Source: an uncultured bacterium (GTDB lineage: Bacteria > Planctomycetota > SZUA-567 > JAKLDR01). Taken from it: a stretch of 64,000 nt of DNA. The stretch lies in contig CALGYR010000006.1 of assembly GCA_937935355.1 (NCBI GenBank), forward strand, positions 5,608 through 69,607, written 5' to 3'. Positions 1 to 64,000 of the stretch are shown here, one piece after another. The first letter of the stretch is position 1. Every line of letters starts with the position of its first letter. A model generated the notes under the pieces. The model did not search any database. It had not been told where the DNA came from and was given only the letters and a program-made list of their open reading frames with translations. The translations under genes and the position numbers were made by a program.

Positions 1-1198
1 GCCCCAGTGCCCGCGCGGCGAGCTCCTGCCCGTGGTCCACGCTCATCAGCCCCGAGCGGACGATCTCGCTCATGTAGGCGGCGGCGCTCACCGAGAGGGT
101 CAGCACCGCCGAGGCGATGGGCGAGAGCGTCACTCCCACCTGCGGCGCTCCGAAGTATACGAAGAGCAGCTGGATGAGCACGGGCGTGCCCCGGACGAAG
201 TCCACGAAGGCCCGCACCGCCCGGCAGCCCGCGCCGCGGCCCCGGTTGAGGACCATGCCCAGCGGAATGGCCAGCACGAAGCCGATGGCCAGCGACGCGA
301 CGGCCACGCCGATGGTGATGCCGAAGCCGCGGAGCAGCAGCCGGACCACCGTCGCGGCGGACATGCCCGTCGGCCGCCTGCGGGCGAGCCCGAACCACTT
401 CTCGAAGAGCCGGTCGCGCTCGCCGGAGGCCTGCATGTCGGCCAGGGCCGCGTTGATGCCGGCGAGCAACTCCGGCCGGTCCTTGCGCACCGGGATGCCG
501 ATGCGCTCCTCGAAGAGCAGCTTCCCGGCGGGCACGAAGTCCCGCCCGGCGCTCTTGACCTGCCAGGCGCCCACCAGCTTGTCGGTGATGAAGCCGGAGA
601 GCCGGTCGTTCTCCATGTCCTGGAAGATGTCCACGGTGGACTTGTAGGTGACGGCCTCGACCTCGGGGTGCTCGCGGCGCAGGTAGTGCTCGTAGGTCTC
701 GCCCAGGCCCACCCCGACCGGCCGCCCGGCGCACGCGGCGATGCCGTCGAGGTCGCCCCGATCGGACCGGCGCACGAAGAGCTGGGCCCCCGAGACGTAG
801 TAGGGCTCGGAGAAGTCCACCTGCCGGGCGCGCTCCGGGGTGATGGCCATCGATCCGATGATGGCGTCGTACTTGCCGGAGAGCAGCCCGGCGAGGATGC
901 CGTCCCACTCGGTGGCCACGATCTCGAGCCGGCGGCCGAGGCGCCCGGCCACCGCGCGGGAGACGTCCACGTCGAAGCCAGCGAGCTCCCCATTCTCGTC
1001 GTAGAAGCTGAAGGGCGGGTACTTGCCGGTGAGCGCCACGGTGAGGGGCGCCTGATCGGCCTCCGCGCCGGCGGCGGGACCGGTGCCTGCCTCCGGCTCG
1101 GCGGCCGCCGCCGGGCGGGCCGCCGCCGCCAGCGCGAAGACCGCGGCCAGCGCCAGTGCTGCTCCGGGCCGGAGCGGCCAACCGGCCTGGAGGCTCAC
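1..1198 (-). CDS. Amino-acid ABC transporter with fused periplasmic substrate-binding domain and permease (PAAT-type); the 3' end runs off the window start
   Basis: Reverse-strand translation from a GTG start (complement of 1196-1198) gives an Ala-rich signal peptide, then '[28 protein letters not shown]...[32 protein letters not shown]' (family-3 solute-binding fold). It continues without a stop into '[25 protein letters not shown]...[20 protein letters not shown]' (polar amino-acid permease TM region). The GTGA overlaps the kamA stop. The frame is absent from the ORF track because it has no stop inside the window; it was translated by eye. Confidence 0.65.
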
Positions 1199-2523
1199 GC
1201 CTCCTCCCTCCGGCGCAGGCGCTCGTTGTTCTCGGGCACCAGGGTCATGTCCTCCTCGTGGTCGCACAACAGCCGGGCCACGCCGACCACCGCGTCCTCC
1301 GAAGCGTCGGCGGTGTTGAGCTGCAGGTGGCACTCGGCGCAGCGCCGGTTGCACTCGCGGATCGGGTAGCTGTCCGGCTCGATGTAGGTGCTGATCACGC
1401 CCTCGTAGTTCCGGAGGATGGCCTTGTGCGTCGACCAGGAGACCAGGTAGTTTGGCAGGATGGGGATCTTGCCGGCTCCGCCCGGCGCGTCGATCACGTA
1501 GGTGGGCACGGCCAGCCCGCTGGTGTGGCCGACCAGGTTCTCGATGATCTCGATGCCCTTGCCGATGGGCGTGCGGAAGTGCGAGAGCCCCTCGGAAAGG
1601 TCGCACTGGAAGAGGTAATAGGGCCGGACCCGGTTGACCACCAGCTTGTGCACCAGCGCCTTCATGATCCGCGGGCAGTCGTTGACCCCGGCCAGCAGCA
1701 CGGTCTGGTTGCCGAGCGGGAAGCCCCCGTCGGCCAGCCGCGAGAGCGCCCGCCGGGAGCCCGGGGTGAACTCCCGCGGATGGTTGAAGTGGGTGTTGAT
1801 CCAGAGCGGCTGGTGCTTCCGGAGCATGGCCACGAGCCCGTCGGTGATGCGCATGGGCAGCACCACCGGAGTGCGCGTGCCGATGCGGATGATCTCCACG
1901 TGGGGGATGCGCCGGAGCTCGCCGAGGATGCGGTCGAGCCGCTCGTCGGAGAGCAGCAGCGGGTCGCCGCCGGAGAGCAGCACGTCGCGCACCGCCGGCG
2001 TGCGCCGGACGTAGTCGATGCCCGCGGCGATCTGCTCCTCGCCGGGGATGGAGTCGACGTCGCCGACCTTGCGCTTGCGCGTGCAGTGCCGGCAGTACAT
2101 GGCGCAGACGTTGGAGACGTGGAAGAGCACCCGGTCGCCGTAGCGGTGGGTGATGCCCGGCACCGGCGAGTCCTCGTCCTCGTGGAGCGGATCGGCCATG
2201 TCGCAGGAGGCGACCTCCAGCTCCTGGGGCGAGGGGAAGGCCTGCTTGAAGACCGGGTCGTTGCGGAAGTCGCGGGCGTCGATCAGCGAGAGGTAGTACG
2301 GCGTGATCGAGAGCGGGAAGCGCTCGAGGGTGCGCAGCAGGACGGCGCGCTCCTCTTCCGGGAAGCGGATCCCCAGCAGGCGCTCGAATGTGTCGATGTC
2401 CCGGACGGCGTGGCGCACCTGCCAGCGCCAGTCGTTCCAGTGCTCCAGGGCCGCCTCGGGGGCGATGCCCCCGGCGATGCGCTTCTGCCGCGAGGCCAGT
2501 TCGGTCTGGTTTATGTTTTCCAT
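1195..2523 (-). CDS. kamA: KamA-family radical SAM lysine 2,3-aminomutase
   Basis: 442-aa ORF with the radical-SAM CxxxCxxC motif 'CAMYCRHC' and the KamA-family pattern '[11 protein letters not shown]', 'RIGTRTPVV', '[16 protein letters not shown]'; the C-terminus has an additional Cys cluster 'CNRRCAEC'. The length matches KamA rather than the shorter EpmB. Confidence 0.9.
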
Positions 2524-2842
2524 GGAAACGATCCTCCCTGGGCCTTGCCGGCCCGGATCACGGGGTTTCGAGATGTCTGATCCCGTTTTTCAACCCCGGC
2601 GCCCGGCGCAGTTGCCGACCGGAGTAAGATGGAGGCCGCGTCGTCGTTCGGCCTCGAGGGGAGCGAGTCCCCAGCCAACGAAAGGATTCACCGTGGCCGC
2701 CAGACGCAGGACGACGCAGCGCTGAGCGGCCGTAGCGAAACCATGGTATCACCTGAACCCGTGCAGTTCAACTTCGATTCCGGCATCAATCCCACGAACA
2801 AGCAGTGCCCGTCGGTGTATAGGCATGCAGATGGGAGGCAGC

Positions 2843-3946
2843 ATGTCCAGCAGACAGAGAGCAGTTTGCGAGAGCGTTCCCACACGGTCTTCGGCGCAGC
2901 TCGCGGATCAACTCCGCGCCAGGATTTCCAAGGGAACTCTGGCCGGCGGCAGCTTCCTGCCCAGCGAGCGCGAGTTGGCCCGGGAGCAGAAAGTCAGCAG
3001 CAAGACCGCCCGGCGGGCGCTGAAGCTGCTCGAGTCCGAGGCGCTCATCGTCTCGGAAAGCCGCCGCGGCTACCGGGTGCTCTCGCGCGCCAACGACCCG
3101 GACCGGGGCTGCCCGATCGCCATGGTGATCGCCAATCCGCCCGAGTCCGGAGACCGCAGCTTCTACGGCAGCCTGCTGGGCGCGCTCCAGGACGCCGCCG
3201 GGCGCAGGGGCTGGTCGCTCTTGGGCGTGCAGCGCGAGGGGCGCCCGATTGGCGAGGTCGTCGAGCGCCTGCGTGCGGCCCGGGCTTGCGGCGCGGTGGT
3301 CGACTCGCTCGATACGGAACTGCTCGAGGCGGTCAGGCGCCTGGGCGTCCCGGTGGTGCTGGCCGACGCCTGGTTCGCCGACTCGCCCTGCGATGCGGTC
3401 GTCCAGGACGGCTTCGCCGGCGGGGTGCTGGCCGCGGAGTGGCTCGCCGGGCGCGGCCACCGGCGGATCGCCTTCCTGGGTCCGGACCCGCGGGGAGCGG
3501 ACATGCTGGTCGTCGAGCGCTTCTCCGGAGCGGTCGGTGGCCTGGCCCGCTCGGGCCTGGCGCTCGACCCGGGCCTGACCGCAGTGACGCGGCAGGGCGA
3601 TCCGGATGCGGCCGCCAGGTGCGCCCGGGAGTTGCTCTCCCGGGCGGACCGTCCCACCGCGGTGCTGGCCCTCTGGCAGGGCTTCGCCCGGGAGGCGGCC
3701 CGCGCCGCGCGCGAGCTGGGACTGGCCGTGGGCCGCGACCTGGACCTGGTCGGCTGGACGACGAGCCCGGCCCCCGGTGCGCCGGAGGCTACGGGCGCGG
3801 CCGGGCCGGAGCTCTCCGCGGAGGTGGTCTGGAGCCCCGCGGATCTCGCCGAGCTCTGCATTCTGCGCCTGATGCAGCGGCGGGCCGACCCGCGCATGCC
3901 GGCCTCGCTGACCCGCGTTCCGGTGCGGCTCGAAGTTCGCGGATAG
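2843..3946 (+). CDS. AraR-type transcriptional regulator (GntR-family HTH N-terminus + LacI/GalR-type periplasmic-binding-like effector domain), paralog 1
   Basis: GntR HTH 'LPSERELAREQKVSSKTARRALKLLESEALIVSESRRGYRV' followed by a LacI-type sugar-binding fold ('VVLADAWFAD...DAVVQDGFAGGVLAAEWLAGRGHRRIAFLG'). ATG 2843 is preceded by GGGAGG; alternative ATGs at 2825 and 2831. The stop TAG lies directly upstream of the next gene's RBS. Confidence 0.8.
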   Translation: MSSRQRAVCESVPTRSSAQLADQLRARISKGTLAGGSFLPSERELAREQKVSSKTARRALKLLESEALIVSESRRGYRVLSRANDPDRGCPIAMVIANPPESGDRSFYGSLLGALQDAAGRRGWSLLGVQREGRPIGEVVERLRAARACGAVVDSLDTELLEAVRRLGVPVVLADAWFADSPCDAVVQDGFAGGVLAAEWLAGRGHRRIAFLGPDPRGADMLVVERFSGAVGGLARSGLALDPGLTAVTRQGDPDAAARCARELLSRADRPTAVLALWQGFAREAARAARELGLAVGRDLDLVGWTTSPAPGAPEATGAAGPELSAEVVWSPADLAELCILRLMQRRADPRMPASLTRVPVRLEVRG

Positions 3947-3957
3947 GGAGGACGAAG

Positions 3958-5190
3958 ATGATCGTGAGAAGTCTGCCGATGCTTCCGGCTCTGTTGCTCG
4001 TTGGCCTCGTGGGCGCGCTCGCGGCAGAGCCCCCGGCCAAGGGCCCTCTGGCCGACCGGCCCTCGAAGCCGGGGCCGCACCTCGAGAAGGTGAAGGCCCT
4101 CGGCGACAACGCCTGGGTGAACCTGGGCAAGCCCGCGCCCGACCCCAAGTACGGCCCGGCCCAGGGGCGCTCATGGAGCCGCAAGATGGCCTTTGCGCCG
4201 GACCTGCGCGGGGCCTTCATCTACGGCGAGGGCGTCCACGGCGGCGCCTCGACGCGCGGCGGGAAGCGCTTCTACAACGACGACCTCTTCTTCTACGACA
4301 TCAACGCCAACGCCTGGGTCTGCTGCCATCCGGGCACGCCGCTGGACGACCCGGGGCTGACCTACGACAAGGAGCTCGGCTGCGAGAGGGATAAGAACGG
4401 GGACATCATCCCGGTGGCGGTCAGCGTCCACGCCTACTGGACGCCGGACTACGACACCGACCGGAAGATGTTCACGATGATGCCCTCGCCGGCCTCGCTC
4501 TACTGGCGCAAGGAGCTCGAGAAGTTCCGCCCCTATTTCAAGGAGAAGGGCAACTCCGACCCGCGCTGGGGCGGCTACGGCAGCCCCTGGTACTGGGACC
4601 CGCGCACCGGCAAGTGGGAGTTCCGGCGCGTCAAGGGCCCGGCCCCGGTCTGCAACGTGGACAACGTCTACTTCTACTCGCGCAAGCTCAAGAAGGGCGT
4701 GAACCTCTTCCGCGGCGTCTGGCTCTACGACCACGCGGAGAACTCCTGGAAGAAGGTGAACGAGGCCGGCGGCGGCAACGGGGCCTACTGCTATGATCCC
4801 AAACGCGAGTGGATCTACGCGGTCGGCGCCGACCGCAACGACGGCGGGAGGAACAAGCTCTCGGTCCTGGACATCGCCAGCGGAAAGTGGACGAAGATCG
4901 AGGCCGAGGGCGACGCCGGCACCGGAATGGAGTCGAATCAGGCCTTCTTCGCCTACGACTCGGTCAACGACGTCGTGGTCTTCCACATCCATGACCGGCA
5001 CCACATCTACGTTCCGGACGCGAGGAAGTGGACCGTGCTGCCCTCGACGCTCCCCGAGAAGGTGCGCTGGGTCTCCGGCAGCGGCTTCTACGACCCGGAG
5101 ACCAACGCCCACTTCTACTTCAACGCCGGCGACAGCAACATCGGCCCCGGCAACATGTGGGCCTGGCGGTACGCCGGCGGCGGGCGCTGA
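3958..5190 (+). CDS. Secreted Kelch-like beta-propeller protein (paralog family member 1)
   Basis: ATG 3958 with RBS GGGAGGACGAAG; signal peptide 'MIVRSLPMLPALLLVGLVGALAA'. Family-specific N-terminal motif 'GPHLEKVKALGDNAWVNLGKPAPDPKYG' and C-terminal 'NAGDSNIGPGNMWAWRY' shared with the paralogs at 36361, 37811 and other paralogs. The supplied ORF 2629..5190 has a spurious 443-aa Arg/Gly-rich N-extension. Confidence 0.8.
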   Translation: MIVRSLPMLPALLLVGLVGALAAEPPAKGPLADRPSKPGPHLEKVKALGDNAWVNLGKPAPDPKYGPAQGRSWSRKMAFAPDLRGAFIYGEGVHGGASTRGGKRFYNDDLFFYDINANAWVCCHPGTPLDDPGLTYDKELGCERDKNGDIIPVAVSVHAYWTPDYDTDRKMFTMMPSPASLYWRKELEKFRPYFKEKGNSDPRWGGYGSPWYWDPRTGKWEFRRVKGPAPVCNVDNVYFYSRKLKKGVNLFRGVWLYDHAENSWKKVNEAGGGNGAYCYDPKREWIYAVGADRNDGGRNKLSVLDIASGKWTKIEAEGDAGTGMESNQAFFAYDSVNDVVVFHIHDRHHIYVPDARKWTVLPSTLPEKVRWVSGSGFYDPETNAHFYFNAGDSNIGPGNMWAWRYAGGGR

Positions 5191-5207
5191 GACGGGAGGA
5201 GTCCACG

Positions 5208-7871
5208 ATGAAGACCGCCTGCATCATCGGCATCCTGGCGCTCGCGGCCTGCGCCGTCCCCGCGGCCGAGCCCGCGGCGCCCTCCGGGGCCGTGATCCTC
5301 GACGAGAACAGCCACTGGCGCCTGGAGCGCACCTGGGTGCCGGGCCTGGCCAGGACCTCCGACGGGCGGCTGGTGCCGCTGGTCCCCGGCGCCGGCCTCA
5401 AGGGTCCGGCCCACGCCCTGGTCTTCAAACCGGCGCCCGGCGAGAAGTACGAGATGCCCAGTTGGCCGGCGCTGCCCGGGGACTGGGCTGCCCCGGGCTT
5501 CGACGACTCGCACTACGCGCTCCACCGCGGCCCGGTCAGCGTCAACGACTGCTACTCCATGCGGAGGGCCTTCACGCCACGCTGGGGCTTCAGCCTGGCC
5601 CGGATGCGCGGGCGCTTCGCGGTCGATGATCCTGCCGCGGTCGGGGACCTCAAGCTCGACCTGGTCTACCAGGGGGGTGCCGCCGTCTACCTCAACGGCG
5701 CCGAAGTGGCCCGCGGCGGACTTCCCGAGGGCGAGGTCGCGCCCGAGGCTCCGGCGGCGGACTACTCCGACGCCGAGACCGCCCGCCATAACGAGTGGGT
5801 GCGCTGCGACAAGATGGACCGGAAGCTGAGCGGGGTCGTCATCCCGGCGGCCAGGCTGGTCAAGGGCGTCAACGTCCTGGCCATCGAGGTCCACCGCGCG
5901 CCCATGCCCGAGAAGATGCTCAAGGACAAGAACAACTGGATTCCGCTGGAGCTCGTCTCGGTCCGGCTGAGCGCGGCTTCCGGCGCAGGGCTGGTGCCCA
6001 ACGGGGGCAAGCCCGCGGGCCTCTCCGTGTGGACCGGCGAGCCGACCTACTGCGTGCGGGTCGACGACCCCGGAGACCGGAGCCAGGCCGAGCCGCGGCC
6101 GATCCGGATCGCCGCCTGCCGGAACAGCACGTTCTCCGGGCAGGCGGTGATCTTCAACGACCAGCCCCTGGGCGCGGTCAGAGCGACGGTCGGAGAACTT
6201 GCGACCGCCGACGGCGCCAAGCTTCCGGCCTCGGCCTGCCAGGTGCGCTACTCCAAGCCCGACCGCCGGGGCGGCGGTGTGGAGACCGGGGTCTACGGAC
6301 CCTACAACGACATGAACTGGTTCGACGCGCTCGAGGAGGATCCGCCCGCCGAGGTCCCGCTGCGCTTCTTCCAGCCAAAGCCGCACCTGCCCAAGCAGAT
6401 GCACCTGGCCGTTCAGCCGGTTTGGCTCACCGTGCGTGTGCCGGCCGACGCCAAGCTTGGAGAGTACAAAGGACAGCTGGCCCTCGAGATAGCCGGGCAG
6501 AGCACCGTGAAGGTGCCCGTCGAGGTCAAGGTCCACGGCTTCCAGCTGCCGGACCCGAAGGAGTTCGCCACGTTCCTGGAGATGCACCACTCGCCGGAGA
6601 CGCTGGCCTACTACTACAAGGTCCCGATCTGGAGCGAGGAGCACTGGAAGCTCCTGGAGCGGTCCTTCGAACTTTCGGCGCGCGCCGGCAACAAGCTGAT
6701 CTTCATCCCGCTCTTCGCCCGCGCGCGCTTCGGCAACGATCACGGCATGCTGCGCTTCGTCAAGAAGGGAGACGACTGGGACTACGACTTCTCGATCGTC
6801 GAGCGCTACCTCGACCTGGCCATGAAGCACTTCGACCGCAACATGGTGGTAGTCTGGCACATCACCGAGCCGGCCCACGAGGACAACTACTGGAAGATCC
6901 GCCACGGGGGCAAGGTCGAGCCGCAGAAACATCCCCAGGTGACGGTAGTCGACCCCAAGGACGGGAGCCTCTCGCTCTTCAAGGCTCCGCTCTTCGGCAC
7001 GCAGGAGTCCCGCGACTTCTGGAAGCCGGTCTGCGCGCGGATCGCCGAGCTCGTCAAGAAGAAGGGCCTGACCAGGCGGGCGCTGGTCCTCGGCACCGAG
7101 CAGGACCTGGGCGTGAGCAAGGGCTTCCTCGACGACCTCAGGAACATCGCCCCCGGCTTCAAGTGGTCCCGGTGCACGCACCCGGCGCCGCCGCCGAGCC
7201 TGAAGTACCCCAACGGACTGGAGCTGGGCTACGCCAGCGACGTCTACGGCGGTGCGCTCCACCGCCCGCCCGAGCAGCAGCGCTGCTACGGCTGGATGTG
7301 GCGCGACGACGAGAACCTGGGCGTCCACGCCCACTGGCCGCGGAACTCCATGACCGACCATGCCTCCCTGTCGAAGATCCACCAGGTCATGGAGACGCAC
7401 CTGGTCAGCAGCCCCTACGCCATCGAGGAGTACGCCTACGCGGGGCTGTCCTACCAGGGGGCTGACTTCTGGGTCATTCCCGGCGTGAAGTCCAGGATGG
7501 ACAACGGCCGGGTCGGCACGCTCATCGACCGCTTCCCGGAGGCGATCTGGGGCTCGATCTCGATCGGCAACGGAGCGGTCTCCTGGCTGGCCCCCGGCCC
7601 CAACGGGACGATCTCCACGGCCCGCTTCGAGGTCCTCTGCGAGGGCATCCAGGAGGCCAACGTCCGGGTGTTCATCGAGCGGGCGCTGACCGACCCCGCC
7701 GCGCGCGCCAAGCTCGGCGAAGATCTGGCCGCGAAGGCGCAGGCGGTCCTCGACGAGCGCTTCCGGTTGCTCTATCCCCACCGGTTCATGGAGACCGCCT
7801 CCGGCGTCGGCGCGCGGCGGGAGAAGCTGCTCGCCGCCGCCGACGAGGTGGCCGCCCGGCTGGGGAAGTAG
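5208..7871 (+). CDS. Secreted DUF4091-like glycoside-hydrolase-like protein (paralog of 34370..36331)
   Basis: ATG 5208 after GGGAGGAG; signal peptide 'MKTACIIGILALAACAVPAAEP'. Conserved block 'QPVWLTVRVPADAKLGEYKGQLALEIAGQSTVKVPVEVKVHGFQLPD' matches 'QPVWLTVLVPADAAPGVYRAEVTVSAEGLAATKVPLGIKVYGWTMPD' in the paralog. The DUF4091/GH-like assignment is from memory of that family motif. The N-terminal extension in the ORF track is rejected. Confidence 0.7.
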   Translation: MKTACIIGILALAACAVPAAEPAAPSGAVILDENSHWRLERTWVPGLARTSDGRLVPLVPGAGLKGPAHALVFKPAPGEKYEMPSWPALPGDWAAPGFDDSHYALHRGPVSVNDCYSMRRAFTPRWGFSLARMRGRFAVDDPAAVGDLKLDLVYQGGAAVYLNGAEVARGGLPEGEVAPEAPAADYSDAETARHNEWVRCDKMDRKLSGVVIPAARLVKGVNVLAIEVHRAPMPEKMLKDKNNWIPLELVSVRLSAASGAGLVPNGGKPAGLSVWTGEPTYCVRVDDPGDRSQAEPRPIRIAACRNSTFSGQAVIFNDQPLGAVRATVGELATADGAKLPASACQVRYSKPDRRGGGVETGVYGPYNDMNWFDALEEDPPAEVPLRFFQPKPHLPKQMHLAVQPVWLTVRVPADAKLGEYKGQLALEIAGQSTVKVPVEVKVHGFQLPDPKEFATFLEMHHSPETLAYYYKVPIWSEEHWKLLERSFELSARAGNKLIFIPLFARARFGNDHGMLRFVKKGDDWDYDFSIVERYLDLAMKHFDRNMVVVWHITEPAHEDNYWKIRHGGKVEPQKHPQVTVVDPKDGSLSLFKAPLFGTQESRDFWKPVCARIAELVKKKGLTRRALVLGTEQDLGVSKGFLDDLRNIAPGFKWSRCTHPAPPPSLKYPNGLELGYASDVYGGALHRPPEQQRCYGWMWRDDENLGVHAHWPRNSMTDHASLSKIHQVMETHLVSSPYAIEEYAYAGLSYQGADFWVIPGVKSRMDNGRVGTLIDRFPEAIWGSISIGNGAVSWLAPGPNGTISTARFEVLCEGIQEANVRVFIERALTDPAARAKLGEDLAAKAQAVLDERFRLLYPHRFMETASGVGARREKLLAAADEVAARLGK

Positions 7872-7963
7872 CCCGGCCGACGGCCTGGAATCCGCCGCCG
7901 GCCCGGCCTAGAATCCTTCCGGCCGCGGCGACCGGCGGCGGCCATGAGGAGGCGCGCCCAGCC

Positions 7964-9301
7964 ATGCCCGGACCAAACCTGCTCTTCGTCTTCGGCGACC
8001 AGTGGAGGGCGCAGGCCCTCTCCCACGCCGGCGACCCGAACCTGGCCACGCCGAATCTCGACGCCTTCGCGGCCTCGGGCGTGCGCTTCACCAACGCGGT
8101 GAGCAACTCGCCGGTCTGCAGCCCGCACCGGGCTACGCTGATGACCGGGCTCTACCCGCACCTCAACGGCATGGTGGCCAACGACCAGTGCCTGGCCGCC
8201 AACTGCCCCGGACCGTACCTGGCCGAGTGCCTGGCGGCCGGCGGCCATCAGACTGCCTACATCGGCAAGTGGCACATCGATGGCCGCGGCCGCCGGCGCT
8301 TCGTGCCGCCCGAGCGCCGGCTGGGCTTCGGGCTGTGGCGGGGCTTCGAGTGCAACCACGACTACTGGGACGCGCCGTGCTACGGCGACTCGCCCGAGCC
8401 CGAAACCCTTCCCGGCTACGAGAGCTTCGCCCAGGTGGAGCTCGCCCGCCGCTTTCTGGCCGGGCAGGCCCGCGAGCCCTTCGCGCTCTTCCTGTCCTGG
8501 GGGCCGCCGCACGACCCCTATGGCACGGCGCCCGAGGAGTTCCGCTCGCGGCACCGGCCGGAGGACGTGCTTCTGCGCCCCAACGTCCCGGCCGCGGCCG
8601 AGGCCGTCGCGCGCAAGGAACTGGCCGGCTACTACGCGCACTGCGAGGCGCTGGACCTGGCCTTCGGCCGGCTGCTGGCCGCACTCGAGGAGACCGGGCA
8701 CGCGCGCGACACGGTGGTGATCTTCACCGCCGACCATGGCGACATGCTCGGCAGCCAGGGCTTCTTCCGGAAGCAGCGGCACTACGACGAGTCGGTCCTG
8801 GTGCCCATGCTGGTCCGCGACCCGCGGCGCACTCTCGGGCCGGCCGCCGTGGAGGCGCCCATCTCCACGATCGACCTGATGCCCACGCTGCTGGGCCTTG
8901 CCGGCTGCGAGGTCCCCGAGCGGTGCCAGGGGCGCGACTGGACGCCGGCGATCCGCGAGGGCGCCGCGCCGCCGGTCGACGCGGCGCTCCTGGCCTGCCA
9001 CGCGCCCTTCCATCAGTACACGGCGGCGAAGGGCGGCCGGGCCTACCGGGGGGTGCGCACAGCGCGGCACACCTACGTGCGCTTCATCGACGGAGTCCGG
9101 CAGCTCTTCGACAACGCCGCCGACCCGTACCAGATGCGCGACCTGGCGGCCTCGCCGGAGCACGCCGGTACGATGGCGGAGCTCGAGTCGCGCCTGGCCG
9201 CGCTTCTCAAGGAAGCCCGCGACCCGTTCGAGCCGCCCGAGGAGCTCTTCCGGCGCTGGTCGGTGCGGCTCAACGCCAGGGGCGAAGTCTACTACGACTG
9301 A
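7964..9301 (+). CDS. Sulfatase (arylsulfatase family, Cys-type formylglycine motif), no signal peptide
   Basis: 'SPVCSPHRATLMTGLYP' (C-x-P-x-R sulfatase signature), 'IGKWHI', 'VIFTADHGDMLG'. Starts 'MPGPNLLFVFGDQ' without a signal peptide. Confidence 0.9.
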   Translation: MPGPNLLFVFGDQWRAQALSHAGDPNLATPNLDAFAASGVRFTNAVSNSPVCSPHRATLMTGLYPHLNGMVANDQCLAANCPGPYLAECLAAGGHQTAYIGKWHIDGRGRRRFVPPERRLGFGLWRGFECNHDYWDAPCYGDSPEPETLPGYESFAQVELARRFLAGQAREPFALFLSWGPPHDPYGTAPEEFRSRHRPEDVLLRPNVPAAAEAVARKELAGYYAHCEALDLAFGRLLAALEETGHARDTVVIFTADHGDMLGSQGFFRKQRHYDESVLVPMLVRDPRRTLGPAAVEAPISTIDLMPTLLGLAGCEVPERCQGRDWTPAIREGAAPPVDAALLACHAPFHQYTAAKGGRAYRGVRTARHTYVRFIDGVRQLFDNAADPYQMRDLAASPEHAGTMAELESRLAALLKEARDPFEPPEELFRRWSVRLNARGEVYYD

Positions 9302-9349
9302 GCGCCGCGCGTTCGTGATGGCGGATGACTGGCGGCGCCGCCCGGGCGC

Positions 9350-10096
9350 TCAGCCCGGGGCCTGTCCGTCGGCCGGCCGGCGGTACCAGAAGCCGCAGCA
9401 GCGCCGCGACATGAGCGCCAGCGGGCACAGCAGCAGCACGCCCTGGGACAGGATCACCCGCGCCGTGGAGTGCCAGCGCAACTTGCGGCTGGAGGTCACC
9501 ACCGGGTGCGCGGTGACCACCCGGAACTCGAGGCCGTGCCTGCGGCCCCAGAGCCGCAGCGAGCGCGAGAAGGCCAGCTCCTCGGCGGCGAAGAGCCTCT
9601 GGCTGAAACCGCCGACCGCCTCGAAGCCCTCGCGCAGGCAGTAGACGAAGGCCCCGGCGGCCAGTCCGCGCAGGACCATCAGCCGGTTGAAGAGGCGCAC
9701 GAAGGAGCGCACCCAGCGCCGGGGATAGGCGTCGAGCTCGACGACCGCGCCGCCGCCCGCGCAGCGGCCGGACTCCAGGTTGGCGAGCGCCGCGGCCAGG
9801 AGCCCGGGGCTCACCGCCGTGTCGGCGTCGACGAAGACCAGGTGCCGGCCGGCGGCGGCACGCGCCCCGGCGTTGCGGGCCCGCGATATCTGGTTGACCG
9901 GCTCGAAGACCACCCGGGCCCCGAGCCCCCGGGCGACCTCCGCCGTGCGGTCGTTCGAGTTGTTGTCGACGACGATGAGCTCGCCCGGCCGGCCGGAGCG
10001 TTCCATGGCGCGCTGCAGGAGAGGCAGGTTGCGTGCCAGTTCCACCTCCTCGTTGAAGGCGGGCACGATCACCGAGTAGGCAAGGGAGTCGCTCAC
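9350..10096 (-). CDS. Family 2 glycosyltransferase
   Basis: 'YSVIVPAFNEE...LIVVDNNSNDRTAEVAR...VFVDADT' GT2 DxD-type signature. GTG start at compl. 10094-10096 preceded by AGGAG; the ORF track starts it 25 codons earlier, at 10171. Confidence 0.75.
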   Translation of the reverse strand: MSDSLAYSVIVPAFNEEVELARNLPLLQRAMERSGRPGELIVVDNNSNDRTAEVARGLGARVVFEPVNQISRARNAGARAAAGRHLVFVDADTAVSPGLLAAALANLESGRCAGGGAVVELDAYPRRWVRSFVRLFNRLMVLRGLAAGAFVYCLREGFEAVGGFSQRLFAAEELAFSRSLRLWGRRHGLEFRVVTAHPVVTSSRKLRWHSTARVILSQGVLLLCPLALMSRRCCGFWYRRPADGQAPG

Positions 10097-10169
10097 GGTT
10101 GGCTCCTGGAGGCGAGGGCCCGGCCGGAGCCGGGCGTGCGGACATTGTAGGCTGGGAAGCGACCACTGC

Positions 10170-10355
10170 AAGCCTGCCGCCCTTCGCGCGGGGCCGTTTC
10201 AAGAAGACGGTTTTTTTGCCGCGGAGAAGCGGAGGCACAGAGCAGGCTCGGGAACGCGGCGGACAGCTCCTGCAGTGAAGAGCCCCGGCCGCGGACACGA
10301 TCCTGTCTCGGCGCCTCCGCGCCTCGGCGGTGAGCATCGGTTCCTGAAATGGCCC
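10170..10355 (+). ncRNA. Conserved non-coding element, copy A (terminator-like hairpin + ~140-nt conserved block)
   Basis: CCGTTTCaagaaGACGG followed by TTTTTTT (10187-10210), then 'GCCGCGGAGAAGCGGAGGCACAGAG...CCGCGGACACGATCCTGTCTCGGCGCCTCCGCGCCTCGGCGGTGAGCATCGGTTCCTG'. Function unknown; copy B is at 46205-46360. Confidence 0.3.
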
Positions 10356-10375
10356 TGACCCGGCTCATCGCATCC

Positions 10376-10403
10376 TTGACAGTCCGGCCCTCCGGCATAC
10401 AAT
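10376..10403 (+). promoter_or_regulatory. Near-consensus sigma-70 promoter for rpsJ (TTGACA-16-TACAAT)
   Basis: TTGACA at 10376-10381 and TACAAT at 10398-10403 with a 16-nt spacer, ~75 nt upstream of the rpsJ ATG. Confidence 0.5.
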
Positions 10404-10476
10404 ACCCCCCGCGACGCCCGAAGACGGTCTGCGGGCGCAGAAGCAACCCAAAGAGGTAGGTTCGTTCGGAGGCATC

Positions 10477-10785
10477 ATGGCGCAGAATCGGATTCGCATT
10501 CGCATGGAGGCGTACGACCACAAGCTGCTGGACCAGTCCGCCCAGACGATCGTCGAGGCGGCCAAGCGCACCGGCGCGCAGATCCACGGGCCCATCCCGC
10601 TGCCCACCAAGATCGAGCGCTACACCGTGCTGAGGAGTCCCCTGGCCGACAAGAAGAGCCGGGAGCAGTTCGAGATCCGCACGCACAAGCGCATCCTGGA
10701 CATCAGCGAGCCCAACGCCAAGACCATCGGCGCCCTGGGCAAGCTCACCGTCCCGGTCGGCGTGGACATCCGCATCAAGGCGTAG
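10477..10785 (+). CDS. rpsJ: 30S ribosomal protein S10
   Basis: '[76 protein letters not shown]' is near-identical in pattern to bacterial S10. RBS GGAGG upstream. It is not followed by rplC. Confidence 0.95.
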
Positions 10786-10821
10786 CCGGTCGTACCCAGG
10801 TCCCTTCAGGAGGGTCGAGAC

Positions 10822-10911
10822 ATGTGCGGAAGCTGCGGCTGCAAGCCCAGGAAGAAGGCGGCCAAAAAGGCCGTCAAGAAGACCGCCAAGAAGGGCAAAA
10901 AGAAGAAGTAA
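10822..10911 (+). CDS. Candidate 29-aa Cys-x2-Cys-x-Cys / poly-Lys peptide (MCGSCGCKPRKKAAKKAVKKTAKKGKKKK)
   Basis: ATG 10822 is 7 nt after AGGAGG (10809-10814). GC3 is ~90% in this frame versus clearly lower in the overlapping 67-aa track ORF 10824..11027. No homolog recalled. Confidence 0.35.
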   Translation: MCGSCGCKPRKKAAKKAVKKTAKKGKKKK

Positions 10912-10993
10912 CAGCCCGACGCGGTCGGCAAACTGCGTTCAGGCGCGGTCTCATCCCCCGGGTGAGGCCGCGCTGTCTTAGGAGCCCAGATTG

Positions 10994-11086
10994 GCCACAG
11001 ATGCACACAGATAAACGCAGATCTTGAGCCTGGGATTGAGGCCGTCTGTCGGCCCCAATCTGTGTGCATCTGTGTTCATCTGTGGC
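10994..11086. repeat. CACAGATG decamer-repeat locus 1 (inverted pair of 10-bp-phased direct repeats) abutting the LarA-like RBS
   Basis: 10994-11023 GCCACAGATGCACACAGATAAACGCAGATC; 11058-11086 ATCTGTGTGCATCTGTGTTCATCTGTGGC in opposite orientation. Confidence 0.6.
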
Positions 11087-11102
11087 TACCAGGAGAGATG
11101 CC

Positions 11103-12332
11103 ATGGTTGATGCCGCCCCGATGAAGCCGCTCACCGAGGAACAGGTCCGCGCCGCGCTCGAGAAGGGCCTGCGGCCCGAGCAGTTCGCCGGCAAGACCGT
11201 CCTGGTGGTCATCCCCGACTCGACCCGCACCGCGCCGGTGGCGCAGTTCTACCGGCTGCTCTGCGAGATGGTCGGCCCGCGCGCGAAGAAGCTCGACTTC
11301 CTGGTGGCCCTGGGCACGCACATGGCCATGTCCGAGGAGGCCATCATGAAGCTGGTCGGGGCCACCCGCGAGCAGCTCGCGCGGCACCCGGTCTTCAACC
11401 ACGAGTTCCGGGACCCCAAGGAGCTCGTGCAGGTCGGCACCTTCAGCAACGCGGACGTCGAGGAGATCTCCGGCGGGCTGATGAGCTGCTCGGTGCCGGT
11501 GGAGGTCAACCGCCGGGTCAACGAGTACGACCAGCTCGTCCTGGTCGGCCCGGTCTTCCCCCACGAGGTGGTCGGCTTCTCCGGCGGCAACAAGTACCTC
11601 TTCCCGGGCATCGCCGGCGCCCGGATCATCGACATGTTCCACTGGCTGGGCGCGCTGATCACCAACGTCTGCATCATCGGCACGGCCGAGACCCCCGTCC
11701 GGAAGGTCGTGGAGCGCGCCGCGGCGATGGTCAAGACCCCCAAGCTCGCCTGCTGCATGGTGGTCGACCACGGCGAGCTCGTCGGCCTGGAGGTCGACGA
11801 GCCCTACGCGGCCTGGAAGCGCGCCGCGGAGCTGAGCGACCGGCTGCACATCGTCTACCACGAGAAGCCGTACAAGAGCGTGCTCTCCTGCGCACCGCAC
11901 ATGTACGACGACATCTGGACGGCCGGCAAGTGCATGTACAAGCTCGAGCCGGTGGTGGCCGACGGCGGCGAGCTCATCATCTACGCCCCGCACGTCACCG
12001 AGATCAGCTACACCCACGGGAAGGTCATCGACGAGGTCGGCTACCACTGCCGCGACTTCTTCGCCAGGCAGTGGGACAAGTACAGCCGGTACCCGTGGGG
12101 GGTGCTGGCCCACTCGACGCACGTCAAGGGCGCCGGGATGTTCGATGGCGGCCAGGAATGCCCGCGCGTGAACGTGGTGCTGGCCACCGCCATCCCCGAG
12201 GAGCGCTGCCGGAAGGTCAACCTCGGCTACCGCGATCCGAAGTCCATCGACCCCAAGCAGTGGATGAACCGCGAGGCCGAGGGCTACCTCTACGTCCAGA
12301 AGGCCGGGGAGATGCTCTACCGGCTGAAGTAG
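11103..12332 (+). CDS. LarA-like (lactate racemase family, DUF2088) protein
   Basis: 'LVVIPDSTRTAP', 'ALGTHMAM' and 'FPHEVVGFSGGNKYLFPGI' resemble the LarA N-terminal domain and nickel-pincer site region. ATG 11103 is preceded by AGGAGA; the track start 11064 lies inside a repeat. Confidence 0.75.
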   Translation: MVDAAPMKPLTEEQVRAALEKGLRPEQFAGKTVLVVIPDSTRTAPVAQFYRLLCEMVGPRAKKLDFLVALGTHMAMSEEAIMKLVGATREQLARHPVFNHEFRDPKELVQVGTFSNADVEEISGGLMSCSVPVEVNRRVNEYDQLVLVGPVFPHEVVGFSGGNKYLFPGIAGARIIDMFHWLGALITNVCIIGTAETPVRKVVERAAAMVKTPKLACCMVVDHGELVGLEVDEPYAAWKRAAELSDRLHIVYHEKPYKSVLSCAPHMYDDIWTAGKCMYKLEPVVADGGELIIYAPHVTEISYTHGKVIDEVGYHCRDFFARQWDKYSRYPWGVLAHSTHVKGAGMFDGGQECPRVNVVLATAIPEERCRKVNLGYRDPKSIDPKQWMNREAEGYLYVQKAGEMLYRLK

Positions 12333-12430
12333 CCGCGCCGGACGCGAAGGGAAGCATCTTCAGAGCTGCCGTAAAGAACTCCTGGGACAGGGTGTTCGAC
12401 GAATAGGCGCCTCATGCAGGCGAATGCCCG

Positions 12431-12470
12431 GCGGCCGCGGGCTCGATCGAAGAGCCCGCGGCCGCTTTGG
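12431..12470 (+). terminator. GC-rich perfect hairpin (13-bp stem, 7-nt loop) followed by CTTTGGGGG between convergent genes
   Basis: CGGCCGCGGGCTC-gatcgaa-GAGCCCGCGGCCG then cttTggggg; sits between the LarA-like (+) and ECF-fusion (-) 3' ends. Confidence 0.4.
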
Positions 12471-12507
12471 GGGTCCTGGATTTACGCGGTGCTCGTGCCG
12501 CTGTGCG

Positions 12508-14871
12508 TCACGGGTTCGATGCCATCCAGGCCGCCTTGTCGCCGGGCTGGATCTCGCCGGTGACTCGAACCAGTTCCGCCATGGCGCTGTTCGGCTGGAC
12601 GCCGACCACTCTGGCGGTGGCGATCTTGTTGCCGGCGCGCTCGATCTCGAACTCGAAGCCGGTCTTCACGCCCTGCTCGAAGCCGGCGTCGAGAATCGCC
12701 TTGCCGTCCGGGACGAGGTCGGCCACCGCGCAGGTGATGCCCTTGCCCGCCGCCGCCCCGCCTTTGTCGTCACGCGCAGGATCTGGCTTGTAGAGCCACA
12801 CCTTGCTGCCCGCCCACATGGTTACGCCGTACTCCGGGATGAACGTTACCACCTCGAACTTGACATTGACATCGTCGGTGATCGGCCGGTACTCGTCCAT
12901 TTTGCTGTCGAACTCCACCAGCCGTTTCCCCGAGTGGAACAGGTAGCGGCCCGAGAGCGGGTCCACCGTCAGAGAGTCGTTCCGGATGGTCAGACTGTCC
13001 GTAGACGGGAAATCCTTCATCTTCCTGAACTTGCCGTCCTTGTCTATTACGGCGACGGCGTGCGAGTCGTTCCCGCCGGCGAAGAGCACCTCCTGGCGGA
13101 AAGGATTGTGCCGGGCCAGGCTGTGGTAGCCGTGAACGGGGAACTTCCCCAGATTCTGCCAGGCCTTTTTCTCCTCGCTGTACGCCGAGAGACCTTCGCC
13201 CCTCTCCAGGGAGAGAAGGCAGTCCATGGCCGAGAAGTATTCCCAGGTCATGCCGCCGCCGCCGCTGGGAACATTGGACCACTTGCCGGTGCGGATGTCG
13301 TAGCACGCGCCGCTGGTGAAGAAACGGCTTCTCTCGGAGTCCAGGGAGTTTTGCGAGTACTGATGGCCGAACTTCTGCAGAATCGCCGGCGCGTTCGGCT
13401 CCCCATCGAAGGGGATGTTCCGCCAGGCGTTCTTCTCCTCGGAGTAGGCCACCAGCTTGCGCGACTGGCGCACCCCGAAGTACAGGCACTGCCCCGTATG
13501 GCTGTCCCAGTGGGCGTCGTCCGACCAGGTCGCGATGCTCAGCCCCTTGGAGGGGCCGACCTTGGGGGCGCCCCAAAGCCCCGCGGGCATCTCGGTCTTG
13601 AGCTCGGCCCAGTCGCCGGGCTTCATCGAGGCGGCCAGCTTGGAAAGCTCGGTCTTGCCGCGCCGGGCCTCCGACGCCTTCCTGGCGGCCTCGTTACCGG
13701 GAATCCAGGCGCCGCCGCCGGGCTGGGCCGATCCCGCCTGTGACGCCGGTTGAGCCACTACGCGGAACCGCGTCGCAGCCCTGTCGCCGACCTGGACTTG
13801 GCCCGTGGCGCTGACCAACTCGGCGATGGCGGTCTTGGGCTCGACGGCGGTGACTCTGACTATGCCGACCTTCTGGCCATCGCGATCGACGTCCAGCTCG
13901 AAGTCCGGCCTGAGTCCCTGGTCCGCGCCGGCCGAGAGTTCCACCCTGCCGCCGCCAAGCAGGGCGGTCACCCGGCACTCGAGGACATCGTCTTTCGCCG
14001 CCGTCCCGACCTTTTGGATCGTGGATTCGGCCGCCAGAAGTCTGGTCGCCAACGCCCCGCCCCCGCCGACGACGGCCAACACCGCCGCGCAGACGGCTGC
14101 CGCCACCTTGATCTTCGTCCAGAACATCATCCTCAGCACTCCTTCCGCCAATTGCACGGGCACGGCATACTGTGCCCCCGCGATCCCTGCCGCCCCCGTC
14201 GCGACGCCGGTCGCCGCGAGCTTCGAGGTCGCCAGGATGGATGGAAGGAGCGCGGCGGGCATCGCTGCGCCGGCCTCGGCGTCGAGGACTGCGATGAGCC
14301 CCGCAGCCGAAAGCACCGCACCGTGCTGCGCCAGCCGCTCGCGCAGGCGGTCCAGGCCGATCTGCGCCCGGCGGGCCAGTGTCCCCTGCGGGCAGCCCGC
14401 CAACCGCGCGGCCTCCTCCTGGGAATGGCCCTCGAGGTAGCGGAGGAGCACCGCCTGGCGCTGGGCGGACGGCAGGGCGTCGATCTCGCGGTCGAGCATG
14501 GCCAACGCCTCGTTCCTGCCCGACTCGCCTCCCGCCTCCCGCCCCCCGTCCCCGCCCTGCACCGGCCTGATCATGGCCGCCTCCTCTTCGTGCCGGATGC
14601 GGCGGGCACGGCTCCGGACAGCCATGCGCCCAACGTTGCCGGCCACTCCGTGGAGCCATCCTGCCAGGCTCGCCACTGGGCGGAACGCACGGGGCTCTCT
14701 GGCCAGGGCCAGGAAGACGGCCTGCGTGGCCTCCTCGGCGTCGTGTCCGTTGCCGAGCAGGCGCAGGCAGGTCCGGTAGACCATCCGGCTGTGGCGGGAG
14801 ACGAGCTCGGCGAAGGCCGCCTCGCTCCCGCCGGACGCGTAGTCCGCCAGCAGTTCCTGGTCCGTACGCAT
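12508..14871 (-). CDS. ECF sigma-70 factor fused to a transmembrane helix and an extracytoplasmic Kelch-like beta-propeller flanked by two copies of a ~65-aa domain
   Basis: N-terminus 'MRTDQELLADYASGGSEAAFAELVSRHSRMVYRTCLRLL...QAVFLALAREP' (sigma-70 region 2) and '...LPSAQRQAVLLRYLEGHSQEEAARLAGCPQGTLARRAQIGLDRLRERL' (region 4). Then TM 'IKVAAAVCAAVLAVVGGGGAL', then a propeller ('...GVTMWAGSKVWLYKPD'), in one uninterrupted 788-799-aa frame. Start is uncertain: ATG 14871 chosen; TTG 14907 and ATG 14901 are alternatives. Confidence 0.75.
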   Translation of the reverse strand: MRTDQELLADYASGGSEAAFAELVSRHSRMVYRTCLRLLGNGHDAEEATQAVFLALAREPRAFRPVASLAGWLHGVAGNVGRMAVRSRARRIRHEEEAAMIRPVQGGDGGREAGGESGRNEALAMLDREIDALPSAQRQAVLLRYLEGHSQEEAARLAGCPQGTLARRAQIGLDRLRERLAQHGAVLSAAGLIAVLDAEAGAAMPAALLPSILATSKLAATGVATGAAGIAGAQYAVPVQLAEGVLRMMFWTKIKVAAAVCAAVLAVVGGGGALATRLLAAESTIQKVGTAAKDDVLECRVTALLGGGRVELSAGADQGLRPDFELDVDRDGQKVGIVRVTAVEPKTAIAELVSATGQVQVGDRAATRFRVVAQPASQAGSAQPGGGAWIPGNEAARKASEARRGKTELSKLAASMKPGDWAELKTEMPAGLWGAPKVGPSKGLSIATWSDDAHWDSHTGQCLYFGVRQSRKLVAYSEEKNAWRNIPFDGEPNAPAILQKFGHQYSQNSLDSERSRFFTSGACYDIRTGKWSNVPSGGGGMTWEYFSAMDCLLSLERGEGLSAYSEEKKAWQNLGKFPVHGYHSLARHNPFRQEVLFAGGNDSHAVAVIDKDGKFRKMKDFPSTDSLTIRNDSLTVDPLSGRYLFHSGKRLVEFDSKMDEYRPITDDVNVKFEVVTFIPEYGVTMWAGSKVWLYKPDPARDDKGGAAAGKGITCAVADLVPDGKAILDAGFEQGVKTGFEFEIERAGNKIATARVVGVQPNSAMAELVRVTGEIQPGDKAAWMASNP

Positions 14872-14994
14872 GGCCACAAAGTTACCCACCGCTCCCTCCA
14901 TCCGCAATGAAGTTGCCGGAGGGGGAGGCCGTGTTCAACGAAAGGCGGCGAATCCTGGAACCGCAACGGCCACGGACCATGCCGGGGAGACACC

Positions 14995-17778
14995 CTACCG
15001 GCCGAAGCAGGCCGGCGCGGCCCGCTCCGCCGCCCGGCGCGATTCCTCCTTCTCTCCCGCGTTCCAGGCGGTCTTGGCGAGCGTGTCCCAGTTCTCCCGG
15101 CAGCGGTCGTCGAGCCGCACGGCCTGGCGCGAGCGCTCCAGCGCCTCCCGGGGGCGGTCGAGCGCCGAGAGCGCCGCAGCCAGGTCGCGCAGCAGGTAGT
15201 CGCGCGCCGGGCCCAGGGCGAGCGCTTCCTCGATCAGTTCCCGGGCCAGGTCCGGGCGCCCGGAGCGCAGGGCCTCCCCGCCCATCCAGCCCAGCAGTGT
15301 CCAGAGCGCGTAGGACGGCTCCGGCGCCGCCGGATCGAGGTCGCGCGCCTGGCGCAGCTTACGGAGGGAGGTCTGCGCATCGCCGGCCGAGGCGGCCGAG
15401 AGCAGCCCCTCGGCCAGCAGCCGGCGGGACATGCGCAGCTTGGACTCCGGGCCGTCGGGGATCGCGCCCGGTCCCGGCTCCCAGAGCCGGGTGACCACCG
15501 TCTCAAGGTTGCGCACGCCCCACTCGCCGCTTCGCGCCAGGCGTCCCTGCGAGAGCAGTTCGGCCAGAGGCAGGTCGTCGCTCGAGGGCCGCGCGCCGTG
15601 GGCCAGTTCCCGGAGCTGCTCCGGCCCGGCCACGCGGTGGGCGAGGACCGCCCCGGGCGAGCCCAGGCCCAGATCGGCGAGCTCCGCGGGCTTGAGCCTT
15701 GAGGACCGGATGCGCGCGGCGAGCTCCCCGGGCTCGGTCGCCACGGCCGCCGGGCCGCGCGAGCCCAGCAGCATGACCACCGGGCGATAGGCGTCCAGGC
15801 ATCCGACCCAGAGGGTCGCGTCCGGGAAGACCTCCAGGAAGGAGCGCACTACCGCGCTGAAAGCCTCCGGCGGCAACTGGAAGAGCGGGATCCACTGGGC
15901 GAAGAGGCCGTCCCCGGCCAGCCGGCTCCGCGCCAGCCGGAAGTACTCCAGCGAGAAGAGGCCGCCGGCCCCCGCGTCCTCCGGGAAGACTATGTCGGTG
16001 ACGATGAGCTCGAACCGGCCGCGCTCGGCGAGCAGCCGCGAGCGGCCGTCGGCGACGCTCACGGCGAAGGTCGCGACCGAATTGTGCGGCCGGAAGGCCC
16101 CGGCGGCGCGCGCCACCGCCGGGGAGAGCTCGGCGCACTCCACCGGGCGGCCCGGCGCCGCGGCGGCGCTCCAGGCGGCGGTTACGCCCGAGCCCAGGCC
16201 GACGTGCAGCGTGCGACCCCGCGCAGCCGGACAGAGCAGGGCCGGCAGCGCGCCCATCCGCTTCTCGACGCGCAGCCACGGCGTCGTGTCCTCGGCCTGC
16301 ATCTTGGGGCCGATGTACAGGCGCCGGACCCGGCGGCCCTCGCTGGGCTCGCGTTCCGCGACGAGGGAGACGACCGCCTCGAGGTCCTCGGTCTGCGACT
16401 CGAGCACGGGCTCGGCCTCCGGGGCGGTCCCCAGGGCACGGAGGCCGTATAGCTCCGTCTGCGCCGCCGGCAGCACCGCCGCGGGCAGCGCCAGGATGAT
16501 CAGCCAGCGCCCGGCCGCGCCGAGCCGGCTGCCCCGGCGAGCCGACCAGAAGGCCAGGACCAGAGCGGCGAGGACGGCTGCGCCGCCGAGGGCGGCCAGG
16601 GTCCACCTGGTGCCCAGGAGGGGCAGGAGGACCAGCGCCCCGACGACCGGACCGGCCACCGAGCCGAGGTCGAGCGCCGCGGCCGCGCCGCCGACCGAGC
16701 GGCCCACGCGGCCGGCCGAGGGGGAGAGCAGGTGGACGAGGAGCGGGAAGGCCGCGCCGAGCGCCAGCATGGCCGGCGCGCAGGCGGCGAAGGCGATGGT
16801 CAGGCTTCCGGAGCCGCGCCCCATGGCCGCGAGCGTCGGCACGGAGAGCCCGGCGAACGCCCCCCCGAGGGCCAGGAGCACCGCGAGCGCCGGCGCCGCC
16901 GACAGGGCCGAGGGCTTGCGGATCAGCCAGCCGCCCAGAAAGGAGCCGGCGCCGAGGGCCAGGATGCAGACCGCCGAGACCGCGGCGAAGGCCCGGATGG
17001 TGCTCGACGAGCCGAAGAGCACCGCACGCAACTGGGCGAGCTCGACGCACAGGACCAGCGCGCCGGCCAGACCGGCGAGGACCAGAGCCGCGGCGCGCGG
17101 CAGGGCCCGGGCTTCCTGTTGCCGGGCCGGCCCGGCGGTGTGCCTGGCGCGCTTCTCGTCGGGCGTGGTCGGATCGCGGGCCAGGAAGAAGCCGGCCGCC
17201 GCCGCGGCGAGGCTGAGCCCGGCGGCCAGGACCACGCTCAGCCGCAGGCCCAGGGCCGGGATGAGCAGCCAGGCCGCCGCGAGCGCGCCGGCCGCGGCCC
17301 CCAGGCAGTTGGCGGCGTGCAGCCGCCCGGCGATGCGCGCGGCGGCGCCCTCGCGACCGGCGGCCGCCCAGCGCGCGACCACGGGAAACGCCCCGCCCAT
17401 CAGACCGGCAGGCAGGAAGAGGAAGAGCGCGGCCAGGGCGAAGCGGGCCGCGCCCGCGGTCAGGGCGCCCGAACCGGCCGGGACCAGGGCGGAGTAGACG
17501 GGCGGCAGCGCCGCGGGCACGGCGAGCAGCGCCGCCCCGCAGAGCGCCGCGCCTAGTTGCAGCAGAGCGAAGAGCCTTCGCGGAGACGCGGAGCGGTCGC
17601 CGATCCGTCCGAACCAGGCCGCCCCGGCGGCCAGCCCGCCCAGGTAGGCGGCCAGCACCGCGGCGGCCGCCGGCGCCGTGCCGCCATAGCTCAGTGCAAA
17701 CCAGCGCGCCCAGACCACCTCGTGGACTAGGCCGGCGAAGCCGGTCAGGAAGAGCAGCAGCGCGAACACGGGCCCCAT
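14995..17778 (-). CDS. Spermidine-synthase-like fused membrane protein (N-terminal multi-TM domain, SpeE-like SAM-dependent domain, C-terminal TPR-like tail)
   Basis: About 12 predicted TM segments (Ala/Leu-rich). Then 'LHVGLGSGVTAAW' (SAM-binding GxGxG) and 'DIVFPEDAGAGGLFSLEYFRLARSRLAGDGLFAQW' (SpeE-like). Start set at the internal ATG 17778 because a MITE-like element overlaps the track start 17835. Confidence 0.7.
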   Translation of the reverse strand: MGPVFALLLFLTGFAGLVHEVVWARWFALSYGGTAPAAAAVLAAYLGGLAAGAAWFGRIGDRSASPRRLFALLQLGAALCGAALLAVPAALPPVYSALVPAGSGALTAGAARFALAALFLFLPAGLMGGAFPVVARWAAAGREGAAARIAGRLHAANCLGAAAGALAAAWLLIPALGLRLSVVLAAGLSLAAAAAGFFLARDPTTPDEKRARHTAGPARQQEARALPRAAALVLAGLAGALVLCVELAQLRAVLFGSSSTIRAFAAVSAVCILALGAGSFLGGWLIRKPSALSAAPALAVLLALGGAFAGLSVPTLAAMGRGSGSLTIAFAACAPAMLALGAAFPLLVHLLSPSAGRVGRSVGGAAAALDLGSVAGPVVGALVLLPLLGTRWTLAALGGAAVLAALVLAFWSARRGSRLGAAGRWLIILALPAAVLPAAQTELYGLRALGTAPEAEPVLESQTEDLEAVVSLVAEREPSEGRRVRRLYIGPKMQAEDTTPWLRVEKRMGALPALLCPAARGRTLHVGLGSGVTAAWSAAAAPGRPVECAELSPAVARAAGAFRPHNSVATFAVSVADGRSRLLAERGRFELIVTDIVFPEDAGAGGLFSLEYFRLARSRLAGDGLFAQWIPLFQLPPEAFSAVVRSFLEVFPDATLWVGCLDAYRPVVMLLGSRGPAAVATEPGELAARIRSSRLKPAELADLGLGSPGAVLAHRVAGPEQLRELAHGARPSSDDLPLAELLSQGRLARSGEWGVRNLETVVTRLWEPGPGAIPDGPESKLRMSRRLLAEGLLSAASAGDAQTSLRKLRQARDLDPAAPEPSYALWTLLGWMGGEALRSGRPDLARELIEEALALGPARDYLLRDLAAALSALDRPREALERSRQAVRLDDRCRENWDTLAKTAWNAGEKEESRRAAERAAPACFGR

Positions 17779-17815
17779 TCTACACCGGGCGGGCGGGAAG
17801 TCACGCCGGTCCGGG

Positions 17816-18009
17816 CGTTCCCCAGGGTCTTTCAATTTTGCCCAACGGGCCTACAACTTGGGGCCGGCGGTGCTATCGCCGCCGGCCCCAAGTTCCCTCC
17901 AGAGCCGATCCTCGCTCGAGAGCAGGGGACCGAAAGCCAAGTCCTGACAGCAGGACTTGGCTTTCAGGTAGGCCCGTTGGGCAGAATTAAGAGACCCTGG
18001 GGCGTTCCC
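17816..18009. mobile_element. MITE-like structured element: 39/42-bp terminal inverted repeats enclosing two perfect hairpins
   Basis: Left arm 17816-17854 (CGTTCCCCAGGGTCTTTCAATTTTGCCCAACGGGCCTAC) is the near-exact reverse complement of right arm 17968-18009. Internal palindromes: 17855-17894 (AACTTGGGGCCGGCGG...CCGCCGGCCCCAAGTT) and 17932-17965 (GAAAGCCAAGTCCTG...CAGGACTTGGCTTTC). Confidence 0.5.
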
Positions 18010-18029
18010 GCCCGAGCCGCAGAGCGCCG

Positions 18030-18110
18030 CTACCTGCCGGCCGCAGCCTTCTTGTACCGGTAGGCCCACATCGTCCCGTTGTCGCGGCCGTCGCAGGCGG
18101 TGTGCAGGTT
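18030..18110 (-). pseudogene. Out-of-frame 3' fragment of a Kelch-family gene ('NLHTACDGRDNGTMWAYRYKKAAAGR*') directly after the HEAT/Kelch gene stop
   Basis: 56 of 58 nt identical to the 3' end of the paralog at 37811..39169 (…GGTAGGCCCACATCGT[C/A]CCGTTGTCGCGGCCGTCGCAGGCGGTGTGCAGG), shifted +1 relative to the 18109..20781 reading frame. Confidence 0.45.
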
Positions 18111-20781
18111 ACTTGTCCGCCGACGGCCGCCTTCCTCCGTCCGCCCCGAAAAACGCCTTTGTGCCAACGGGCACGTTCTTCAGCCGGAAGGCGACCATCT
18201 TGCCTGATCTGAGGCCGATGAAGACGTTGTGCTGCGGATCGAAGTCGAAGACGACCATTTGGAAATTGCCGTCGGCAGCCTTGCGCCATGTGTCGGTTTC
18301 CCTGTCATAGGCATAGGCCCCGGTCGAGCGGAGCACTGTCAGGTCGCGGTTCAACGAGTCGAAGACCATCTGCATGCCCTGGCTGCCGCGCTCCCCTTCG
18401 GGCAGCGGACTTTTCGACTTGCGGGCCGTGCCCGTCCCAGGACCCATCAGCCACACGCCGAAATCCTCCGGCGTCTGACCGGCGCGCTTCTTGTGGTTCC
18501 TGACCTCGCGCAGCACCAGGTCGGCAACCGGGTCGTACCCGGCGGCTTCGAATACATAGAATGCGTGCAGACGTGGCAAGCCCGCAAACGGAAGTTTGAC
18601 CAGGTTTTTCGTCCGGGTATCTATAGCGTCGGTGACCGGTCCCATGAACTCGTTGTAGACGTGTCCACGTCGAGAGTCGGCGATGTACCACTTCGGTCCC
18701 TCGCCGGTCGTGACCGTGGTTTGGGGGTAATGACCGTCGAAACGGTCCAGGGTCAAGTCGTAGGTGGCCGCGTCGGTGCGGCGGGTCATGTCCGTGGGAA
18801 ATCCGGTCGAATTGTTCATCCAGAACAGGCGCGATTGCCAGCAGTAGACCAGCCCCCTAGAACACCCGCGGCCGGCCCTGACTTCGTTGAAGAACAAACC
18901 GGACACCTCGTTGGGACGGATGACGAACTGCTTGCCGCTGGCCGGGTCGTAGCCGATGCACTCGTTCGAATAGCACATGTCACAGCCGCCGTAACGCAAC
19001 CACACTCCCGCACGGGCATCCACTGCGCAACGGGTCTCACCGTACGAGGCGACGGTCACCGCTTTGTCGAGGACGACCACTTTCCCGATCGGGAAATCGG
19101 CGCCGAATTGAGGGTTGACCGGGTTGTAGGCGGGAATAAACCCATCCAATTCCTTCCCGACGCGCGCGAGCAGTTCCGCATGTTCCTGTCCTCCCGCTTC
19201 GACTTCCCTGAGCATCGCCCAGGCGGAACGTCTGGGCAGGTACTCCTTCTCGCCTTCGAGAAGTGCGGCCAGCGCGCGGGCGGCCTCCGGTCCGCCTATG
19301 CGGCCAAGAGCCAGTGCCGCGCGGCTCCTTGTCACGCGGTTCGAGGACGAGAGTGCCCGGACCAGCGGCTGGACCGCCGCCAGCTGGGCGCTCTCGCCCA
19401 GGCCCCGTGCAGCGGCCGTCGCCGCGGAGAGATTCTCCGAGTCCAGCAGGGGGGCGATCCTGTCTATGGCGTCCGGCCCACCGATATAGCCGACGACCAA
19501 CGGCACCGAAAAGCCGCGAACAGTCAGAAACTTCTCCAGATATGGCAGGGCCGGCGGTCCGGAAAAGCGTGCCAGCAGAAACTCCGAATGGAGCATCCAG
19601 CGCTCGACGCCCAGCCGCGGGCCGAGTTCTTCGGCCAGAGCCTTGCCGTCGCACACCGCCGCCAGCGCGCGCTTGCCGACATCGGCGGAACTCCCCGATT
19701 GATTGCTTGCTGGCCAAGGCTGGCCGCGCCCGGCCAACTCGCGGAAGAATGCCGTCGCCGCGGAGCCGCCGGAGTAGTCCGCCAGGGCGGCTTTTGCCCG
19801 GATCTGGATGTGTTCGCTCTTGGTGGTTTTGCATAGCTCGATCAGCTTCACGATATCCTCCTCCGTCCCGAACGCCGCTATGAACGGGCCCGAATCCCGG
19901 GTGCCGATTTCATCGCGAACTGCGGCATCCCAATGTTTGGCCAGATCCGGTTTCTGGACGGGTCGCGGGACGGCCGTTGGGCTTTCCCAGCGACGCAGCG
20001 CCCTGGCAGCCGCCTGGCGCACCAGCAGGCTGGGGTCGCCCGAGAGTTTCTTCGCCACCGCCTGCCCCGAGCCGCAACCGGCCGCGAGCCGGGCCGCCGC
20101 CTCCCGCAGGGGCACATAAGACGAGCCGGCCAAGGCTTCGAGGGCCGCCGCCGTGATCGGGTCAGCGAAGGCCGCGCCCAGCGGTGCTTGCCACAGGCCG
20201 GCATCGCGAGGGGAGGCCCGCGAGTAGAGCTTGTCGCCGGCGACCCACCGGACAATGTTGAAGTCCTCCTCGCCGTCGAGCCGGCGCAGTGCGTGCGCAG
20301 CCGAAAGTGCCACAGCCGGGTCGCCCCCCGCCGCCGCCTTTGCCAGCGCCGGCCAGGCGCGCGCGTCCTTGAGCCAGCCCAGCAGCCACGCCGCGCGGAT
20401 CGCCTCCGCCCCGCCTGCCGACAGCTTTGCCTCGAGTTCCTTCCGCTTCGCTTCGTCCGGCCGGTGCGCCACCAACACCCCGCCGATCACCTCCACGCGG
20501 ATGCCCGTGCCTTTCTCGAAGTCAGCGGCTGGCTTCGATGCGGAGACGTTCTCGCCGCCGACACGACCGCGTCCGGAGATCCCGTCGACGGTCGCCCAGC
20601 GCAGCCCCGCTGCCTCCCCCAACCGCCAGGCGAACTCATGCTCGTTCCACCAGCGGGTCTCCAGCGAGACAGTGGTGGACAGCGATGGCTCCCCGGTCCG
20701 ACCGAACTTCGGGGCTGCGCACAGCCCGCTCAGCACGGCGAGGATGACGGCCGCAGTGTATCTCATCCCATGACGTTTCAT
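18109..20781 (-). CDS. Secreted HEAT-repeat protein with a C-terminal Kelch-family beta-propeller
   Basis: Signal peptide 'MRYTAAVILAVLSGLCAAP'. Repeated 'A...ALG.LG...A...L..LL.D....VR..AA.AL' HEAT/PBS-lyase-like units. C-terminal region homologous to the paralogs ('YDRETDTWRKAADGNFQMVVFDFDPQHNVF'). Start overlaps the regulator stop (ATGA). Confidence 0.7.
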   Translation of the reverse strand: MKRHGMRYTAAVILAVLSGLCAAPKFGRTGEPSLSTTVSLETRWWNEHEFAWRLGEAAGLRWATVDGISGRGRVGGENVSASKPAADFEKGTGIRVEVIGGVLVAHRPDEAKRKELEAKLSAGGAEAIRAAWLLGWLKDARAWPALAKAAAGGDPAVALSAAHALRRLDGEEDFNIVRWVAGDKLYSRASPRDAGLWQAPLGAAFADPITAAALEALAGSSYVPLREAAARLAAGCGSGQAVAKKLSGDPSLLVRQAAARALRRWESPTAVPRPVQKPDLAKHWDAAVRDEIGTRDSGPFIAAFGTEEDIVKLIELCKTTKSEHIQIRAKAALADYSGGSAATAFFRELAGRGQPWPASNQSGSSADVGKRALAAVCDGKALAEELGPRLGVERWMLHSEFLLARFSGPPALPYLEKFLTVRGFSVPLVVGYIGGPDAIDRIAPLLDSENLSAATAAARGLGESAQLAAVQPLVRALSSSNRVTRSRAALALGRIGGPEAARALAALLEGEKEYLPRRSAWAMLREVEAGGQEHAELLARVGKELDGFIPAYNPVNPQFGADFPIGKVVVLDKAVTVASYGETRCAVDARAGVWLRYGGCDMCYSNECIGYDPASGKQFVIRPNEVSGLFFNEVRAGRGCSRGLVYCWQSRLFWMNNSTGFPTDMTRRTDAATYDLTLDRFDGHYPQTTVTTGEGPKWYIADSRRGHVYNEFMGPVTDAIDTRTKNLVKLPFAGLPRLHAFYVFEAAGYDPVADLVLREVRNHKKRAGQTPEDFGVWLMGPGTGTARKSKSPLPEGERGSQGMQMVFDSLNRDLTVLRSTGAYAYDRETDTWRKAADGNFQMVVFDFDPQHNVFIGLRSGKMVAFRLKNVPVGTKAFFGADGGRRPSADK

Positions 20782-21935
20782 GACTGTGCCCCCCCTCTGT
20801 CCTGTCCCGCAACGCTTCTTGTCCCACCGTTCCCGAGGACGGCTCCAGCCTGTTCATCCGGCAGCCTCAGCCCGGCGGGAATCCTCAGCCGGACCGGCGG
20901 CAGCCCCGGCTGGGCGCGGCGCTGCTCGAGCCGGGCGATGGCCGCCTGGGCCATCCCGGTTAGGCTCCACGTCATCGCTGGCGCGATAGGCCCACCGCCG
21001 AACATAGGGCGGTATTCGCTTTCGTAGGACTCCTCGTCGCTCCATCCAACCATCTCGAAGTCCCGGCCCGGGACCAACCCCTCCTCGGCGGCGGCGCGGA
21101 CCAATCCGGCGGCGGGCACCTGCCAGAGCGCCAGGATACCCGTGGGGCGGTTCGGCGCGCGCAGCAGCCGCCGGGCGCACTCCAGCGCAGCGGCGCTGTC
21201 TTCCAGGGGCATCTCCATGCGAAGCTCCGGCTCCAGGCGCAGTCCGAGGGATGCCAGCCCGCCGATCGCCCCCAGCGTCCTTTCGATGATCTCTCGCGCG
21301 CCCCCAGCCAGTGCGTAGCCCAGCCAGCCGATGCGCCGGTGGCCACGGGCTGCAAGATGCGCGGCTGCGGCCATCGCCCCGGCGAAACCGTCCTGCGACA
21401 CCGAGTCGATATCCGGGCGTTCGTGCCAGGTGCCGACCAGCACGGCCGGTATGCCGTCTCGTTTCAGTTGGTCGAATAGCCTGGGATCGGAAACGTTGAG
21501 CAGCGCGCCCCAGGCCCGGGCCGACCGGAACTTGGCCACCAGTTCCTTCGGGGCCCCGTCACCGCGGGAAACCGCCAGCACCGACCGGCCCAGCTTGGTG
21601 GCCGCCTGCTGCAGCGCAGCCATGAGCTTGCGCTCGAATGGATCCCAGTCCTTCTCGTAGAACACCAGACCCAGCGGGCAGCCGCGGTCTGGATCGTTGG
21701 CTCGGGCCAGCACGCGGTAGCCCCGGCGGGGTTCACTACGGACCAAGCCCTCAGCCTCGAGGTGATGTAGCGCGCGCCCTACCGTTTCGGACGGCAGTCG
21801 GTATCTTGCACAGAGATCCCGCATCGTGGGCAGATACTCTCCGGAGCCGACCTTGCCTGACACAATCAGTTCCTTCATGACAGAAGAAAGCTCCCCCGAC
21901 CTTCTGCCTACGCCTGAGCCATGTGACCTGGTCAT
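20778..21935 (-). CDS. AraR-type GntR/LacI-hybrid transcriptional regulator, paralog 2
   Basis: 'MKELIVSGKVGSGEYLPTMRDLCARYRLPSETVGRALHHLEAEGLVRSEPRRGYRV' HTH plus a LacI-type domain ('GIPAVLVGTWHERPDIDSVSQDGFAGAMAAAAHLAARGHRRIGWLG'). ATG 21935 is preceded by AGGAGG; alternative ATG 21878. The stop overlaps the start of the downstream HEAT/Kelch gene. Confidence 0.8.
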   Translation of the reverse strand: MTRSHGSGVGRRSGELSSVMKELIVSGKVGSGEYLPTMRDLCARYRLPSETVGRALHHLEAEGLVRSEPRRGYRVLARANDPDRGCPLGLVFYEKDWDPFERKLMAALQQAATKLGRSVLAVSRGDGAPKELVAKFRSARAWGALLNVSDPRLFDQLKRDGIPAVLVGTWHERPDIDSVSQDGFAGAMAAAAHLAARGHRRIGWLGYALAGGAREIIERTLGAIGGLASLGLRLEPELRMEMPLEDSAAALECARRLLRAPNRPTGILALWQVPAAGLVRAAAEEGLVPGRDFEMVGWSDEESYESEYRPMFGGGPIAPAMTWSLTGMAQAAIARLEQRRAQPGLPPVRLRIPAGLRLPDEQAGAVLGNGGTRSVAGQDRGGAQS

Positions 21936-22180
21936 GTCCTGCCTCCTGACGTGGTAGTGAGCTATACACGTTGTTGACGATGTTGTTGCTGGCAAAACCG
22001 TGGATAACTCCAAAGGAGCCGGGGGATGGGGGCCAAGAGCAGTAGAAGCTCACGAGCAGAGGATCCTAGAGCAAAGCCTCTGCCATATATCCGGACAACA
22101 GGGCCGCGTGAGTTTCCAGGTCTGCCCCTCCCTGCACAGGCATCTCGTGCAGGTCTGGGGTGCGCCTACTTTGTCTAAAA

Positions 22181-24562
22181 CTAAAAACCTGTCGTGGCCT
22201 CGGGCAACGCCTTGATTCGGAAATAGTGTGTTCGTGGTGCGGCATTGGGCTCGACCCGCTCTACAAAGCTCTCGACCGTCAGTTGTTGGAGGTATTTGGT
22301 GGCGGTGTTGGGGGAGATCCCGAGTGTGGCAGCCACCTCTGCGCGGGTCATGCTCCGGTGCGCCCGAAAGAGTTCGCGAAGCCGGGCCAACCGACGCATT
22401 GGCGAACGCCCGCAGCGCAGTTCATCATCACCAGGCTTGTCGGCAGAAGGAATCGAAACGGCACTTGGGGTTGCCCAGCCTCTCCCGTCGGTCTTGTTGG
22501 CCTGCGTGGCCAGTGTGGATGCAGTCGTGGGTTGATCCGAACTGGCAGCCATTCCGGCCCCGGCTGCGATTCGGGGATCCAAGTGCATTAGCTCGTAAGC
22601 CGGCTGGTCCGAGTTCATCAGCCGCATGCGTTCCATCTCGTTGCGCAGCTCCCGGACGTTGCCTGGCCAGGAATAGGCCACCAGCGCGGCCCGCAACTCC
22701 GGGCTCATCGTCAGAAGTGCCCCGTCGGTGCGGTGCTCGCCCAAAAAGTGTCCGGCCAGGTTCAGGATGTCCTCGGCACGCTCCCGCAGCGGTGGCACGA
22801 CGATCTCCAGCCGCCTGAGCCGGTAGAGCAGATCCTGGCGGAAGCGCTCTTCGCCGACCATTCGCTCCAGGGGGGCGTTGGTCGCCGCCAAGACCCGGCA
22901 GGACACCTTGCGGCTCGTGGTGCTGCCCACCCGCCGGATCTCGCCAGTTTCGAGCACTCTAAGGAGCGTCACTTGCAGGCGCGGAGATATCTCGCCGATC
23001 TCGTCGAGCAACACTGTACCGGTTCCGGCTGCCTCGAAGAATCCCTGGTGGGCCTTGTCCGCGCCGGTGAAGGCTCCGCGCTCATAGCCGAAGAGCTCGC
23101 TCTCCAACAGCGAGTCGGTGAGCGCCCCGCAGTTGACAGCCACGAAGGGTTCAGCGGCGCGGGGGCCCTCCTCGTGGATGGCCCTGGCCACCAGTTCCTT
23201 ACCGGTGCCGGTTTCGCCGGTGATGAGCACGGGCATGTCGAGCTTCGCGGCGCGGCTGACGGTCTCGCGCAGAGCGACCATGGCGAGGCCTGCACCGATG
23301 AGCCGCGCTGCACCGGACGGCTGTGTCTTGACCGGTTCTGCCGGGACGGGAACCAGGACCGCAACGGAGGCGGCTGGGCTTGGTGTGGTGCCGGCTGGGT
23401 GGGGGGGGAGGGCTGCGCGCATTAGCCTGGCCGAGTCGGCCGCGGACATCTCGCAGGCCATGCGCAGCTCGATGTCCAGTCTTTCCAGGGCGTGGTAGCG
23501 TTCGCAGGCGTGGTAAGCGGTTGAGAAGAGCCTGCCGGCCTCATCACCCCGCCCGGCCAGCAGTTCCGCTCTGGCCAGGTAGAAATCGTCCAGGTAGTGC
23601 GTGTTGCCGCGCTCCCGCCGCAGGCGCAGCAGGCGGCGGGCGGCCTCCCCGCGACGCATGGCTAGCTCGCAACGGACCAGATTGAAGGCTTGGAAGTTCT
23701 GGCCGTACAGAAAGTCGGCGTTGGTCTTGACTGACTCCCGAGCCAACTGCAGGGCGTGCTCGGGCCGGCCGGCCAGCAATTCCCGGGTGGCCGCCAGGCT
23801 CGAGGAGAGGTTCTCGCCTGGCCGGCCCGCCAGCACGTCGGCCAAGGCAAGAAAATCCCGGATCGCCGGCTGGTCCCGGGGCGGCATCTTCTTCAGGCGC
23901 TCCCGGTCGACTTCTCGCAACCTGCCGACCTGTCCGGTATGGACGAAGTGAATAAGATAGATGGCCTCGCGTGTATTGTGTATGTCTTCGTGTTGGGGGC
24001 TGCGAAGGATCCGACAGTACTCGATCTCGATCTCGGCAAAGGTGCCAAAGTTGGCGAACAAGATGGCGAAGTCGCTATAGAACATCTGGTAACGAGGCGA
24101 ATCCTGCGGCACGATTTCGAGGGCCCGGCGGCGGAGTTCCAGGGACTGCTCCTTCTTGCCCACTGTGGCCGCCAACTGCGCCTCGGGAAGGAGCAACATG
24201 GCGATCAGTTCTGCCGGGGTATCGTCCGCAATCAGCAGTTTGGCCCGGTCACTGAGCACAGACGCTTGCGCCAAGCGGTTCCTGTTTATGGAGGTCATGA
24301 GCCAGTAGTGGAAGAAGAGAATCAGGAGGTTCGGGTCGCAGCCTTTGAGATCAAGTGAATCTGCAGTTTTCAGCGCCTCGTCATGCGCCTTCTCGTTACC
24401 GGTTATGGCGCCCGCCATCTCGAGGATGGCGCTGGCAATCGCTCCGTCGTTGCCAGCCTGTGGAGACTCGATTGCTTCACGGAATTCTTTGCGGCCCTTG
24501 AGGAAAGCCGCAACCAAGGGATGCAAAGGACGCGTAGGGTGTTTCTTTCTTGACAATGCCAT
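22181..24562 (-). CDS. Sigma-54-dependent transcriptional activator (enhancer-binding protein) with a ~400-aa N-terminal TPR-like sensory region and no receiver domain
   Basis: AAA+ sigma-54 interaction domain with 'ESELFGYERGAFTGA' (GAFTGA), Walker A 'ITGETGTGKE', 'VLLDEIGEIS'. C-terminal HTH 'TRAEVAATLGISPNTATKYLQQL'. RBS GGGAGG 5 nt before the ATG. Confidence 0.9.
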   Translation of the reverse strand: MALSRKKHPTRPLHPLVAAFLKGRKEFREAIESPQAGNDGAIASAILEMAGAITGNEKAHDEALKTADSLDLKGCDPNLLILFFHYWLMTSINRNRLAQASVLSDRAKLLIADDTPAELIAMLLLPEAQLAATVGKKEQSLELRRRALEIVPQDSPRYQMFYSDFAILFANFGTFAEIEIEYCRILRSPQHEDIHNTREAIYLIHFVHTGQVGRLREVDRERLKKMPPRDQPAIRDFLALADVLAGRPGENLSSSLAATRELLAGRPEHALQLARESVKTNADFLYGQNFQAFNLVRCELAMRRGEAARRLLRLRRERGNTHYLDDFYLARAELLAGRGDEAGRLFSTAYHACERYHALERLDIELRMACEMSAADSARLMRAALPPHPAGTTPSPAASVAVLVPVPAEPVKTQPSGAARLIGAGLAMVALRETVSRAAKLDMPVLITGETGTGKELVARAIHEEGPRAAEPFVAVNCGALTDSLLESELFGYERGAFTGADKAHQGFFEAAGTGTVLLDEIGEISPRLQVTLLRVLETGEIRRVGSTTSRKVSCRVLAATNAPLERMVGEERFRQDLLYRLRRLEIVVPPLRERAEDILNLAGHFLGEHRTDGALLTMSPELRAALVAYSWPGNVRELRNEMERMRLMNSDQPAYELMHLDPRIAAGAGMAASSDQPTTASTLATQANKTDGRGWATPSAVSIPSADKPGDDELRCGRSPMRRLARLRELFRAHRSMTRAEVAATLGISPNTATKYLQQLTVESFVERVEPNAAPRTHYFRIKALPEATTGF

Positions 24563-24719
24563 TTTCCTCCCGGAAACACGTCCTTTGACGCACTCCTATA
24601 GCACAGAATACACCCAATGCGTGCCATTGCAATGCCATAATTCCTAAGATGGCAGTTGAGTTCGACGAGATGTCTATCGTAAGCCACTGTGATTCTGGGT
24701 GATGGGCATTTGCTGGTCT

Positions 24720-24735
24720 TGGAACACCTATTGCT
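24720..24735 (+). promoter_or_regulatory. Sigma-54 (-24/-12) promoter TGGAAC-N5-TTGCT upstream of the radical-SAM gene
   Basis: TGGaaCacctaTTGCt has GG and GC separated by exactly 10 nt (consensus TGGCAC-N5-TTGCW). It lies in a low-GC stretch 22 nt upstream of RBS AGGAGG (24757-24762), divergent from the sigma-54 activator gene. A perfect palindrome CATTGCAATG (24625-24634) lies ~90 bp upstream and is a candidate upstream activator sequence. Confidence 0.55.
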
Positions 24736-24768
24736 TTGTCAAGAACGCTTCGGCCCAGGAGGTGACCG

Positions 24769-26127
24769 TTGAACAGTAAGCTTAACTGCGGAGGGCCAGT
24801 GATGCGCAGCCGCCGCCCGCTGTCCGTGAACAACAGTCTGGTTCACGGCATCTGCAACTGCAACTGCCTGACCTGTGGGGTGAACAAGGCGAGCTACCGC
24901 GGTCCGCGAGAGTATCAGCCCCGGGAGGTCACCGAGCGGCTGATTTCTCGCGTGGAGGAGGCCGCGGCGGCTGGGATCCGGGTGCGCTACATCGCCAACT
25001 CCGGCGACGGCGAGCCGACGTTGCACCCGGAGTTTCGCAGGCGGATGGATCTGTTCGGGGCCATGCTCCGCAACTGGTCAGCGTCGGTACCCGCCCCCGA
25101 GGTCTCGGTGGTCACCAACGGCCAGCGGCTGCTCTCGCCCGGCGTGCTCGATGCCGTGGCCGGGAACCGCCTGACGCTGATCGTCTCCTTCCCGACGACC
25201 GTCGCGGCCGACTACGGGCAGCTGATGTTCTGCCGGCCGGAGCGCGGGGTGGTGACCCTCGAGACGGTCAAGGCTGGCATCCGCCGGGCGATGGAGCTGC
25301 GCGCGGTCGGATCCATCCCGAGGCTGTGCTTCCATCTCTCTCCGCCGGAGCGGGAACTCCTGCGCCGCGGATTCCCGGCGACAATGCAGTTTCTGACCTC
25401 CGAGGCAGCGCGCGCCGGGCTCGGCGAGGTCGAACTGGTGCTCTTCCCGGCGACCTCCAACCGCTCGGGGCTGATCCGCAGCCGCGGCAGTTCGGTCGAC
25501 TTCTACCCGGACCTCTTCCGGGCGTTCAACGGCCGGGCGGTCAACGGCGTGCGCTTGAACATGAGCATCTCCTACCGGCGGTTCTTCCCGGAGGTTTGGG
25601 AGGTGCTCGACCTGGTGCGCAGCTTCAGCCTGCCCTGCATGTGGAACGCCCACCTCTTCATCACCGCCGGCGGCGACTCGATCTGCTGCAACGACCAGGC
25701 GGTGCGCGCCCCGCGCGGCAACGTGCTGACCGATTCGATCGCAAGTCTGATGGTCCGGAAGGAAGCGCACCTGCCCGGCGCGGTCTGCGCCGCGTGTGAT
25801 CAGCGCCCCGACCGGATGCGGGGTGGGCTTGCGGTGACGGTTTTCTCGCTGCTTGCCCGTGCCCGGCTGACCCTGGCGATGATGCGGGCCAGGGCTGGGG
25901 AGGCCCCCACGGGAGAACCGATCCCGGCGGACGCGAAGGAGAACGCCCATGCTCAGGAAAATCTGGTGCTGGATGTTACGGCTCTGCGGATTGCCGCGCG
26001 CCTTGGCAACCAGCCGGCAGCTTTTCTTCCCCGCCGGAACGGTTCACTGAGCGGGGAGCCGGTCGCGCTCCTGCCTGTCGGGGGCACGGGCAGAAAGAGC
26101 CGACTGGGCGTGGCTGACAGCGAGTGA
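24769..26127 (+). CDS. Radical SAM protein with C-terminal auxiliary Cys cluster (SPASM/twitch-like)
   Basis: 'HGICNCNCLTCGVN' (Cx3Cx2C), 'SGDGEPTLHPEF' (GGE-like motif), C-terminal 'LPCMWNAH...SICCNDQ...AVCAACDQRP'. TTG start at 24769 is 6 nt after AGGAGG; alternative ATG 24802 after GGAGGG. Confidence 0.8.
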   Translation: MNSKLNCGGPVMRSRRPLSVNNSLVHGICNCNCLTCGVNKASYRGPREYQPREVTERLISRVEEAAAAGIRVRYIANSGDGEPTLHPEFRRRMDLFGAMLRNWSASVPAPEVSVVTNGQRLLSPGVLDAVAGNRLTLIVSFPTTVAADYGQLMFCRPERGVVTLETVKAGIRRAMELRAVGSIPRLCFHLSPPERELLRRGFPATMQFLTSEAARAGLGEVELVLFPATSNRSGLIRSRGSSVDFYPDLFRAFNGRAVNGVRLNMSISYRRFFPEVWEVLDLVRSFSLPCMWNAHLFITAGGDSICCNDQAVRAPRGNVLTDSIASLMVRKEAHLPGAVCAACDQRPDRMRGGLAVTVFSLLARARLTLAMMRARAGEAPTGEPIPADAKENAHAQENLVLDVTALRIAARLGNQPAAFLPRRNGSLSGEPVALLPVGGTGRKSRLGVADSE

Positions 26128-26157
26128 AGTGCAGGGCTCCACTCAGGAGGGCGGAAA

Positions 26158-26361
26158 ATGATGATCAGCGCGGTGCAGATTGGCATGGTCCCTGCTCTGC
26201 GGAGGATCCTCAGCCTGACGCGGTTTCCGCTGAGGGGCCGAGCAAGGTGGACCGGGAGGCCCAGCGTCGGGGAGGGGCCGCAATGGTCACCCGGCCGGTC
26301 CAAGCGGAGCGAGCTGGCCGCCTGCCTGCCGTGCTACACCTGCGGAGGCAGCCGCAGATGA
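26158..26361 (+). CDS. Candidate 67-aa precursor-like peptide with C-terminal 'AACLPCYTCGGSRR' (Cys-x2-Cys-x2-Cys)
   Basis: ATG 26158 is 7 nt after AGGAGGG. GC3 is ~85% in this frame against ~68% in the overlapping N-extension frame of the next gene. The stop overlaps the ATG of the acyltransferase (ATGA). Same frame and strand as the radical-SAM gene, 30 nt downstream of its stop. Confidence 0.35.
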   Translation: MMISAVQIGMVPALRRILSLTRFPLRGRARWTGRPSVGEGPQWSPGRSKRSELAACLPCYTCGGSRR

Positions 26362-27272
26362 GGACGCTGGAAGAGAAGGTCGGGGCTGTGCCCGGCGAGT
26401 ACCGCTTCGGGGCCGCCGGCGACTACAGCATCCGGGTGGCCGCCTCAATCGAAGACCGGATCAGGGCGTGGAGCTTAGTCTACCGGGTCTACCGGGAGAA
26501 GGAATACGCTGTGCCCAACGAGCAGAGGCTCTGGTACGGTCTGCACGATGCCCTGCCGGGGACGACCACGTTCCTGGTCGAAAAGCGGGCTCAAGACACA
26601 ACGGCGGTCTCTGCCGCACCTTCGACCCTCGGTCTTCAGGCTGCAGCCGCAGTCGTCCCGGTGGCCACCTTGACGCTGGTCTTCGACTCGCCCCTGGGGC
26701 TTCCCGCCGAGGAGGTCTACGGGCCGGAGCTTGGGTCGCTGCGCGCCTGCGGGCGCCGTCCCTGCGAGATCGTCAGCCTGGTGAGCGTTGAGGGCGACCT
26801 CCGGTGCGGCATGGAGATCATGAAGCGCCTCTTCAAGCTCGCCTACCTGGTCGCCAGGCGGCTGACCGACGCCACTGACTTCCTGATCACCGTCAACCCC
26901 CGGCACGTCTCCTTCTACAAACGAATCCTGTTGATGAGCGAGCTTGGCCCCGAGCGGCCCTACGGCAAGGTGGGCGGCGCCCCCGCAGTGCTCCTGGGCC
27001 TGGATCTGCTCGGCGCCGAGGAACTCTACCGGGCGCGCTACGGCGAGGAACAGGGGAGCTTCTTCCGCTTCTTCGTCGACCAGGTCACCGAGCCGGAGAT
27101 CGTCAGCAGACTCTCCCGGAGCCGGCGGCCGCTCGGCGAGGCGGACCTGCGCCGATTCTTCGTCGAGGAGCGGCCGCTGCTCTTCGGGGCGGGTGGCCGG
27201 CACGGTCCAAATGCGCCCGCCGCGGCCCTGTCGGGCACAGCTGTGCGCACCTCGGATTACGCGCAGGTCTAG
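26358..27272 (+). CDS. FeeM/N-acyl amino-acid-synthase-like GNAT-fold acyltransferase (Acetyltransf_5; resembles PEP-CTERM/exosortase-associated acyltransferase family)
   Basis: 'IRAWSLVYRVYREKEYAVPNEQRLWYGLHDALPGTTTFLV' and 'CEIVSLVSVEGDLR...LFKLAYLVARRLTDATDFLITVNPRHVSFYKRILLMSELG' match the long-chain N-acyl amino acid synthase pattern (R.RY.VF.EE..W…E.DE.D…H.LV…EI.RF.V…L…HG..Y.L…P.H..FY.R). ATG 26358 is preceded by GGAGG; the track's 78-aa N-extension is rejected. Confidence 0.6.
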   Translation: MRTLEEKVGAVPGEYRFGAAGDYSIRVAASIEDRIRAWSLVYRVYREKEYAVPNEQRLWYGLHDALPGTTTFLVEKRAQDTTAVSAAPSTLGLQAAAAVVPVATLTLVFDSPLGLPAEEVYGPELGSLRACGRRPCEIVSLVSVEGDLRCGMEIMKRLFKLAYLVARRLTDATDFLITVNPRHVSFYKRILLMSELGPERPYGKVGGAPAVLLGLDLLGAEELYRARYGEEQGSFFRFFVDQVTEPEIVSRLSRSRRPLGEADLRRFFVEERPLLFGAGGRHGPNAPAAALSGTAVRTSDYAQV

Positions 27273-27387
27273 AGCGCGTAGCGCTGCCGTTCCGCAGGCT
27301 GCGTTGGGGGGCGAAGCAGCCAACCGAGGATCGAGGGGCGGGCAATCTTGCTGGCACCGCTAACGGTTACGAAGGGAGCGCAGTCTC

Positions 27388-30300
27388 ATGCACATCCATT
27401 TCGGAGGCAATGTGGGACATACATTCGTGGCGCTTTTGGCCGCTCTGTGGATTGCAGCCTCCTCGGCGTCTTCGCAGGAAGCCACAGATGTGCCCTCCGG
27501 CCCTGTGCGCGTGGTGGCGCTGAAGATGGACGCCGAGAACACGGGGCTGGACCGAAGGGCGCTCTTGCGAGAGAAGCTGGCTGCAGTACTCGCCGGGATG
27601 GGTGCTGGCAGTGTGGACTTGGTGGTGGTTCCCGAATACACCTTCTATCGGGGATACGAGAGCGATCCGGTTAAGATCCTGCCGGACGGCGCCAACTTTC
27701 GGGTGGTGTCGACCGGGACGGCCAAGAGCAACGAGATCGCGGCCGCCGTGTCGGAAGCGCAAGCCTGGGCGCAGGCCAATAACGCGAATATGATACTGGG
27801 GACCGTAGCTGATCTGGTAACCCCGCAGGACGATCCCGCGCTGCCGGCAAGCGTGACCTTCAACACCCAACTGGTTATCGATCGCCTCGGGCGAATTGTG
27901 GGCTACCGAAGAAAAGTGACTGAATGGATATCCAGTCTTGGTTTGAGTTCAACGGTCGCCAAGCAGAAGGCCCTGCAGTCCCTGCGCACATGGACGCTAT
28001 CCACCAGGGGCGGCATGGATTTCGTGGTATTCCCGATCATCTGCGATGAGGAGGCCGATTGCGATCTGCTGGCCAGATCCGCGGCCTTCAACGCGGATCT
28101 GGTGATCAATTCCGAATGCGTTCTGGAGACCTGGGTTTCTCGCGAGATCGAAAAGATCACCAAGAGCGTTCAGGACGGCGCTTGGACCCCAACCGTGCCG
28201 GGGGCCAGATTCTTCAGGGATGTGTATGTCAAGAGGTACGTGGTAAGCCGTAATGCGGTCAAACCCGGCGGTTGGCTGGTGGCGGCCAACAGCTATGGCA
28301 GCACAGGGGGGATGATCGAACTGAACGTTCCGCCCGGACCGTTGGCGTCTCTCAATATTACCGATCACTATGTGCACGGCGTGATCCAATTCGCCAGCCG
28401 AAGCGAACCGACCAACAAGATGCCGATAATCACGGCTGCTCCCTCGGCCGTCCCGAGTACGGTTGTTCTGCCGTCTCATGCGACAGTGAACGTGGCGATC
28501 AGCGACCCGGACAACGGCCCATGGCCTCTTTACGTCACGTGGTCCAAGGTGAGCGGCCTAGGATCTGTTACCTTCTCTCCGAACGGGACGGCCAGCGCAG
28601 CTTCCAGCTCAGCCGTCTTCAGCCTGGCAGGCCCCTACATTCTTCGAGCCGAAATCTCGGACGGCATGGACGAGGTGAGCCAGGATCTTGCCGTGCTCGT
28701 AACCGATGACAATCGGTCCGTCAATAAAGCGCCCGCCGTGAGCGCGGGGCCCGATTGTACGGTAACCTCGCCGTCGAAGGCCAGTCTGAAGGGCATGGTT
28801 ATTGATGACGGTCTGCCCAATCCGCCTGGGACGGTTACGGTCAAGTGGAGCCACGTCTACAACCCAAGCACACTGATCCTAAGCAGTCCTAATACTTTGG
28901 CCACGTTGGTGACGGCCAGCAAACCTGGCACCTATATTGTGCGACTGACGGCAAGCGACGGGGCCTTGTCTGCCTCCGAGACTGTGGCTGTCACGTTCGA
29001 CCCGATACCCGAGAACCAACCGCCGCTGGCCAACGCCCAGAGCGTGACGACCGTCGAGGATGTCGCCAAGGCGATCACGCTGGTCGGCACGGATGCCGAT
29101 GGCGACGCGCTGACCTATACGGTAGTGACAAACCCCGCGCACGGAAAGCTTTCGGAGGCGGGCGCGGTCCGGACCTACACGCCGGCAGCGGACTGGAGCG
29201 GCACTGACAGCTTCACATTCAAGGTCAACGACGGGAAGGCCGACTCCAACGTCGCGACGGTCTCCATCGCGGTAACGGCGGCGAACGACCAGCCCATCGT
29301 CTCCTCCTTCTCGCCGGGCAGCTTGGTGACGGTGCCGGCGGGCACCACGCAGGCCTTCAGCGTGGATGCCTGGGACGTCGACGGCGACGCGCTCTCCTAC
29401 GCCTGGAAGCTCGACGGCGTCGCCGTGCCGGTGACGCTGAGTTCCATGAACTACAGCCCCGTTGCCGCCGACGCCGGGGCGCACGTCATCGCCGTGACCG
29501 TCTCCGATGGCAAGGGCGGCGCGGCCAGCAAGAGCTGGGACGTGAACGTGATTGCCGGCAGCCAGGCCCCGGCGGTGGCGCTCACCGCCCCGGCCGCGGG
29601 GGCCGTCTATGCGGCCGGCTCCTCGATCGTCCTCGCCGCCACGGCCTCGGACGCGGACGGGAAGGTCGTCAAGGTCGAGTTCTACCAGGGCGCGACCAAG
29701 CTCGGGGAGGACCTGGCCGCCTCCTACGGCCTCACCTGGAAGAGCGTGCCAACGGGCAGCTACACGCTCACGGCCAAGGCCTTTGACGACCAGGGGCTCT
29801 CGACGGTCTCGGCGCCGGTAACGGTCAAGGTGATCCCGACGGTAACCGTGGCGGTCTCCGACTCGGTCGGCTCGGAGCCCGGCACCGACACCATGAAGTT
29901 CAAAGTCTCGCGCGCGAGCTCCACGGCCTCGGCGCTGACCGTCTACTACACCGTAGGCGGCACGGCCACTAGCGGCACCGATTACGCCGCGCTCCCCGGC
30001 TCGGTCTCGATCCCGGCCGGCGCGAGCTACGCCTACGTGACGGTGACGCCGAAGGACGACGCGGCCATCGAGGGCAAGGAGACGGTGACTTTCACCGTCT
30101 CGGCCAACTCCGCCTACAAGCTCGGCTCGACGGTCACCGGCACGGCCTGGCTGCTCGACAACGAGCTGCCGGTGGTGACGACCTCGGCCTACGACGCCTA
30201 CGCCTTCGAGGGCAGCGCCACCGACACGGCCAGGTTCAAGGTCTCGCGCACGGGCTCGACCGCCGCGGCGCTGACGGTGAAGTACGCCATGTCGGGCACG

Positions 30301-31518
30301 GCGACCAACGGCACCGACTACGCGGGCCTCTCCGGGTCGGCGGTGATCCCGGCCGGCTCGAGCTACCTCTACGTCACCGTCGCATCCAAGGCCGACAGCC
30401 TGGTCGAGGGCCGCGAGTACTTGAAGCTCTCGCTGGCCGCCTCGAGCGCCTACCAGATCCACAGCTCGACCGCCGCGACGGCCTACATTGTGGACGACGA
30501 CTTCCCGGCGGTGAAGATCGCGGCGACCGACGCGGTGGCGGCCGAGGGCGGCTCGGACACCGGCACATTCACGATCACCCGGACCGGTCCGCTCTCGAGC
30601 GCGCTGGTCGTCTACCTCAAGACCGGGGGCTCGGCCGTCAAGGGCGCCGACTACGTCGCGCCGCCGGCCTCGGTGACGATACCCGCCGGGGCGGCCTCGG
30701 TCACGGTGAAGCTGACCGCCATCAACGACTCCCTCGCCGAGGGCAAGGAGACGGCGACGCTCTACCTCGTCGCCAACGCCGCCTACCAGCTCTCGACGAG
30801 CACGTACGCGACGGTGACGATCTACGACGACGAGAAGCCGGAGGTGACGCTCAAGGTCACCGACAGCCGGGCCTACGAGCAGGGGTGTGACCCGGCGGTC
30901 TTCACGGCCAGCTGCTTCCCGGCGGCCAAGGCGAACCTTTCCGTGGCCTACACGGTCTCGGGCACGGCCACCAACGGCACGGACTACCAGAAGCTCTCCG
31001 GCACGGCCACCATCCCGGCCGGCGGCACCTCGGCGACGATCACGGTCAAGCCGATAGACGACGCCGTGGCCGAGGCCGGCAGCTACGAGACGGTGGGGGT
31101 GGCACTGGCGGCCGGGAGCGGCTACGCGCTGGGCTACTACAAGTCGGGCACGGCCTACCTCTACGACAACGAGCCGACGATGAGCGTCTCGGTCTACGAC
31201 TCCTCGGCGGCGGAGACCCTGTCCGGGGCCGTGGCCGAGACCGGGCGGTTCAAGCTCTATCGCTCGGGCGGGGACGTGACCAAGTCCCTGACCGTGGGCT
31301 ACACGATGAGCGGCACGGCGACGAACGGCACCGACTACGCGAAGCTCTCCGGCTCGGCGGCCATCCCCGCCGGCTCGACCTACGTGTACGTCTACGTCAC
31401 GCCGGTGAACGACGCGCTCAAGGAGGGCAGCGAGACGGCCACCCTCACCATCGCGGCGAGCACCGCCTACAAGATCGGCACGGCCAGCGCGACGGTGACC
31501 ATCGCGGATAACGATTAG
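27388..31518 (+). CDS. Large secreted protein (1376 aa): N-terminal carbon-nitrogen hydrolase (nitrilase-superfamily) domain, Ig/cadherin-like domains, 7 Calx-beta repeats
   Basis: Signal peptide 'VALLAALWIAASSASS'. CN-hydrolase catalytic-triad context 'LVVVPEYTF' (Glu), 'VGYRRKVTEW' (Lys), 'VVFPIICDEEADCDL' (Cys). Repeated 'GTATNGTDY..LSG...IPAG.S...V.V.P..D...EG.ET' (Calx-beta) x7; 'ANDQPIVSSFSP...YAWKLDG' cadherin-like. Confidence 0.8.
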   Translation: MHIHFGGNVGHTFVALLAALWIAASSASSQEATDVPSGPVRVVALKMDAENTGLDRRALLREKLAAVLAGMGAGSVDLVVVPEYTFYRGYESDPVKILPDGANFRVVSTGTAKSNEIAAAVSEAQAWAQANNANMILGTVADLVTPQDDPALPASVTFNTQLVIDRLGRIVGYRRKVTEWISSLGLSSTVAKQKALQSLRTWTLSTRGGMDFVVFPIICDEEADCDLLARSAAFNADLVINSECVLETWVSREIEKITKSVQDGAWTPTVPGARFFRDVYVKRYVVSRNAVKPGGWLVAANSYGSTGGMIELNVPPGPLASLNITDHYVHGVIQFASRSEPTNKMPIITAAPSAVPSTVVLPSHATVNVAISDPDNGPWPLYVTWSKVSGLGSVTFSPNGTASAASSSAVFSLAGPYILRAEISDGMDEVSQDLAVLVTDDNRSVNKAPAVSAGPDCTVTSPSKASLKGMVIDDGLPNPPGTVTVKWSHVYNPSTLILSSPNTLATLVTASKPGTYIVRLTASDGALSASETVAVTFDPIPENQPPLANAQSVTTVEDVAKAITLVGTDADGDALTYTVVTNPAHGKLSEAGAVRTYTPAADWSGTDSFTFKVNDGKADSNVATVSIAVTAANDQPIVSSFSPGSLVTVPAGTTQAFSVDAWDVDGDALSYAWKLDGVAVPVTLSSMNYSPVAADAGAHVIAVTVSDGKGGAASKSWDVNVIAGSQAPAVALTAPAAGAVYAAGSSIVLAATASDADGKVVKVEFYQGATKLGEDLAASYGLTWKSVPTGSYTLTAKAFDDQGLSTVSAPVTVKVIPTVTVAVSDSVGSEPGTDTMKFKVSRASSTASALTVYYTVGGTATSGTDYAALPGSVSIPAGASYAYVTVTPKDDAAIEGKETVTFTVSANSAYKLGSTVTGTAWLLDNELPVVTTSAYDAYAFEGSATDTARFKVSRTGSTAAALTVKYAMSGTATNGTDYAGLSGSAVIPAGSSYLYVTVASKADSLVEGREYLKLSLAASSAYQIHSSTAATAYIVDDDFPAVKIAATDAVAAEGGSDTGTFTITRTGPLSSALVVYLKTGGSAVKGADYVAPPASVTIPAGAASVTVKLTAINDSLAEGKETATLYLVANAAYQLSTSTYATVTIYDDEKPEVTLKVTDSRAYEQGCDPAVFTASCFPAAKANLSVAYTVSGTATNGTDYQKLSGTATIPAGGTSATITVKPIDDAVAEAGSYETVGVALAAGSGYALGYYKSGTAYLYDNEPTMSVSVYDSSAAETLSGAVAETGRFKLYRSGGDVTKSLTVGYTMSGTATNGTDYAKLSGSAAIPAGSTYVYVYVTPVNDALKEGSETATLTIAASTAYKIGTASATVTIADND

Positions 31519-31679
31519 AAGACCTCTGATTCATCGGCGGGGAGCGGGCCGAGAATGGCTCGCCTCCGCTGTTTATGAAGAGTGCAACCGGTCCGGTCCG
31601 CCACGACCCTATGTAGCCTGTGCCGCCGCTGAAGGGATCCGTGTGTCACTCCCTGGGTCACGTCATGCCCTGCCGGATA

Positions 31680-34319
31680 TCACTGCCCGTCCTTCATCTC
31701 CTCCATTATCGCGGTCGCGCGGTCGAACCGGAGCGCCCAGACCTTGCGCGCGCTGGAGTTGTTGAGCAGCACCAGCTTCAGCTTCGGGTCGTAGGCCAGG
31801 GCGTCGGAGTAGCTGAACGGTTTGTCCTTATGCTCGACCTCCTTGCCGCCGTCGACCCACTTGAGATCCAGCCAGTAGAACTTGCCGTCGTTGAGGTCCC
31901 ATGCGTAGCTGCGGACCTTGCCATCCGGGCGCTTGAGCGGGCACATGCCGAGAACCAGATCGGCCTCCGGCAGATATACGGCCTCGCCGCCGCGGAAGAT
32001 CCACTTGTCCAAGGCCTTGGGCTTGGCGAAGGCGATCTTCTCGCTGGTGCCCTTGGCGATGTCGTACCGGAAGATCTCCTCGGCGTAGGTCATCCACAGG
32101 CAGTCGCGCTTGGAGTCGTGGATCACGCAGGGCCCGTCGCACCAGCCGACGTCGCCCTTGGGCCTGGGCCCGTTCCAGGGCAGCTTCCGCCAGGCGCCGG
32201 CCCTGGCGTCGAAGCGGAAGAGCCCCTTGTCCGACCAGGTGACCGCGCCGGCCGGCGTGGCCTTGATGTGGCTGTGCATCACCCCGCGATGCTCCAGCCC
32301 GGGCATGGGCACCGGCTCCCACTCGCGGACCAGCGGGTCGTAGACGCGCTCGAAGTAGAACATCTTGCGGGCGGTCGGGTCGTAGCTGTAGCCCTTGTAG
32401 GCGTGCATGGGCACGTGGGCGCGGTCGTGGAACGACAGCGGCACCGGCTGGCTGGCGTAGACGTTCTCGATGGGATCGTCGGGGTGATAGCCGATGGTCC
32501 AGAAGCCGCCGAGCACGCTGAAGTGGGCCACGTCGTTCTCGTGGCTGGTGGCGTGCCCGCCGCCCCAGAGCAGGAACTGGTGGCGGTCGGTGTCGTAGGC
32601 GCTGGTGCCCCAGCGGTTGGTGGCGCCCGGCGCGTACCTGGGGAACTTGAACGCGGTCCACTGGTTGGCGGGCAGGCCGTCGATGAACTGCCTGGCCGTC
32701 GCAGCCGCGTCGGCCGGGGCGGCCGCCTCCCAGGCGGCCGGATCGATCCGGTTGAAGTCGTACGCCCCGGCAGACGCGCCGCGCTCGGCGGTGCCGGCGG
32801 CATCGGCCCTGGCCGCGTCCACCCGGCAGGCCCAGGTCTGGAGGGCGTCGTGGCCGACGGTGGTCACGCAGACCAGAACGTCGTCCGGCCCCACCGCGCC
32901 TGGCTGGATGCCCATGCGGTCCGCCGCCGGGCCGGCCCCGCCGGAGGGCAGGTGAGCCAGCAGCTGCCAGGCGTTGGCGTCCGGGTCGTAGGTCCAGATC
33001 TCCTGGTCGAGCGGCCCGCGGCTGTAGCCGCCGGCCAGCACCACCCTGCCGGCCGTGGGCAGCCAGCCCAGGACGTGGCCCGCGCGCGGCGAGGGGCATT
33101 TCTCCGGGAACTTCTGCTCCCAGGTGCGCGTAGCGCAGTCGTAGAGCCAGGTGTCGGACAGCGTCCGGTCGAGCCCGTCGCCGCCGAAGAGCACGATCTT
33201 TTTCCGGACCGGGTCGAAGACGGTCTGCGACCGCGCCCGGCCGGGCGGCTCGGGCGAGAGCGCGTCGACGGCCTGCTCGAAGATGACCCGGGCGGCGCGG
33301 ACCGCGGCGATCTTTTCCGGGGTTATCGCACCGGAGAGCGTCGGGCCGGCCGCCTTGACCGCGGAAGAGGCGGCGGTCAGACGCTTGGCGGCCATCTCCC
33401 CGGCCGGCTTCTCGCTCCCGGCCAGACCCGCAGCCGCCACCTCGCCGGCGAACTTCCCGGTTGCAGCGGCCAGCTTGGCGGCCTCGGCGACGAGGTCCAC
33501 CTTGGCCTCCTCCTCGGTCTCGGCCACGGCGTGGCGGCTGGAGCAGCGGCCGAGCAGCCTCTTGGCCTCCCAGCGCAGGTCCTTCGATTTCGCGAAGAGC
33601 TCCTTGAGCTTGGCCGAGCCGAATTCGAGCTTCCGCCACTCGTTCTTCTCGATGCTGTAAGTCCAGGTGGAGACGTCGGCGCTGCCGCCGCCCCCGCCGG
33701 TGTGGAGGATCTCCTTGTTCACCGGGTCGTGGCACATCGAGCCCCAGACCAGGCAATTCCCGCGCGGCGCGGTCTTGCGCTCACCCCAGGTCCGCCTGGC
33801 GGTGTCGTAGACGAACATCTCCTTGCCGGGCGACAGGTAGATCCGGCCGTCGTCCGGGACATGACACCAGGCGTAGCTGTTGGTGACCACGGGCGCCCAC
33901 TGTCCGCCGGCGACCAGGCGCAGGTGCTCGCCGTCCTTGTAGAACGGGCCGCCGCCCAGGCCGTTGCCGTGCCTCTCGCGGTCCTTGGCATACTGCTCGC
34001 CCAGCGGTCCGGACTCCGGGCGGTCCTGTTCCAGGCCTGCCGGGTAGGCGTTGAACCACCGGCCGGAGGCCAGGTCGAACTCCTCGGTGTCGTAGTGGCG
34101 GGCGATCCCGCCGTAGCCCCGGCCCTGCGTGCCGCCGGTCAATACGAACCGTTTGATCCCGGAGGCGTAGACGAACAGCGGCTGCTTGCGGCCGCCGGTC
34201 TTCGACTCGGCCAGCTTCACCCAGGCGTTGGCCGGGGCATCCTTGAGCGCGGACGGCTCGGCAGCGGTCAGAGGACTGCCAAGCCAGAGCGCAATCGAAA
34301 TGCCGATCATCAGACGCAT
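31680..34319 (-). CDS. Large secreted Kelch-like beta-propeller protein (family member; two propeller-like halves)
   Basis: ATG 34319 with GGGAGGACGAAG RBS; signal peptide 'MRLMIGISIALWLGSPLTAAEP'. Repeated 'W.YD....W' Kelch-like blades. Confidence 0.75.
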   Translation of the reverse strand: MRLMIGISIALWLGSPLTAAEPSALKDAPANAWVKLAESKTGGRKQPLFVYASGIKRFVLTGGTQGRGYGGIARHYDTEEFDLASGRWFNAYPAGLEQDRPESGPLGEQYAKDRERHGNGLGGGPFYKDGEHLRLVAGGQWAPVVTNSYAWCHVPDDGRIYLSPGKEMFVYDTARRTWGERKTAPRGNCLVWGSMCHDPVNKEILHTGGGGGSADVSTWTYSIEKNEWRKLEFGSAKLKELFAKSKDLRWEAKRLLGRCSSRHAVAETEEEAKVDLVAEAAKLAAATGKFAGEVAAAGLAGSEKPAGEMAAKRLTAASSAVKAAGPTLSGAITPEKIAAVRAARVIFEQAVDALSPEPPGRARSQTVFDPVRKKIVLFGGDGLDRTLSDTWLYDCATRTWEQKFPEKCPSPRAGHVLGWLPTAGRVVLAGGYSRGPLDQEIWTYDPDANAWQLLAHLPSGGAGPAADRMGIQPGAVGPDDVLVCVTTVGHDALQTWACRVDAARADAAGTAERGASAGAYDFNRIDPAAWEAAAPADAAATARQFIDGLPANQWTAFKFPRYAPGATNRWGTSAYDTDRHQFLLWGGGHATSHENDVAHFSVLGGFWTIGYHPDDPIENVYASQPVPLSFHDRAHVPMHAYKGYSYDPTARKMFYFERVYDPLVREWEPVPMPGLEHRGVMHSHIKATPAGAVTWSDKGLFRFDARAGAWRKLPWNGPRPKGDVGWCDGPCVIHDSKRDCLWMTYAEEIFRYDIAKGTSEKIAFAKPKALDKWIFRGGEAVYLPEADLVLGMCPLKRPDGKVRSYAWDLNDGKFYWLDLKWVDGGKEVEHKDKPFSYSDALAYDPKLKLVLLNNSSARKVWALRFDRATAIMEEMKDGQ

Positions 34320-34369
34320 CTTCGTCCTCCCTCGAGTTGACATGGCAGCCCTCTTCTCTTGCGTCTCAT

Positions 34370-36331
34370 CTACCTTGCGCCCGCACCCGGCCCGGCGCCT
34401 ATCTCGGCGCAGAGCGAAAACAGTTTGTCGTCATCCTCCTGCCAGGAGGGGAGGAAGGCCGCCGCCCTTCCGGGCCCGGGGGCGTTCCCGCCACTGGCGC
34501 CAGGCATGATCTTGAGATTCCGGGCTGCACGCTTCGCCAGGAAGTCCTGGCACCTGGCGGCCAGCGCCGCGTCGAGCTTTCCCCCATCGACGGCCTTGAG
34601 CAGGCAGACCAGGGCCTCGACGACCTGCATGCCCTCCGCGAACGCCTCCAGCCTCTCGGTGCCCAGCGGCCCGCCGGGCCCCGGGGCGACGAAGCTCACG
34701 ATGCTCTCGTTCATGCCCCCGCCTTCGTCAGAAAAGTTGATGGGCCGCTTCGTGTCCGGCATGAACCAGTAATCGGCGCCGCTCTGGCCGAGCCCGGCCC
34801 AGCCGGTGTGGAGGATGATCTCGGGATTGAAGCGATGGCCGAAGAGGCCGTCGTGCTGGCGCAGGATGCAGGCCCCGGCGCCGTAACGCGACCACACCCA
34901 GACGTTGCGCCCGCCCGTCTTCCAGGGCATGGCGTACTCCGGCTTGCGCGGGCTGCCCACCCCCCAGACGTGCTCACGGAAGGCGACCGGGACCGATTGG
35001 CCATCGACAGTCTTGTAGCTGGAGGGGTTCTTGTGGGACGTGCTAAACCAAGGCAGTTTGGGCGCCGCCTTCAGGAAGGCTGTCGCCGTCTCCTTGGTGG
35101 GATAGGCGTCCCCGGCGGTTCCGATCGCGGCCACATCCAGCCAGCCGCGTTTCTCGAGCCGTTTCGAGACCTCGGCCAGGACCGGCCGCCAGAAATCCGC
35201 GCTCGCGTCCGTGCCGTAGAACGGCTGGCTCATCGGCTCGACTCTGCCGGTGGCCGGGTCGAGCCGGCTCACCTTCACCGGGTTCTCCCCCGGGGCCTTG
35301 ACCAGAGGCGCCCCCGGCCCGATGCCACCATCGGCCTTGGGACGGAAGACGTTCAGAAGGAGCGCCCGGGGCTTGCCGAGCTTCTTCTCGTAGAGGTCCA
35401 GGTACCTGTCGAAGGGCGCGAAGTCGTGTTCGTACTTGCCGTTACCCTTGTCGATCCACCTGACCATCGACTCGGCGTTGCCCGCATTGAAGGCATTGGC
35501 GATCAGGTGCACCGGGCACAGACCGTTGCCCGTCGGCCTGATGAGGTCGAGGACCTGGCCCATCAGTTCGAAGTGCCGCTCCGACCACAGGGGTGCGCCG
35601 TAGCGCCGGGCGCTTGACTCCTGCGACTGCCAGATCTGGGGCCGGCAGGTCAGGTCCTTGAGGTCCGGCATGGTCCAGCCGTAGACCTTGATGCCCAGCG
35701 GCACCTTGGTGGCGGCCAGCCCCTCGGCGGAAACGGTCACCTCGGCGCGATAGACGCCGGGAGCGGCATCGGCCGGCACCAGCACGGTGAGCCAGACCGG
35801 CTGCATGGCGCCCACCGGCACCGGCGGGTCGCTGTACTTCTGGCTGGGGAACCCGGGACGCACGCTGCGAACCGGGACCTCGGCCGGCGCCTCGGTCAGC
35901 AGGACATCGAAGCGGTTGTCGGGGACGAAGCGCGAGCTCTTGCTGGACGACTCGGCCACTGCTGGGAAGCGCACCAACACCCGCCCGGACGGGATCGTGC
36001 CCTTGCCGTCTTCCCGCGCCAGATCGCCGACCGTGGTCCTGATGTTCCGGATCGCCTTGGCCGAAGCCAGAACCACCTGGCCGCTGGCGCGGCCGTTGCG
36101 CGGGGCGATCAGGTCGATCTCCAGCTTCTTTTCGCCCTGCGCCGGAGTGTCGAAGACGGTCAGGTCCCGCGGCGGCTGGCAGACCCAGACCTGCACGCCG
36201 TCCGGGCGCTGCGGCGCCGCGCTCGGCATCTCCGGAGCCGGAGCCGGCGGGCGTTCGCCGGCCTGAGCTGCGCCGAACGACGCCAGGCTGCAGATCAGAA
36301 CGCTTGCGGTAAGGCTGCTCGTCAGACGCAT
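34370..36331 (-). CDS. Secreted DUF4091-like glycoside-hydrolase-like protein (paralog of 5208..7871)
   Basis: ATG 36331 with GGGAGGACGAAG; signal peptide 'MRLTSSLTASVLICSLASFGAAQA'. Shares the 'QPVWLTV.VPADA.PG.Y...' block and 'FDRYLDL' with the 5208 gene. The 104-aa N-extension in the track is rejected. Confidence 0.7.
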   Translation of the reverse strand: MRLTSSLTASVLICSLASFGAAQAGERPPAPAPEMPSAAPQRPDGVQVWVCQPPRDLTVFDTPAQGEKKLEIDLIAPRNGRASGQVVLASAKAIRNIRTTVGDLAREDGKGTIPSGRVLVRFPAVAESSSKSSRFVPDNRFDVLLTEAPAEVPVRSVRPGFPSQKYSDPPVPVGAMQPVWLTVLVPADAAPGVYRAEVTVSAEGLAATKVPLGIKVYGWTMPDLKDLTCRPQIWQSQESSARRYGAPLWSERHFELMGQVLDLIRPTGNGLCPVHLIANAFNAGNAESMVRWIDKGNGKYEHDFAPFDRYLDLYEKKLGKPRALLLNVFRPKADGGIGPGAPLVKAPGENPVKVSRLDPATGRVEPMSQPFYGTDASADFWRPVLAEVSKRLEKRGWLDVAAIGTAGDAYPTKETATAFLKAAPKLPWFSTSHKNPSSYKTVDGQSVPVAFREHVWGVGSPRKPEYAMPWKTGGRNVWVWSRYGAGACILRQHDGLFGHRFNPEIILHTGWAGLGQSGADYWFMPDTKRPINFSDEGGGMNESIVSFVAPGPGGPLGTERLEAFAEGMQVVEALVCLLKAVDGGKLDAALAARCQDFLAKRAARNLKIMPGASGGNAPGPGRAAAFLPSWQEDDDKLFSLCAEIGAGPGAGAR

Positions 36332-36360
36332 CTTCGTCCTCCCGTCAGAACCCTCGGATC

Positions 36361-37722
36361 CTACTTGCCGGCCTTCTTGTGCCGGTAGACCCACATGACG
36401 CCGTTGTCCACGCTGTCGCCGGCGAAGAACACGAAGTGGACGTTGAGTTCCGGATCGTAGAAGGCGTGTCCGCAGTCCGAAGGTCTCTTCGTCCCGTCGG
36501 GCAGCGGAACGGGACTGGCCCAGGTGCCGGTTTCGGGATCGTAGGCGTGCAGCGTCCTGTCCGGGTAGTTGAGAAACAGCACCACATCGCCCGCGGAATC
36601 GTAGTGAACCGAGCAACGGTTGGTCGACCAAGCCTGCGGGCACTCGCCCCTGGCGTCAGGCCTGGACCATGTCTCCGTCTTGATGTCGAAAGCCAGGATG
36701 GCGTTCCGATCGCCCTTCTTCATGGCCATGGGTCCGATCGCCCCGCTCCAGATGCGGTCGCGCTTCGAATCGTAGCAGGCCCCGATGTCGCCCCCGGACG
36801 GGCCCGCGCCCTTGACCTCCACCGTCGTCCAGGACTTCCGGTCGGGATCGAAATAGGCGGCCTTCTTCTCGCTGAAGAGGAGCGGCTGCTTCCTGGATGG
36901 GATGTACATGAACTGCGGATGGCTGTTGAATCCCTGGATCGCGCGGGACGCGGCTGACAGGGCGTAGCGCTCGAACTCGCCCCTGGCCGTGTCGTAGAAC
37001 CAGGGCGACAGGGTCTGCGCGGCTTTGTCCTTCATCTGCTCCTGGAGGAGCCCCAGGCCTTCCGCGACGTCCTTGGCGTCGCGGGAGTTGTAGCTCGTGC
37101 CGGGAAAGTAGTACTTGTTGTAGCCGCAATCCGCCATCACCGCGAACTTCTTCCGGTCCGTGTCATACGTCAGGAATCCCCACGCGTGAATCAGGTGGCC
37201 GGGCATCGACCGGCCGTCCTTGTCCGTCACCAGGCCGTGCTCGTTGACCTTGAGGTCGCCGTTCCTGACCTGTTGGGTCAGAGTCTTGGTGTTTGTGCCG
37301 GGATAGATGCAGATCCAGCGGTGCGCGTTGATGTCGTAGACCCAGTAGTCGTTCATGCCGTAGCCGTCCGGCTTGACGTAAGCATGAATCCCCTCTCCGG
37401 TGAAGTAGGCGCCGCGGATATCTGGGGCCAGGGCGAACGCCTTGCCGCCCCAGGCCCGCCCCCGGGCCCGACCCCACTTGGGATCGGCGGCGGGAGGTCC
37501 CAGGTTCAGCCACTGGTTGTCGCCCAGCGCCCTGACCTTCTCCAAGTGCGGCCCTGGCGCACTCGGCAGCGCGGCCAGCGGTCCCTTGCGCTCGGCCTTG
37601 TCGGAAGTCCCGGTGGCCCCCGGCTCCCCGGCGCCGGCCGTCAGCCTGGCCGCGCGCGACCCGACACCGCCCATCAAAACCGCGGTGACCACCGCCGCCG
37701 CCAGCTTCGTTCTGATGCTCAT
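36361..37722 (-). CDS. Secreted Kelch-like beta-propeller protein (tandem array member)
   Basis: ATG 37722 after AGGAGAAGGG; signal peptide 'MSIRTKLAAAVVTAVLMGGVGS'. 'GPHLEKVRALGDNQWLNLGPPAADPKWG...GMNDYWVYDINAHRWICIYPG...GDSVDNGVMWVYRHKK'. Confidence 0.8.
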   Translation of the reverse strand: MSIRTKLAAAVVTAVLMGGVGSRAARLTAGAGEPGATGTSDKAERKGPLAALPSAPGPHLEKVRALGDNQWLNLGPPAADPKWGRARGRAWGGKAFALAPDIRGAYFTGEGIHAYVKPDGYGMNDYWVYDINAHRWICIYPGTNTKTLTQQVRNGDLKVNEHGLVTDKDGRSMPGHLIHAWGFLTYDTDRKKFAVMADCGYNKYYFPGTSYNSRDAKDVAEGLGLLQEQMKDKAAQTLSPWFYDTARGEFERYALSAASRAIQGFNSHPQFMYIPSRKQPLLFSEKKAAYFDPDRKSWTTVEVKGAGPSGGDIGACYDSKRDRIWSGAIGPMAMKKGDRNAILAFDIKTETWSRPDARGECPQAWSTNRCSVHYDSAGDVVLFLNYPDRTLHAYDPETGTWASPVPLPDGTKRPSDCGHAFYDPELNVHFVFFAGDSVDNGVMWVYRHKKAGK

Positions 37723-37810
37723 CTTTCCCTTCTCCTTGCTTTGGCAAAAGCACATCCCCTGCCTCCAGCAGGCCGCTTTTAACGGCCTGCCAGTTCTTCT
37801 GGCGCCTTCT

Positions 37811-39169
37811 CTACTTCTTCTCCGCCGCCCGCTTGTAGCGGTAGGCCCACATCGTACCGTTGTCGCGGCCGTCGCAGGCGGTGTGCAGGATGTGGGCGTT
37901 GAGCTCCGGGTCGTAGAAGCCGGTCCAGGTGGGGTTGCCCTGGCGCTTGAGCTCAGGCGGATCCTTTGCAGCCACCTCCCACTCGTTCTTCTCCGGGTGA
38001 TAGACGTAGACGCCGGGCGCCTCGTCGCCCTTGGAGCGGTGGAAGAACAGTACCACCGCGTCGTTGACGCTGTCGTAGAAGAGCATGGCGCGGTTGGTCG
38101 CGTAGCTCGTGGGGGTCGGATTCACCTTCGGCTCCAGGCGCGAGAAGGTCTCGGTCTTGACGTCAAACATCCACAGGGCGCTCTCGCCAGGCTTGATCTC
38201 CAGGCCCTTGGCCGGGTAGATGCCGCCGGCCAGATAGATCCGGTCGCGCTTGCTGTCGTAGCAGCTGTTCGGGTCAATTTGCCAGGGAGGAGGGGTTCCT
38301 TTGCGTTTGATCTCCACCCAGTCCTGAGCCCCGGGATCGTACCAGGCGATATGGGAACTGCGGTTCTTGTAGCCGAAAGCCTTCTTAACGGTGGGAACGT
38401 AGACAAGAGTGGCGCCGAAACCGCCCGGTGAGTTTGGATTGGCGGTGCGATAGCGTTCGAAGCGACCGGTCCTGGAGTTGTAGATGTACGGGCTGGAGCC
38501 CTTGCTTGCAGCCCACACCGGCTCTTTGCCCGCCGCCCGGGCCTTGTCCGTGGACTCCTTGTGCGCCTTCAGGGCTGCGACTCTTCCGATGATGCCCTTG
38601 TGAAAGTCGCCCTCCTTCCAGTACGCCCCCGGGCACCCCATGTTCATGAAGAGCCCGCGGTCGGTGTCGTATGTCACCATGCCGTAGGCGTGCACCATTG
38701 ACGCGATGGGCAGGGGCTGGCCGTCCGGGGCCACTTCGAAGCCGGTCTTCTCGTCGAAGCCGATCTGCCCGTAACCCTCCTTGGCGTGAATGCCCGGATA
38801 CACGCAGATCCACCTGTGCTGGTTGAGGTCGTAGAACCAGAGGTCGTCGTGGTAGTGCCCGTCGGGCTTGACCATCCCGTGCGGGCCCTCGCCGAAGACG
38901 AACGCCCCCCGCAGGTCCGGGGCGAAGGGCGCCACCGGCGACCAGCTTCGCCCCCGGGCCTTGCCCCACTTGGGATCGGGAGCAGGAGAGCCGAGATCTA
39001 CCCACTGGTTGTCGCCGAGCGCCTTGATCTTCGCCAAGTGCTCGCCCTTCGGCTCGCTCGGCAGCGCGGCCAGCGGGCCCTTGCGCTCGGCCTCGGCAGG
39101 CTCTCCTGCCCCGAGAGCCCCGGCGGTCAGGGCCAGAACCAGAGCCACTGCACAGACATGCCTTGCCAT
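37811..39169 (-). CDS. Secreted Kelch-like beta-propeller protein (tandem array member)
   Basis: ATG 39169; signal peptide 'MARHVCAVALVLALTAGALGAGEP'. 'HLAKIKALGDNQWVDLGSPAPDPKWG...HYHDDLWFYDLNQHRWICVYPG...CDGRDNGTMWAYRYK'. Confidence 0.8.
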   Translation of the reverse strand: MARHVCAVALVLALTAGALGAGEPAEAERKGPLAALPSEPKGEHLAKIKALGDNQWVDLGSPAPDPKWGKARGRSWSPVAPFAPDLRGAFVFGEGPHGMVKPDGHYHDDLWFYDLNQHRWICVYPGIHAKEGYGQIGFDEKTGFEVAPDGQPLPIASMVHAYGMVTYDTDRGLFMNMGCPGAYWKEGDFHKGIIGRVAALKAHKESTDKARAAGKEPVWAASKGSSPYIYNSRTGRFERYRTANPNSPGGFGATLVYVPTVKKAFGYKNRSSHIAWYDPGAQDWVEIKRKGTPPPWQIDPNSCYDSKRDRIYLAGGIYPAKGLEIKPGESALWMFDVKTETFSRLEPKVNPTPTSYATNRAMLFYDSVNDAVVLFFHRSKGDEAPGVYVYHPEKNEWEVAAKDPPELKRQGNPTWTGFYDPELNAHILHTACDGRDNGTMWAYRYKRAAEKK

Positions 39170-39191
39170 GAGTCTTTCTCCCCTCTCTGGT

Positions 39192-40328
39192 TCAGTTCGT
39201 CTCGGCGGCGGGTTTGCCGCCCGCATCGCCCTTGAAACTGAACTCCTTCGGCGGCTGGTAGGCCCAGACGCCCGATCCGCTCACCAGCAGGGCAACCTTG
39301 TCGACGGGGTCGTACCGGAACCGGCTCCAGACCGTGCCTTTCAACTCCGGGACCTGGGAGTCGACGTCGCGCCACTTCCCGGTCGCGCAGTCGAAGAGCG
39401 CCAGACGGCTGGGGCTGGGAGGATCCCCGCGCGGCACGTGGAGATAGAGGGCCGCGTCGTGCTCTGGCAGGTAGGTCAGCCCGGCGCCGCCGCTGGCCCC
39501 CTCCAGGGGATGGGCCTCGACGGACATGTCCTCCAGGTTCACCGTGCAGGCGGCGTCCGCGGGCGTGCTGCCGACGATCATGACGCGGTCGCTCTTGGGC
39601 AGGTACTCCATCTGGACGTTGATGCCAACCGGAACGATCTTCGACTTCACTGGGTGCCGCTTCCAGGTCTTCGCCTTGAGGTCGAACTGCTGAAGCTCCG
39701 TGCGCTCCTTGCCGTAGGCCCAGACGGTGTCGCGCTTGGAATCGTAGCAGCAGGCCTTGGCGTAACCGAACCCCCTGGCGTTGTCCGACAGCTGCGTCCA
39801 CTTGTTGTCTTTGAACGAGTAGCTCCAGGCATCGGACGGCACCATGCATGTGGGCTTGATGTCCCCCCAGCCCGGCCCGCAGCCGCCGAATATGAACATG
39901 GCCCCCGAGCTCTTCAGGAAGCACAGCTGGTTGTAGCTGTGCCGGGTGTAGGGCTTGTCGGAGTCCTTGAGCTTGCCGTTCTTGTGGTCGAGGTTGTCGT
40001 TGGTGTACCGCGCCCGGGCATCGGGCTCGTACATCTTCTGCCAGGTGAGCGTCGCCGGCGAGAAGGCGCAGACCTCGTTGCCCCAGTAGTCGGCGTGGCC
40101 GCCACCGAAGATCAGGAACCGATGGTTGACCGAATCGTAGACCCCGCCCGAATAGGCGAGGATCCCCCGGGGCGCCGGGGCGAAGCCGGCCACCTTCTCC
40201 CAGGAGTTCTCGGCGATGGCCGTCAGCTTGGGATTCGGCTCATGTCCGGGCTCCCCGGCCGAGGCGACTCCCAGGCTGCCGGCCAGAACGACCGTCGCGA
40301 GACTGCCCGTTGCCCAGCGCATGCTCAT
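39192..40328 (-). CDS. Secreted Kelch-like beta-propeller protein (tandem array member, divergent)
   Basis: Signal peptide 'MSMRWATGSLATVVLAGSLGVASAGEP'. Kelch-like 'FIFGGCGPGWGD...WSYSF..NKWTQL' blades. The ATG overlaps the regulator stop (ATGA). Confidence 0.75.
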   Translation of the reverse strand: MSMRWATGSLATVVLAGSLGVASAGEPGHEPNPKLTAIAENSWEKVAGFAPAPRGILAYSGGVYDSVNHRFLIFGGGHADYWGNEVCAFSPATLTWQKMYEPDARARYTNDNLDHKNGKLKDSDKPYTRHSYNQLCFLKSSGAMFIFGGCGPGWGDIKPTCMVPSDAWSYSFKDNKWTQLSDNARGFGYAKACCYDSKRDTVWAYGKERTELQQFDLKAKTWKRHPVKSKIVPVGINVQMEYLPKSDRVMIVGSTPADAACTVNLEDMSVEAHPLEGASGGAGLTYLPEHDAALYLHVPRGDPPSPSRLALFDCATGKWRDVDSQVPELKGTVWSRFRYDPVDKVALLVSGSGVWAYQPPKEFSFKGDAGGKPAAETN

Positions 40329-41473
40329 CCTCCCGTGAGAACCTTGTCTTCACGCTTCACGCCCGCCGTGCTCGACCTGACCACCAGCCTGTCCGGCACA
40401 AGAACGAATCGTCCCTCTGCCGGCTCGGCCGGCCGCAGGGCGGCGCGCACCGCCTCGCGGCCCATCCGCCGGAAATCGATCCGGCAGCTGGTCAGCGAGT
40501 CGCAGATCCCCAGCCGCGAGGCGGTGTCGCCGAAGCCGGCCACGGCGACGTCCCGGCCGGGCTCGAGCCCGCGGCGCCGAAGGCTCTCCATGACCAGGAG
40601 CGCCCGGCGGTCGTCGTAGGCGAAGATGGCCGTGGGCGGCTCGGCGAGGGCCAGCAGTTCGCCGACCGCCGCGTCCACCAGGGCCGGGGCCTTCGAGTAG
40701 TCGGCGGGCACGCCCAGCGCCGGCGCGACCGTTAGCCGCGCGTCGACCGGGGCGCCGGCATCCTCCAGCGCCGCCACGTAGCCGGCATGCTTGTCCGGGT
40801 TCCACTGCTGCCGGTCGCCGACGTCCAGGAAGGCGATGCGGCGGTGGCCCAGCCCCAGGAGGTGGCGGGCCACCGCGCGCGCGCCGGTGAAGCTGTCGTC
40901 GCCGACCAGGACCGCGGGCAGGCCGCGGGTGGGCTCGTCGACCATCACGACCGGACCGGCCCGGAGCGCCAGGAGCCGCGAGACCAGCCGGGGCGGGCCG
41001 AAGCGCACCAGCAGGAACCCGGCGTGGGCGCGCATCTCGCGGTTGTCCAGCAGGCGCCCGGCGTCGCCGGCGTCCTCCCAGGCCAGCAGCTCGCAGCGGG
41101 TGCCCGCCCGTCCGGCCTGGGCCCGGATGCCGGCGACCATGTCGGCGACCTGGCTCCAGCCTTCCGCCTCGCGGGGCCGCGTGCGGACCACCAGGGCCAG
41201 GCTCCTGGCCGCCGCCCGGGCCCGACGCTGCCCGTCGTCGAGCACGTAGGTCCCCGAGCCGTGCCGTCGCTCGATGAGCCCGTCGGCCTCCATGGCGGCC
41301 AGGGCGCGCTGGAGGGTCTGCTGACACACCCCCATCTTGGCGGCGAGCTGCCGGTAGCCGAGCAGGCGTCGGCCGGCCAGCTTCTGCTCGCGGATCATCC
41401 GTTCGAGTTGCTCGCGGGTATCGGCGAACCTCGGGGCGCTGTGTATCTTCTCGGGCATGCCGGGCTCCATCAT
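40325..41473 (-). CDS. AraR-type GntR/LacI-hybrid transcriptional regulator, paralog 3
   Basis: 'LLGYRQLAAKMGVCQQTLQRALAAMEADGLIERRHGSGTYV' HTH plus a LacI-type domain ('PAVLVGDDSFTGARAVARHLLGLGHRRIAFLD'). First gene of a minus-strand operon with four Kelch genes and a GH-like gene. Confidence 0.8.
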   Translation of the reverse strand: MMEPGMPEKIHSAPRFADTREQLERMIREQKLAGRRLLGYRQLAAKMGVCQQTLQRALAAMEADGLIERRHGSGTYVLDDGQRRARAAARSLALVVRTRPREAEGWSQVADMVAGIRAQAGRAGTRCELLAWEDAGDAGRLLDNREMRAHAGFLLVRFGPPRLVSRLLALRAGPVVMVDEPTRGLPAVLVGDDSFTGARAVARHLLGLGHRRIAFLDVGDRQQWNPDKHAGYVAALEDAGAPVDARLTVAPALGVPADYSKAPALVDAAVGELLALAEPPTAIFAYDDRRALLVMESLRRRGLEPGRDVAVAGFGDTASRLGICDSLTSCRIDFRRMGREAVRAALRPAEPAEGRFVLVPDRLVVRSSTAGVKREDKVLTGG

Positions 41474-41712
41474 GTCACTTTCAGCACACTGCGAAATACA
41501 CCGGACTGAGCTCGGAGTTGTCGAAATTCCTTGAAACTCGCCGGCGGCAGTTCCACTAACCGAGCTGTTGAATCACACTTAGACAGTGCATATCAAGCAA
41601 TTGGCGCTTCCCATTGGCGCGGAGCCGGTGTATTCTGCCCCAGTCGTCTCCGCAGCTGCACACAGATGTGCAATCTGCGCGACGGGGATGAGTTGAGGAA
41701 CTGGAGACAACC

Positions 41713-43047
41713 ATGGCCAAGATCGCCTTCGTCGGTGCCGGAAGCCTGGGCTTCACCCGCGGGCTGGTCCGCGACCTGCTGACCTTCCCGACCATGCGCG
41801 ACGCGACCATCGCGCTCATGGACGTGGACCGGGAGCGCCTGGACTTCGCGACCCGCGCTGTCCGGACCATCGTCGAGCGCGGCAAGTACCCGGCGAAGGT
41901 CGTCCCCACCATGGACCGTAAGACGGCGCTCAAAGGGGCCGACTTCGTGGTCTGCACGATCCTGGCCGGCGGCGTGCAGGTCTGGCGCCACGACATCGAG
42001 ATCCCCAGGAAATACGGCGTGGATATCAACGTGGGCGACACCCGCGGCGTCGCCGGGATCTTCCGGGCGTTGCGCACCATCCCGGTGATGGTCTCCATCT
42101 GCCGGGACATGGAGCGGCTCTGTCCGAACGCGCTGCTCCTCAACTACACGAACCCGATGGCCATGCTCTGCCGGGCCATGCAGCGCTCCTCGTCGATCCA
42201 GCTAACCGGCCTGTGCCACAGCGTGCAGGGCACGGCCGGGATGCTCGCCAGGTGGCTGGGCGCGCCGATGAGCGAGATCGACTACGTCTGCGCCGGCATC
42301 AACCACCAGGCCTGGTATGTGAAGTTCCAGCGCAAGGGCCGGGACGTGATCCCGCTGCTTCGCCGCAAGGTGGCGGCCGACCGGAAGATCTACCGCGAGG
42401 AACTGGTGCGCAACGAGATGTTCCTGCACCTGGGCTACTACGTGACCGAGTCGAGCGGCCACAACTCCGAGTACAGCTGGTGGTTCCGCAAGCGCCCGGA
42501 TCTGGTCCGGAAATACTGCAGGAACCACCCGGGTGCCGGCTGGAACCCGGGCGAGCATGCCTACATCCTCAAGCGCTACCTCCACGCCGAGAAGAACTGG
42601 AAGAGGGAGATCCGCGACTGGTTCGCCAAGGGCGCGCCCATCAAGCTGGAGCGCGGCCACGAGTACGCCGCCTCGATCATGCACGCGCTATTGGGCGGCG
42701 AGACCTTCGAGTTCAACGGCAACGTCCCGAACACCGGGCTGATCGACAACCTGCCCCGGGGGGTCTGCGTGGAGGTGCCGGTGCTGGCAAACCGCCGGGG
42801 CCTGAACCCCATGCACGTCGGCGCGCTCCCGCCGCAGTGCGCGGCGCTCAACAACGTGAGCGTCGCCTCCGAGGAGATGGCCGTGGAGGCCGCGCTCACC
42901 GGCGACCCGGACCTGGTCTTCCAGTCGATCGCCATCGACCCGCTGACCGCGGCGATGCTGTCGCTGGCCGAGATCAGGAAGATGGTCGGGGAGATGCTCG
43001 CGAAGAACCGCGCCCACCTGCCGCAGTTCAGGTCGGTGAAGCTCTGA
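41713..43047 (+). CDS. Glycoside hydrolase family 4 (NAD/Mn-dependent alpha-galactosidase/alpha-glucosidase-like)
   Basis: '[14 protein letters not shown]' Rossmann N-terminus, '[14 protein letters not shown]', '[16 protein letters not shown]', 'GINHQAW' typical of GH4. Confidence 0.85.
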
Positions 43048-43108
43048 CTTGGAGTGCGTCCGGGGCGCCTTCGGTTCCCGCCACACGCGCATTGCCATCA
43101 AGCGGCCG

Positions 43109-43221
43109 GTTAACCACGAAGTCACAAAGCCACGAAGAAACACGAAGCGGCCTTTTCCAATGGATGGGCCAATGCTCATCTTAGTGTTTCGCTTTGTGCC
43201 TTGGTGACTTTGCGGTTGACC
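43109..43221. repeat. Palindromic CACGAAG-repeat element, copy A (imperfect ~40-bp inverted arms around a 30-bp spacer)
   Basis: Left 'GGTTAACCACGAAGTCACAAAGCCACGAAGAAACACGAAGCGG' (43109-43150); the right arm (43181-43221) is its imperfect reverse complement. Related to the element at 50614-50790. Confidence 0.5.
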
Positions 43222-43314
43222 GGCCGTTTCCGACGCCGGGGCAGCTTGATAAGCCCGCGGCCGCACTTAAAATCTTCCGCATTCGCCGTTGGAAGCCGAC
43301 CGAAAGGACGCCCC

Positions 43315-44583
43315 ATGCTCTCCCTCGAGTTCATCCGCGAGAACCCCGACCTGGTCCGCCGCGCGGTCGTCGACAAGCACGACGCCGCCGACGTGGATCG
43401 GATCCTGGCGCTCGACTCCGCGCGCCGTGCGAAGCTCACCGAGATCGAGGTCCTGAAGGCCGAGCGCAACGCCGGCTCGAAGGAAGTCGGCCGGCTCATG
43501 AAGGAGAATCGCGAGGAGGCCGAGAAGCTCAAGCTCCGCATGAAGGAGCTCGGCGAGAAGGTCGCGGCCCTCGAGAAGGAGTTCGCCGGCACCCAGGAGG
43601 AGCTCGACGGGCTCCTCCTGCGCGTCCCCAACGTCCCGGACGAGACCGTCCCGGCCGGCGCCGGCGCCGAGGGCAACGTCGAAGTCCGCTCCTGGGGGAA
43701 GAAGCCCGAGTTCGGCTTCGAGCCCAAGGCCCACTGGGACCTGGGCGAGAAGCTCGGCATCCTCGACTTCCCGCGGGCCACGAAGATCTCGGGGCACGGG
43801 TTCATCGTCTTCAAAGGGCTCGGCGCCCGGCTCGAGCGGGCCTTGATCGCCTACATGCTGGACATGGCGGCGAAGGCCGGCTACACCGAGGTGGCCGTGC
43901 CGTATCTCGTCAACCGCTCCTCGATGACCGGGACGGGGCAGCTCCCCAAGCTCGAGGAGGACATGTACCGGCTCAAGGACGACGAGCTTTTCCTGATCCC
44001 CACGGCCGAAGTCCCGGTCACGAACCTCCACGCCGGCGAGACGCTGCGGGCCGAGGGGCTGCCCCTCAAGTACTGCTGCCACTCGGCGTGCTTCCGGCGC
44101 GAGGCCGGCTCCTACGGCAAGGATACCCGCGGAATGATCCGCGTCCACCAGTTCGACAAGGTCGAGCTCGTCAAGATCGTCCCCGAGGAGGCCAGCCCCG
44201 CCGAGCACGAGGCGCTCACCGCCGACGCCGAGCGCGTGCTCCAGAGCCTCGGGCTCCACTACCGGACGATGCTGCTGTGCCGCGGGGACCTGTCTTTCGC
44301 GGCGGCGCGCTGCTACGACATCGAGGTCTGGGCGCCGGGGCAGGGCAGATTCCTGGAGGTCTCGAGCTGCTCGAACTTCCGCGACTTCCAGGCCCGGCGG
44401 ATGGGCCTCAAGTACAAGGATGGGCAGTCGAAGCCGAAGTTCTGCCACACCTTGAACGGCTCGGGCACGGCCCTGCCGCGGCTGGTGATCGCCCTGATGG
44501 AGACCTACCAGCAGGCCGACGGGAGCATCCTGCTGCCGGAGGTCATCCGGCCCTACATGGGCGGGGTGGAGAAGATCGACTAG
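43315..44583 (+). CDS. serS: Seryl-tRNA synthetase
   Basis: 'MLSLEFIRENPDLVRRAVVDKH' N-terminal coiled-coil, then class II motifs 'FRREAGSYGKDTRGMIRVHQFDKVE' and 'GSGTALPRLVIALMETYQ'. ATG 43315; the track's 38-aa extension is rejected. Confidence 0.95.
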   Translation: MLSLEFIRENPDLVRRAVVDKHDAADVDRILALDSARRAKLTEIEVLKAERNAGSKEVGRLMKENREEAEKLKLRMKELGEKVAALEKEFAGTQEELDGLLLRVPNVPDETVPAGAGAEGNVEVRSWGKKPEFGFEPKAHWDLGEKLGILDFPRATKISGHGFIVFKGLGARLERALIAYMLDMAAKAGYTEVAVPYLVNRSSMTGTGQLPKLEEDMYRLKDDELFLIPTAEVPVTNLHAGETLRAEGLPLKYCCHSACFRREAGSYGKDTRGMIRVHQFDKVELVKIVPEEASPAEHEALTADAERVLQSLGLHYRTMLLCRGDLSFAAARCYDIEVWAPGQGRFLEVSSCSNFRDFQARRMGLKYKDGQSKPKFCHTLNGSGTALPRLVIALMETYQQADGSILLPEVIRPYMGGVEKID

Positions 44584-44589
44584 GGGCTC

Positions 44590-46230
44590 TTACAGCGTCG
44601 ACATCTTCATGATGCCGTAGAGCCGCATGTTGCAGTCGGTCATGCGGCTCTGCAGCTGGTCGTTGTCGGGGTCGGCCTTGACGGCCGCCTCGTAGAGCTC
44701 CTGGGCCTTGCGGAGCAGCTTGCGCGCCTCGGACTGGTGCTGCTTGCAGTCCGGCATGTTGGGCATGGCCTTATAGTAGTGGGTGATCCCTTCCTCGAAG
44801 AGGCGGTTGGCCTCGGAGAGGTCCACCTTGGCGGTGACCCTGCTGACCGTCACCTTGACCGGGGCCTTGGGGGGATCGACGCGACTGACGCTGGAAGCTC
44901 CGTTGGGTTCCTTGATTTCCTGAGGAGGCTTGACCTCGACGCCGCTGACCTGCACCGTGGACTTGTAGTTGATGCCCTTGCGCTTGTCCATCAGGGCCAG
45001 CATCTGCTCGGAGGCCTCGAAGAAGCTGGTCTTGCGGTACATGACGTTGTCGCGGATCTTCTCGCAATAGCGCCGGGCCCAGATCTCCTGGCCGACCGAG
45101 TCGGACCAGTTGGCCTGGGCGAAGAGCCGGCTGGCCTGGTCCTCGGCGACGAGCAGCACCAGATCCTTGCCGCCGGTCTCGGCAGCGGCCCAAGCCTTCT
45201 CGAGGATGGGCAGCGACTCCTCGCGCAGTCCGTTCTCGACGGCGAAGAAGGCCGCGTCGCAGAGCTCGGGCGGAGTCGCCGCGGCGCCCAGCTTGGACAG
45301 CCGGGTATTGAGCGCCTTCTTGAGCTCGGCCCGGCGCTCGGCGGGGTCGATCTGCTGGACGTTCCGGACGTCGTCGGCCGTCAGCGTGTAGGTCATCTGG
45401 CCGCCGCCGGACGTGCCGGCCAGCACCGAGTAGCCGCCATCGGGCTTCCTGGTCACCACGCCCTTGATCTTGGTGCCGTTGACCAGCTCGACGATGGAGA
45501 TGAGCTGGTCGGCGTCGGCGCGGACCTTGATGTCCCTGGTGAGGCGGTCGAAGGCCTCGGCCTTGCGCTTGAGCGCCGCGGCCTCCTTGGCGACCTCCGG
45601 GGAGACCTTCATGATCTCGACGCTGCCGAAGGCCTTGAGCGCGCCGGGATAGTTGATCTTGGCGAGCAGGTCCCTGCCGTCGGCGATGGCCTTGGCCGCC
45701 GCGCCGTTGTCGGGGGTCGACGGTGGCGGGGGCGGAGGGGGCGGAGGCGGCGGCGGGGGATTCGTACCGGTGTTCACCGGCGTCACCGGAGTCACGGGGG
45801 TGACCGGCGTGACCGGGGTCACCGGTCGGACCGGCGTGGTTTCCGTGCGGTCCGGCCCGGTCTTCTTGCCGAGGAGTTCGTCCTTAAAGGCCAGCCCCGC
45901 CCCCACCGCCCCCGCCAGGACCATGAACATGATCAGCATGGTCATGCGGCTGCCGCCGGAACCTCTGGACGGACGGTAGCTGGCGGTGCCTACTGCCCCG
46001 CGCTTGCCAGTGCCCACCGCGGACCGGCCGCCCGTTCCCACCTTGGGGGTCTTGCCGGTTCCGGCCGCTTTGCCGTTGCCGTTACTGGGGGTTGGTTCTG
46101 GCACGAAGACTCCCTTCCGCCTCCCAAATGTCGTGCACCCAACGACATAGATATATACACCACCGCGGGGCGTCTTGTCAACGAACTGCGAAGCGGGCTT
46201 CCCGGGCCATTGCAGGAAAGGTAGTTTCAC
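44590..46230 (-). CDS. Hypothetical membrane-anchored protein with (PVT)n repeat and 13-residue poly-Pro linker
   Basis: TM 'MTMLIMFMVLAGAVGAGLAF', then 'RPVTPVTPVTPVTPVTPVNTGTNPPPPPPPPPPPPPSTPD' encoded by 9-bp GTCACCGGn tandem repeats (45770-45840) and a G/C run (45718-45757). C-terminal globular region without recognised motifs. Confidence 0.55.
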   Translation of the reverse strand: MKLPFLQWPGKPASQFVDKTPRGGVYIYVVGCTTFGRRKGVFVPEPTPSNGNGKAAGTGKTPKVGTGGRSAVGTGKRGAVGTASYRPSRGSGGSRMTMLIMFMVLAGAVGAGLAFKDELLGKKTGPDRTETTPVRPVTPVTPVTPVTPVTPVNTGTNPPPPPPPPPPPPPSTPDNGAAAKAIADGRDLLAKINYPGALKAFGSVEIMKVSPEVAKEAAALKRKAEAFDRLTRDIKVRADADQLISIVELVNGTKIKGVVTRKPDGGYSVLAGTSGGGQMTYTLTADDVRNVQQIDPAERRAELKKALNTRLSKLGAAATPPELCDAAFFAVENGLREESLPILEKAWAAAETGGKDLVLLVAEDQASRLFAQANWSDSVGQEIWARRYCEKIRDNVMYRKTSFFEASEQMLALMDKRKGINYKSTVQVSGVEVKPPQEIKEPNGASSVSRVDPPKAPVKVTVSRVTAKVDLSEANRLFEEGITHYYKAMPNMPDCKQHQSEARKLLRKAQELYEAAVKADPDNDQLQSRMTDCNMRLYGIMKMSTL

Positions 46231-46360
46231 TGCGGAGACGCTGAGAAGCAGAGATTGCTTGTGAGCGCGGCCAACGGTCGTTGACGGGAAAGGCTCCCGC
46301 CGCGGACCGGATTCGGCCTCTGCGCCTCCGCGTCTCGGCGGTAAGTATCGTTTCTTGCGT
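46205..46360 (+). ncRNA. Conserved non-coding element, copy B
   Basis: 'CACTGCGGAGACGCTGAGAAGCAGAG...CCGCGGACCGGATTCGGCCTCTGCGCCTCCGCGTCTCGGCGGTAAGTATCGTTTCTTG': ~50/62 identity to copy A in the 3' block and similarity in the 5' block. The hairpin is degenerate here. Confidence 0.3.
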
Positions 46361-46377
46361 TGGCTCCAGAGGAGTCG

Positions 46378-48420
46378 CTATTGCTGCGGACTGGCCGTCG
46401 CCCGGCGGAAGGCCCAGACCTCGGCGGAGCCGATGCCCTCCTGCCCGAAGGCGTCCACGGCCAGCACGCAGTAGCGGCGCATGGCGTCGCCGGGCAGCGA
46501 CTCGTCGGCGAACCCGGTCTCCTTGACCGGCTCGGCGTTGAGGCGCTTGGGCTTCTCGTAGGTCGCGGCGATCCGGTAGACGTTGTAGCCGACCACCGAC
46601 GGCGAGGGGTGCTTCGCCCACTTGAGCGTCACCTTGCCGGTCTCCGGCTCGGCCGCGGCGACCTCCGGGGCGTCCATCTGCTCCGGGATGGTCAGGGCGA
46701 AGGCCGAGGGGCCGCTCTCGACGCCGAGCCGGTTCACCGCCCGGACGTGGTAGGCCCAGAGGGCGTGGATCGCGCCGGACGGCTCGGGCGCGGCCAGGTC
46801 CACGGTCTTGTCCGTGAAGCGCGGCTCGGAGATCGGCTCGGCGTTGAGCTTCATGAAAGCCTCGGCGCCGCCCAGGCGCGAGACCTGGCCGCCAGAGACC
46901 GAGAGCACCCGTACGCGGGCGCGGTAGACGTTGTAGCCGATCACGTCCTTCTCGGAATTGACTGCCCAGGAGACCTCGGTCTCTTTCTCGTTCCTGAGGA
47001 CCACGAGAGGGCAGGCCGGGACGGCCGGTTGTGCCCTGAGCGGCGCGCTGAGGCGCTCGCCGACCTTCAGGCGATACCAGTAGACCCGGCCGCGCTCGAC
47101 TTTTTCGTCGCGGAAGGTCCCGGTGAACTTCGGCTCGATTTCGGCCCAGGCGAGCTTCCAGGGCTGCTCCCCTTCAGCGCGCAGGAGCGGACAGGCCAGT
47201 TCGGTCTTTTGTGGAACGGTCACGACCACGGCCTTGTCTTCGGCGGTGACCACCAGAGAGGAGTTCGCCAATATGCCCTCCGGGGCCTTGCCTTCCCTGT
47301 ACCGGTAGGTCCATGTCTCCCGGGTCGTGGGGTGGCCGGTGTGCCAGTCGGCGTGCCCGGGCCCGATCACGTGGACGTTGAGCTCGGGGACGTAGACGGC
47401 GCAGTGGTTGAAGTAGGCCGGTCCCGGCTCGGCCGGGGTGACTTCGGTCCAGTCGGGCTTGTCGAGGTCGAGCGTCCAGACGCGCATGCGCCACTTGCCG
47501 CTGCCAGGGCTGCCCTCCGCCGGGAAGCAGAGTGTCTGTCCGGCCGCCTCGTCGAAGGACAGGGGCGAATTGGTGCCGGCCGGCGGCGAGTGCTCCGGCC
47601 GGTGTTCCTTCCAGGCGTTGGCCGCCGGGTCGTAGGTCCAGAGGCCGGTCCTCCGGGGCGGCTCGCCCACCTCGGGCCCGGCGGCCGCGAGCATGACGAA
47701 GGTCTTGCGCTTGCGGTCGTAGCACAGGCTCCCGCCCAGGAAGGCCGGCGGCCTGGCCGGCGGGTTCATCTCGAACCAGCGGTTGGCCCCGCTGTCGTAA
47801 GCCCAGGTGTCGTTCTCCTGGCCCTCGCCGGAGAACATCAGGGTGATGAAGTGGTCGGGGCTCCAGGCCAGCGCCTTGTAGGGCCGGTTGGAGGGCCCGA
47901 AGGCCGGCCGCATGGGAGCCCACCGGTCGGCGGCCGCGTCGTAGAGCCACGGGGAGCTGGCGCGCAGGCCCCAGCCCTTCTGGCGGGTGAACTGCCAGCC
48001 GTGGCCGCCGGAGTGCCCCTCCATCTGCACCACCCGGCCGGCGACCTCGTCGTAGGTCGAGTCGCGCACGCAGCACGAGCCCATCGGACGGCGCGGCGGG
48101 TGGCCCTCCTTCCAGGCGTTGGCCGCCGGATCGTAGAGCCAGGTCTCGTCGAGCTGGGGCGAGTCGCACTGCAGGCCGTGGCCGCCCCACATCACCACCT
48201 TGTGGTTGCGGCGGTCATAAGCCAGCGAGGACTCGTAGCTCAGCCGCGGCAGGAGGCCCACGTCCTCCATCGGCCGGGCGGCCAGCCGGCGGACCCAGGT
48301 GCCCGGCTTCTGCTCGGCGACCGAGGGGACAGGCTGCGGCTGCTCCGCGGCTGGCGCGGGCTCTCCTTCAGCAGTCGCCGCCGCCGCCGCCGCCAGGAAC
48401 ATGCCGAGCACGAAGTTCAT
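46378..48420 (-). CDS. Secreted Kelch-like beta-propeller protein with two C-terminal fibronectin type III domains
   Basis: ATG 48420; signal peptide 'MNFVLGMFLAAAAAATAEG'. Kelch-like blades ('WLYDPAANAWKE', 'WAYDSGANRWFEM', 'WTYDPAANAWKEH'). FN3 'EVSWAVNSEKDVIGYNVYRA' and 'VTLKWAKHPSPSVVGYNVYRIA'. The 297-aa Arg-rich N-extension in the track is rejected. Confidence 0.8.
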   Translation of the reverse strand: MNFVLGMFLAAAAAATAEGEPAPAAEQPQPVPSVAEQKPGTWVRRLAARPMEDVGLLPRLSYESSLAYDRRNHKVVMWGGHGLQCDSPQLDETWLYDPAANAWKEGHPPRRPMGSCCVRDSTYDEVAGRVVQMEGHSGGHGWQFTRQKGWGLRASSPWLYDAAADRWAPMRPAFGPSNRPYKALAWSPDHFITLMFSGEGQENDTWAYDSGANRWFEMNPPARPPAFLGGSLCYDRKRKTFVMLAAAGPEVGEPPRRTGLWTYDPAANAWKEHRPEHSPPAGTNSPLSFDEAAGQTLCFPAEGSPGSGKWRMRVWTLDLDKPDWTEVTPAEPGPAYFNHCAVYVPELNVHVIGPGHADWHTGHPTTRETWTYRYREGKAPEGILANSSLVVTAEDKAVVVTVPQKTELACPLLRAEGEQPWKLAWAEIEPKFTGTFRDEKVERGRVYWYRLKVGERLSAPLRAQPAVPACPLVVLRNEKETEVSWAVNSEKDVIGYNVYRARVRVLSVSGGQVSRLGGAEAFMKLNAEPISEPRFTDKTVDLAAPEPSGAIHALWAYHVRAVNRLGVESGPSAFALTIPEQMDAPEVAAAEPETGKVTLKWAKHPSPSVVGYNVYRIAATYEKPKRLNAEPVKETGFADESLPGDAMRRYCVLAVDAFGQEGIGSAEVWAFRRATASPQQ

Positions 48421-48503
48421 GTGCGTTCCCGCCTCTTTCCCAGCTCCGGCTCCAGCCCCCGGACCCCAGACCCGAGCCCCGAGACCCGAGACCCTTCTCG
48501 CCG

Positions 48504-50528
48504 CTACTTCTCGTACGCCTCCAGCTCCGCCAGCCCCGGGCCGAAGGAGTCCTGGCGGGCGGTCTCGTAGCGCTCGACTTCCAGGACCAGTCTGCGCGCC
48601 CTGGCCGGCGGGAAGGCGACGTCCAGCGTCCGGAACATGTCCGGCGCTCGGACCGAGCCCTCCGCCAGCGTGGTCGCGGTTCCGGAGGCATCGAAGGCCA
48701 GCAGCCGGTACTGGGTGATCGGCCGCTCCGACGTCCCCAGGAAGCGGACCCGTCCGACCGCGAGCTCCTTTCCGAAGTCGACGGCGAAGCGCCCGCCGGG
48801 GCCGGCCGAGAGGACCGTGGCGGTCCCGGGCTGGCCGTCGGCGAAGCTGCCGGCCAGGTTGCCGCCGACCTCGGGGGCGAGCGGTTCGGCCGCGACCTTG
48901 CCGCCGCCCTCCCTGGCAAGCGCCGCGGCCACCAGGCCGGCGGGCGCGGCGCCATCGAGGGCCAGCAGCGCCGTTCGGGCGGCGGAGAGCGCTTCGAGCT
49001 CGCCCTCGAGCTCCGGCTGCCGGCCGGCCCCGTCGCGGAAGCCGTAGGCGTCGTCGGGGTCCAGGTCGAAGAGCCGCGGCTCCTTCCGGCGGTTGTAGTC
49101 CCAGGCGAGCTTGATGACTTCGAGCAGCAGCCCGTGCTTCTCCCGCGGGTCGGCGGCGGCCCCGGCCCGTTTCGCGAGCCGCGCCGCGCCGGCCACGGAT
49201 TGATAGTGGTCGAGCACCGCCCGGTGGTGCAGGGCGATGCGCTTCCTGGGCGGCGTGTTGGCCGGGGACTTGGTCCGGGCGGCGCGGAACCGGTCGGCCA
49301 GCGCCTTCCACTTACCGCAGGTGGTGTCGCTGGCGAGCGGATCGGGAGAGGCCAGTTCCGCGTCCATGGCCTCGAGCCCCAGGAAGTATCCGGCGATTTC
49401 GTCGCCGGCCTCGCCGCCGCCGTAGTAGAGCCGGCAGTAGTCCCTGACGAAGCCCTCGACCGGCTGCGGCCCCTTCCAGGCCGAGAGCGCGAAGTAGTCC
49501 GCGGCGATGCTGAACTCGTCGAGGAAGAAGCGCCGGGGGGAGCAGTCCATGCTGATATAGGCTGGCCTGTCGGAGGCAAGGAACTGGAAGGCCTGGATGT
49601 CGCCGAGCGGCCCTCGAGGTCCCGAAAAAGGCGTGCCCAGACACTTGATGGCCGAACTCGCGATCGACTGTTCGAGGGCGCTGGCCTGGACCCCGGGAAG
49701 CTTCTCGGTCGTCTTCTTTCGAGCCTCGGCCACTTTGACGGCGGCCTCCTCCGGCTTCTCGTCGCCCTTGAGGCCGGCCTGTGCTCGCCACCATGCATCG
49801 GGCGCGGTCAGTTCCAGCTCCAGCCCGCGGCGCAGGACCTCACGGGCTGCGGCCGAGGTCGAGCCGATGCCGGCTCGGTCCACCCGGACCACCAGCCGGT
49901 TAAGGCCGTTGGCGGCCATCCAGTCGAGGTAGCGCGGGGCCACCGCCCCGAGCGAGTCGGTCACCAGAGCCCTTATCGCGTGGACCGGGGCGTCCTTGAT
50001 CGGCTCCCGCGGCCAGGCGGTCTTCGCGTCCATCGGCACTTCGCCGAGGTCGTGCAGCGAGCAGAAGCGCCAGCCGCGCTCACGCAACAGCCGGGCCGCG
50101 GCGTAGACCACCGCCCGGGGGCTCGCGCCGGCCAGCACCGTCGCGCCGCCGTCGGTGGTTATCAGGAAGCCTTCGGGATTGGGCTGATCCTTCTGCCCCG
50201 GCAGGACTGGCAGGTCGGCCTTGAACTTGGCCAGCGCCGGGTTCGAGTCCGGAGTGCCCATGATGATAGCCGCCGCGTCGCCGGCGGCCGGGGCCGAGGC
50301 GCCCACCGCTGCCTCCGCGCCCAGGTCGCGGCGCAGCCGCTCGGCCAGGAACTCGGCGGCGTACTTCTCGGGATCGGTGGCCTTCTCGCCCAGGGCGATG
50401 ACGAAGCGCGGCCGGGCCGGCGGCTCCTTCCGGGCCGGCTCTCCGCTCATCGCTCGCGCGCTCAGGCACAACAAGAGCCCGGCGGCGGCCAGCGCCGCCC
50501 CGGACCTGACATTCGGTTTCATCGCCAA
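48504..50528 (-). CDS. Secreted glycoside-hydrolase-like protein with C-terminal discoidin (F5/8 type C) domain
   Basis: Signal peptide 'AALAAAGLLLCLSARAMSGEP'. N-terminal alpha/beta domain resembling GH20b/GH67-N ('IIMGTPDSNPALAKF...GFLITTDGGATVLAGASPRAVVYAAARLLRERGW'). C-terminus '...RVRFLG...YRLLAFDASG...GPGLAELEAYEK' is discoidin-like. Confidence 0.6.
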   Translation of the reverse strand: MAMKPNVRSGAALAAAGLLLCLSARAMSGEPARKEPPARPRFVIALGEKATDPEKYAAEFLAERLRRDLGAEAAVGASAPAAGDAAAIIMGTPDSNPALAKFKADLPVLPGQKDQPNPEGFLITTDGGATVLAGASPRAVVYAAARLLRERGWRFCSLHDLGEVPMDAKTAWPREPIKDAPVHAIRALVTDSLGAVAPRYLDWMAANGLNRLVVRVDRAGIGSTSAAAREVLRRGLELELTAPDAWWRAQAGLKGDEKPEEAAVKVAEARKKTTEKLPGVQASALEQSIASSAIKCLGTPFSGPRGPLGDIQAFQFLASDRPAYISMDCSPRRFFLDEFSIAADYFALSAWKGPQPVEGFVRDYCRLYYGGGEAGDEIAGYFLGLEAMDAELASPDPLASDTTCGKWKALADRFRAARTKSPANTPPRKRIALHHRAVLDHYQSVAGAARLAKRAGAAADPREKHGLLLEVIKLAWDYNRRKEPRLFDLDPDDAYGFRDGAGRQPELEGELEALSAARTALLALDGAAPAGLVAAALAREGGGKVAAEPLAPEVGGNLAGSFADGQPGTATVLSAGPGGRFAVDFGKELAVGRVRFLGTSERPITQYRLLAFDASGTATTLAEGSVRAPDMFRTLDVAFPPARARRLVLEVERYETARQDSFGPGLAELEAYEK

Positions 50529-50613
50529 TGACTATTCCGAAGGCGGCGGAAAGTTCAAGAAGAAAACGGCCGGCGAGGCCGCGTCCTTACCCTCCTTCGT
50601 GTTCGAGCGGGTG

Positions 50614-50790
50614 CTTTCACCACGAAGTCACGAAGACACGAAGAAGTCACCGAGAACGACATGGGATGTCGTGCGCGGCCATGGCCCCGGGAGTCCGGGC
50701 GTTATCGCCGCGGATTTCGAACCATCGCCGTTCTTCGTGTCTTCTTCGTGCCTTGGTGGCTTTGTGGTTCGTATGCCACGAATCGGAGAG
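50614..50790. repeat. Palindromic CACGAAG-repeat element, copy B (~45-bp inverted arms around a ~70-bp spacer containing CGACATgggATGTCG)
   Basis: Left 'CACCACGAAGTCACGAAGACACGAAGAAGTCAC' (50618-50650); right 'TTCTTCGTGTCTTCTTCGTGCCTTGGTGG' (50741-50769) is its reverse complement. Sits in the divergent promoter region between the 48504 gene and the DJ-1 gene. Confidence 0.5.
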
Positions 50791-50877
50791 AGAGATGGAG
50801 TCGTTAAGCCATGCGTCCTGCCGGGGCGGAATCTCCCCGCTTCGCCGCCGGTTTGATGTCCGAAAGGAGAGTGCGCC

Positions 50878-51402
50878 ATGAAGGCTCTGATACTGGCCGC
50901 CGACGGATTCGAGGACAGCGAGTTGCTCGTGCCCATGTACCGCCTGAAGGAGGAGGGCTTCGAGGTGGACGTGGCCACGCCCACCGGGAGCAGGATCACC
51001 GGCAAGCACGGCTACGAGGTGCCGGGCACGGCCGACCTGTCCCAGGTCCGTCCCGACGAGTACGACCTGCTGGTCATCCCCGGCGGGCGCGCCCCGGAGA
51101 CCGTGCGTCTCGAGGAACAGGCCGTGGCCGCGACCCGCGCGATGATCGACAAGAACAAGATCGTCTGCGTCATCTGCCACGGCGCCCAGGTGCTGGTTTC
51201 CGCCGGCGCGGTCAAGGGCCGGAAGCTCACCTGCTGGATGGGCATCCGCGACGACGTCAAGGCCGCCGGCGGAGAGTTCCGCGACGAGGAGGTGGTGGTC
51301 GACCGCAACCTGGTCACCAGCCGCTTCCCCGGGGACCTGCCGGCCTTCTGCCGCGAGATGATGAAGCTGGTCCGGCAGCGGAAGCTTTCTCCCAACCGAT
51401 GA
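50878..51402 (+). CDS. DJ-1/PfpI family protein (intracellular protease/glyoxalase-like)
   Basis: 'MKALILAADGFEDSELLVP...YDLLVIPGG...KIVCVICHGAQVL' with the nucleophile-elbow Cys-His typical of PfpI/DJ-1. Confidence 0.85.
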   Translation: MKALILAADGFEDSELLVPMYRLKEEGFEVDVATPTGSRITGKHGYEVPGTADLSQVRPDEYDLLVIPGGRAPETVRLEEQAVAATRAMIDKNKIVCVICHGAQVLVSAGAVKGRKLTCWMGIRDDVKAAGGEFRDEEVVVDRNLVTSRFPGDLPAFCREMMKLVRQRKLSPNR

Positions 51403-51433
51403 GGCGCGGGGAGGAGGGCTACGGTCCTTCTTG

Positions 51434-52240
51434 CTACGGCTTCCCTGCCGGGGCGCTTCCGTCTGCCGGCTTGCCGGCCATCGAGGCCGGGGCATCAGCA
51501 CTCCGCCTGATGGCTCCCGCGGCTCCCAGGAGGGCCGCGGCGAGAAGATAGCCGGAGAGATATCGCCAGGCGGAGGGCACGGCCATCGGGTAGTCCGTCC
51601 CCACCCAGTGTTCGTAGAACCACGGCGAGGAGTGCGGCACGTACTCCCAGCCGACCGGCCGCGACGCCCCGACGAGCGTGTAGGCGGCAGCCAGGGGCGG
51701 CGAGCGCAGCCCCATCGAGATCAGCCGGTCGCGCGCGGCCGGCCGTCCCTCCGCGGACAAAGCCTTGATGGCCGTCAAGGAGTAGAGCGGCAGGAGCAGG
51801 AAGGCGAGGATCAGCGTGGCGGCAAGTCCCGCCGCGGCGCGCGGCCGGCGCGTCAGTCGCGTCAGCGCCAGCGTCAGCCCGGCGGAGGCGAGCCCCGCGC
51901 CGGCGGCCGCCAGCTTGGCGAGCAGCACGCCGCCGAGCGCTCCCCGGTCGAGCCCCGTGGCCAGCACCAGTTCTCCGGGCAGCGGGGCCACGAAAACCCA
52001 TCCGACCGGCGCGGCGACGGCCAGGGCCGCGCGCCAGAAACCCCCGCGCGCCGCGCTCCCGGCGGCGAAGAGCGGCGCCAGACAGGCGGCCAGCGCCTCC
52101 GCGATCACCGCGAAGGTCAGGACCTTCCGAGCTCTAACGGTAGCGTCGCCGCCGGTCGCGGCCGTCAGGATAAGGAGCAGACCGGCCGCGGCGGCTGCCG
52201 AGGCGAGCAGTACCGGCGCTCGGCGGGCGGCGGGGGTCAC
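51434..52240 (-). CDS. Hypothetical integral membrane protein (~6 TM, 268 aa), last gene of the MlaF-like operon
   Basis: GTG start at compl. 52238-52240 overlaps the lipoprotein stop (GTGA). Hydrophobic Ala/Leu-rich segments 'VLLASAAAAAGLLLILTAATGG', 'LTFAVIAEALAACLAPLFAAG', 'LAATLILAFLLLPLYSLTAI'. Its size is similar to MlaE-type permeases, but no motif was verified. Confidence 0.45.
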   Translation of the reverse strand: MTPAARRAPVLLASAAAAAGLLLILTAATGGDATVRARKVLTFAVIAEALAACLAPLFAAGSAARGGFWRAALAVAAPVGWVFVAPLPGELVLATGLDRGALGGVLLAKLAAAGAGLASAGLTLALTRLTRRPRAAAGLAATLILAFLLLPLYSLTAIKALSAEGRPAARDRLISMGLRSPPLAAAYTLVGASRPVGWEYVPHSSPWFYEHWVGTDYPMAVPSAWRYLSGYLLAAALLGAAGAIRRSADAPASMAGKPADGSAPAGKP

Positions 52241-54285
52241 TGGGGCTCCAGCCGGGATTCGGGGGTTGGGGACTGGGGGCCAGGGGCAGGCGACGAGGTG
52301 GAGGGCGCGGCCTCTTCCGTTCCCGTTCCCCGCCCCTCGTCCCCCGCCCCCGGCATCACGGGCAGCAACTCCCGGAAGGCCGACGAGCCCCACACCGGGG
52401 CCGGCGGCATGGACACGGGATCCCGGCTCGGCGCGGCCACGACCGGCGAGGGCAGTTCGTCCCAGCCCTCGGGCTTGCGTCCGATGGGAATCCAGAGGAT
52501 GCGCACGCGCCTGGCCTGCGCGCGCCGCTCGTAGCCGAAGAGGCCGCCGAGGATGCGGAAGCGCCTGGCGCTCTCCCCCGCGGTCTGGCGGGTCTCCCCG
52601 GGCGGAGGGGCGGCCGCCGGGCCGCCCGTCGAGCCGCGCCGCGAGTAGTCGAATAGCGGGAAGAAGCGCACGTTCCTGCCCTCCGGCGTGCGCACGTGCT
52701 TGAAGAGGTTGAAGAGCGCGTGGTCGCGCAGCGTGCCGTCGGCGAAGCACTCGTGGCGGTAGAGCGTGAAGAATGGGCCGTAGACCCGGTCGAAGGCCAG
52801 CCGGTTGCGGAACCACCAGGGCTCCAGGGTCGTGAAGAACCTCTCGCCGCTCGGCCCGCGGTCATAGCGGAAGAGCGGCCAGAAGAGCGCGTTCACGTCG
52901 CTCCTCATGTCCCCGGGGTCGATCGGGCGTTCGGCGCGGCCGGGCGGCTCCGGATAGGCGCCGGGTTCCCGGATGGCCGCGAGCCTCCGGCGCTCGGGGG
53001 GCAGCGGCGGCAGGACCCGCACCCGCCGCCCGTCGAGCGTCTTCTCCACCCACTCCCGGCGCACGTAGCGGAAAACGAACGCCGAGGTCACCGTGGTCAC
53101 GCGCATGGGCGGCTCGTCGCCCGTCTCCCGGATGTAGAACGGCCAGAGCACCTGGCGACTCTCCCCGTAGGCGCCCACCCGGTGGCCGTAGAACGGGAAG
53201 ATCTTGAAGCCGTGGACGCTCTCTCCCGTGATCCAGGATACGAAGGGCCATGGCGCGTGCCACTCGACGAACTCGTTGTTCTTGTGCCAGGCGTGCTTGC
53301 GGCCGAAGAGCGGCCAGAGCACGCTGTAGTAACTGATCTGGTCGCCACGGTAGCTCATCCAGAACGGGAAGAAGACCCAGGTCTCGGAGGGGTGCGGCGT
53401 GTCCAGGGCCAGCTGCCAGTGGTGGAAGAAGGGCCAGAGCGCGAAGACCCGGCGGTAGCGCCCGTCGCGCGCGTCGATCCCGTAGAGCGGCCAGACCCGC
53501 CAGCCGCGAACGTCGGGTCCGCGCCACACGCCGAAGACCGGCCAGAGCACGTTCCACGAATGGTAGAACTCGCTCTGGTAGTCCACCCATAGCGGGAAGG
53601 CCGCGAAGCGGATCCACCTGGTCCCGAGCTTGCCCTTGAGCAGTCCGGCGACCGGGAAGACCGCGAAGTAACTCCCGCGGGCGGTGTCGGAGCCGCCCCA
53701 CAGCACGGGCATGACCGCCCAGTCGGTCTTCGCGGCCGGCTCTCCGCCGGAGCGGTCGACGCGCTTGTCCCACCAGACGATCGGGAAGACGTGCAGGCGG
53801 TTCGACTCGCCGTTGCGCGTGGCCCACACGATGGGCCAGAGCGCGCGGAAGTCCCAGCGGATCGAGCCCGGGCCCTCGTCCTCGAGATAGCCGAGCGGTC
53901 GGACGATGGTCACGCGGTTGCCCGGCTGCGACCACCCCGTGGCCAGGGGCAGCAGCGCCCCCCAGTCGAGCCGGCCGGCGGGCGTCTCCTGCCAGAAGAA
54001 GAACGGCCCGGATCCCTCGCTGAGCCCCCGGGCAGCCGCGGCCTGTGCCGCCTCTTCGGCCGGTGGCGCCGGGCGGAGGGCCGCGGCCCGGAGCGGCTCG
54101 TTGCGCTCCGGAACCTTCGGCCGGCCGCATCCCGCAACGGACGCCAGCAGCAAGCCACAGATGCACACAGATGCACACAGATGCCGAATACCGCCTGGAA
54201 CGACCGGAGACCGGCTCCGCCTGCTCCGGCCATCTTCGCAAATCCGGAACCCGGAACCCGGAACCCGGAACATCCCGTTATTCAT
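52237..54285 (-). CDS. Lipoprotein with ~20 short aromatic 'WP(L/F/I)(F/Y/W)' repeats (682 aa), translationally coupled to the MlaF-like ATPase
   Basis: ATG 54285 overlaps the ATPase stop (ATGAATAA). Lipobox 'LLLASVAGC'. Repeats 'FPIVWW', 'MPVLWG', 'WPVFGVW', 'WPLYG', 'WPFFHHW', 'FPFWMSY', 'WPLFGRK', 'WPFVSW', 'FPFYGH', 'WPFYIRE', 'FWPLFRYD'. The 5' end contains (CCGGAAC)x4 and CACAGATGCA x3 repeats. Confidence 0.6.
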   Translation of the reverse strand: MNNGMFRVPGSGFRICEDGRSRRSRSPVVPGGIRHLCASVCICGLLLASVAGCGRPKVPERNEPLRAAALRPAPPAEEAAQAAAARGLSEGSGPFFFWQETPAGRLDWGALLPLATGWSQPGNRVTIVRPLGYLEDEGPGSIRWDFRALWPIVWATRNGESNRLHVFPIVWWDKRVDRSGGEPAAKTDWAVMPVLWGGSDTARGSYFAVFPVAGLLKGKLGTRWIRFAAFPLWVDYQSEFYHSWNVLWPVFGVWRGPDVRGWRVWPLYGIDARDGRYRRVFALWPFFHHWQLALDTPHPSETWVFFPFWMSYRGDQISYYSVLWPLFGRKHAWHKNNEFVEWHAPWPFVSWITGESVHGFKIFPFYGHRVGAYGESRQVLWPFYIRETGDEPPMRVTTVTSAFVFRYVRREWVEKTLDGRRVRVLPPLPPERRRLAAIREPGAYPEPPGRAERPIDPGDMRSDVNALFWPLFRYDRGPSGERFFTTLEPWWFRNRLAFDRVYGPFFTLYRHECFADGTLRDHALFNLFKHVRTPEGRNVRFFPLFDYSRRGSTGGPAAAPPPGETRQTAGESARRFRILGGLFGYERRAQARRVRILWIPIGRKPEGWDELPSPVVAAPSRDPVSMPPAPVWGSSAFRELLPVMPGAGDEGRGTGTEEAAPSTSSPAPGPQSPTPESRLEPQ
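54154..54185. repeat. CACAGATG decamer-repeat locus 3 (GCCACAGATGCACACAGATGCACACAGATGCC)
   Basis: Three exact 10-bp-phased copies; lies within codons ~34-43 of the lipoprotein gene. Confidence 0.6.
54244..54271. repeat. (CCGGAAC)x4 heptanucleotide tandem repeat inside the 5' end of the lipoprotein CDS
   Basis: ccggaac|ccggaac|ccggaac|ccggaac exact; encodes 'FRVPGSGFR' (codons 6-14 on the minus strand). Confidence 0.7.
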
Positions 54286-55033
54286 CCGTCAGCGGCCCGG
54301 TGGTGTGGCCTTCGAGGAACTGGCGGACGGCGGGATCGCGCGTATTGCGCATCTCCTCGACGGTGCCCTCGGCGATGATCTTGCCGCGGAAGAGCATGGC
54401 CGCGCGGTCGGCCACCCGGAAGACGGTGTGGATGTCGTGGGTGATGATGATGGAGGTTGCTCCGGTCTTCTCGCGCATCTCGCCGGCCAGGTCCACGGTG
54501 GCGTTGGCCATGATCGGGTCCAGGCCGGCGGTGGGCTCGTCGTAGAGTATGACCCGCGGCTCGCGCACCAGCGCCCGGGCCAGCCCCACGCGCTTCCTCA
54601 TGCCGCCGGAGAGGTCGGCGGGCATGTAGTCTTCGAAGCCCTCGAGGTGGACCAGTCCCAGCTTTTCCTCCGCGATCTCGCGGATGCGCTCCTTGGGCAG
54701 CTTGGTATGCTCGGCGAGCGGCAGGCCCACGTTTTCCGCGACGGTCAGGCTGTTGAGCAGCGCCGCGCCCTGGAAGACCAGGCCGATGGACTCGCGGATC
54801 CTGCCGAGTTCCCTGCGCCGGGCCTTGACCACCGAACGGCCCTCGACGAGCACGTCGCCCTTGTCGGGCCGCATCAGCCCCACGATGTGCTTGATGAGCG
54901 TGGACTTGCCCACGCCGGAGGGGCCCACCACCGCGAGGATCTGCCCGGCCTCGACGGAAAGGCTAACGTCGTCGAGGACCTGGCGGGTCCCGAGCCTCTT
55001 GGAGACGTGGACGATCTCGATTGCAGCGGCCAA
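54278..55033 (-). CDS. MlaF/Ttg2A-like ABC transporter ATP-binding protein
   Basis: Walker A 'GPSGVGKST', 'LSGGMRKRVGLARALVREPRVILYDEPTAGLDPI', C-terminal 'RNTRDPAVRQFLEG' as in MlaF. TTG start at 55033 is 8 nt after GGGAG. Confidence 0.85.
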   Translation of the reverse strand: MAAAIEIVHVSKRLGTRQVLDDVSLSVEAGQILAVVGPSGVGKSTLIKHIVGLMRPDKGDVLVEGRSVVKARRRELGRIRESIGLVFQGAALLNSLTVAENVGLPLAEHTKLPKERIREIAEEKLGLVHLEGFEDYMPADLSGGMRKRVGLARALVREPRVILYDEPTAGLDPIMANATVDLAGEMREKTGATSIIITHDIHTVFRVADRAAMLFRGKIIAEGTVEEMRNTRDPAVRQFLEGHTTGPLTDE

Positions 55034-55132
55034 GCGAATCGCTCCCGGCTGTTCCGAAGGGAAGGTTAGCCGGGGGCGGTGCGGGAGTCAAGTGGCCCTG
55101 CCGGGCCATCCGGTTGCCACAGTCCGAGCCGG

Positions 55133-56038
55133 TCAGGACACGCCTTCCGCTGCCGGATCCTTGTCCGGAGCGGATGGCGGGGCGGTGGTCTTGGGAAGCT
55201 GGCGCTGTCCGCCGCGCGTCGGGTCCCAGGTGAGCCCCTGCGGCTCGGACTTGTCGGGCTCGGTCAGCCGCAGACAGACCCCCCAGCCGCCGGCGAACTG
55301 GGCCACCTTGACGAGGATGTCGTTCCATCCCGGCTCCAGGGTCACCTCCACGGCGTCCTGATCGGGAGTGACCCCGCGGGCGGTCGGGTTGGTATGGACG
55401 ACCTTGCCGTTGACGCGCACCTGGACGTGGTCGTCGCTGCCCAGCAGCAGGCGCAGCCTTCTCGGTTCGTCGCCGTCGACCCGCACCGAGGCCAGCGTGT
55501 AGGCCACCGCATATTCGCGGTGTCCGAAGACCGCGTCGAAGTCCACGGCCCCGCGCGCCCCCGGCTTGAATGGGCGGACCCAGCGGGCCTCGGCGTCCGA
55601 GGCCTTGTAGGCGGCCTCGACGCGGACCTCGCCGTCCGGAGGCAGAGCGAGGTCCAACGGCTTGACTTCCTTCCGGTCGAACGGAAAAGGACCGCAGAAG
55701 AAGAGGTCCTTGATAAGCCGGCGTTCGCCGATTTCCCTGCGGGCATTGGCCCGGACGGCGTCGACCAGGGCGGATGCGCGCGTGGCGACCTCGACGTCCT
55801 TGCTCTTGAGCGCCGCCTCCACCAGGGGCAGTGCGGCCTCCCCCATGGTGGCCAGCTCCTTGCTGGCGGCATCGCGCTTGTGCCAGTCGTCATCCCCCAG
55901 TTGAGCCACCAGGAGGCGGGCGCGGGCCGCGTCCGGGTCCCCGGCGACGCCTTCGCCGACGGACTCGGCGGCGCCGCCCGCCCCGGCCAGAAGCAGTGTG
56001 AAGATCGCTGCGCCCAGGGTCACGGACGGTCTCTGCAC
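55133..56038 (-). CDS. Secreted protein with HEAT-like N-terminus and beta-sandwich C-terminal domain
   Basis: GTG 56038 after GAGGGGG; signal peptide 'VTLGAAIFTLLLAGAGGAAES'. 'WHKRDAASKELATMGEAALPLVEAALKSKDVEVATRA' HEAT-like. C-terminal 'LRLLLGSDDHVQVRVNGKVV...GWNDILVKVAQFAGGWGVCLRL' jelly-roll-like. Confidence 0.55.
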   Translation of the reverse strand: MQRPSVTLGAAIFTLLLAGAGGAAESVGEGVAGDPDAARARLLVAQLGDDDWHKRDAASKELATMGEAALPLVEAALKSKDVEVATRASALVDAVRANARREIGERRLIKDLFFCGPFPFDRKEVKPLDLALPPDGEVRVEAAYKASDAEARWVRPFKPGARGAVDFDAVFGHREYAVAYTLASVRVDGDEPRRLRLLLGSDDHVQVRVNGKVVHTNPTARGVTPDQDAVEVTLEPGWNDILVKVAQFAGGWGVCLRLTEPDKSEPQGLTWDPTRGGQRQLPKTTAPPSAPDKDPAAEGVS

Positions 56039-56158
56039 GGAGCACCCCCTCTGATGGGGATACACCACCGCGAAGTCAGCGGGCGCGATCAAATGCCCGG
56101 CTCCCGGGGACTGCGTCAAAGCTCGGGTCCGGTTGCGCTGCCTGTCGCGGATGCTGCG

Positions 56159-57010
56159 CTAGCGGACCGCCCTGGCGCCGGCCGCGAGCCGTTGCCGGAC
56201 CCCGGCGCTCTCGAACACCGCCAATACCGGGAGGTGGTCGGAGGCCCCGGCCTTCACGACTGCCGCGCGGCAGCAGAAAAGTTCCGGCGAATAGAGGACG
56301 TGGTCGAGGCGGTCCTCGAAGGTCCAGAAGCGCGTGGGCCAGCGCCAGGTGTCGCTCTTGGGATCGAACTCCCTGAGCGCGTCGGTGAAGCCCCGCCCGA
56401 CCAGCCATTCCACGGCCGAACCGCCGTCGCTCTCGTTGAAGTCGCCGAGGACAAGCGTTGGCTTGCCCGGCTCGAGCAGCCCGTTGAGGAACTTGATCTC
56501 CTCGAGTCGCCGGCCGGACGCGGCGAAGTACGCGCCGATGCTCACGCCGCCCGTGTCGCTCAACGAGGGCCTCAGGTGGACGGAGAGCACCTGGATCTCG
56601 CCGGCCGGGGTTCCGACGGCGAGCACCCAACCGAAGAACCAGCCGGCCGGCGGAGTGGCCCGGGCCACCTCCCTGACCGGCCAGCGCGAGAAGACGGCCA
56701 TGCCGCCGGCGCCGCGCCCATGCCGGAAGAGCGCGTGCGGATAGCGCGCCGCCAGGAGCGGCCGGAGATATCCCTCCCACGCCGGGGTGGTCTCCTGCAG
56801 GCAGATCACGTCCGCTCCGGATTCGAGGATCGCCCGGGCGGACAGGTCGGCGCGATAGCCACCCCAGTTGATGTTGAAGGTCATGGCCGTGAAGCTCGGC
56901 CCGACCGGCGCGACCGGCTCCCGCGGTCGGGTGCAGGAGGAGCAAAGCACCGCCGCAACCAGGGCCAAGCCGCCGGGAACCAGCCTGCGCATAGGCAGTC
57001 TCATGTCCAA
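56159..57010 (-). CDS. Endonuclease/exonuclease/phosphatase (EEP) family lipoprotein
   Basis: 'MTFNINWGGYRADLSARAILESGADVICLQET...QVLSVHL...LVLGDFNESD...SDHLPVLAVF' EEP catalytic motifs. Lipobox 'AAVLCSSC'. Confidence 0.8.
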   Translation of the reverse strand: MDMRLPMRRLVPGGLALVAAVLCSSCTRPREPVAPVGPSFTAMTFNINWGGYRADLSARAILESGADVICLQETTPAWEGYLRPLLAARYPHALFRHGRGAGGMAVFSRWPVREVARATPPAGWFFGWVLAVGTPAGEIQVLSVHLRPSLSDTGGVSIGAYFAASGRRLEEIKFLNGLLEPGKPTLVLGDFNESDGGSAVEWLVGRGFTDALREFDPKSDTWRWPTRFWTFEDRLDHVLYSPELFCCRAAVVKAGASDHLPVLAVFESAGVRQRLAAGARAVR

Positions 57011-57070
57011 TCGCCTCCGAAGCCGGGGGGATTATAGCCGCGCCGGCCGGGGCGCGAGGGGAAAACGGGA

Positions 57071-57164
57071 GGACGCGGGGACATGGGGACACGGTGACGC
57101 GGTGACACGGTGACACGGTGACACGGGGACGCGGTGACACGGGGACAGGGGGACGCGGAGACAG
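57071..57164. repeat. Tandem array of ~11 octamers GG(G/T)GAC(A/G)N
   Basis: ggggacat|ggggacac|ggtgacgc|ggtgacac|ggtgacac|ggtgacac|ggggacgc|ggtgacac|ggggacag|ggggacgc|ggagacag; the 8-bp period is incompatible with coding. Confidence 0.7.
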
Positions 57165-57398
57165 AAGAAAATACGAAATATCGTCGCGTGGTGGCGACTC
57201 CGCGCCAGCCCTCTTCTTTCCTCCCGGAAGAAGACACAGCCAAGAAGAGCCAACTGATGTACCAGCCACTCGGGAAATGAAAACCATCACGGCAGTCCCC
57301 TCACGGGGACTCATGATACGAGGGAGACAAGGGGACGGTGACAAGGAGATGCGGAGGATACCGGAAACAGGGACTCTGCCGGAAGGCTCTTGCCTCCT

Positions 57399-57550
57399 GT
57401 CCCCGCGTCTCCGCGTCTCCGCGTCCCCGCGTCCCCGCGTCCCCGTGTCCCCATGCCCCCTTGTCCCCTTGTCCCCGTGTCCCCGTGTCACCATGTCCCC
57501 GTGTCACCATGTCCCCGCGTCCCCCCGTCGCCGCGTAACCGCGTCATCCC
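57399..57550. repeat. Tandem array of ~19 octamers GTCCCCGY, the reverse complement of the 57071 array
   Basis: gtccccgc|gtctccgc|gtctccgc|gtccccgc|gtccccgc|gtccccgt|gtccccat|gccccctt|gtcccctt|gtccccgt|gtccccgt|gtcaccat|gtccccgt|gtcaccat|gtccccgc... The two arrays flank a 230-bp lower-GC segment containing the unit palindrome GTCCCCTCACGGGGAC (57297-57312). Confidence 0.7.
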
Positions 57551-57615
57551 GTAGAGACCGGCCGTCCTTGAACGCCTGGCCGGCGCGGCTATCCTCTCCG
57601 GCGAAGGAGACTGCC

Positions 57616-58602
57616 ATGATCCGCCTGGCGATAGTCGGCTGCGGCGTCCACTCGGAGTTCTGCCACGCCGTCCCTCTGGCCCGGTACGTTCGCGAGCATC
57701 CGGGCGAGGTCGAGCTGGCCGCAGCCTGCGACCTGGACCCGGCCAAGGCCGCCGAGTTTCAGATCAAGTACGGCTTCGCCCGCGCCTACTCCGAGATGCG
57801 TGCGATGCTCGCCGCCGAGAAGCCCGACGGCGTCGTCTGCGTGGTGCCGGTCGGGCTCATCTCCCGGGTCAACGCCGAGCTGCTCCGCGCCGGGGTGCCC
57901 TGCACGGTCGAGAAGCCGCCGGGCGCCACCCGAGAGCAGGTGCGAGAGCTCGCGCGCCTGGCTCGCGAGACGGGCACTCCGCACATGGTCTCGGTCAACC
58001 GGCGCTTCACCCCGCTCCTGGTCCGCGCGCTCGAATGGGCGCGCGCCCAGGGGCCGCTCCACTACGTGCGGGCCACCATGGTCCGCCACGCCCGGAGCGA
58101 GCCCGGTTTCATCTGGAGCACGGCCATCCACGGCGCCGATGCCCTGCGCTACATCGCCGGCGAGATGGAGGGATTCGGCCTGAGCGTCAGCGACACACCG
58201 GGGCTCTCTGCCAGGTGGTACGACGTCTCGCTGACCTTCGCCGGCGGCTGCCGCGGGCGGCTCGAGGTGCTGGTCACCGCGGGGATGGCCGAGGAGAGCT
58301 ACGACCTCTTCGGCGAGGGCTTTCGCGCGCGCCTGGCCGGCCCCATCCGCCAGGGCATGTTCCAGCCGGGGACCCGCCTGGAGTGCTGGCGCGACAACCG
58401 GCTGGAGGTCTCGGAGGAGGCCCCGGCCGACGCGCCGGTCGACGTGGTCGGCGGCCCCTACGGAGAGGTCGAGGAGTTCGTCTCCGCCCTGCGCGAGGGC
58501 CGCAGCCCGCGGCCCACGCTGGATGACGTCCTGCCTTCGGCCGAGCTGTGCTTCAGCCTGGCCGAGGCGGCTGGAGTCACGCCGGGAACCGGAGAAGACT
58601 GA
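57616..58602 (+). CDS. Gfo/Idh/MocA family oxidoreductase
   Basis: 'MIRLAIVGCGVHSEFCHAVPLARYV...GFARAYSEMRAMLAAEKPDGVVCVVP...VEKPPGATREQVREL' Rossmann NAD(P)-binding N-terminus and the conserved EKP motif. ATG 57616 after GAAGGAGA. The track's 166-aa extension through the octamer array is rejected. Confidence 0.85.
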   Translation: MIRLAIVGCGVHSEFCHAVPLARYVREHPGEVELAAACDLDPAKAAEFQIKYGFARAYSEMRAMLAAEKPDGVVCVVPVGLISRVNAELLRAGVPCTVEKPPGATREQVRELARLARETGTPHMVSVNRRFTPLLVRALEWARAQGPLHYVRATMVRHARSEPGFIWSTAIHGADALRYIAGEMEGFGLSVSDTPGLSARWYDVSLTFAGGCRGRLEVLVTAGMAEESYDLFGEGFRARLAGPIRQGMFQPGTRLECWRDNRLEVSEEAPADAPVDVVGGPYGEVEEFVSALREGRSPRPTLDDVLPSAELCFSLAEAAGVTPGTGED

Positions 58603-58705
58603 GCGACGGTCCGCCGGGGCCGGTTCCCGCAGGAAACGAGAGTCCCGGGCCGGCGCGCCGGCCCGGGACTCTTCCTTATCTCGTCAGCGGCGTTATCGAA
58701 GGTGC

Positions 58706-59440
58706 TTACTTGGGCTCGCCCCCGCCGACCTGGCCCCGGCGCTCGCCGCGGTGTTCCCGCACGGCGGCCATGACGGCCTTGAGGTCGGCGCGGAGACCGC
58801 CACGGTCGTCCTTCATCTCGTCGCGGTCGGCCTCGATGGCGTCCTTGTTGCCGGCCTCGATGTCCGCGATCAGCTTGGTCAGGTCGGCCTTGCGCTCCTT
58901 CATGTCGGCGACGAGCTTCTCGACGGCGGCCTTGACGTCGGCCGGCGCGTCCGGGTGCTCTGCCAGCCGGGCCTCGACCTTGGCGATGCGGGCGTCGACG
59001 AGCGCCAGGCGGTCCTTCAGGAGCTGGAGGACGGCTGCGCGCAGCGCGGTGCGGTCGCCCTCGATGGCATCCTTGTTGCCGGCCTTGAAGTCGGCGGCCA
59101 GCTTCTCGACGGCGGCCTGCTTGACCTTCAGGTCGGCCACAATCTTCTCGAGGGCGGCCTTGACGTCAGCGGGCATGTCGGTACGGTTGGCGATGAGCTG
59201 CTCGATGCGCTTGATGTGGTTCTCGATGTGCTGGCCGGGGTTGCCGTTGGCCAGCATCTGCCCGCGACCCTGGCCCTGCCCCTGGCGCTCGCCCAGCCTC
59301 TGGCCGAGAGCCTTGCCCGGGCGCCCCTGCTCGCCGGCCCCCGCGGTCACGCCCAGCGCCACCACCGCAACCGCCAGCCCCAGAGCCGAGATCAGCCGTA
59401 TCTTCAAGGTAGTCATCGCCCGTCCTCCTCGCCTTCGCAT
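58706..59440 (-). CDS. Secreted/periplasmic coiled-coil protein with internal tandem duplication
   Basis: Signal peptide 'MTTLKIRLISALGLAVAVVALG' (probable start 59416). Duplicated block 'PADVKAALEKIVADLKVKQAAVEKLAADFKAGNKDAIEGDRTALR' / 'PADVKAAVEKLVADMKERKADLTKLIADIEAGNKDAIEADRDEMK'. Confidence 0.55.
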   Translation of the reverse strand: MRRRGGRAMTTLKIRLISALGLAVAVVALGVTAGAGEQGRPGKALGQRLGERQGQGQGRGQMLANGNPGQHIENHIKRIEQLIANRTDMPADVKAALEKIVADLKVKQAAVEKLAADFKAGNKDAIEGDRTALRAAVLQLLKDRLALVDARIAKVEARLAEHPDAPADVKAAVEKLVADMKERKADLTKLIADIEAGNKDAIEADRDEMKDDRGGLRADLKAVMAAVREHRGERRGQVGGGEPK

Positions 59441-59824
59441 CCTTCTTCAGTGTGCCCCCTGCACGCTGCGCCCGGGGCTAAGCAACGGCGGGGCCAAAGA
59501 CGGGGTGGACGGCTGCCTGCGCTAAGGCGCCCAAATGCGCCACTTGTCAATACGCGGGCATCTTCCCGGGCGGCTCATGTCCTGATGTGGATTCCCACAC
59601 CAGCCGACGTTCGTCGGGGACAACAACGGTTTGGGGGGAAGCTATCAGCCGCGGATGAACGCCGACAAACGCGGACGGGCTCTTCACCGCAGAGGACGCT
59701 GAGGCGCGCAGAGGACGGCCATTGCCTGCATGAGCCGGAGCGCGGCGGAGTACGTTGCGTATTCGAAAGCCCCAGCCGCGAACCGGAGGACGCCTCCGCG
59801 CCCCCTCTGGTGGAATCCTCGTAT

Positions 59825-59853
59825 CCGTGTCCATCTGTGTCCATCTGTGGCTG
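59825..59853. repeat. CACAGATG decamer-repeat locus 4 (CCGTGTCCATCTGTGTCCATCTGTGGCTG) ~130 nt upstream of tyrS
   Basis: Reverse complement GCCACAGATGGACACAGATGGACAC; same motif family. Confidence 0.55.
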
Positions 59854-59981
59854 ATTGCGATGCGCCTGTTGCAGCCGGCGCCCTTGATTTTACCCGACCG
59901 CTGGCAAGAATCTCCCCGTCCGGAGCGACGCGGCTCCTCAGATCGAAACGCACGGGCGAGTCCGGGAAAGTCGAGGGTCAC

Positions 59982-61175
59982 TTGGAAACCGACGTCACGA
60001 AGCAGCTCGAGCTCATCCGCCGCGGGGCGGTCGAGATCCACACCGGGGCGGAGCTCGAAGCCAAGGTGAAGCGCGCGGTCAAGGAAAGCCGACCGCTGCG
60101 CGTCAAGCTCGGCCTCGACCCGACGAGCCCGGACATCCACCTCGGCCACACCGTGGTGCTCGCGAAGCTCCGGCAGTTCCAGGACCTCGGCCACCAGGCG
60201 GTGCTGATCATCGGCGACTACACCGCGATGGTCGGCGACCCCTCGGGCCAGAGCAAGACCCGCCCGCAGCTCACCCGCGAGCAGATCGAGGCCAACCTCC
60301 AGACCTACCTCGAGCAGGTCAAGGCCGTGCTCGACGTAGAGAAGCTCGAGATCCGCCGGAACGGCGAGTGGCTCGGCAAGATGGGCTTCGCCGACGTCTT
60401 GAAGCTCGCCGGGAGCTCGACCGTCGCGAGGATGCTCGAGCGCGACGACTTCTCGAAGCGCTACGCGGCCGGAGCGCCCATCGGCGTCCACGAACTCCTC
60501 TACCCCCTGATGCAGGCCAAGGACTCCGTCGAGGTCCGCGCCGACGTGGAGCTCGGCGGCACCGACCAGACCTTCAACCTGCTCGCCGGACGCGACCTGC
60601 AGCGCGACGCCGGACAGGAGCCGCAGGTGACGCTGTCCATGCCGCTCTTGGTCGGCCTCGACGGCGTCAAGAAGATGTCCAAGTCCCTCGGCAACTACGT
60701 GGGCATCCAGGACCCGCCCAACGAAAAGTTCGGCAAGCTCATGAGCCTGCCAGACGCGCTCATGAAGGACTACTTCACGCTGCTCACGGCGCTGCCCGAG
60801 GCCGAGATCGCGAAGCTCCTGGCCGGCCACCCCAGAGAGGCCAAGGAGCGCCTGGGCGTCGAGATCGTGACGCGCTACCACGGCGCGGATGCCGCGCGCG
60901 CGGCGGCCGAGGAGTTCCGGAAGGTCTTCAGCCAGAAGCAGGCGCCGACGGAGATGCCCGAGCTGAAGCTCGCGGCGGTCAAAATCACCGTGCTCGACCT
61001 GATCATGCAGGCCGGCCACGCGACGAGCAAATCCGAGGCCCGGCGGCTCGTCGAGGGCGGCGGTGTGTCGCTCGACGGCCAGAAGCTCGCCGACTGGAAG
61101 GCCGAGGTGGAGCCCGCCGACGGGGCGGTGTTGCAGACGGGGAAGAGAAGGTTCGCCAAGATCCGGTGCGGATAG
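59982..61175 (+). CDS. tyrS: Tyrosyl-tRNA synthetase
   Basis: 'LGLDPTSPDIHLGHTVVL' (HIGH), 'KMSKSLGN' (KMSKS), C-terminal S4-like 'KSEARRLVEGGGVSLDGQKL'. Start placed at TTG 59982 after GAGGGT. The 84-aa upstream extension in the track has low GC3 and overlaps a repeat. Confidence 0.85.
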   Translation: METDVTKQLELIRRGAVEIHTGAELEAKVKRAVKESRPLRVKLGLDPTSPDIHLGHTVVLAKLRQFQDLGHQAVLIIGDYTAMVGDPSGQSKTRPQLTREQIEANLQTYLEQVKAVLDVEKLEIRRNGEWLGKMGFADVLKLAGSSTVARMLERDDFSKRYAAGAPIGVHELLYPLMQAKDSVEVRADVELGGTDQTFNLLAGRDLQRDAGQEPQVTLSMPLLVGLDGVKKMSKSLGNYVGIQDPPNEKFGKLMSLPDALMKDYFTLLTALPEAEIAKLLAGHPREAKERLGVEIVTRYHGADAARAAAEEFRKVFSQKQAPTEMPELKLAAVKITVLDLIMQAGHATSKSEARRLVEGGGVSLDGQKLADWKAEVEPADGAVLQTGKRRFAKIRCG

Positions 61176-61306
61176 AACGCTCACGGGAATTGCCGCAAAG
61201 AAGCGCGCAATTTCATGCCAGGCCGACTCTCGATTTGGATGACCGCGGATATCTGCTCGGCAGTATAGAGCCTTGTCTGCCACGTCTCCTCGGTCATGAC
61301 CACCGA

Positions 61307-62440
61307 CTACCGAGCCAAGCACCCGACCTCCTCCAGCAGCGCCGGCAGCGGGAGGACTTCCACCTTCGGGTGAACCCGGTAGCGTTCCTGGCCCGGATAG
61401 GCGATCCAGGCCCGTTCGAGCTTCAGGTCCTCCAGTGCTATGTGCAATGACTTGGTCATCTGCGGGGCGTCGGCGTACTTGAACTCGACCCCGTAGCGTT
61501 TTCCGGCGAGGAACAACAGAAGGTCCAGTTCGGCCCCGGCGTGGGTGCCCCAGTAGAAAGCCTCGCCGGACCCGGCCCCGGCCAGCGCCAGCACCTGCTC
61601 GATCGCGAAGCCCTCCCATGAGGCGCCGAGTTTGGGATGGGCCGCCAAGTCGTCCATCTTGCCAATGCCCAGCAGGGCGTGGAGCAGCCCGCTGTCCCGC
61701 ACGTAGACCTTCGGCGCACGGTACTGCCGCTTGGAGATGTTCTCGAACCAGGGCTGGAGCTGCCGGAGCACGAAGGCGCCGCTGAGCAGGTCCAGGTAGC
61801 CGCGCACGCTCTTCTCGGCCACCCCCAGGCTCCTGGCCAGCTCCGCCCCGGACCATATCTGGCCGTGGTAGTGGGCAACCATCATCCAGAAGCGGCGGAG
61901 CACCTCGGAAGGGACGCCGATGCCCAGCTGGGGCAGGTCCCGCTCCAGAAAGGTGCGGACGAAGTTCCGTCGCCAGCGCAGGCTGGCGGCGTCGTTCGGC
62001 GCCAGAAAGGAGCGCGGAAACCCGCCACGCAGCCACAGCGAGCGCAGGCTCTCCGGCCCGGTCTCCTGGAGATCGAAGCCGCCCAAGTCGACGAAGCCCA
62101 CCCGCCCGGCCAGCGATTCGGAGGCGCCGCGCACCAACTGCGGCGAGGCGCTGCCCAGGATGAGGAACTTCGCGCGCTGTTCCGGACGGTCCACAACGGG
62201 CCTCAAGGCGGCGAAGAGGGCGGGCATGCGCTGGATCTCGTCGATGATCGCCAGCCCCTCCGGCTCGGAAAGCGTCAGCTCCGGATTGGCAAGCCGCGCG
62301 CGCGCCGAGGCCGTTTTCAAGTCGAAGAAGACCGCGGGCCTGCCCTCAGCCACCTGGCGGGCCAGCGTCGTCTTGCCGCACTGGGGGCTCTCGGGGTCGG
62401 ACCACGGCAACCATTTGGCACAACTGGACTTAGCTATCAC
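61307..62440 (-). CDS. DUF4143-type AAA+ ATPase (possibly N-terminally truncated)
   Basis: 'CGKTTLARQ' P-loop remnant only 22 aa from the GTG start (full-length family members have ~35 aa and a GxxxxGKT Walker A). 'LAIIDEIQRMP' Walker B. C-terminal DUF4143-like 'RAPKVYVRDSGLLHALLG'. Confidence 0.65.
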   Translation of the reverse strand: MIAKSSCAKWLPWSDPESPQCGKTTLARQVAEGRPAVFFDLKTASARARLANPELTLSEPEGLAIIDEIQRMPALFAALRPVVDRPEQRAKFLILGSASPQLVRGASESLAGRVGFVDLGGFDLQETGPESLRSLWLRGGFPRSFLAPNDAASLRWRRNFVRTFLERDLPQLGIGVPSEVLRRFWMMVAHYHGQIWSGAELARSLGVAEKSVRGYLDLLSGAFVLRQLQPWFENISKRQYRAPKVYVRDSGLLHALLGIGKMDDLAAHPKLGASWEGFAIEQVLALAGAGSGEAFYWGTHAGAELDLLLFLAGKRYGVEFKYADAPQMTKSLHIALEDLKLERAWIAYPGQERYRVHPKVEVLPLPALLEEVGCLAR

Positions 62441-62582
62441 TGGAGGCCGATTTTGACCTCTTACAGGCGCCTTTTCGGCCTCAAAAGCCCGCTGTAAGGC
62501 GTGGCCGGAAGCACTCCGGCCGTGGTTTCGCAGTCCAGCAACACCTCAACCTTGAGCTCCTGCATGCCGCCCGACCTTCGAA

Positions 62583-62625
62583 CCTCCTCGCATTTCTGTA
62601 CTCACGGTTCAGAAATGCAAGGAGG
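62583..62625. repeat. Strong hairpin (16-bp stem with one mismatch, 11-nt loop)
   Basis: CCTCCTCGCATTTCTG-tactcacggtt-CAGAAATGCAAGGAGG; between the dsRBD-protein gene and the DUF4143 gene; no downstream U-tract on either strand. Confidence 0.5.
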
Positions 62626-62700
62626 TGTTGACGGAGCCCTTTGAGATAAGCCGCTTCCTCTCGGCACATGGGGAACAGGCTCAGATCCTGGCCTCGGCCT

Positions 62701-64000
62701 TCATGCCGACTCGGAAGCCCCGCCCGCCAGCAAGCCCCGTTCCCTCAGCCGCTCCACCAGCCGCACCGCGGCGGCCAGCTGCGCGGCCTTCTTCGAAGCC
62801 GCCTCGGCCGGCTCGCCCTCCAGGCGCTCGCCGTCGGCGGTGACGGCCCAGGCCGAGAGGCGGAAGACCGGCCGGTGCGCCGGGCCCTCGCTCGAGGCCG
62901 GGCCGTAGCCGAAATCGCGGAGCAGCCCGGCCTGGCGCATTTCGTTGAGGAGCGCGCGGGGCTCGGTGCCGCCCGCGACTGCGGGAGGCTCACCCGCCGG
63001 GCCCGGGGCCGCCTCGCCGGCGCTTTCTGCCGGTGCCTCCGCCTGTGCCTCCAGCCTCGCCAGCAGCTCCTCGGCCGCGGCGTGCTCGGCGACGGCACGA
63101 GAGAGAGACGCGTGCCAGCCGGAGCAGAGCGGTTCCCTGCCCCCGGCATCCAGGGTTACCCGGCAAGCGTAGCCGGCCAGCGCCGAGCGACGCTCGAATG
63201 TCGGAGCGGACAGGCCCAGCGCCGTGCAGCGCTCGAGCAGCCTTCCCTTGAAGTTGACAGCGCGGAGCTCCCCGCCGCGCTCCTCGGAAACGAGCGCGGG
63301 GGCGAAGCCCGAGCGGCTCGCCTCCTCCTCGACGGCCGCGAGCAGCGCCTCGGCGGCCAGCTGCTCGGCCGTGAGGCGCTCGGCCGCGCGGTGCACGCCG
63401 CTCTCCAGCCGGCGGCCCTCCCAGTCGAGGGCCATCCGGGCCGAATGGAAGGCGCCCTCCACCGAAAACTCGATGGCCGGCGGCGGCGAGCCCGCGCGCA
63501 TGCAGAGTTCGAGCAGCCGCCCCTTGGGGTTCGAAGCCTTGAGCCGCGCCTCGAGCGCCGCCTCCTCCGGAAACGCGCCGCTCTCCGAGGGGGCCAGGAC
63601 GAAGAGCCGCTCGCGCCGCGCGTCGTCCCGGCGCGCCAGGCCCAGGCGTTCGAGCTCGGCGAGGAGCGCCGCGGTCTCCTCGCGGCCGGTCGGCCGGCCG
63701 AACCAGGCGCGGGCCACGTCGCGGGCCCGGAGCGGCGCCTCGCCCGGCGGCCCGAGGAGCGCCCGGGCGCGGGCAACGTCGGCCTCCTCGATGCGAAGCG
63801 GCGCCGCAGGCGACGTGGAAACCGTCGCGGCGCGCCGCGGCCAGCCGCGCACCAGCATTTCGCCGTCGGCGGGCCGGACCACGTCCCGGCAGCCGAGCGC
63901 GCGGGCGAGCGACTCCCGCGCTCCGGCATCGCCGTGGACGAGCGCCACCGTCCGGGGCGAGAGCGCCTCGAGGAACCCGGCCATCTGCAGGCGGTCGGCG
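62701..64000 (-). CDS. Protein with three double-stranded-RNA-binding-motif-like repeats (5' end off window; N-terminal remnant resembles a beta-CASP/MBL C-terminal motif)
   Basis: 'NPKGRLLELCMRAG...', 'NFKGRLLERCTALGLS...', and 'ALLNEMRQAGLLRDFGYGPASSEGPAHRPVFRLSAWAVTADGERLEGEPAEAASKKAAQLAAAVRLVERL' (the last a good dsRBM: G..H...F...V.....G...G.G.SKK.A...AA). The reading frame is open upstream of ATG 63984 to the window end; 'TVALVHGDAG' resembles the beta-CASP motif C region. Confidence 0.5.
   Translation of the reverse strand, partial: ADRLQMAGFLEALSPRTVALVHGDAGARESLARALGCRDVVRPADGEMLVRGWPRRAATVSTSPAAPLRIEEADVARARALLGPPGEAPLRARDVARAWFGRPTGREETAALLAELERLGLARRDDARRERLFVLAPSESGAFPEEAALEARLKASNPKGRLLELCMRAGSPPPAIEFSVEGAFHSARMALDWEGRRLESGVHRAAERLTAEQLAAEALLAAVEEEASRSGFAPALVSEERGGELRAVNFKGRLLERCTALGLSAPTFERRSALAGYACRVTLDAGGREPLCSGWHASLSRAVAEHAAAEELLARLEAQAEAPAESAGEAAPGPAGEPPAVAGGTEPRALLNEMRQAGLLRDFGYGPASSEGPAHRPVFRLSAWAVTADGERLEGEPAEAASKKAAQLAAAVRLVERLRERGLLAGGASESA

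Follow-up and report, generated by a model that had tools for sequence, protein, structure and literature searches.

The window, a stretch of 64,000 nucleotides from a metagenome-assembled genome of the Planctomycetota, carries two palindromic CACGAAG-repeat elements, copies A and B. Each is composed of three to four tandem CACRAAGN octamers, an unrelated spacer and a reverse-complement array. The original prediction of two such elements, at 43109-43221 and 50614-50790, is confirmed, its outer limits lying close to the measured stems of 43100-43229 and 50619-50768. The sigma-70-like site listed below is 3' of copy A, so that copy A stands between the GH4 stop codon (43047) and the putative serS promoter.

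43100..43147, plus strand: copy A, left arm; outer stem extension (AAGCGGCCGGTTAAC) and four CACRAAG units (CACGAAG-T, CACAAAG-C, CACGAAG-AAA, CACGAAG)
43148..43179, no strand: copy A, spacer; unrelated to the copy B spacer, no remnant of the GxxExxY gene described below
43180..43229, plus strand: copy A, right arm; CTTAGTG, CTTTGTG-C, CTTGGTG-A, CTTTGCG, then GTTGACCGGCCGTTT
43246..43273, plus strand: sigma-70-like promoter (TTGATA-16-TAAAAT), context only, downstream of copy A and ahead of the serS start (43315)
50619..50658, plus strand: copy B, left arm; ACCACGAAGTCACGAAGACACGAAGAAGTCACCGAGAACG
50659..50728, no strand: copy B, spacer; nested palindromes of its own (ACGACAT-GGG-ATGTCGT and a GC-rich stem), no GxxExxY remnant
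50729..50768, plus strand: copy B, right arm; CGTTCTTCGTGTCTTCTTCGTGCCTTGGTGGCTTTGTGGT

The left-arm sequences are ACCACGAAGTCACAAAGCCACGAAGAAACACGAAG at 43113-43147 in copy A and ACCACGAAGTCACGAAGACACGAAGAAGTCACCGAG at 50619-50654 in copy B. The best inverted repeat of copy A pairs 43100-43137 with 43192-43229 (38 nt, 82% complementary, 54 nt apart) and that of copy B pairs 50619-50658 with 50729-50768 (40 nt, 83% complementary, 70 nt apart). The window has 26 occurrences of CACGAAG where 9.1 are expected, a count reached in none of 100 shuffles, and the three-unit pattern CACGAAGNCACGAAGNCACGAAG, allowing up to three mismatches, matches the window only at copies A and B, with 0 matches expected. 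The arms of the two copies are approximately 82% identical (32 of 39 positions on the left and 32 of 39 on the right), and the match extends to otherwise free positions and to the same left/right asymmetry, which indicates descent from one master copy. The spacers had been described as unrelated, that of copy B containing a palindrome; the palindrome is there, and no alignment of the copy A spacer with the copy B spacer was obtained, which excludes a simple local duplication. The original prediction had named two copies only, with alignable spacers, as the mark of such a duplication; neither was found.

Related elements in the window and beyond

At least four more full members of the class lie in the window, together with one half-array; their octamers are different ones but follow the form C-R-C-N-R-R-G-N.

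10973..11097, no strand: other unit (CACAGATG / CGCAGAT); arrays, a 35-45 nt spacer and reverse-complement arrays
46231..46343, no strand: CGCRGAG-type units; end 35 nt past the stop codon of a minus-strand Kelch gene (46378-48420)
54156..54182, plus strand: half element, CACAGATGCA three times; partner arm not obvious
57054..57531, no strand: giant member; arms of approximately 100 nt of GGGGACAC/GGTGACAC/GGTGACGC octamers, spacer of approximately 250 nt
59660..59852, no strand: compound member; outer arms CRCGGAT-type, inner arms CGCAGAG-type

Copies A and B had been thought distinct from the CACAGATG repeats, a distinction that does not survive: those repeats and the elements at 46231-46343, 57054-57531 and 59660-59852 have the same architecture, with a unit of the form C-R-C-N-R-R-G/T-N. 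The separation from an element near 17816 was correct, the element at 17820-18002 being indeed different.

Exact matches to CACRAAGNCACRAAGNCACRAAG were found at at least 120 loci, against a calculated chance expectation of approximately 2 in 596 Gb, and nearly all of these loci preserve the order array, spacer, reverse array. Among the matches listed are Bacteroidota, Verrucomicrobiota, Planctomycetota, Acidobacteriota, Chloroflexota, Proteobacteria, Actinomycetota, Nitrospirota and others, and viral contigs contributed 108 further stretches with these arrays. Since many bacterial phyla, as well as viral contigs, share these octamer arrays, a REP or MITE specific to the lineage of this genome is ruled out. 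Synteny around serS is not kept in relatives. Among the contigs recovered, no ORF-less copy proved polymorphic for insertion, the only others with copy B being identical strains; this counts against the explanation preferred below.

It is possible to read these elements primarily as RNA hairpins at gene ends, which would end transcripts, stabilise their 3' ends or serve as RNase III processing sites, with the GxxExxY genes merely inside or between them. Copies A and B form very stable folds (z-scores of -9.1 and -7.1, respectively), and most elements are found 10-70 nt past stop codons, with 14 in convergent, 20 in tandem and 3 in divergent gene contexts, an enrichment near 3' gene ends that could reflect an RNA-level role and that we count against the explanation preferred below. 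On average the upstream flank of an element is A-rich and the downstream flank T-rich, elements mark gene boundaries in hairpin-rich genomes and viral contigs, and the position of copy A between GH4 and the serS promoter-like site is of the same kind. However, neither copy A nor copy B has a T-tract, only 15 of 116 elements are followed by a T5 run inside 20 nt, no Rfam family was matched, and three of the six full window elements are in divergent promoter regions. Arm-to-arm complementarity at free positions is 35% at the spacer position (36% expected) and 44% at unit position 4 (37% expected); on the sense strand of 44 cassettes, G-U-type and A-C-type mismatches number 53 and 51, and the strand asymmetry of the elements does not follow gene direction. 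Because complementarity at the variable positions is at chance level and there is no G-U strand bias, the arrays are better read as inverted protein-recognition sites than as selected RNA hairpins. A role for the stem only would also leave unexplained the conservation of octamers across phyla and their co-variation with a nuclease, and we consider the RNA explanation unlikely.

A nuclease gene between the arms

In longer copies the arms exactly bracket a GxxExxY gene (TIGR04256/PF13366), which in full-length copies has approximately 125-150 codons and fills the spacer. Its product is a predicted Cas4/RecB-like PD-(D/E)XK mini-nuclease with an intact D...ExK site, and its closest fold match is Cas4. 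All four GxxExxY genes in 1.86 Mb of CACRAAGNCACRAAGNCACRAAG loci adjoin arrays, two of them (L010 and L058) exactly bracketed, with the arms within a few nucleotides of the ORF; in L010 an ORF-less copy with the same unit type is directly beside a cassette. Starting from the gene, and with units defined leniently, 78 of 80 metagenomic loci with GxxExxY have a unit array within 200 nt; among the 68 with full flanks, 38 genes are preceded by a forward array and followed by a reverse array, compared with 0 of 478 shifted control windows. The arrangement is also present in cultured, annotated bacteria: fabD-[CGCGAAG x3]-GxxExxY-[CTTCGCG x2]-fabG in Sphingomonas parapaucimobilis, radA-(CACAGAGGA x3)-GxxExxY-(CTCTGTG x3) in Bacteroides finegoldii, and a hairpin-gene-hairpin order around GxxExxY in Gemmatirosa. 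The first 26 nt of the copy B left arm are identical to the left arm of the GxxExxY cassette in L252/L315.

Nuclease variant and octamer type co-vary. Protein identity correlates with unit identity (Spearman 0.34; Mantel 0/2000; partial correlation 0.35 after GC content), and the same unit is shared by 54% of GxxExxY pairs at 70% identity or above, compared with 6-10% at 40-60%. At the Sphingomonas fabD-fabG locus, GxxExxY identity is 81-91% within the GGAG arm type, 78% within the GAAG type and 63-74% across types, tracking the arm type and not the host. In two hosts with FabD and FabG 99-100% identical, nucleotide identity collapses exactly from the fabD stop codon to the fabG start codon. 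One locus (L327) has a frameshifted GxxExxY copy whose arms are intact and which is one unit short, and two others (L325/L326) have an empty 37-nt fabD-fabG site without arrays. Arms and gene act here as one exchangeable module, with filled, pseudogenised and empty alleles. The retention of the cassette at one locus across Sphingomonas species counts against the explanation preferred below, resembling allelic exchange or domestication more than jumping.

The earlier assignment to a REP/MITE-like family was right in that the elements are interspersed, palindromic, intergenic and REP/MITE-like in appearance; the defining features of REP/RAYT and of classical MITEs are absent, and the original interpretation as a whole is partly supported. 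Terminal inverted repeats, small size, intergenic position and many copies would suit a DDE-transposon MITE of the classical kind, or membership of a REP/RAYT family. This explanation is largely refuted, and we regard it as very improbable: across 116 elements, flanking direct repeats (k = 2-9) do not rise above chance level, so that the target-site duplication of a classical MITE is missing; no transposase was found between the arms of any long copy; and the distribution across phyla is unlike that of REP families. There is also no HUH transposase partner, and the RAYT in L012 is flanked by a different, non-octamer REP.

Proposed satellites of a nuclease-associated element

We consider it somewhat probable that A and B are satellites, lacking the ORF, of a very widespread bacterial nuclease-associated element whose arrays are the putative cognate sites of the nuclease. 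This explanation builds on features that are directly supported, namely the architecture and distribution of the elements, the bracketing of the gene, the co-variation, the modular exchange and the lack of pairing covariation. From them we infer binding and cutting of the arrays by the nuclease, dependence of the ORF-less copies on it, and the mode of spread. The element consists of two convergent arrays of three to four tandem octamers (here CACRAAGN, generally C-R-C-N-R-R-G-N) around a variable spacer, the arrays being putative recognition sites of the GxxExxY nuclease laid out like terminal inverted repeats. The nuclease would act on its own arms and in trans on ORF-less copies; a break or nick at the arms might then lead, through recombination or repair, to the element being moved, copied or replaced without target-site duplication, and ORF-less copies such as A and B would remain as non-autonomous satellites in intergenic DNA. 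Folding into long hairpins would be mainly a by-product of having one degenerate motif array repeated in the inverse direction, and may still affect transcripts as a side effect. Several observations count against the satellite explanation: target-site duplication is absent, transposition by a PD-(D/E)XK protein on its own has no precedent known to us, and the viral-contig hairpins are without a nuclease gene nearby. A set of 50,697 phage records yielded no GxxExxY gene, and a search of the 64-kb window for the gene or a remnant of it gave no match (lowest E-value 0.77). Nor did GxxExxY remnants turn up in the spacers of 52 ORF-less elements, which leaves descent by internal deletion without support.

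The lack of remnants, the arms within a few nucleotides of the ORF, the same-unit ORF-less copy adjoining the L010 cassette, and the co-variation of protein and unit would also suit a scenario in which ORF-less hairpins are landing pads, cut by the nuclease and converted by repair from an ORF-bearing copy, as in homing, and in which the hairpins arise and spread by another route. PD-(D/E)XK homing endonucleases do exist, I-Ssp6803I being one, and free-standing or intron-borne kinds are found. However, the sole empty site recovered (fabD-fabG, L325/L326) lacks an array pair, the arms having come or gone with the gene, the homology available for repair is only approximately 25-30 bp of arm, and the source of the ORF-less copies is left unexplained. 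We judge this scenario to be doubtful.

Comparison with known systems

Sites resembling copies A and B were described in the single genome of Geobacter metallireducens as global regulator binding sites, where paired opposite-strand sites of three to five tandem hepta- or octanucleotides were suggested to bind IHF/HU, and no link to a nuclease was made (Aklujkar et al. 2009, PMC2700814). They share with the present elements the three to five tandem short units, opposite-strand pairs, variable distance and dozens of intergenic copies; the class 2 sequence TCTCCGTS is the reverse complement of CACGGAGA, which falls inside the unit family seen here, whereas other classes (GTTGCTYN, MTYCTGA) are outside the C-R-C-N-R-R-G form (PMC2700814). 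Binding by a host chromosomal protein, IHF/HU-like or another global regulator, would agree with the lack of pairing covariation, which fits protein sites, and with the three window elements in divergent promoter regions. However, IHF/HU binding was put forward speculatively and without data, the octamers are shared by phyla whose nucleoid proteins differ greatly, a tight, unit-specific tie to one nuclease family is not predicted, and the elements are mostly at 3' ends rather than at promoters, making this explanation distinctly improbable.

Intervening sequences of 23S rRNA with a small ORF, such as the Coxiella burnetii IVS with S23p (PMC4990558), also place a small selfish ORF in terminal inverted repeats, which pair as a long stem, and insert in otherwise conserved transcription units; they are in rRNA helices, are excised by RNase III, have a four-helix-bundle cargo and have arms that are not tandem octamers, whereas the present elements are between protein genes and have arms without pairing covariation. 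Like MITEs, the present elements are short and non-coding, with terminal inverted repeats matching the ends of a gene-bearing relative, but there is no target-site duplication, DDE transposase or recognisable internal-deletion remnant. As with PD-(D/E)XK homing endonucleases and solo Cas4-like nucleases, the small nuclease gene is a discrete module, horizontally exchanged and inserted between conserved genes. Unlike homing endonucleases, the GxxExxY gene is without a known homing site or activity and is bracketed by repeat arrays, and unlike Cas4, its protein is without an Fe-S module, judged from its size of approximately 125 aa. The STRR heptanucleotide repeats of heterocystous cyanobacteria, reportedly described by Mazel in 1990, are likewise tandem repeats of 7-8 nt, intergenic and in many copies; they differ in having a period of 7, in being confined to one lineage, in not being defined by a convergent inverted arrangement, and in having no known partner gene.

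In REP/REPIN systems there are many gene-less copies per RAYT gene, and the RAYT gene itself is flanked by inverted repeats. The partnership of REP/REPIN with RAYT (HUH Y1) transposases is said to go back to work by Nunvar in 2010, Bertels and Rainey in 2011 and Ton-Hoang in 2012. The present elements are similarly imperfect palindromes of short length, dispersed through intergenic DNA and usually close to gene ends, with many gene-less copies per enzyme gene, an enzyme gene between inverted repeats, a repeat sequence that co-varies with the enzyme clade, and no target-site duplication. Instead of an HUH tyrosine transposase the partner has a PD-(D/E)XK (Cas4/RecB-like) fold, and its gene is often multi-copy; instead of a unique hairpin whose conserved head is of the GTAG type, the arms are tandem octamer arrays; and instead of being species-specific the unit types recur across phyla. 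The nuclease gene that full-length copies have between the same arms suggests a repeat-plus-enzyme partnership comparable to that of REP elements and their transposase.

Octamer-array elements in the window

Both palindromic elements named in the original prediction are present as described there. Copies A and B each consist of three to four tandem CACRAAGN octamers and a reverse-complement array, set apart by a spacer that measures 32 nt from array to array in A and 70 nt in B. The best inverted repeat is 38 nt with 82% complementarity in A and 40 nt with 83% in B, and the folding z-scores are -9.1 and -7.1, respectively.

Octamer-array elements of the window and the genes beside copies A and B
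10973-11097: sister element, units CACAGATG
41713-43047, plus strand: GH4 gene
43100-43229: copy A, starting 53 nt past the GH4 stop codon, upstream of serS
43315-44583, plus strand: serS, downstream of copy A
46231-46343: sister element, units CGCRGAG
48504-50522, minus strand: 672-aa gene, on one side of copy B
50619-50768: copy B, in the divergent region between the 672-aa gene and the DJ-1/PfpI gene
50878-51402, plus strand: DJ-1/PfpI gene, on the other side of copy B
54156-54182: half-array, CACAGATGCA x3, partner arm absent
57054-57531: giant member, about 13 octamers per arm (GGGGACAC/GGTGACAC/GGTGACGC), spacer of about 250 nt
59660-59852: compound element, outer arms CRCGGAT-type, inner arms CGCAGAG-type

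The arms of A and B are identical at 32 of 39 positions each, including positions that are free to vary across the family, and the two copies share a left/right asymmetry in which a CACGAAG-type unit lies opposite a CACCAAG-type unit. The two spacers show no relationship. This combination of sequence features indicates common descent from one master element and not a local duplication, which would have left only two copies with alignable spacers; further elements of the same build are in fact present. The three-unit pattern itself has no third site in the window, and chance would not be expected to produce it.

The additional elements of the window use other octamers, all of which fit the form C-R-C-N-R-R-G/T-N. 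The family had been thought distinct from another repeat type of the window, a view that the shared build and unit form of the sister elements contradicts. The separate status given to the element at 17816 was correct: the inverted repeat at 17820-18002 is of a family other than that of the octamer arrays. Its 35-nt arms are non-repetitive and 91% complementary, and its spacer of 113 nt contains stems of its own. The giant member sits in a divergent region between genes at 56159-57004 (minus strand) and 57616-58602 (plus strand), and its spacer contains no remnant of a GxxExxY gene, the nuclease gene discussed below. The compound element suggests that two unit types have become nested. About 60 nt beyond the half-array there is a (GGAACCC)x4 heptamer run (54156-54271 together), where two minus-strand genes meet. 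Relatives carry similar hairpins built from yet other units.

A sigma-70-like promoter match (TTGATA-16-TAAAAT, 10/12) lies between copy A and serS at 43246-43273 and is the sole such match within 42900-51000. The window SerRS shares 90% identity with the SerRS of a Planctomycetota metagenome-assembled genome (MAG), and no synteny is conserved upstream of serS in relatives with 81-90% SerRS identity, leaving no empty-site comparison for A. In one relative (L313:3427-3554, SerRS identity 88%) a CGCCGAT-type hairpin occupies the position of copy A relative to serS, with another unit type and another upstream gene. The serS neighbor at 44590-46104 (minus strand) encodes a proline-rich, low-complexity PVT-repeat stretch without a Pfam match. 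Contigs that share the DJ-1 gene and copy B are identical, and this strain comparison is hence uninformative.

Arms and the GxxExxY nuclease gene

In a Desulfobacterales MAG (L010) and an Alphaproteobacteria MAG (L058), the arms exactly bracket an ORF of 130-132 aa. It encodes a GxxExxY protein (TIGR04256, E 1e-39 to 1e-42; PF13366, PDDEXK_3). Two more such genes abut arrays, one with a degenerate left arm (L049) and one truncated by the contig end, which leaves just the right arm visible (L073). Among the matches listed, the 1.86 Mb of fetched loci contain no GxxExxY genes beyond these four, each of which adjoins arrays. The association was also approached from the gene, using the best 80 of 574 confirmed metagenomic GxxExxY relatives. 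A unit array lies within 200 nt of the gene in 78 of the 80 under a lenient unit definition; under the strict one, a forward array upstream combined with a reverse array downstream is found at 38 of 68 full-flank loci versus 0 of 478 shifted controls. The layout is either arm-gene-arm or hairpin-gene-hairpin. In cultured bacteria the annotated gene is wedged among co-directional host genes.

GxxExxY genes and their arrays in cultured bacteria
Sphingomonas parapaucimobilis: fabD, CGCGAAG x3, GxxExxY, CTTCGCG x2, fabG
Bacteroides finegoldii: radA, CACAGAGGA x3, GxxExxY, CTCTGTG x3, next gene
Gemmatirosa: hairpin, gene, hairpin

At L010, at L058 and at many loci of the L232-L311 set the gene sits between arms of the CACRAAG type, and the left arm of copy B shares 26 identical nt with the left arm of a GxxExxY cassette (arms plus gene) from another organism (L252/L315). 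Across 69 loci octamer identity tracks nuclease identity (Spearman 0.34; Mantel 0/2000; partial correlation 0.35 after GC content), the same unit being found in 54% of nuclease pairs at 70% identity or more. There is no GxxExxY gene in the 64 kb of the window, and no GxxExxY ORF or remnant in the spacers of A and B or in the ORF-less spacers examined; Planctomycetota do possess the gene (P0208, a Pirellulales protein).

The protein family is very large, with 32,004 representatives at 50% identity (E <= 1e-3), or 14,009 at E <= 1e-10, and PF13366/TIGR04256 has been listed as "function unknown, multiple transfers" (PMC3424549). Plasmids seldom carry the gene (7 records), and none of the 50,697 INPHARED phage records contains it. 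A PDB sequence search with the GxxExxY profile gave no match, and a fold search was used instead. The conserved motifs (GPGLLE..YE, D93 and E103-x-K105) make the protein a minimal RecB/Cas4-like nuclease that is probably active. Many representatives (P0361-P0365 and others) are approximately 275-295 aa long with two matched stretches and represent tandem or fused double copies.

The Sphingomonas fabD|fabG locus offers a natural experiment, with the cassette in seven genomes. Nuclease identity follows arm type (81-91% among GGAG-type, 78% among GAAG-type and 63-74% across types), and the hosts group otherwise. In two hosts whose FabD and FabG are 99-100% identical, nucleotide identity in 30-nt blocks falls from 93-100% to 40-75% over precisely the interval from the fabD stop to the fabG start. 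One genome (L325/L326) has an empty 37-nt site that lacks arrays. In a Sphingomonadaceae genome (L327) the nuclease gene is frameshifted, the arms are intact with three left units instead of four, and FabD is identical to the FabD of L328, where the cassette is intact; two 1-nt deletions (L327:2455-2950) account for the frameshift, and the allele has been caught in the course of decay and of slippage in unit number. Together, the filled, empty and decayed alleles and the clustering by arm type imply that arms and ORF are gained, lost, degraded and exchanged as one unit. At fabD|fabG the arms belong to the element and were not there beforehand as its target. ORF-less hairpins might instead be landing pads for cassette homing, an explanation that we regard as unlikely since the empty fabD|fabG site has no arrays and the arms there belong to the element. 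Among five orthologous cassettes, 6 of 18 arm pairs have changed on both sides, and these changes are whole-unit type switches that accompany the nuclease variant.

Distribution of the class and pairing between arms

An exact scan for CACRAAGNCACRAAGNCACRAAG in one genome per species returned at least 120 loci. Those listed come from Bacteroidota, Verrucomicrobiota, Planctomycetota, Acidobacteriota, Chloroflexota, Actinomycetota, Nitrospirota, Spirochaetes, Alpha-, Beta-, Gamma- and Deltaproteobacteria and others, with Desulfonema magnum, Thiohalophilus thiocyanatoxydans and a Streptomyces among the cultured carriers; IMG/VR added 108 further stretches. In most loci an array is followed by a 10-100 nt spacer and a reverse array, and on either strand it is the purine-rich array that comes first. 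The class is defined by convergent arrays of at least two to three tandem C-R-C-N-R-R-G(N) units with the purine-rich array 5', and A and B, with three to four units per arm in the standard order, belong to it; so do most of 133 elements outside the window. An unbiased survey of the fetched loci for period-8 repeats recovered CGCAAAG, CACAGAG, CGCGGAG, CACGGAG and CGCAGAG as sister unit types. In three IMG/VR loci (L143, L138 and L207) complete CACRAAG hairpins flank phage structural genes on both sides, with no nuclease gene nearby. Searches of the accessible literature by motif, octamer repeat and family name found only a Geobacter genome paper and incidental mentions. The class is pan-bacterial, and its link to the GxxExxY nuclease family was not found described in that literature.

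The elements lie mostly 10-70 nt past stop codons, in 14 convergent, 20 tandem and 3 divergent contexts as judged by a crude ORF caller. Such a position would suit a primary role in RNA, as a terminator or stabilizer. However, the arms of 116 ORF-less CACNAAG elements are complementary at free positions only to the level of chance (35% versus 36% expected at the spacer base, 44% versus 37% at unit position 4). G-U-type mismatches are as frequent as A-C-type ones (53 versus 51 in 44 cassettes of known sense strand), T5 runs follow only 15 of the 116 elements, and a primary RNA role is accordingly improbable. Neither the compensatory changes nor the G-U pairs confined to the transcribed strand that mark a selected RNA hairpin were found, and folding energy showed no trend with gene direction (10 for, 7 against, with the crude ORF caller). 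Chance-level pairing, the lack of G-U bias and the rarity of T-tracts imply that the complementarity is mainly a by-product of inverted degenerate arrays. We conclude that the logic of the elements is that of terminal inverted repeats or arrays of protein sites rather than of a selected RNA stem.

An intrinsic terminator was rejected for A and B: the scan passes over their main stems, which are followed by GTTGACC and GTTCG, with T runs absent. Rfam gave no match in the whole window at the gathering threshold, and scans by E-value, applied to copy A and to a canonical short element (L044), returned only sub-threshold noise from generic long hairpins (miRNA precursors). The left array is Shine-Dalgarno-like (GGAG/GAAGG) and often ends 0-30 nt ahead of a start codon, so that it could possibly sequester ribosome-binding sites in transcripts.

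Interpretation and comparison with known systems

The best-supported interpretation is that A, B and their sisters in the window are non-autonomous satellites of a nuclease-associated element family, in which a cognate nuclease with its gene elsewhere in the genome would act at the DNA level to maintain or spread the ORF-less copies. We infer array binding or cleavage by the nuclease, the trans-dependence of the ORF-less copies and their mode of spread. Copy A, between GH4 and serS, and copy B, in the divergent promoter region of DJ-1, are themselves probably passive passengers. A broader hypothesis, which we advance tentatively and rate at somewhat below an even chance, is that inverted tandem-octamer arrays and GxxExxY/PDDEXK_3 mini-nucleases form an undescribed pan-bacterial repeat-plus-enzyme system. 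Each nuclease variant would recognize its own octamer type and mobilize, copy or defend array-flanked DNA, and through this activity genomes would come to contain gene-less satellites like A and B by the hundreds. Convergent octamers around a RecB/Cas4-like nuclease also allow a Chi-like candidate role, in which the arrays would stop or redirect end resection.

For the window alone the consequence is modest; for the class this is a testable and fairly surprising lead. If the link is true, it would be a first clue to the function of PF13366/TIGR04256, a PD-(D/E)XK family of very large size, and would account for intergenic repeats that are annotated as spurious low-complexity ORFs in many phyla and are a cause of broken metagenome assemblies. 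Octamer-specific nuclease variants would then suggest themselves as candidate tools for recognizing repeated DNA motifs in a programmable way.

The description of A and B as REP/MITE-like holds superficially, in that the elements are palindromic, intergenic and multicopy, and fails for want of a RAYT and of target-site duplications. As in REP/RAYT systems, the octamer elements are short, imperfect, extragenic palindromes in many copies; the genes found between the arms are GxxExxY genes, and none is an HUH Y1 transposase. One Planctomycetota MAG contig (L012) carries a RAYT-like HUH transposase gene (661-1195, motif HVHLIF) with its own, different flanking REP (TGTAGCACAGCCGCCCTCGGCTGTG...), and this pair co-exists there with octamer hairpins. 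Direct repeats of 2-9 nt flank the 116 elements at chance frequency, without target-site duplication, which speaks against a classical MITE. Gene-bearing relatives with the same ends do exist, as a MITE-like ancestry would have it; their gene is the PD-(D/E)XK nuclease, and no deletion remnants were found. We know of no transposase activity in a PD-(D/E)XK nuclease of this kind. The lack of target-site duplications and of an HUH transposase largely excludes a classical MITE or REP/RAYT identity for A and B. If the nuclease link is true, the elements would represent a second case, with a different mechanism, of a REP/RAYT-type partnership in which a genome-wide repeat has an enzyme dedicated to it.

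The closest published likeness is in Geobacter metallireducens, whose genome paper describes multicopy, intergenic paired sites on opposite strands, each with three to five tandem hepta- or octanucleotides at variable distance (Aklujkar 2009, PMC2700814). IHF/HU binding at these sites was the authors' guess (PMC2700814), and the like-built octamer arrays might by extension be sites for a host DNA-binding protein, an explanation to which we assign very little probability. By published architecture and unit, the octamer elements and the G. metallireducens paired sites are alike: the architecture is identical, and the class 2 unit TCTCCGTS is the reverse complement of CACGGAGA (PMC2700814).

Follow-up and report, generated by a model that had tools for sequence, protein, structure and literature searches.

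A conserved four-unit heptamer array at the start of a planctomycetal lipoprotein gene: in-frame insert or phase-variation switch?

Does a perfect heptamer repeat within the first codons of a lipoprotein gene serve to switch that gene on and off? The question is raised by a locus in a stretch of 64,000 nucleotides of planctomycetal DNA, here called the window. A preliminary description of the window had proposed that slipped-strand mispairing in this repeat frameshifts the lipoprotein together with a coupled downstream membrane protein, as in classic phase variation. The features concerned, all on the minus strand, are the following.

54244–54271, minus strand: heptamer array (GTTCCGG)x4, covering codons 5–14 (..FRVPGSGFR..) in the signal-peptide n-region of the lipoprotein gene (TRF, sequence search)
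52237–54285, minus strand: lipoprotein gene; counted from the coupled ATG its product has 682 aa, is an all-beta protein of hairpin repeats and belongs to an uncharacterised Planctomycetota family
54127–54285, minus strand: signal peptide in full (52 codons) and the Cys codon of the lipobox (54129–54127)
54283–54285, minus strand: start codon (ATG) of the lipoprotein gene, in overlap with the ATPase stop (ATGAATAA)
54278–55033, minus strand: gene of the MlaF-like ABC transporter ATPase, the upstream coupling partner (Pfam ABC_tran, 1e-34)
51434–52240, minus strand: downstream gene of a polytopic membrane protein, 268 aa (gene calls in L001 and translation)
54156–54184, minus strand: decamer array (GCATCTGTGT)x2.9 at the n/h-region boundary (HLCASVCICG) of the signal peptide (TRF)

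For positions 54244–54271 TRF reports a period of 7, 4.0 copies and 100% matches with the unit CCGGAAC, which on the coding strand reads (GTTCCGG)x4. The exact repeat given in the preliminary description is thus confirmed by both TRF and sequence search, and so is its placement inside the first 15 codons, as the array begins at the third base of codon 5 in the open reading frame 52237–54285 and extends through codon 14. Within the window the 14-mer CCGGAACCCGGAAC occurs solely in this tract, and at least three matches were obtained in 0 of 100 dinucleotide shuffles. When the copy number is varied in silico, the lipoprotein is read in frame (ON) with 1, 4 or 7 units, whereas all other counts lead to nonsense reading frames of 122–483 aa; gain or loss of a single unit hence frameshifts the lipoprotein, as had been predicted. 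The tract is therefore a non-triplet repeat of four 7-nt units inside an open reading frame whose simulated expression depends on unit number. These properties are compatible with a contingency locus, in which slipped-strand mispairing would toggle the lipoprotein and the coupled membrane protein at high frequency while the assemblies represent the dominant ON state. In its favour, the tract is perfect and lies within a confirmed coding region, four units exceed the three-unit threshold used for heptamer candidates in H. influenzae (PMC2651432), and neuO, whose 5' coding region likewise carries a heptamer, provides a precedent (PMC13001214).

Start codon and signal peptide of the lipoprotein gene

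The tract can act in this manner only if translated, and the preliminary description had taken it as coding with the lipoprotein start tied to the ATPase stop. This is upheld by nine distinct relatives: in each, the frame opened by a start codon at the ABC-ATPase stop leads to the lipobox Cys, over spacers of 58–154 nt. In seven lineages the ATPase stop and the lipobox Cys codon are separated by 151, 106, 100, 142, 124, 154 and 58 nt, all of them 1 mod 3. The start is an ATG at -5 in seven lineages (kept in L012, L002, L003, L004, L010 and L011, in frame in L011 too), a GTG at -20 in L005/L006 (the 58-nt lineage) and a GTG at +6 in L013. The latter is the only lineage with a 0 mod 3 distance (114 nt), and here the frame of the -5 ATG is closed and the GTG at +6 lies in the correct frame. 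Around the junction the minus strand reads ACG GAT GAA TAA, with the ATPase stop at 54280–54278, and the Asp codon giving rise to the ATG is invariably GAT across the lineages, even though only 9% of the Asp codons here are GAT. The tract is thus coding, since the frame from start to lipobox is kept in nine lineages despite differing spacers. Together with the retained rare GAT, the comparative start positions reveal an overlapping stop/start arrangement, and comparative frame conservation indicates, at the level of sequence, that translation of the lipoprotein gene would re-initiate at the ATG overlapping the ATPase stop. A second in-frame ATG at 54271–54273 of the window is replaced by ACG in L012.

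The neighbouring genes are arranged similarly, the downstream membrane gene starting with a GTG that overlaps the lipoprotein stop by 4 nt (GTGA). Its 268-aa product found no match in Pfam and NCBIfam searches, and the best NCBIfam match of the ATPase is MlaF with 219.6 bits, under the model cutoff of 441.

The lipoprotein itself has a charged n-region (R7, R14, R20, R22, R23, R25, R34), a hydrophobic h-region (LCASVCICGLLLASV) and the lipobox LASVAG|C, in which G52 and C53 are invariant in 15 homologues. Sequence inspection and the AlphaFold2 model, in which residues 1–36 are disordered and residues 36–50 form a helix, thus identify a Sec/SPII signal peptide. A Tat-type signal peptide was rejected upon inspection as the RR motifs vary across the lineages. 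Pfam and NCBIfam searches yielded no relative of the lipoprotein, and a Foldseek comparison of its model with the PDB gave nothing with a TM above 0.15.

A different start is given in the public annotation P0001, which begins at GTG V40, inside the decamer array and downstream of the heptamer tract. If the lipoprotein indeed started at this GTG (54168), the heptamer would be an untranslated intergenic spacer like other leader arrays. The base composition can be read in this sense, as GC3 is 0.65 in the signal peptide of the window, equal to the local GC content and noncoding-like, compared to 0.94 in the mature part; across the lineages the respective ranges are 0.63–0.78 and 0.92–0.97, with 0.92 in the signal peptide of the repeat-free L006. 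Moreover, the window contains the same decamer element and a heptamer array of similar type at other sites that are noncoding. However, translation from V40 would leave only MCICGLLLASVAG|C, 13 residues without a charged n-region, and L002 and L003 contain no canonical start that leaves a usable signal peptide. Neither the open frame kept over varied spacers in nine lineages, with its compensating start in L013, nor the preservation of the ATG by a rare GAT codon is in line with an untranslated tract, and the annotated reading frames of the homologues P0002, P0003, P0005 and P0006 begin at the coupled start. We therefore consider an untranslated tract highly improbable; the published V40 start is probably wrong, with the coupled ATG as the true start.

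The array among relatives

Relatives were collected by scanning genome contigs, which yielded 3 loci, and metagenome contigs, which yielded 6 loci; the sample thus comprises few lineages and consensus assemblies. Four heptamer units in equal codon register, and in frame, are present in the window, L012, L002, L003, L004 (= L007 = L008) and L013. These heptamer bearers are monophyletic and belong to one Planctomycetota subclade, with the heptamer-less L010/P0006 as sister; in L011 a different in-frame repeat pair occupies the place of the heptamer. Orthologous copies of the tract persist across about 30% protein divergence. While the number of units is always four, their quality differs: the array is perfect in the window, L002 and L004, carries point changes in L012 and L013 and is split by a 42-nt in-frame insert in L003. 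Because three versions of the array are imperfect or interrupted, repeat purity does not appear to be under selection. The unit differs between lineages in all four copies together, being GTTCCGG, GTTCCTG or GTTGCGG (C/G at position 4, G/T at position 6), and since all four units change at once the array turns over by slippage or conversion on an evolutionary time scale.

Near-identical assemblies likewise show no difference in tract length, L015/L017 being 99.99% identical over 10.2 kb with no gaps and L004/L007/L008 100% identical. Long 8-mer arrays, compared between NCBI and ENA assemblies as a gauge of repeat mutability, contain no gaps in 10.2 kb, but these assemblies are so close, and possibly derived from the same reads, that the comparison carries no information on it. 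Repeat number hence varies neither between the relatives (window, L012, L002, L003, L004/L007/L008, L013) nor between the near-identical assemblies, and all nine lineages are in frame, so that no OFF allele accompanies the ON alleles among the genomes.

The preliminary description had named a uniform four-copy tract in all reads and relatives as the outcome that speaks against a switch, and as far as relatives are concerned such a uniform tract is what they possess; with four in-frame units in each of them, the proposed phase variation finds no support. The concerted evolution of the units does indicate that the array slips or converts. Yet six distinct versions and several assemblies are free of copy-number or ON/OFF polymorphism, whereas neuO varies from 3 to 53 copies and is OFF in 65.6% of 64 genomes (PMC13001214). 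The decayed or interrupted arrays in L012, L013 and L003, which entail no loss of frame, further suggest that mutability is not preserved. With its four units the tract is short and should slip at a low rate, many of the comparable arrays of the window are noncoding, and surface exposure of the product is putative. Taken together, we regard a contingency locus as improbable, though less so than an untranslated tract.

Tandem repeats and cis signals in the window

The heptamer is not an isolated case. The window contains nine non-triplet short tandem arrays, compared to 0.31 ± 0.58 expected from 100 dinucleotide shuffles (maximum 3), and eight of the nine are located at gene boundaries, i.e. 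in intergenic leaders or ORF ends. Among them is a plainly noncoding heptamer array of similar type, (GGTCTSG)x6, in a 5' leader. Similar arrays are carried by the loci of the relatives. Over its 64 kb the window thus shows both the array excess and the location mainly outside constrained coding sequence that mark genomes rich in 5–11-nt repeats of the LSSR/STRR kind. Such repeats, heptamers in particular, are plentiful in some genomes and tolerated by ORF ends, according to the summary of Mrazek 2007 given in PMC4679880.

The decamer of the lipoprotein signal peptide has counterparts of 2–3 homologous units in L002, L003, L004, L010 and L012. The CATCTGTG decamer is a dispersed element, while nearly all other arrays have a unit of their own; for the species-specific decamer of L003 no second copy was found in 12 kb of its contig (L018).

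An alternative is that the repeats are selected as nucleic acid. The four heptamer units could form a cis-acting element requiring about four units, either an RNA or DNA G-quadruplex or a protein-binding platform, which would tune the lipoprotein:ATPase translation ratio at the re-initiation site, with the decamer as a second site. A candidate structure is

54250–54276, minus strand: canonical G-quadruplex motif GGGATGTTCCGGGTTCCGGGTTCCGGG on the mRNA-sense strand, built from an upstream GGG and the junctions between repeats (regex scan)

The candidate RNA for this structure is GGGAUGUUCCGGGUUCCGGGUUCCGGG.

In line with a cis-acting role, copy number (four) and position are kept while the unit sequence is not, the GGTT core being retained, and the tract of the window conforms to the canonical pattern G3N4-7 x4, with the second ATG inside the match. 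Thirteen motifs of this type occur in the 64 kb on both strands. Furthermore, the same three-unit decamer ending in CATCTGTGGCT precedes two unrelated genes in the sense direction, each of the nine 5'-side arrays has its A-poor strand as the sense strand, and TAACTGA heptamer repeats located just before start codons have been suggested to be sites of a post-transcriptional regulator (PMC4679880). Against such a role, the G-quadruplex motif is present in the window, L012 and L004, but L002, L003 and L013 possess GG runs only, G3 runs being absent from L002/L003 and mostly absent from L013. With its gquad option, ViennaRNA predicts an MFE structure of the heptamer region that contains no G4 and prefers hairpins. 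Among 111-nt segments around the start from six lineages no shared RNA fold was detected, and folding z-scores are ordinary in five of the six, lying between -0.52 and +0.45 in four lineages, with L013 at -3.00 and L010 at -2.41. An Rfam scan of the whole window at the gathering threshold gave 0 hits, array units differ too much over the genome to suit a single sequence-specific factor, and the heptamer units of L012 and L013 are decayed. We thus judge a cis-acting element unlikely. The same grading applies to its wider form, in which the four 7-nt and about three 10-nt units would be selected on copy number and spacing, their sequence evolving in concert, and would belong to an undescribed genome-wide system of sense-strand, A-poor repeat leaders.

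Further signals were sought around the junction. A scan of 53800–55300 for sigma-70 promoters and intrinsic terminators returned none, and the sense strand holds no CsrA-type GGA sites. A -1 frameshift site was rejected upon inspection as GGGUUCC does not match the slippery heptamer X XXY YYZ.

Origin of the insert and comparison with known systems

The explanation we favour, and hold to be moderately probable, is that the tract is an old short-tandem-repeat insert which lies in frame in the cleaved n-region of the lipoprotein signal peptide and does not act as an on/off switch. As suggested by the tree, the ancestor of one Planctomycetota subclade would have possessed a short signal peptide of about 26 aa, as in L005/L006, which was lengthened first by the 10-mer array and then by the 7-mer. 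Both arrays would belong to the population of 7–11-nt tandem repeats that fills gene boundaries, as seen in the window. Since signal peptidase II cleaves off the n-region, which presumably tolerates nearly any sequence, selection would act only on frame and rough length, which would account for the noncoding-like composition, for indels that are all multiples of three and for the constant four units. Now and then the units would be homogenised by slippage or conversion, resulting in the concerted change between lineages. A slip by one unit in either direction should create a null allele of the lipoprotein and, probably by polarity, of the coupled membrane protein, and such frameshifting slips appear to be removed by selection instead of being used as a switch.

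Two points do not sit easily with an in-frame insert. Homogenising all four units needs repeated turnover and, if this proceeded in single-unit steps, would imply frameshifted intermediates. In addition, the occurrence of four units throughout, never 1 or 7, exceeds the uniformity of a neutral in-frame passenger and hints at selection on copy number. The comparison, moreover, covers few lineages in consensus assemblies, in which minority alleles are invisible. The public start of P0001 also lies downstream of the tract.

If the tract were a real switch, contingency loci would extend to free-living, high-GC Planctomycetota, but the comparative data argue against this. What the locus does offer is a clean example of concerted evolution under a frame constraint, namely an array that has kept exactly four in-frame units over about 30% protein divergence, with these units homogenised repeatedly. 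The unusual load of 7–11-nt arrays at gene starts in this lineage, with their common strand polarity, may point to a leader-sequence function or to a strand-specific mutational process.

Known systems resemble the locus in part. With coupled ABC-transporter operons of the ATGA/TAATG type it shares the start overlapping the upstream stop (ATGAATAA), conserved in the relatives, and the following GTGA junction, whereas a tandem repeat directly behind the re-initiation codon is not known from such operons. Cyanobacterial heptamers of the STRR type were reportedly described by Mazel et al. in 1990. Heptamer direct repeats of the sequence TAACTGA are found in Beggiatoaceae and cyanobacteria (PMC4679880, MacGregor 2015). 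As in these and the LSSR genomes (Mrazek 2007), the window exhibits an excess of 2–6-copy arrays of the 7-nt class at gene starts and boundaries, sometimes absorbed into ORF ends; those genomes, however, use one or a few fixed units, while here nearly each array has its own, the dispersed decamer aside, and the tract is in frame, downstream of a start codon and orthologously conserved. In hmw1A/hmw2A of Haemophilus influenzae, 13–38 strain-variable copies of a 7-bp promoter repeat lie about 100 bp upstream (PMC2651432). Both cases link heptamer repeats to a cell-envelope protein gene, whose expression can be modulated in hmw (PMC2651432), but the present tract is coding and invariant in number. 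A further parallel is the neuO O-acetyltransferase gene of E. coli K1 (CUS-3 prophage), whose 5' coding region contains 3–53 copies of (AAGACTC)n, with minority lengths of 2–5% occurring within one culture (PMC13001214). Both genes carry a 7-nt tandem unit at the 5' end of the ORF and yield the full-length protein only at in-frame copy numbers. In contrast to neuO, which is mostly OFF and whose repeats stay in the mature enzyme, the array described here has four copies and is ON in every lineage, is decayed in some, and resides in a signal peptide that is cleaved off.

The heptamer tract and the start of the lipoprotein gene

In the window (G+C content 68.8%) TRF finds an exact period-7 repeat with the unit CCGGAAC in 4.0 copies at 54244-54271, exactly where and as the preliminary description had placed it. 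The doubled unit has no second site in the window, and not one of 100 dinucleotide shuffles gave three or more matches. In minus-strand orientation the junction reads ...CTG ACG GAT GAA TAA cgggATGTTCCGGGTTCCGGGTTCCGGGTTCCGGattt..., and the genes concerned are as follows.

54280-54278, minus: TAA stop of a 251-aa ABC ATPase (Pfam ABC_tran, 1e-34; top NCBIfam match MlaF, under that model's cutoff)
54285-54283, minus: ATG overlapping this stop (ATGAATAA), start of a 682-aa ORF (52237..54285)
54129-54127, minus: Cys codon of the lipobox (..LLLASVAG/C) in this ORF

The array occupies codons 5-14 of the lipoprotein ORF. The public gene call for a 100% identical protein (P0001, GCA_036768975.1), however, begins at GTG V40 (54166-54168), which lies downstream of the heptamer tract within a decamer repeat, (GCATCTGTGT)x2.9 at 54156-54184, so that the claim of a coding tract had to be tested. 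To this end, orthologous loci were gathered from Planctomycetota MAGs and metagenomes, and in each the spacing between ATPase stop and lipobox Cys codon was measured. As the loci were retrieved via the conserved mature domain, their selection does not favour open frames.

Table. Lipoprotein loci (L numbers, relatives): heptamer units on the coding strand; distance from ATPase stop to Cys codon; distance modulo 3; start relative to the ATPase stop
Window: GTTCCGG x4; 151 nt; 1; ATG at -5
L012 (~95% nt identity in the flanks): GTTCCGG GGTCCTG GGTCCGG GTTCCGG; 106 nt; 1; ATG at -5
L002: GTTCCTG x4.4; 100 nt; 1; ATG at -5
L003: L002-type units, interrupted by an in-frame 42-nt hairpin-like insert (L003 3034-3075); 142 nt; 1; ATG at -5
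L004 = L007 = L008: GTTGCGG x4.6; 124 nt; 1; ATG at -5
L013: GTTGCTG GTTGGTG GTTGCGG GTTGCTG; 114 nt; 0; GTG at +6 (-5 ATG frame closed by TGA)
L010: heptamer absent; 154 nt; 1; ATG at -5
L005/L006: plain signal peptide of 26 residues; 58 nt; 1; GTG at -20

Among the loci tabulated (window, L002-L008, L010, L012 and L013) there is no in-frame stop between start and lipobox Cys, and in L011 the -5 ATG is likewise in frame. The coupled ATG is generated by the Asp codon GAT, which accounts for 9% of Asp codons in eight window genes and is retained in every lineage. A start at V40 would leave an uncharged signal peptide of 13 residues, and a search of L002 and L003 for a usable internal start found none. 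Taken together, frame conservation, the retained rare GAT and the poor V40 alternative indicate that the lipoprotein starts at the ATG overlapping the ATPase stop and that the tract is translated, in support of what had been proposed from the window sequence. The public annotation is thus probably too short, the indicated start lying 39 codons further upstream.

Composition provides a counter-signal to this coding reading. From start to Cys codon GC3 is 0.63-0.78 in the repeat-bearing lineages compared to 0.92-0.97 in the mature part, and the repeat-free signal peptide of L006 has 0.92; the signal-peptide extension is hence intergenic-like in composition despite being maintained in frame. That the tract is an untranslated spacer, as this composition would allow, nevertheless appears very improbable to us given the conserved frame.

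The lipoprotein matches no Pfam or NCBIfam family and is a member of an uncharacterised Planctomycetota family. Its AlphaFold2 model (41 homologues) is a confident one, with a mean pLDDT of 79.9, with a core mostly above 90 that consists of about 50 short beta-strands, while residues 1-36 are disordered and helix 36-50 corresponds to the h-region. The protein contains recurring 'W-P' motifs, and a Foldseek search of the model against the PDB gave no match with a TM above 0.15. The position of the gene is constant, flanked by the gene for the MlaF-like ATPase and by that for a polytopic membrane protein of 268 aa, which begins with a GTG overlapping the stop of the lipoprotein gene.

Evolution of the array among relatives

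The heptamer array occurs at identical position and codon register in the window, L012, L002, L003, L004/L007/L008 and L013. Neighbour joining on the mature domain groups these lineages as monophyletic, and their sister group (P0006/L010) has the decamer but lacks the heptamer; L005/L006 are more distant. The array thus had a single origin and has kept its four units across ~30% protein divergence. At close range no length difference was found, neither between L017 (ENA) and the NCBI MAG (99.99% over 10,243 nt, 0 gaps) nor in the tract among the 100% identical L004, L007 and L008.

Between lineages the unit changes in all four copies together: position 4 is C in the window, L012 and L002 and G in L004 and L013, while position 6 is G in the window and L004 and T in L002. 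The decamer also changes in concert, from GCATCTGTGT in the window to TCATCGGCGT in L002 (7/10 bases identical). Independent point mutation, which cannot yield a simultaneous change in all copies, is ruled out as the source of such differences. The arrays have instead undergone several rounds of homogenisation, through slippage cycles or conversion. The tract is thus mutable over evolutionary time, with selection restoring the in-frame four-unit state; its unusual feature is a copy number held at four though the unit evolves in concert.

Two further differences were seen in the relatives. L011 has two hexamer arrays in inverted orientation, (CGTACK)n ... (GAGTAC)n, in frame at the same signal-peptide n-region (~2266-2350), and L012 lacks a 301-aa HEAT-like gene (L012 950-1024 compared to L001 1036-2060), which in the window genome separates the Exo_endo_phos and ATPase genes.

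Repeats elsewhere in the window

With a period of 5-11, at least 2.5 copies and a TRF score of at least 40 as criteria, the window contains nine non-triplet arrays, compared to 0.31 +/- 0.58 in 100 shuffles, and 8/9 lie at gene boundaries. Arrays of 7-9 nt likewise occupy gene boundaries in the relatives' loci, including L018 and L011. A three-unit decamer element (ATCTGTGTGC ATCTGTGTNC ATCTGTGGCT) moreover occurs four times in the 64 kb.

48452-48494, minus: (GGTCTSG)x6 in the 5' leader (stop at 48504 to ATG at 48419) of a signal-peptide protein
50621-50644 and 50731-50754: (CACGAAGA)x3 and inverted (TTCTTCGTGCC)x2.2, 8- and 11-mer arrays (TRF)
57071-57163: 8-mer array (GGGGACAC)x11.6, ~x12 (TRF)
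57399-57545: inverted 8-mer array (GCGGGGAC)x18.4, ~x18 (TRF)
54156-54184, minus: decamer copy within the lipoprotein signal-peptide coding region
11055-11086, plus: decamer copy ending CATCTGTGGCT, 20 nt upstream of the ATG at 11104 (409-aa ORF)
10994-11022: inverted decamer partner, forming a long hairpin with the copy at 11055-11086
59823-59851, plus: decamer copy ending CATCTGTGGCT, 133 nt upstream of tyrS

The (GGTCTSG)x6 array, with a canonical G4 motif on its sense strand, is a noncoding counterpart of the lipoprotein tract. The arrays at 50621-50644 and 50731-50754 lie in the intergenic region from which the gene at 48504-50528(-) and the DJ-1/PfpI gene at 50878-51402(+) diverge; each is sense-oriented to its adjoining gene. 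Both long 8-mer arrays fill the divergent region that separates the Exo_endo_phos gene from a GFO_IDH_MocA oxidoreductase gene; their C-rich, A-poor strand is the neighbour's sense strand, and the G-quadruplex motif lies on the template strand. In 9/9 arrays on the 5' side of a gene, the A-poor (T/C/G-rich) strand coincides with that gene's sense strand, which suggests either an RNA-level role or a mutational bias linked to transcription. The decamer has the look of a dispersed leader element in sense orientation.

Close to the decamer hairpin, on its upstream side, a small ORF (10825-10911, plus), preceded by an AGGAGG-like site, encodes MCGSCGCKPRKKAAKKAVKKTAKKGKKKK, which is Cys-rich at its head and Lys-rich in its tail. 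Repeats also occur at the other end of the lipoprotein gene, as (GGCGGGG)-like units with G4 motifs on both strands at 52324-52351 in the window and, in L002 (1950-2007), as (GGGTTCA)x4.3 followed by inverted (CGAACCC)x3 in the C-terminal tail.

A cis element requiring about four units could account for the constant copy number, and the sense strand of the tract does form a canonical G-quadruplex motif (54250-54276), of which the window has only 13. Since L002, L003 and L013 do not conserve the G3 runs, and no RNA fold is common to the lineages examined, we regard such an element as unlikely. The best-supported account, which we hold to be somewhat probable, is that the signal-peptide n-region, situated at a gene boundary, offers a permissive landing site, that genome-typical repeat arrays grew within it, and that only in-frame states would survive because translation of the lipoprotein gene begins at the coupled ATG.

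Phase variation and comparison with known repeats

The tract had been put forward as a phase-variation switch, in which slippage turns the lipoprotein ON and OFF. The switch logic is sound: of the simulated alleles, those with 1, 4 and 7 units are ON, while any other copy number yields a nonsense ORF of 122-483 aa. The four units also exceed the permissive cutoff of three or more for H. influenzae heptamers (PMC2651432). In neuO, the best-known 5'-coding heptamer, however, copy number ranges from 3 to 53 in 64 genomes, 65.6% are OFF, and single cultures contain minority lengths at 2-5% (PMC13001214), whereas every version here has four units and is ON. The preliminary description had named a uniform four-copy tract, in reads and relatives alike, as the outcome that would speak against its own proposal. 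The relatives display such a tract, with neither copy-number nor OFF variants among them, and thus do not support phase variation. Furthermore, the array is imperfect or interrupted in 3/6 versions, which argues that frame and length are under selection and slipperiness is not. The contingency-locus rationale is weakened as well, surface exposure of the lipoprotein being putative, and we consider a true switch quite unlikely.

Earlier work has described genomes in which 5-11-nt repeats abound, heptamers being the commonest class, as well as heptamer arrays beside start codons that are sometimes absorbed into ORF ends (PMC4679880; PMC6749651). The tract adds a further example to this known class of simple sequence repeats, with units of 5-11 nt, that have been taken up into the end of an ORF.

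Follow-up and report, generated by a model that had tools for sequence, protein, structure and literature searches.

The short repeat STRR1, reportedly described by Mazel et al. in 1990, is said to be built from the heptamer CCCCAGT. Hairpins of STRR elements lie in the hupS-hupL and hoxW regions and have been proposed to stabilise transcripts (PMC2670836). Rehm et al. (PLoS One 2015; PMC4692102) described G-quadruplex (G4)-forming heptamers, GGGAATC in Xanthomonas and GGGGA(C/T)T in Nostoc PCC 7120, for which both G4 and i-motif formation was observed in vitro. These heptamers are intergenic and lie near the 5' neighbouring ORF; where they are upstream of an ORF, they occupy its non-coding strand within about 50 bp. 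Xanthomonas has 70–75 convergent pairs of such repeats. Their length differs between species at sites that are kept, with a preference for four units, and they are under-represented between divergent ORFs (7–9%). Most are transcribed, with transcript starts and stops commoner in the repeats than in controls; they are not associated with mobile elements, and no regulatory role was identified for them (PMC4692102).

Here we describe a block of 8-bp units at approximately 57049–57558 of the window (the whole 64-kb stretch of DNA that was analysed). The unit, GGGGACRY, is best read as an 8-bp sibling of the Nostoc GGGGA(C/T)T and Xanthomonas GGGAATC heptamers. We consider it somewhat probable (about 0.55) that the block is a slippage-prone, G4- and i-motif-capable repeat that may modulate the neighbouring promoters through DNA structure.

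Two octamer arrays between divergent genes

Tandem Repeats Finder (TRF) recovered an octamer period in both arrays, with 11.6 copies at 57071–57163 (left array; 81% matches, score 102, and a 24-bp higher-order period as well) and 18.4 copies at 57399–57545 (right array; 83% matches, score 133). All other tandem arrays in the window scored far below these two. In a repeat search the right array was the reverse complement of the left, with arms of 67–114 nt at 76–86% complementarity and 226–346 nt apart. The two-unit pattern GTCCCCNNGTCCCC, allowing at most one mismatch, was found at 25 places where shuffles predict 1.28; none of 100 shuffled sequences reached this total, and 24 of the 25 occurrences fell in 57069–57532. 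GC content was 0.71 and 0.74 in the arrays, 0.57 in the 235-bp core between them, 0.55 in the unique part of that core and 0.69 in the whole window. Much of the preliminary description was thereby reproduced: two mutually reverse-complementary octamer arrays of about 11 and about 19 units, a lower-GC core of about 230 bp, the unit palindrome GTCCCCTCACGGGGAC within it at 57295–57310, and a site between divergent promoters, with the EEP gene on the minus strand and the oxidoreductase gene on the plus strand. The units are contiguous and lack spacers, so the arrangement is not that of CRISPR (repeats of 23–50 bp with unique spacers).

The G-rich strand of each array is the non-coding (template) strand of the gene opposite it, and each array stops upstream of that gene's promoter, at a distance of a few tens of bases. 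For the left array the G-rich strand is the plus strand, non-coding for the EEP gene; for the right array, whose plus strand is C-rich, it is the minus strand, non-coding for the oxidoreductase gene. The left array lies 44–66 nt from the EEP ATG and the right array 57–70 nt from the oxidoreductase ATG, ending about 10–23 nt upstream of a conserved −35 box. The C runs opposite the canonical G4 motif of the right array, on the plus strand, are i-motif-capable as judged by sequence. Elsewhere in the window only two other runs of four tracts of at least four G were found, both near 52261–52351. Half of the left-array units carry GGTGAC, which interrupts the G runs, and the canonical motif is restricted to the outer edge of that array. 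According to the unit lists the array edges are decayed, and adjacent units of the right array resemble each other more than they do when their order is shuffled (p = 0.0001); the array units are shown, as their order indicates, to evolve by local duplication.

Table 1. Coordinates of the repeat block, its core and the flanking genes (positions in the window)
Feature	Position	Strand	Details and source
EEP (Exo_endo_phos) gene, ATG at 57004	56159–57004	−	Pfam PF03372, E = 8e-30; same call in L001/L002
EEP RBS GGAGG (plus-strand CCTCC 57014–57018) and predicted −10 TATAAT (plus-strand ATTATA 57031–57036)	57014–57036	−	Relatives
Outer inverted repeat, exact 15 nt, left copy ATAGCCGCGCCGGCC	57034–57048	.	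Extended arm 57027–57051; repeat search
Degenerate outer edge of left array (GGGGCGCGAGGGGAAAACGGGAGG)	57049–57070	+	Repeat search; part of plus-strand G4 motif 57049–57088
Left array, GGGGACRY/GGTGACRY x11.6	57071–57163	+	TRF, unit list; G 0.48, C 0.23
Unique lower-GC part of core, 131 bp	57164–57294	.	GC 0.55; without homologue in the DNA searched
Perfect mini-palindrome GTCCCC-TCAC-GGGGAC, GTCCCCTCACGGGGAC	57295–57310	.	7-bp stem 57294–57300/57305–57311
About five degenerate G-type units, GGGAGACA AGGGGACG GTGACAAG GAGATGCG GAGG	57321–57360	+	Repeat search
Right array, GTCCCCGY x18.4	57399–57545, decays to 57558	+	TRF, unit list
Canonical G4 motif: eight consecutive G4–5 runs, 3–4-nt loops	57425–57484	−	Regex scan
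G-rich unit forms GGGGACGC, GGTGACAC, with C-rich complements			
Predicted oxidoreductase promoter: −35 TTGAAC 57568–57573, 16-nt spacer, −10 TATCCT 57590–57595	57568–57595	+	Alignment
Outer inverted repeat, exact 15 nt, right copy GGCCGGCGCGGCTAT	57578–57592	.	Inside promoter spacer and −10 box
GFO/IDH/MocA oxidoreductase gene, RBS GAAGGAGA at 57603–57610	57616–58602	+	Pfam PF01408, residues 2–125

The 131-bp unique part of the core had only short array-like matches by BLAST in the window and about 160 loci, and no match to the spacers of relatives. The mini-palindrome sits near the symmetry axis of the block, which falls at about 57313 by the outer repeat and about 57304 by the array arms. 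The degenerate units that follow it pair with the beginning of the right array (RNA fold of 57315–57440, −69.5 kcal/mol), and the single strand folds at −159 kcal/mol (z = −9.4). We rejected the core as a structured RNA: its fold z-scores were −0.38 and −0.11 on the two strands, and it lacks a homologue. Rfam gave zero matches at gathering thresholds, with sub-threshold miRNA-hairpin matches, at the degenerate units (57321–57360), that we judged spurious, and ARAGORN found neither tRNA nor tmRNA.

Both flanking promoters are predictions, placed by comparison with relatives and not by a consensus scan; a sigma-70 consensus scan returned zero promoters. On the EEP side, CCTCC…ATTATA is kept at the same position in L122/L182 and L192, from which we infer the −10 and RBS region. 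On the oxidoreductase side, TTGACC/TTGAAC-16/17-TATNNT aligned in the window, L122, L123, L186, L187, L189 and L190, with TTGCGC-16-TATCCT at the same place in L192, so that the predicted boxes, and the RBS with them, are kept in seven relatives. Terminator-like sites were at chance level (one found against a shuffle mean of 0.6). Seventeen homologues of the oxidoreductase begin at one ATG (MIRLA...), each with its own RBS and with unrelated DNA upstream, and the right array is therefore untranslated. The exact oxidoreductase protein was called in two assemblies, and its Pfam match begins at residue 2. These homologue starts led us to reject an N-terminal extension through the right array, and they rule out translation of the ORF 57118..58602 across it, which the preliminary description had named as the finding that would overturn its view of the arrays as non-coding. 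That view holds; the argument given for it, that octamer periodicity excludes coding, is incomplete, since three octamers (3 × 8 = 24 nt) might code for a repeat of 8 aa. The further proposal that unit number alters promoter spacing is not supported by the position of the right array: because it ends upstream of the −35 box, the −35/−10 spacing is insensitive to unit number, and a change in the number of units alters only the distance between the two promoters.

An identical 611-bp spacer is present in two public assemblies, the NCBI MAG GCA_036768975.1 and ENA ERZ724101. Both assemblies may go back to one set of reads, and at their low coverage (NODE cov 7.9, about 8x) the existence of the arrays is better established than their exact unit numbers. 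There is one GGGGAC locus in 68.6 kb of DNA from this MAG.

Array length and arrangement in other genomes

Array length varies among relatives with about 75–88% protein identity. The closest syntenic relative, the P0004 lineage (78.6% identity), lacks an array, as seen on 16 contigs, and its spacer measures 135 bp; L192 has 4–5 units, ending GCGTCATCGCCC as against GCGTCATCCC in the window; L186 has at least 5; and the window has 19 on the oxidoreductase side (18.4 by TRF). The contigs of L186 and L189 break inside such arrays. At least three lineages have the right array in the same promoter-proximal position. Such retention could also indicate a bound factor.

The flanks of the block are themselves related. 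A 15-nt inverted match between the two 60-nt flanks was reached in 0 of 2,000 shuffles, and positions 57013–57128 of the window, reversed, align with the promoter and the array next to it in L186, L192, L122 and L189. The window lacks the ancestral AACCGGTTTGTAAC segment that L122 and L192 retain. The right array and its promoter spacer seem to recur, in inverted form, as the left arm and its flank. The left arm matched the arrays of unrelated genomes at 86% and its own partner at 84%; we rejected locus-specific pairing or co-evolution of the arms because foreign arrays are equally complementary.

A scan of contigs identified at least 119 genomic stretches with the GGGGAC octamer, none of the listed matches being a further contig of this MAG. 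Among the matches listed, the phyla include Cyanobacteria, Acidobacteriota, Chloroflexota, Planctomycetota, Verrucomicrobiota and others. The preliminary description had considered octamer periodicity unusual for a bacterial intergenic region, a view that this spread and the described 7-bp class (PMC4692102) do not support. Where arrays are paired in other genomes, the G-rich arm is 5' in 11 of 11 loci, with no case of the opposite polarity. Among the loci examined, arrays lie near the 5' neighbouring ORF, mostly directly after stop codons; these distance statistics agree with published ones and are indicative only, because the crude ORF caller is noisy in high-GC DNA. An association with phages was weak (20 matches in 2.9 million viral contigs). 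Searching the literature with array sequence strings and STRR terms returned nothing direct on this octamer.

Other repeats of similar build were also seen. L016 carries two GTCCCCGC arrays 2 kb apart that have a common adjacent sequence of about 30 nt, and the window holds further repeat-armed hairpins whose ends are conserved. Inverted pairs of other short repeats in the window (CACGAAGA, CACAGATGCA) contain zero G runs, and G4 formation therefore cannot explain such architecture generally. A general rule that the purine-rich arm comes first was rejected, as GTTCCTG arrays begin pyrimidine-rich after stops in L186 and L189.

Proposed promoter tuning by DNA structure and its alternatives

In the reading that we prefer, slipped-strand mispairing would be the origin of the arrays, expanding and contracting them. 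An inverted duplication in this lineage would then have carried the right array and the oxidoreductase promoter spacer to the EEP side, with a junction at the ATA of the EEP −10 box, to give what appear as two inverted arrays. This model is incomplete, because it leaves the origin of the 131-bp unique core unexplained and the two halves of the core are not symmetric. The block would be neither a sequence-specific operator nor a cruciform, and any effect would depend on the structure and length of the DNA. Template-strand G runs may fold into G4 and the opposite C runs into i-motifs, which negative supercoiling between the two divergent promoters would favour; both promoters would then be tuned or coupled, to a modest degree that varies with length. 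For this functional part, a purely tolerated, near-neutral repeat is equally compatible with the evidence.

It is unlikely that the block acts at the level of RNA, where a transcript hairpin or an RNA G4 would stop read-through or protect 3' ends, insulating both genes from antisense and pervasive transcription. In a transcript entering the block the G-rich arm would precede the C-rich one, and the folding energies given above, for the single strand and for the inner hairpin, are in keeping with such a role. So are the published repeats: those of Rehm et al. are mostly transcribed, with transcript ends and starts enriched relative to controls (PMC4692102), and STRR hairpins are proposed transcript stabilisers (PMC2670836). 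However, both genes are oriented away from the block and are separated from the arrays by their conserved promoters, so their sense mRNAs do not run through it. The arms are not followed by a U tract, the single terminator-like site is at the level of chance (1 versus 0.6), the arms lack locus-specific co-variation, and the core is unstructured (z of about −0.4 and −0.1).

Slightly less likely again is a DNA-binding protein that takes every GGGGAC octamer as a site and spreads by polymerisation over the arrays, so as to repress or activate the two promoters, in the manner of ribbon-helix-helix proteins on contiguous 7-bp heptads or of ParR on iterons. Divergent heptads are poor sites for the omega repressor, which binds well to direct and convergent ones, and octamer pairs are always convergent (11/11 loci); an array end 10–23 nt upstream of the −35 box and a site occupied in three lineages would also suit a bound protein. 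Against this, the P0004 lineage has kept the promoter boxes without an array, unit number ranges from 0 to 19, and the units are degenerate (GGTGAC, GGAGAC). The octamer occurs in many phyla mostly directly after stop codons, which is not where operators sit; the neighbouring genes include no regulator or partition gene; and an 8-bp spacing would place consecutive sites on different faces of the helix. The multi-site regulator platform of the preliminary description fares poorly for the same reason, with no array on the 16 P0004 contigs and 4–5 or at least 5 units elsewhere.

A broader idea, which we regard as improbable, is that the octamer arrays belong with the other 7–10-bp repeat families of this genome, which form polar head-to-head pairs, to a cross-phylum system of transcription punctuation. 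If so, strand-polar arrays would be retained beside stop codons, or on the template strand a short way upstream of promoters, because they start, stop or insulate transcription by a folded G4, i-motif or hairpin, and the present pair would be a supercoil-sensing bidirectional insulator or coupler whose strength is set by its fast-mutating unit number.

A non-autonomous mobile element (MITE- or REPIN-like), inserted between the promoters as an array-core-array unit with terminal inverted repeats, is still less probable. Presence in the window and absence from the P0004 lineage would fit an insertion, as would the outer inverted repeats of the block, the common neighbour of the L016 arrays and the conserved ends of the other hairpins in the window. 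Yet the outer repeat is resident promoter sequence and not foreign DNA, the core is single-copy across the window, L001 and all loci compared, and the published heptamers are unassociated with mobile elements (PMC4692102). The graded lengths in L192 and L186 at the same junction point to growth in situ rather than to one insertion. The flanks show neither target-site duplication nor direct repeat, and the combination of terminal inverted repeats, target-site duplication and several copies that marks MITEs and REPINs was absent from the DNA compared.

We give very little credence to a 480-bp inverted repeat that extrudes a long cruciform in vivo, as the preliminary description had suggested. 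The twin-domain model predicts negative supercoiling between divergent promoters, hence also between these, and the arms are long, with a high single-strand folding energy. Cruciform extrusion, however, takes place only where the arms are almost perfect and no more than a few bases lie between them, and long perfect palindromes are unstable in bacteria. Here the arms are 76–86% complementary and at least 226 nt apart, they do not co-evolve, the left arm matches foreign arrays equally well, and the sole perfect palindrome is the 16 nt at 57295–57310. Equally hard to credit, and already largely refuted, is an assembler that made or mis-sized the repeats or a right array that encodes a Pro-rich N-terminus of the oxidoreductase. 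In favour of this reading are the coverage of about 8x, the L186 and L189 contigs that break inside arrays and the mechanical ORF 57118–58602; against it are identical sequence in GCA_036768975.1 and ERZ724101, flanks syntenic with relatives, related arrays at the same site in independent metagenomes and an ATG and RBS start that all homologues share.

Comparison with known repeat systems

Contingency loci of Haemophilus and Neisseria contain slippage-prone units of 1–5 nt near promoters, with lengths that vary between strains; a change in unit number switches expression where the repeat lies between −35 and −10 or inside an ORF. Slippage-prone units and variable length are common to these loci and the block, whose arrays lie instead upstream of −35 and outside the ORF. 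The omega repressor heptads of pSM19035 (7 bp) and the ParR iterons of R1 parC are unspaced units of 7–11 bp, direct or convergent, next to promoters; such arrays have 7–10 well-conserved units, are plasmid-borne and are linked to the gene of their binder. Few units, conservation, a plasmid location and linkage to a binder gene are all absent for the block.

REP, BIME and REPIN sequences are intergenic, often form inverted doublets, are enriched at the 3' ends of genes and are rare between divergent genes, and have been proposed as RNA 3' stabilisers, terminators and DNA-topology sites. REPs are single imperfect palindromes of 20–40 bp with a GTAG or CGTC head, mobilised by RAYT transposases. 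The block is likewise intergenic and an inverted doublet; unlike REPs, it has arms of tandem octamers without a conserved head, and no RAYT gene is known nearby. STRR1 is closer in sequence: read on the other strand and rotated it is GGGGACT, the same hexamer as in the block followed by one spacer base instead of two. STRR repeats are also non-coding and hairpin-capable, but they have 7-bp units and occur in heterocystous cyanobacteria in many copies per genome, whereas the unit here is 8 bp and the nearest named homologue of a flanking gene comes from a Planctomycetota MAG. That name is the sole taxonomic hint; Pfam searches with ten large proteins from the neighbourhood yielded no families specific to a taxon.

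A site with 0, 4–5, at least 5 and 19 units, together with a probable inverted duplication, would make a compact natural test case for asking whether DNA structure in such repeats serves to tune promoters or whether the repeats are by-products of mutation that are tolerated. Recognising the arrays also improves the annotation of high-GC MAGs, because they break short-read contigs and create long spurious ORFs.

The heptamers of Rehm et al. come closest. They have in common with the block the GGGGAC core (in the Nostoc unit), a tandem and intergenic arrangement, convergent pairs, with the G-rich arm 5' on both strands here, and a site that is kept as length varies. G4 and i-motif capability, predicted from sequence for the block, is also common to both: at least four consecutive G tracts are present at 57425–57484, with a weaker motif at 57049–57088. 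The position relative to the flanking genes agrees in kind, at distances slightly above the published 50 bp. The block differs in its unit of 8 nt (GGGGACRY) rather than 7, which makes it a length variant and not a strict member of the class; in its 11.6 and 18.4 units, far above the preferred four; in its location between divergent ORFs, where the heptamers are under-represented; in the 235-bp core between its arms and the evidence for inverted duplication in its left arm; and in its host, probably one of the Planctomycetota, judging by the nearest named homologue, rather than Nostoc or Xanthomonas. G-rich short-repeat arrays, studied only as heptamers in those two genera, thus exist as octamers too, in a probable Planctomycetota host and, by the scan of contigs, in other phyla, and they share with the heptamers both the rules of position and the convergent pairing.

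Two octamer arrays between divergent genes

Two octamer arrays separate a minus-strand Exo_endo_phos (EEP) gene from a plus-strand oxidoreductase gene. Tandem Repeats Finder, run on the window, gave period 8 at both sites, and no other repeat in the 64 kb came near their scores. The two arrays are mutually reverse complementary in many registers, with arms of 67–114 nt that are 76–86% complementary and 226–346 nt apart. Allowing at most one mismatch, the two-unit pattern GTCCCCNNGTCCCC has 25 matches where 1.28 would be expected; 24 of the matches fall within 57069–57532. The core holds a palindrome and has a GC content of 0.57, lower than that of the window (0.69) and of the arrays (0.71 and 0.74). 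On all these points (octamers, reverse complementarity, a palindromic core of lower GC) the preliminary description was accurate. The spacer is identical in MAG GCA_036768975.1 and an ENA assembly; because coverage is low, the unit counts are less secure than the existence of the arrays. The part of the genome examined amounts to 68.6 kb.

Features of the repeat block and its flanks (window coordinates)
Feature	Position	Strand	Details
EEP gene	56159–57004	minus	
EEP ribosome-binding site (RBS)	57014–57018		CCTCC; kept in L122 and L192
EEP TATAAT box (predicted)	57031–57036		ATTATA on plus strand; kept in L122 and L192
15-nt inverted repeat, left copy	57034–57048		ATAGCCGCGCCGGCC
Left array	57071–57163		11.6 copies, 81% matches, score 102; additional 24-bp higher-order period
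Unique part of core	57164–57294		131 bp
Palindrome	57295–57310		GTCCCCTCACGGGGAC
Symmetry axis	~57304–57313		adjoins palindrome
Inner hairpin	57315–57440		fold −69.5 kcal/mol
Right array	57399–57545		18.4 copies, 83% matches, score 133; 19 units counted, last GCGTCATCCC
Canonical G-quadruplex (G4) motif	57425–57484	minus	eight G4–5 runs
Oxidoreductase promoter (predicted from comparison with relatives)	−35 57568–57573; −10 57590–57595		TTGAAC, 16-nt spacer, TATCCT
15-nt inverted repeat, right copy	57578–57592		complement of left copy
Oxidoreductase RBS	57603–57610		GAAGGAGA
GFO/IDH/MocA oxidoreductase gene	57616–58602	plus	

The arrays are non-coding, as had been claimed: all 17 homologues of the oxidoreductase begin M(I/L/M/V)(R/Q/K)L at the aligned ATG, each with an RBS, and apart from the RBS the DNA upstream of their ATGs is unrelated, so that translation through the right array finds no support. 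The longer ORF 57118–58602 was rejected as the oxidoreductase gene, since in the protein read from ATG 57616 the Pfam Rossmann domain already begins at residue 2. A simple consensus scan detected no promoter; conservation predicts promoters for both genes at the boxes in the table. A TTGACC-16/17-TATNNT arrangement aligns in six relatives (L122, L123, L186, L187, L189 and L190), and a further one, L192, carries TTGCGC-16-TATCCT at the same position. Since conserved boxes lie on both sides and the genes are on opposite strands, both arrays would lie upstream of back-to-back promoters, which agrees with the divergent position originally proposed. The right array ends 10–23 nt upstream of the −35 box.

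Turnover of the spacer and proposed origin of the inverted arrangement

To place the arrays in context, the same spacer was compared among relatives. In the P0004 lineage (NCBI name: Planctomycetota bacterium), whose oxidoreductase is 78.6% identical to that of the window, synteny of the EEP, oxidoreductase and a 244-aa protein is retained on 16 contigs, and the spacer is 135 bp without an array at each of the four places examined, the three sequences compared being identical. L192, with an EEP 78% identical to that of the window and an oxidoreductase N-terminus that differs from P0006 in 3 of 76 residues, has four to five GTCCCC-type units ending GCGTCATCGCCC immediately before the −35; next to these its spacer (229–532, reverse complement) holds another octamer pair, (TGTGGGTG)4 ... 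(CACCCACA)6, and L192 keeps a segment, AACCGGTTTGTAAC, common to P0004. L186 encodes P0006 (79.7% identical to the window oxidoreductase); its contig starts inside an array of at least five GTCCCCGC units immediately before the oxidoreductase promoter. The relatives share the array site, and its length and content differ. By protein identity P0006 is nearer to P0004 than to the window, so the pattern of arrays requires that they were lost in the P0004 lineage or grew more than once. Hypervariable simple-sequence repeats behave in this way; conserved operators do not. The spacer looks like a hotspot where short-repeat families turn over.

In the right array, adjacent units resemble each other more than when their order is shuffled (p = 0.0001), and identical units as well as a 16-bp doublet stand side by side. 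Both arrays degenerate toward their outer edges. Slipped-strand duplication leaves such traces. Outside the arrays lies an exact 15-nt inverted repeat, whose right copy falls within the oxidoreductase promoter spacer and −10 box; a match of this length was reached in 0 of 2,000 shuffles of the two flanks. In reverse orientation, 57013–57128 aligns to the promoter and the array next to it in L186, L192, L122 and L189, and the ancestral AACCGGTTTGTAAC segment is absent from the window spacer. That the left arm arose by inverted duplication is well supported as an inference: the event would have copied the right array and promoter spacer onto the EEP side, with its junction probably at the ATA that the EEP −10 box has in common with the complement of the oxidoreductase −10 box. 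The core halves are asymmetric, and the unique part of the core has no homologue among the window and the compared loci.

The repeat class and other repeat elements

We scanned one genome per species for four perfect GTCCCCNN units, and found at least 119 such stretches, each obtained within an 8-kb chunk. Among the matches listed, most are from filamentous Cyanobacteria, with others from Acidobacteriota, Chloroflexota, Planctomycetota, Verrucomicrobiota, Gemmatimonadota, Bacteroidota and a few actinomycetes; viral contigs gave only 20 stretches. Most listed arrays are solitary, and in 11 of the 11 listed paired loci the inverted partner is 3' of the G-rich arm. By a crude ORF caller, on which the position statistics of the class rest, 32 of 42 solitary arrays with a gene within 150 nt on the 5' side follow it on the same strand (p = 0.001), and 17 begin at most 9 nt past the stop codon of that gene. 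In many genomes (loci L003–L121) the stop codon falls inside the first unit (for example, TAG-GGGAC or TGA-AGGGGAC), and at L111 every unit is TAGGGGAC; as 8 = 9 − 1, stop-containing octamer arrays put stop codons in all three frames. In a Planctomycetota MAG (L016), two GTCCCCGC arrays 2 kb apart (363–420 and 2337–2400) are both followed by the same ~30-nt sequence, GTCGTTSGGTTGCGGGCGCAG..., indicating that the array travels with adjacent unique sequence in some genomes.

Hairpins with G-poor repeat arms (CACGAAGA, CACAGATGCA and GTTCCGG) are present elsewhere in the window, so G4 formation cannot wholly account for the inverted-array architecture. At 50619–50768, inverted arrays of the octamer CACGAAGA (three units) and its complement flank a 70-nt core in a divergent intergenic region (starts at 50531, minus, and ATG 50878, plus), an architecture like that of the GGGGACRY block without the G runs. 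At 10994–11086, arms of tandem 10-mers (CACAGATGCA / ATCTGTGTGC) enclose 35 nt, and the 3' arm ends ...CATCTGTGGC 17 nt upstream of ATG 11104, just before the RBS; this element must therefore either be part of the 5' UTR or contain the promoter. A small ORF (10823–10911) encoding MCGSCGCKPRKKAAKKAVKKTAKKGKKKK, Cys-rich at its N-terminus and Lys-rich in its tail, is followed by a terminator-like hairpin (~10930–10975). The same 10-mer family recurs within 54148–54271 (CACAGATGCA x2.9, overlapping the called GTG start at 54168, minus, of a lipoprotein gene and its signal peptide) and as degenerate arms (GCCGCGGATGAACGCC... / ...ATCCGTGTCCATCTGTGTCCATCTGTGGC) at 59646–59852 in the divergent region upstream of tyrS; the conserved CATCTGTGGC ends its arms at three window loci. 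GTTCCGG x4 (54271–54244, minus) starts 7 nt past the stop codon of an ABC ATPase gene. A 35-nt inverted repeat (17820–17854 / 17968–18002; 91% complementary, 113 nt apart, with GGGCCTAC / GTAGGCCC) resembles GTAG-tagged REP-type palindromes.

Among the relatives, P0006 (380 aa) has an in-frame insert of ~165 nt (L186 700–860) composed of nested palindromes, with ends GGACCGGGCCTAC ... GTAGGCCCGGTCC, which looks like a palindromic element placed in a coding region with the frame intact. GTTCCTG heptamer arrays, pyrimidine-rich arm first, begin at the oxidoreductase TAG stop (L189 1033–1058 and L186 1243–1254), with an inverted CAGGAAC partner ~100 nt downstream in L186 (1375–1402).

Candidate roles and known repeats

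As a 531-nt single strand the block folds at −159 kcal/mol (z = −9.4). For the left array, complementarity is as high with Blastocatellia, Tepidisphaeraceae and Oscillochloris arrays (86%) as with its own partner (84%), so arm complementarity follows from the common unit and does not point to selected pairing. On neither strand is the core unusually structured (z = −0.38 and −0.11), and Rfam gave no match. The left array is rich in GGTGAC units, with a canonical G4 motif at its outer edge only.

Our overall reading, held at a probability of roughly 0.55, is of an inverted-duplicated structural repeat whose effect on the promoters would be modest and length-dependent. In this reading the block is a slippage-prone simple-sequence repeat, capable of G4 and i-motif formation, that sits on the template strand a short way upstream of both divergent promoters. 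What kind of repeat it is, that it is non-coding, that it varies and where it lies are shown. Negative supercoiling between the promoters would favour G4/i-motif-type structure, and any effect would act through DNA structure and unit number. For this functional step, a near-neutral repeat is equally compatible with the data.

An RNA-level hairpin, terminator or insulator, for which the class makes a strong case, is improbable at the window locus, where no sense transcript would cross the block. A protein-binding platform, as the preliminary description suggested, fits the persistence of an array at the same site and is about as doubtful, given the array-free P0004 spacer, units that are degenerate and vary in number and content among relatives, and the stop-codon habit across phyla. 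Quite unlikely is a mobile element, as there is no target duplication, the core is unique and lengths are graded in situ. The long cruciform proposed earlier is very improbable: extrusion kinetics disfavour cruciforms with imperfect, widely separated arms, and these arms are imperfect and at least 226 nt apart. Equally slight is the chance of an artefact or coding repeat, in view of the identical assemblies, the synteny and the homologue start sites.

The Nostoc heptamer GGGGA(C/T)T is, on the opposite strand, the cyanobacterial STRR1 heptamer reported by Mazel et al. 1990. For STRR hairpins, transcript stabilisation has been proposed (PMC2670836). Rehm et al. 2015 (PMC4692102) described GGGGA(C/T)T in Nostoc and GGGAATC in Xanthomonas, both forming G4 in vitro and i-motifs on the C strand, and cite Calothrix heptamers; they mention no octamers and no other phyla. 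Their heptamers are intergenic and nearer to the ORF on their 5' side; when upstream of an ORF they occupy its non-coding strand, and they are under-represented between divergent ORFs (7–9%); Xanthomonas has 70–75 convergent inverted pairs. Most are transcribed, length differs between Xcc and Xac, and the authors identified no regulatory role (PMC4692102). The class of repeat is thus already known, and the novelty here is in unit, host, length, context and origin. As with the heptamers, the G-rich strand of each window arm is the non-coding strand of the gene it precedes; unlike them, the window arrays have an 8-bp unit, are unusually long, occupy a divergent-promoter context that the heptamers disfavour, belong to what is probably a Planctomycetota bacterium and have a traceable origin by inverted duplication.
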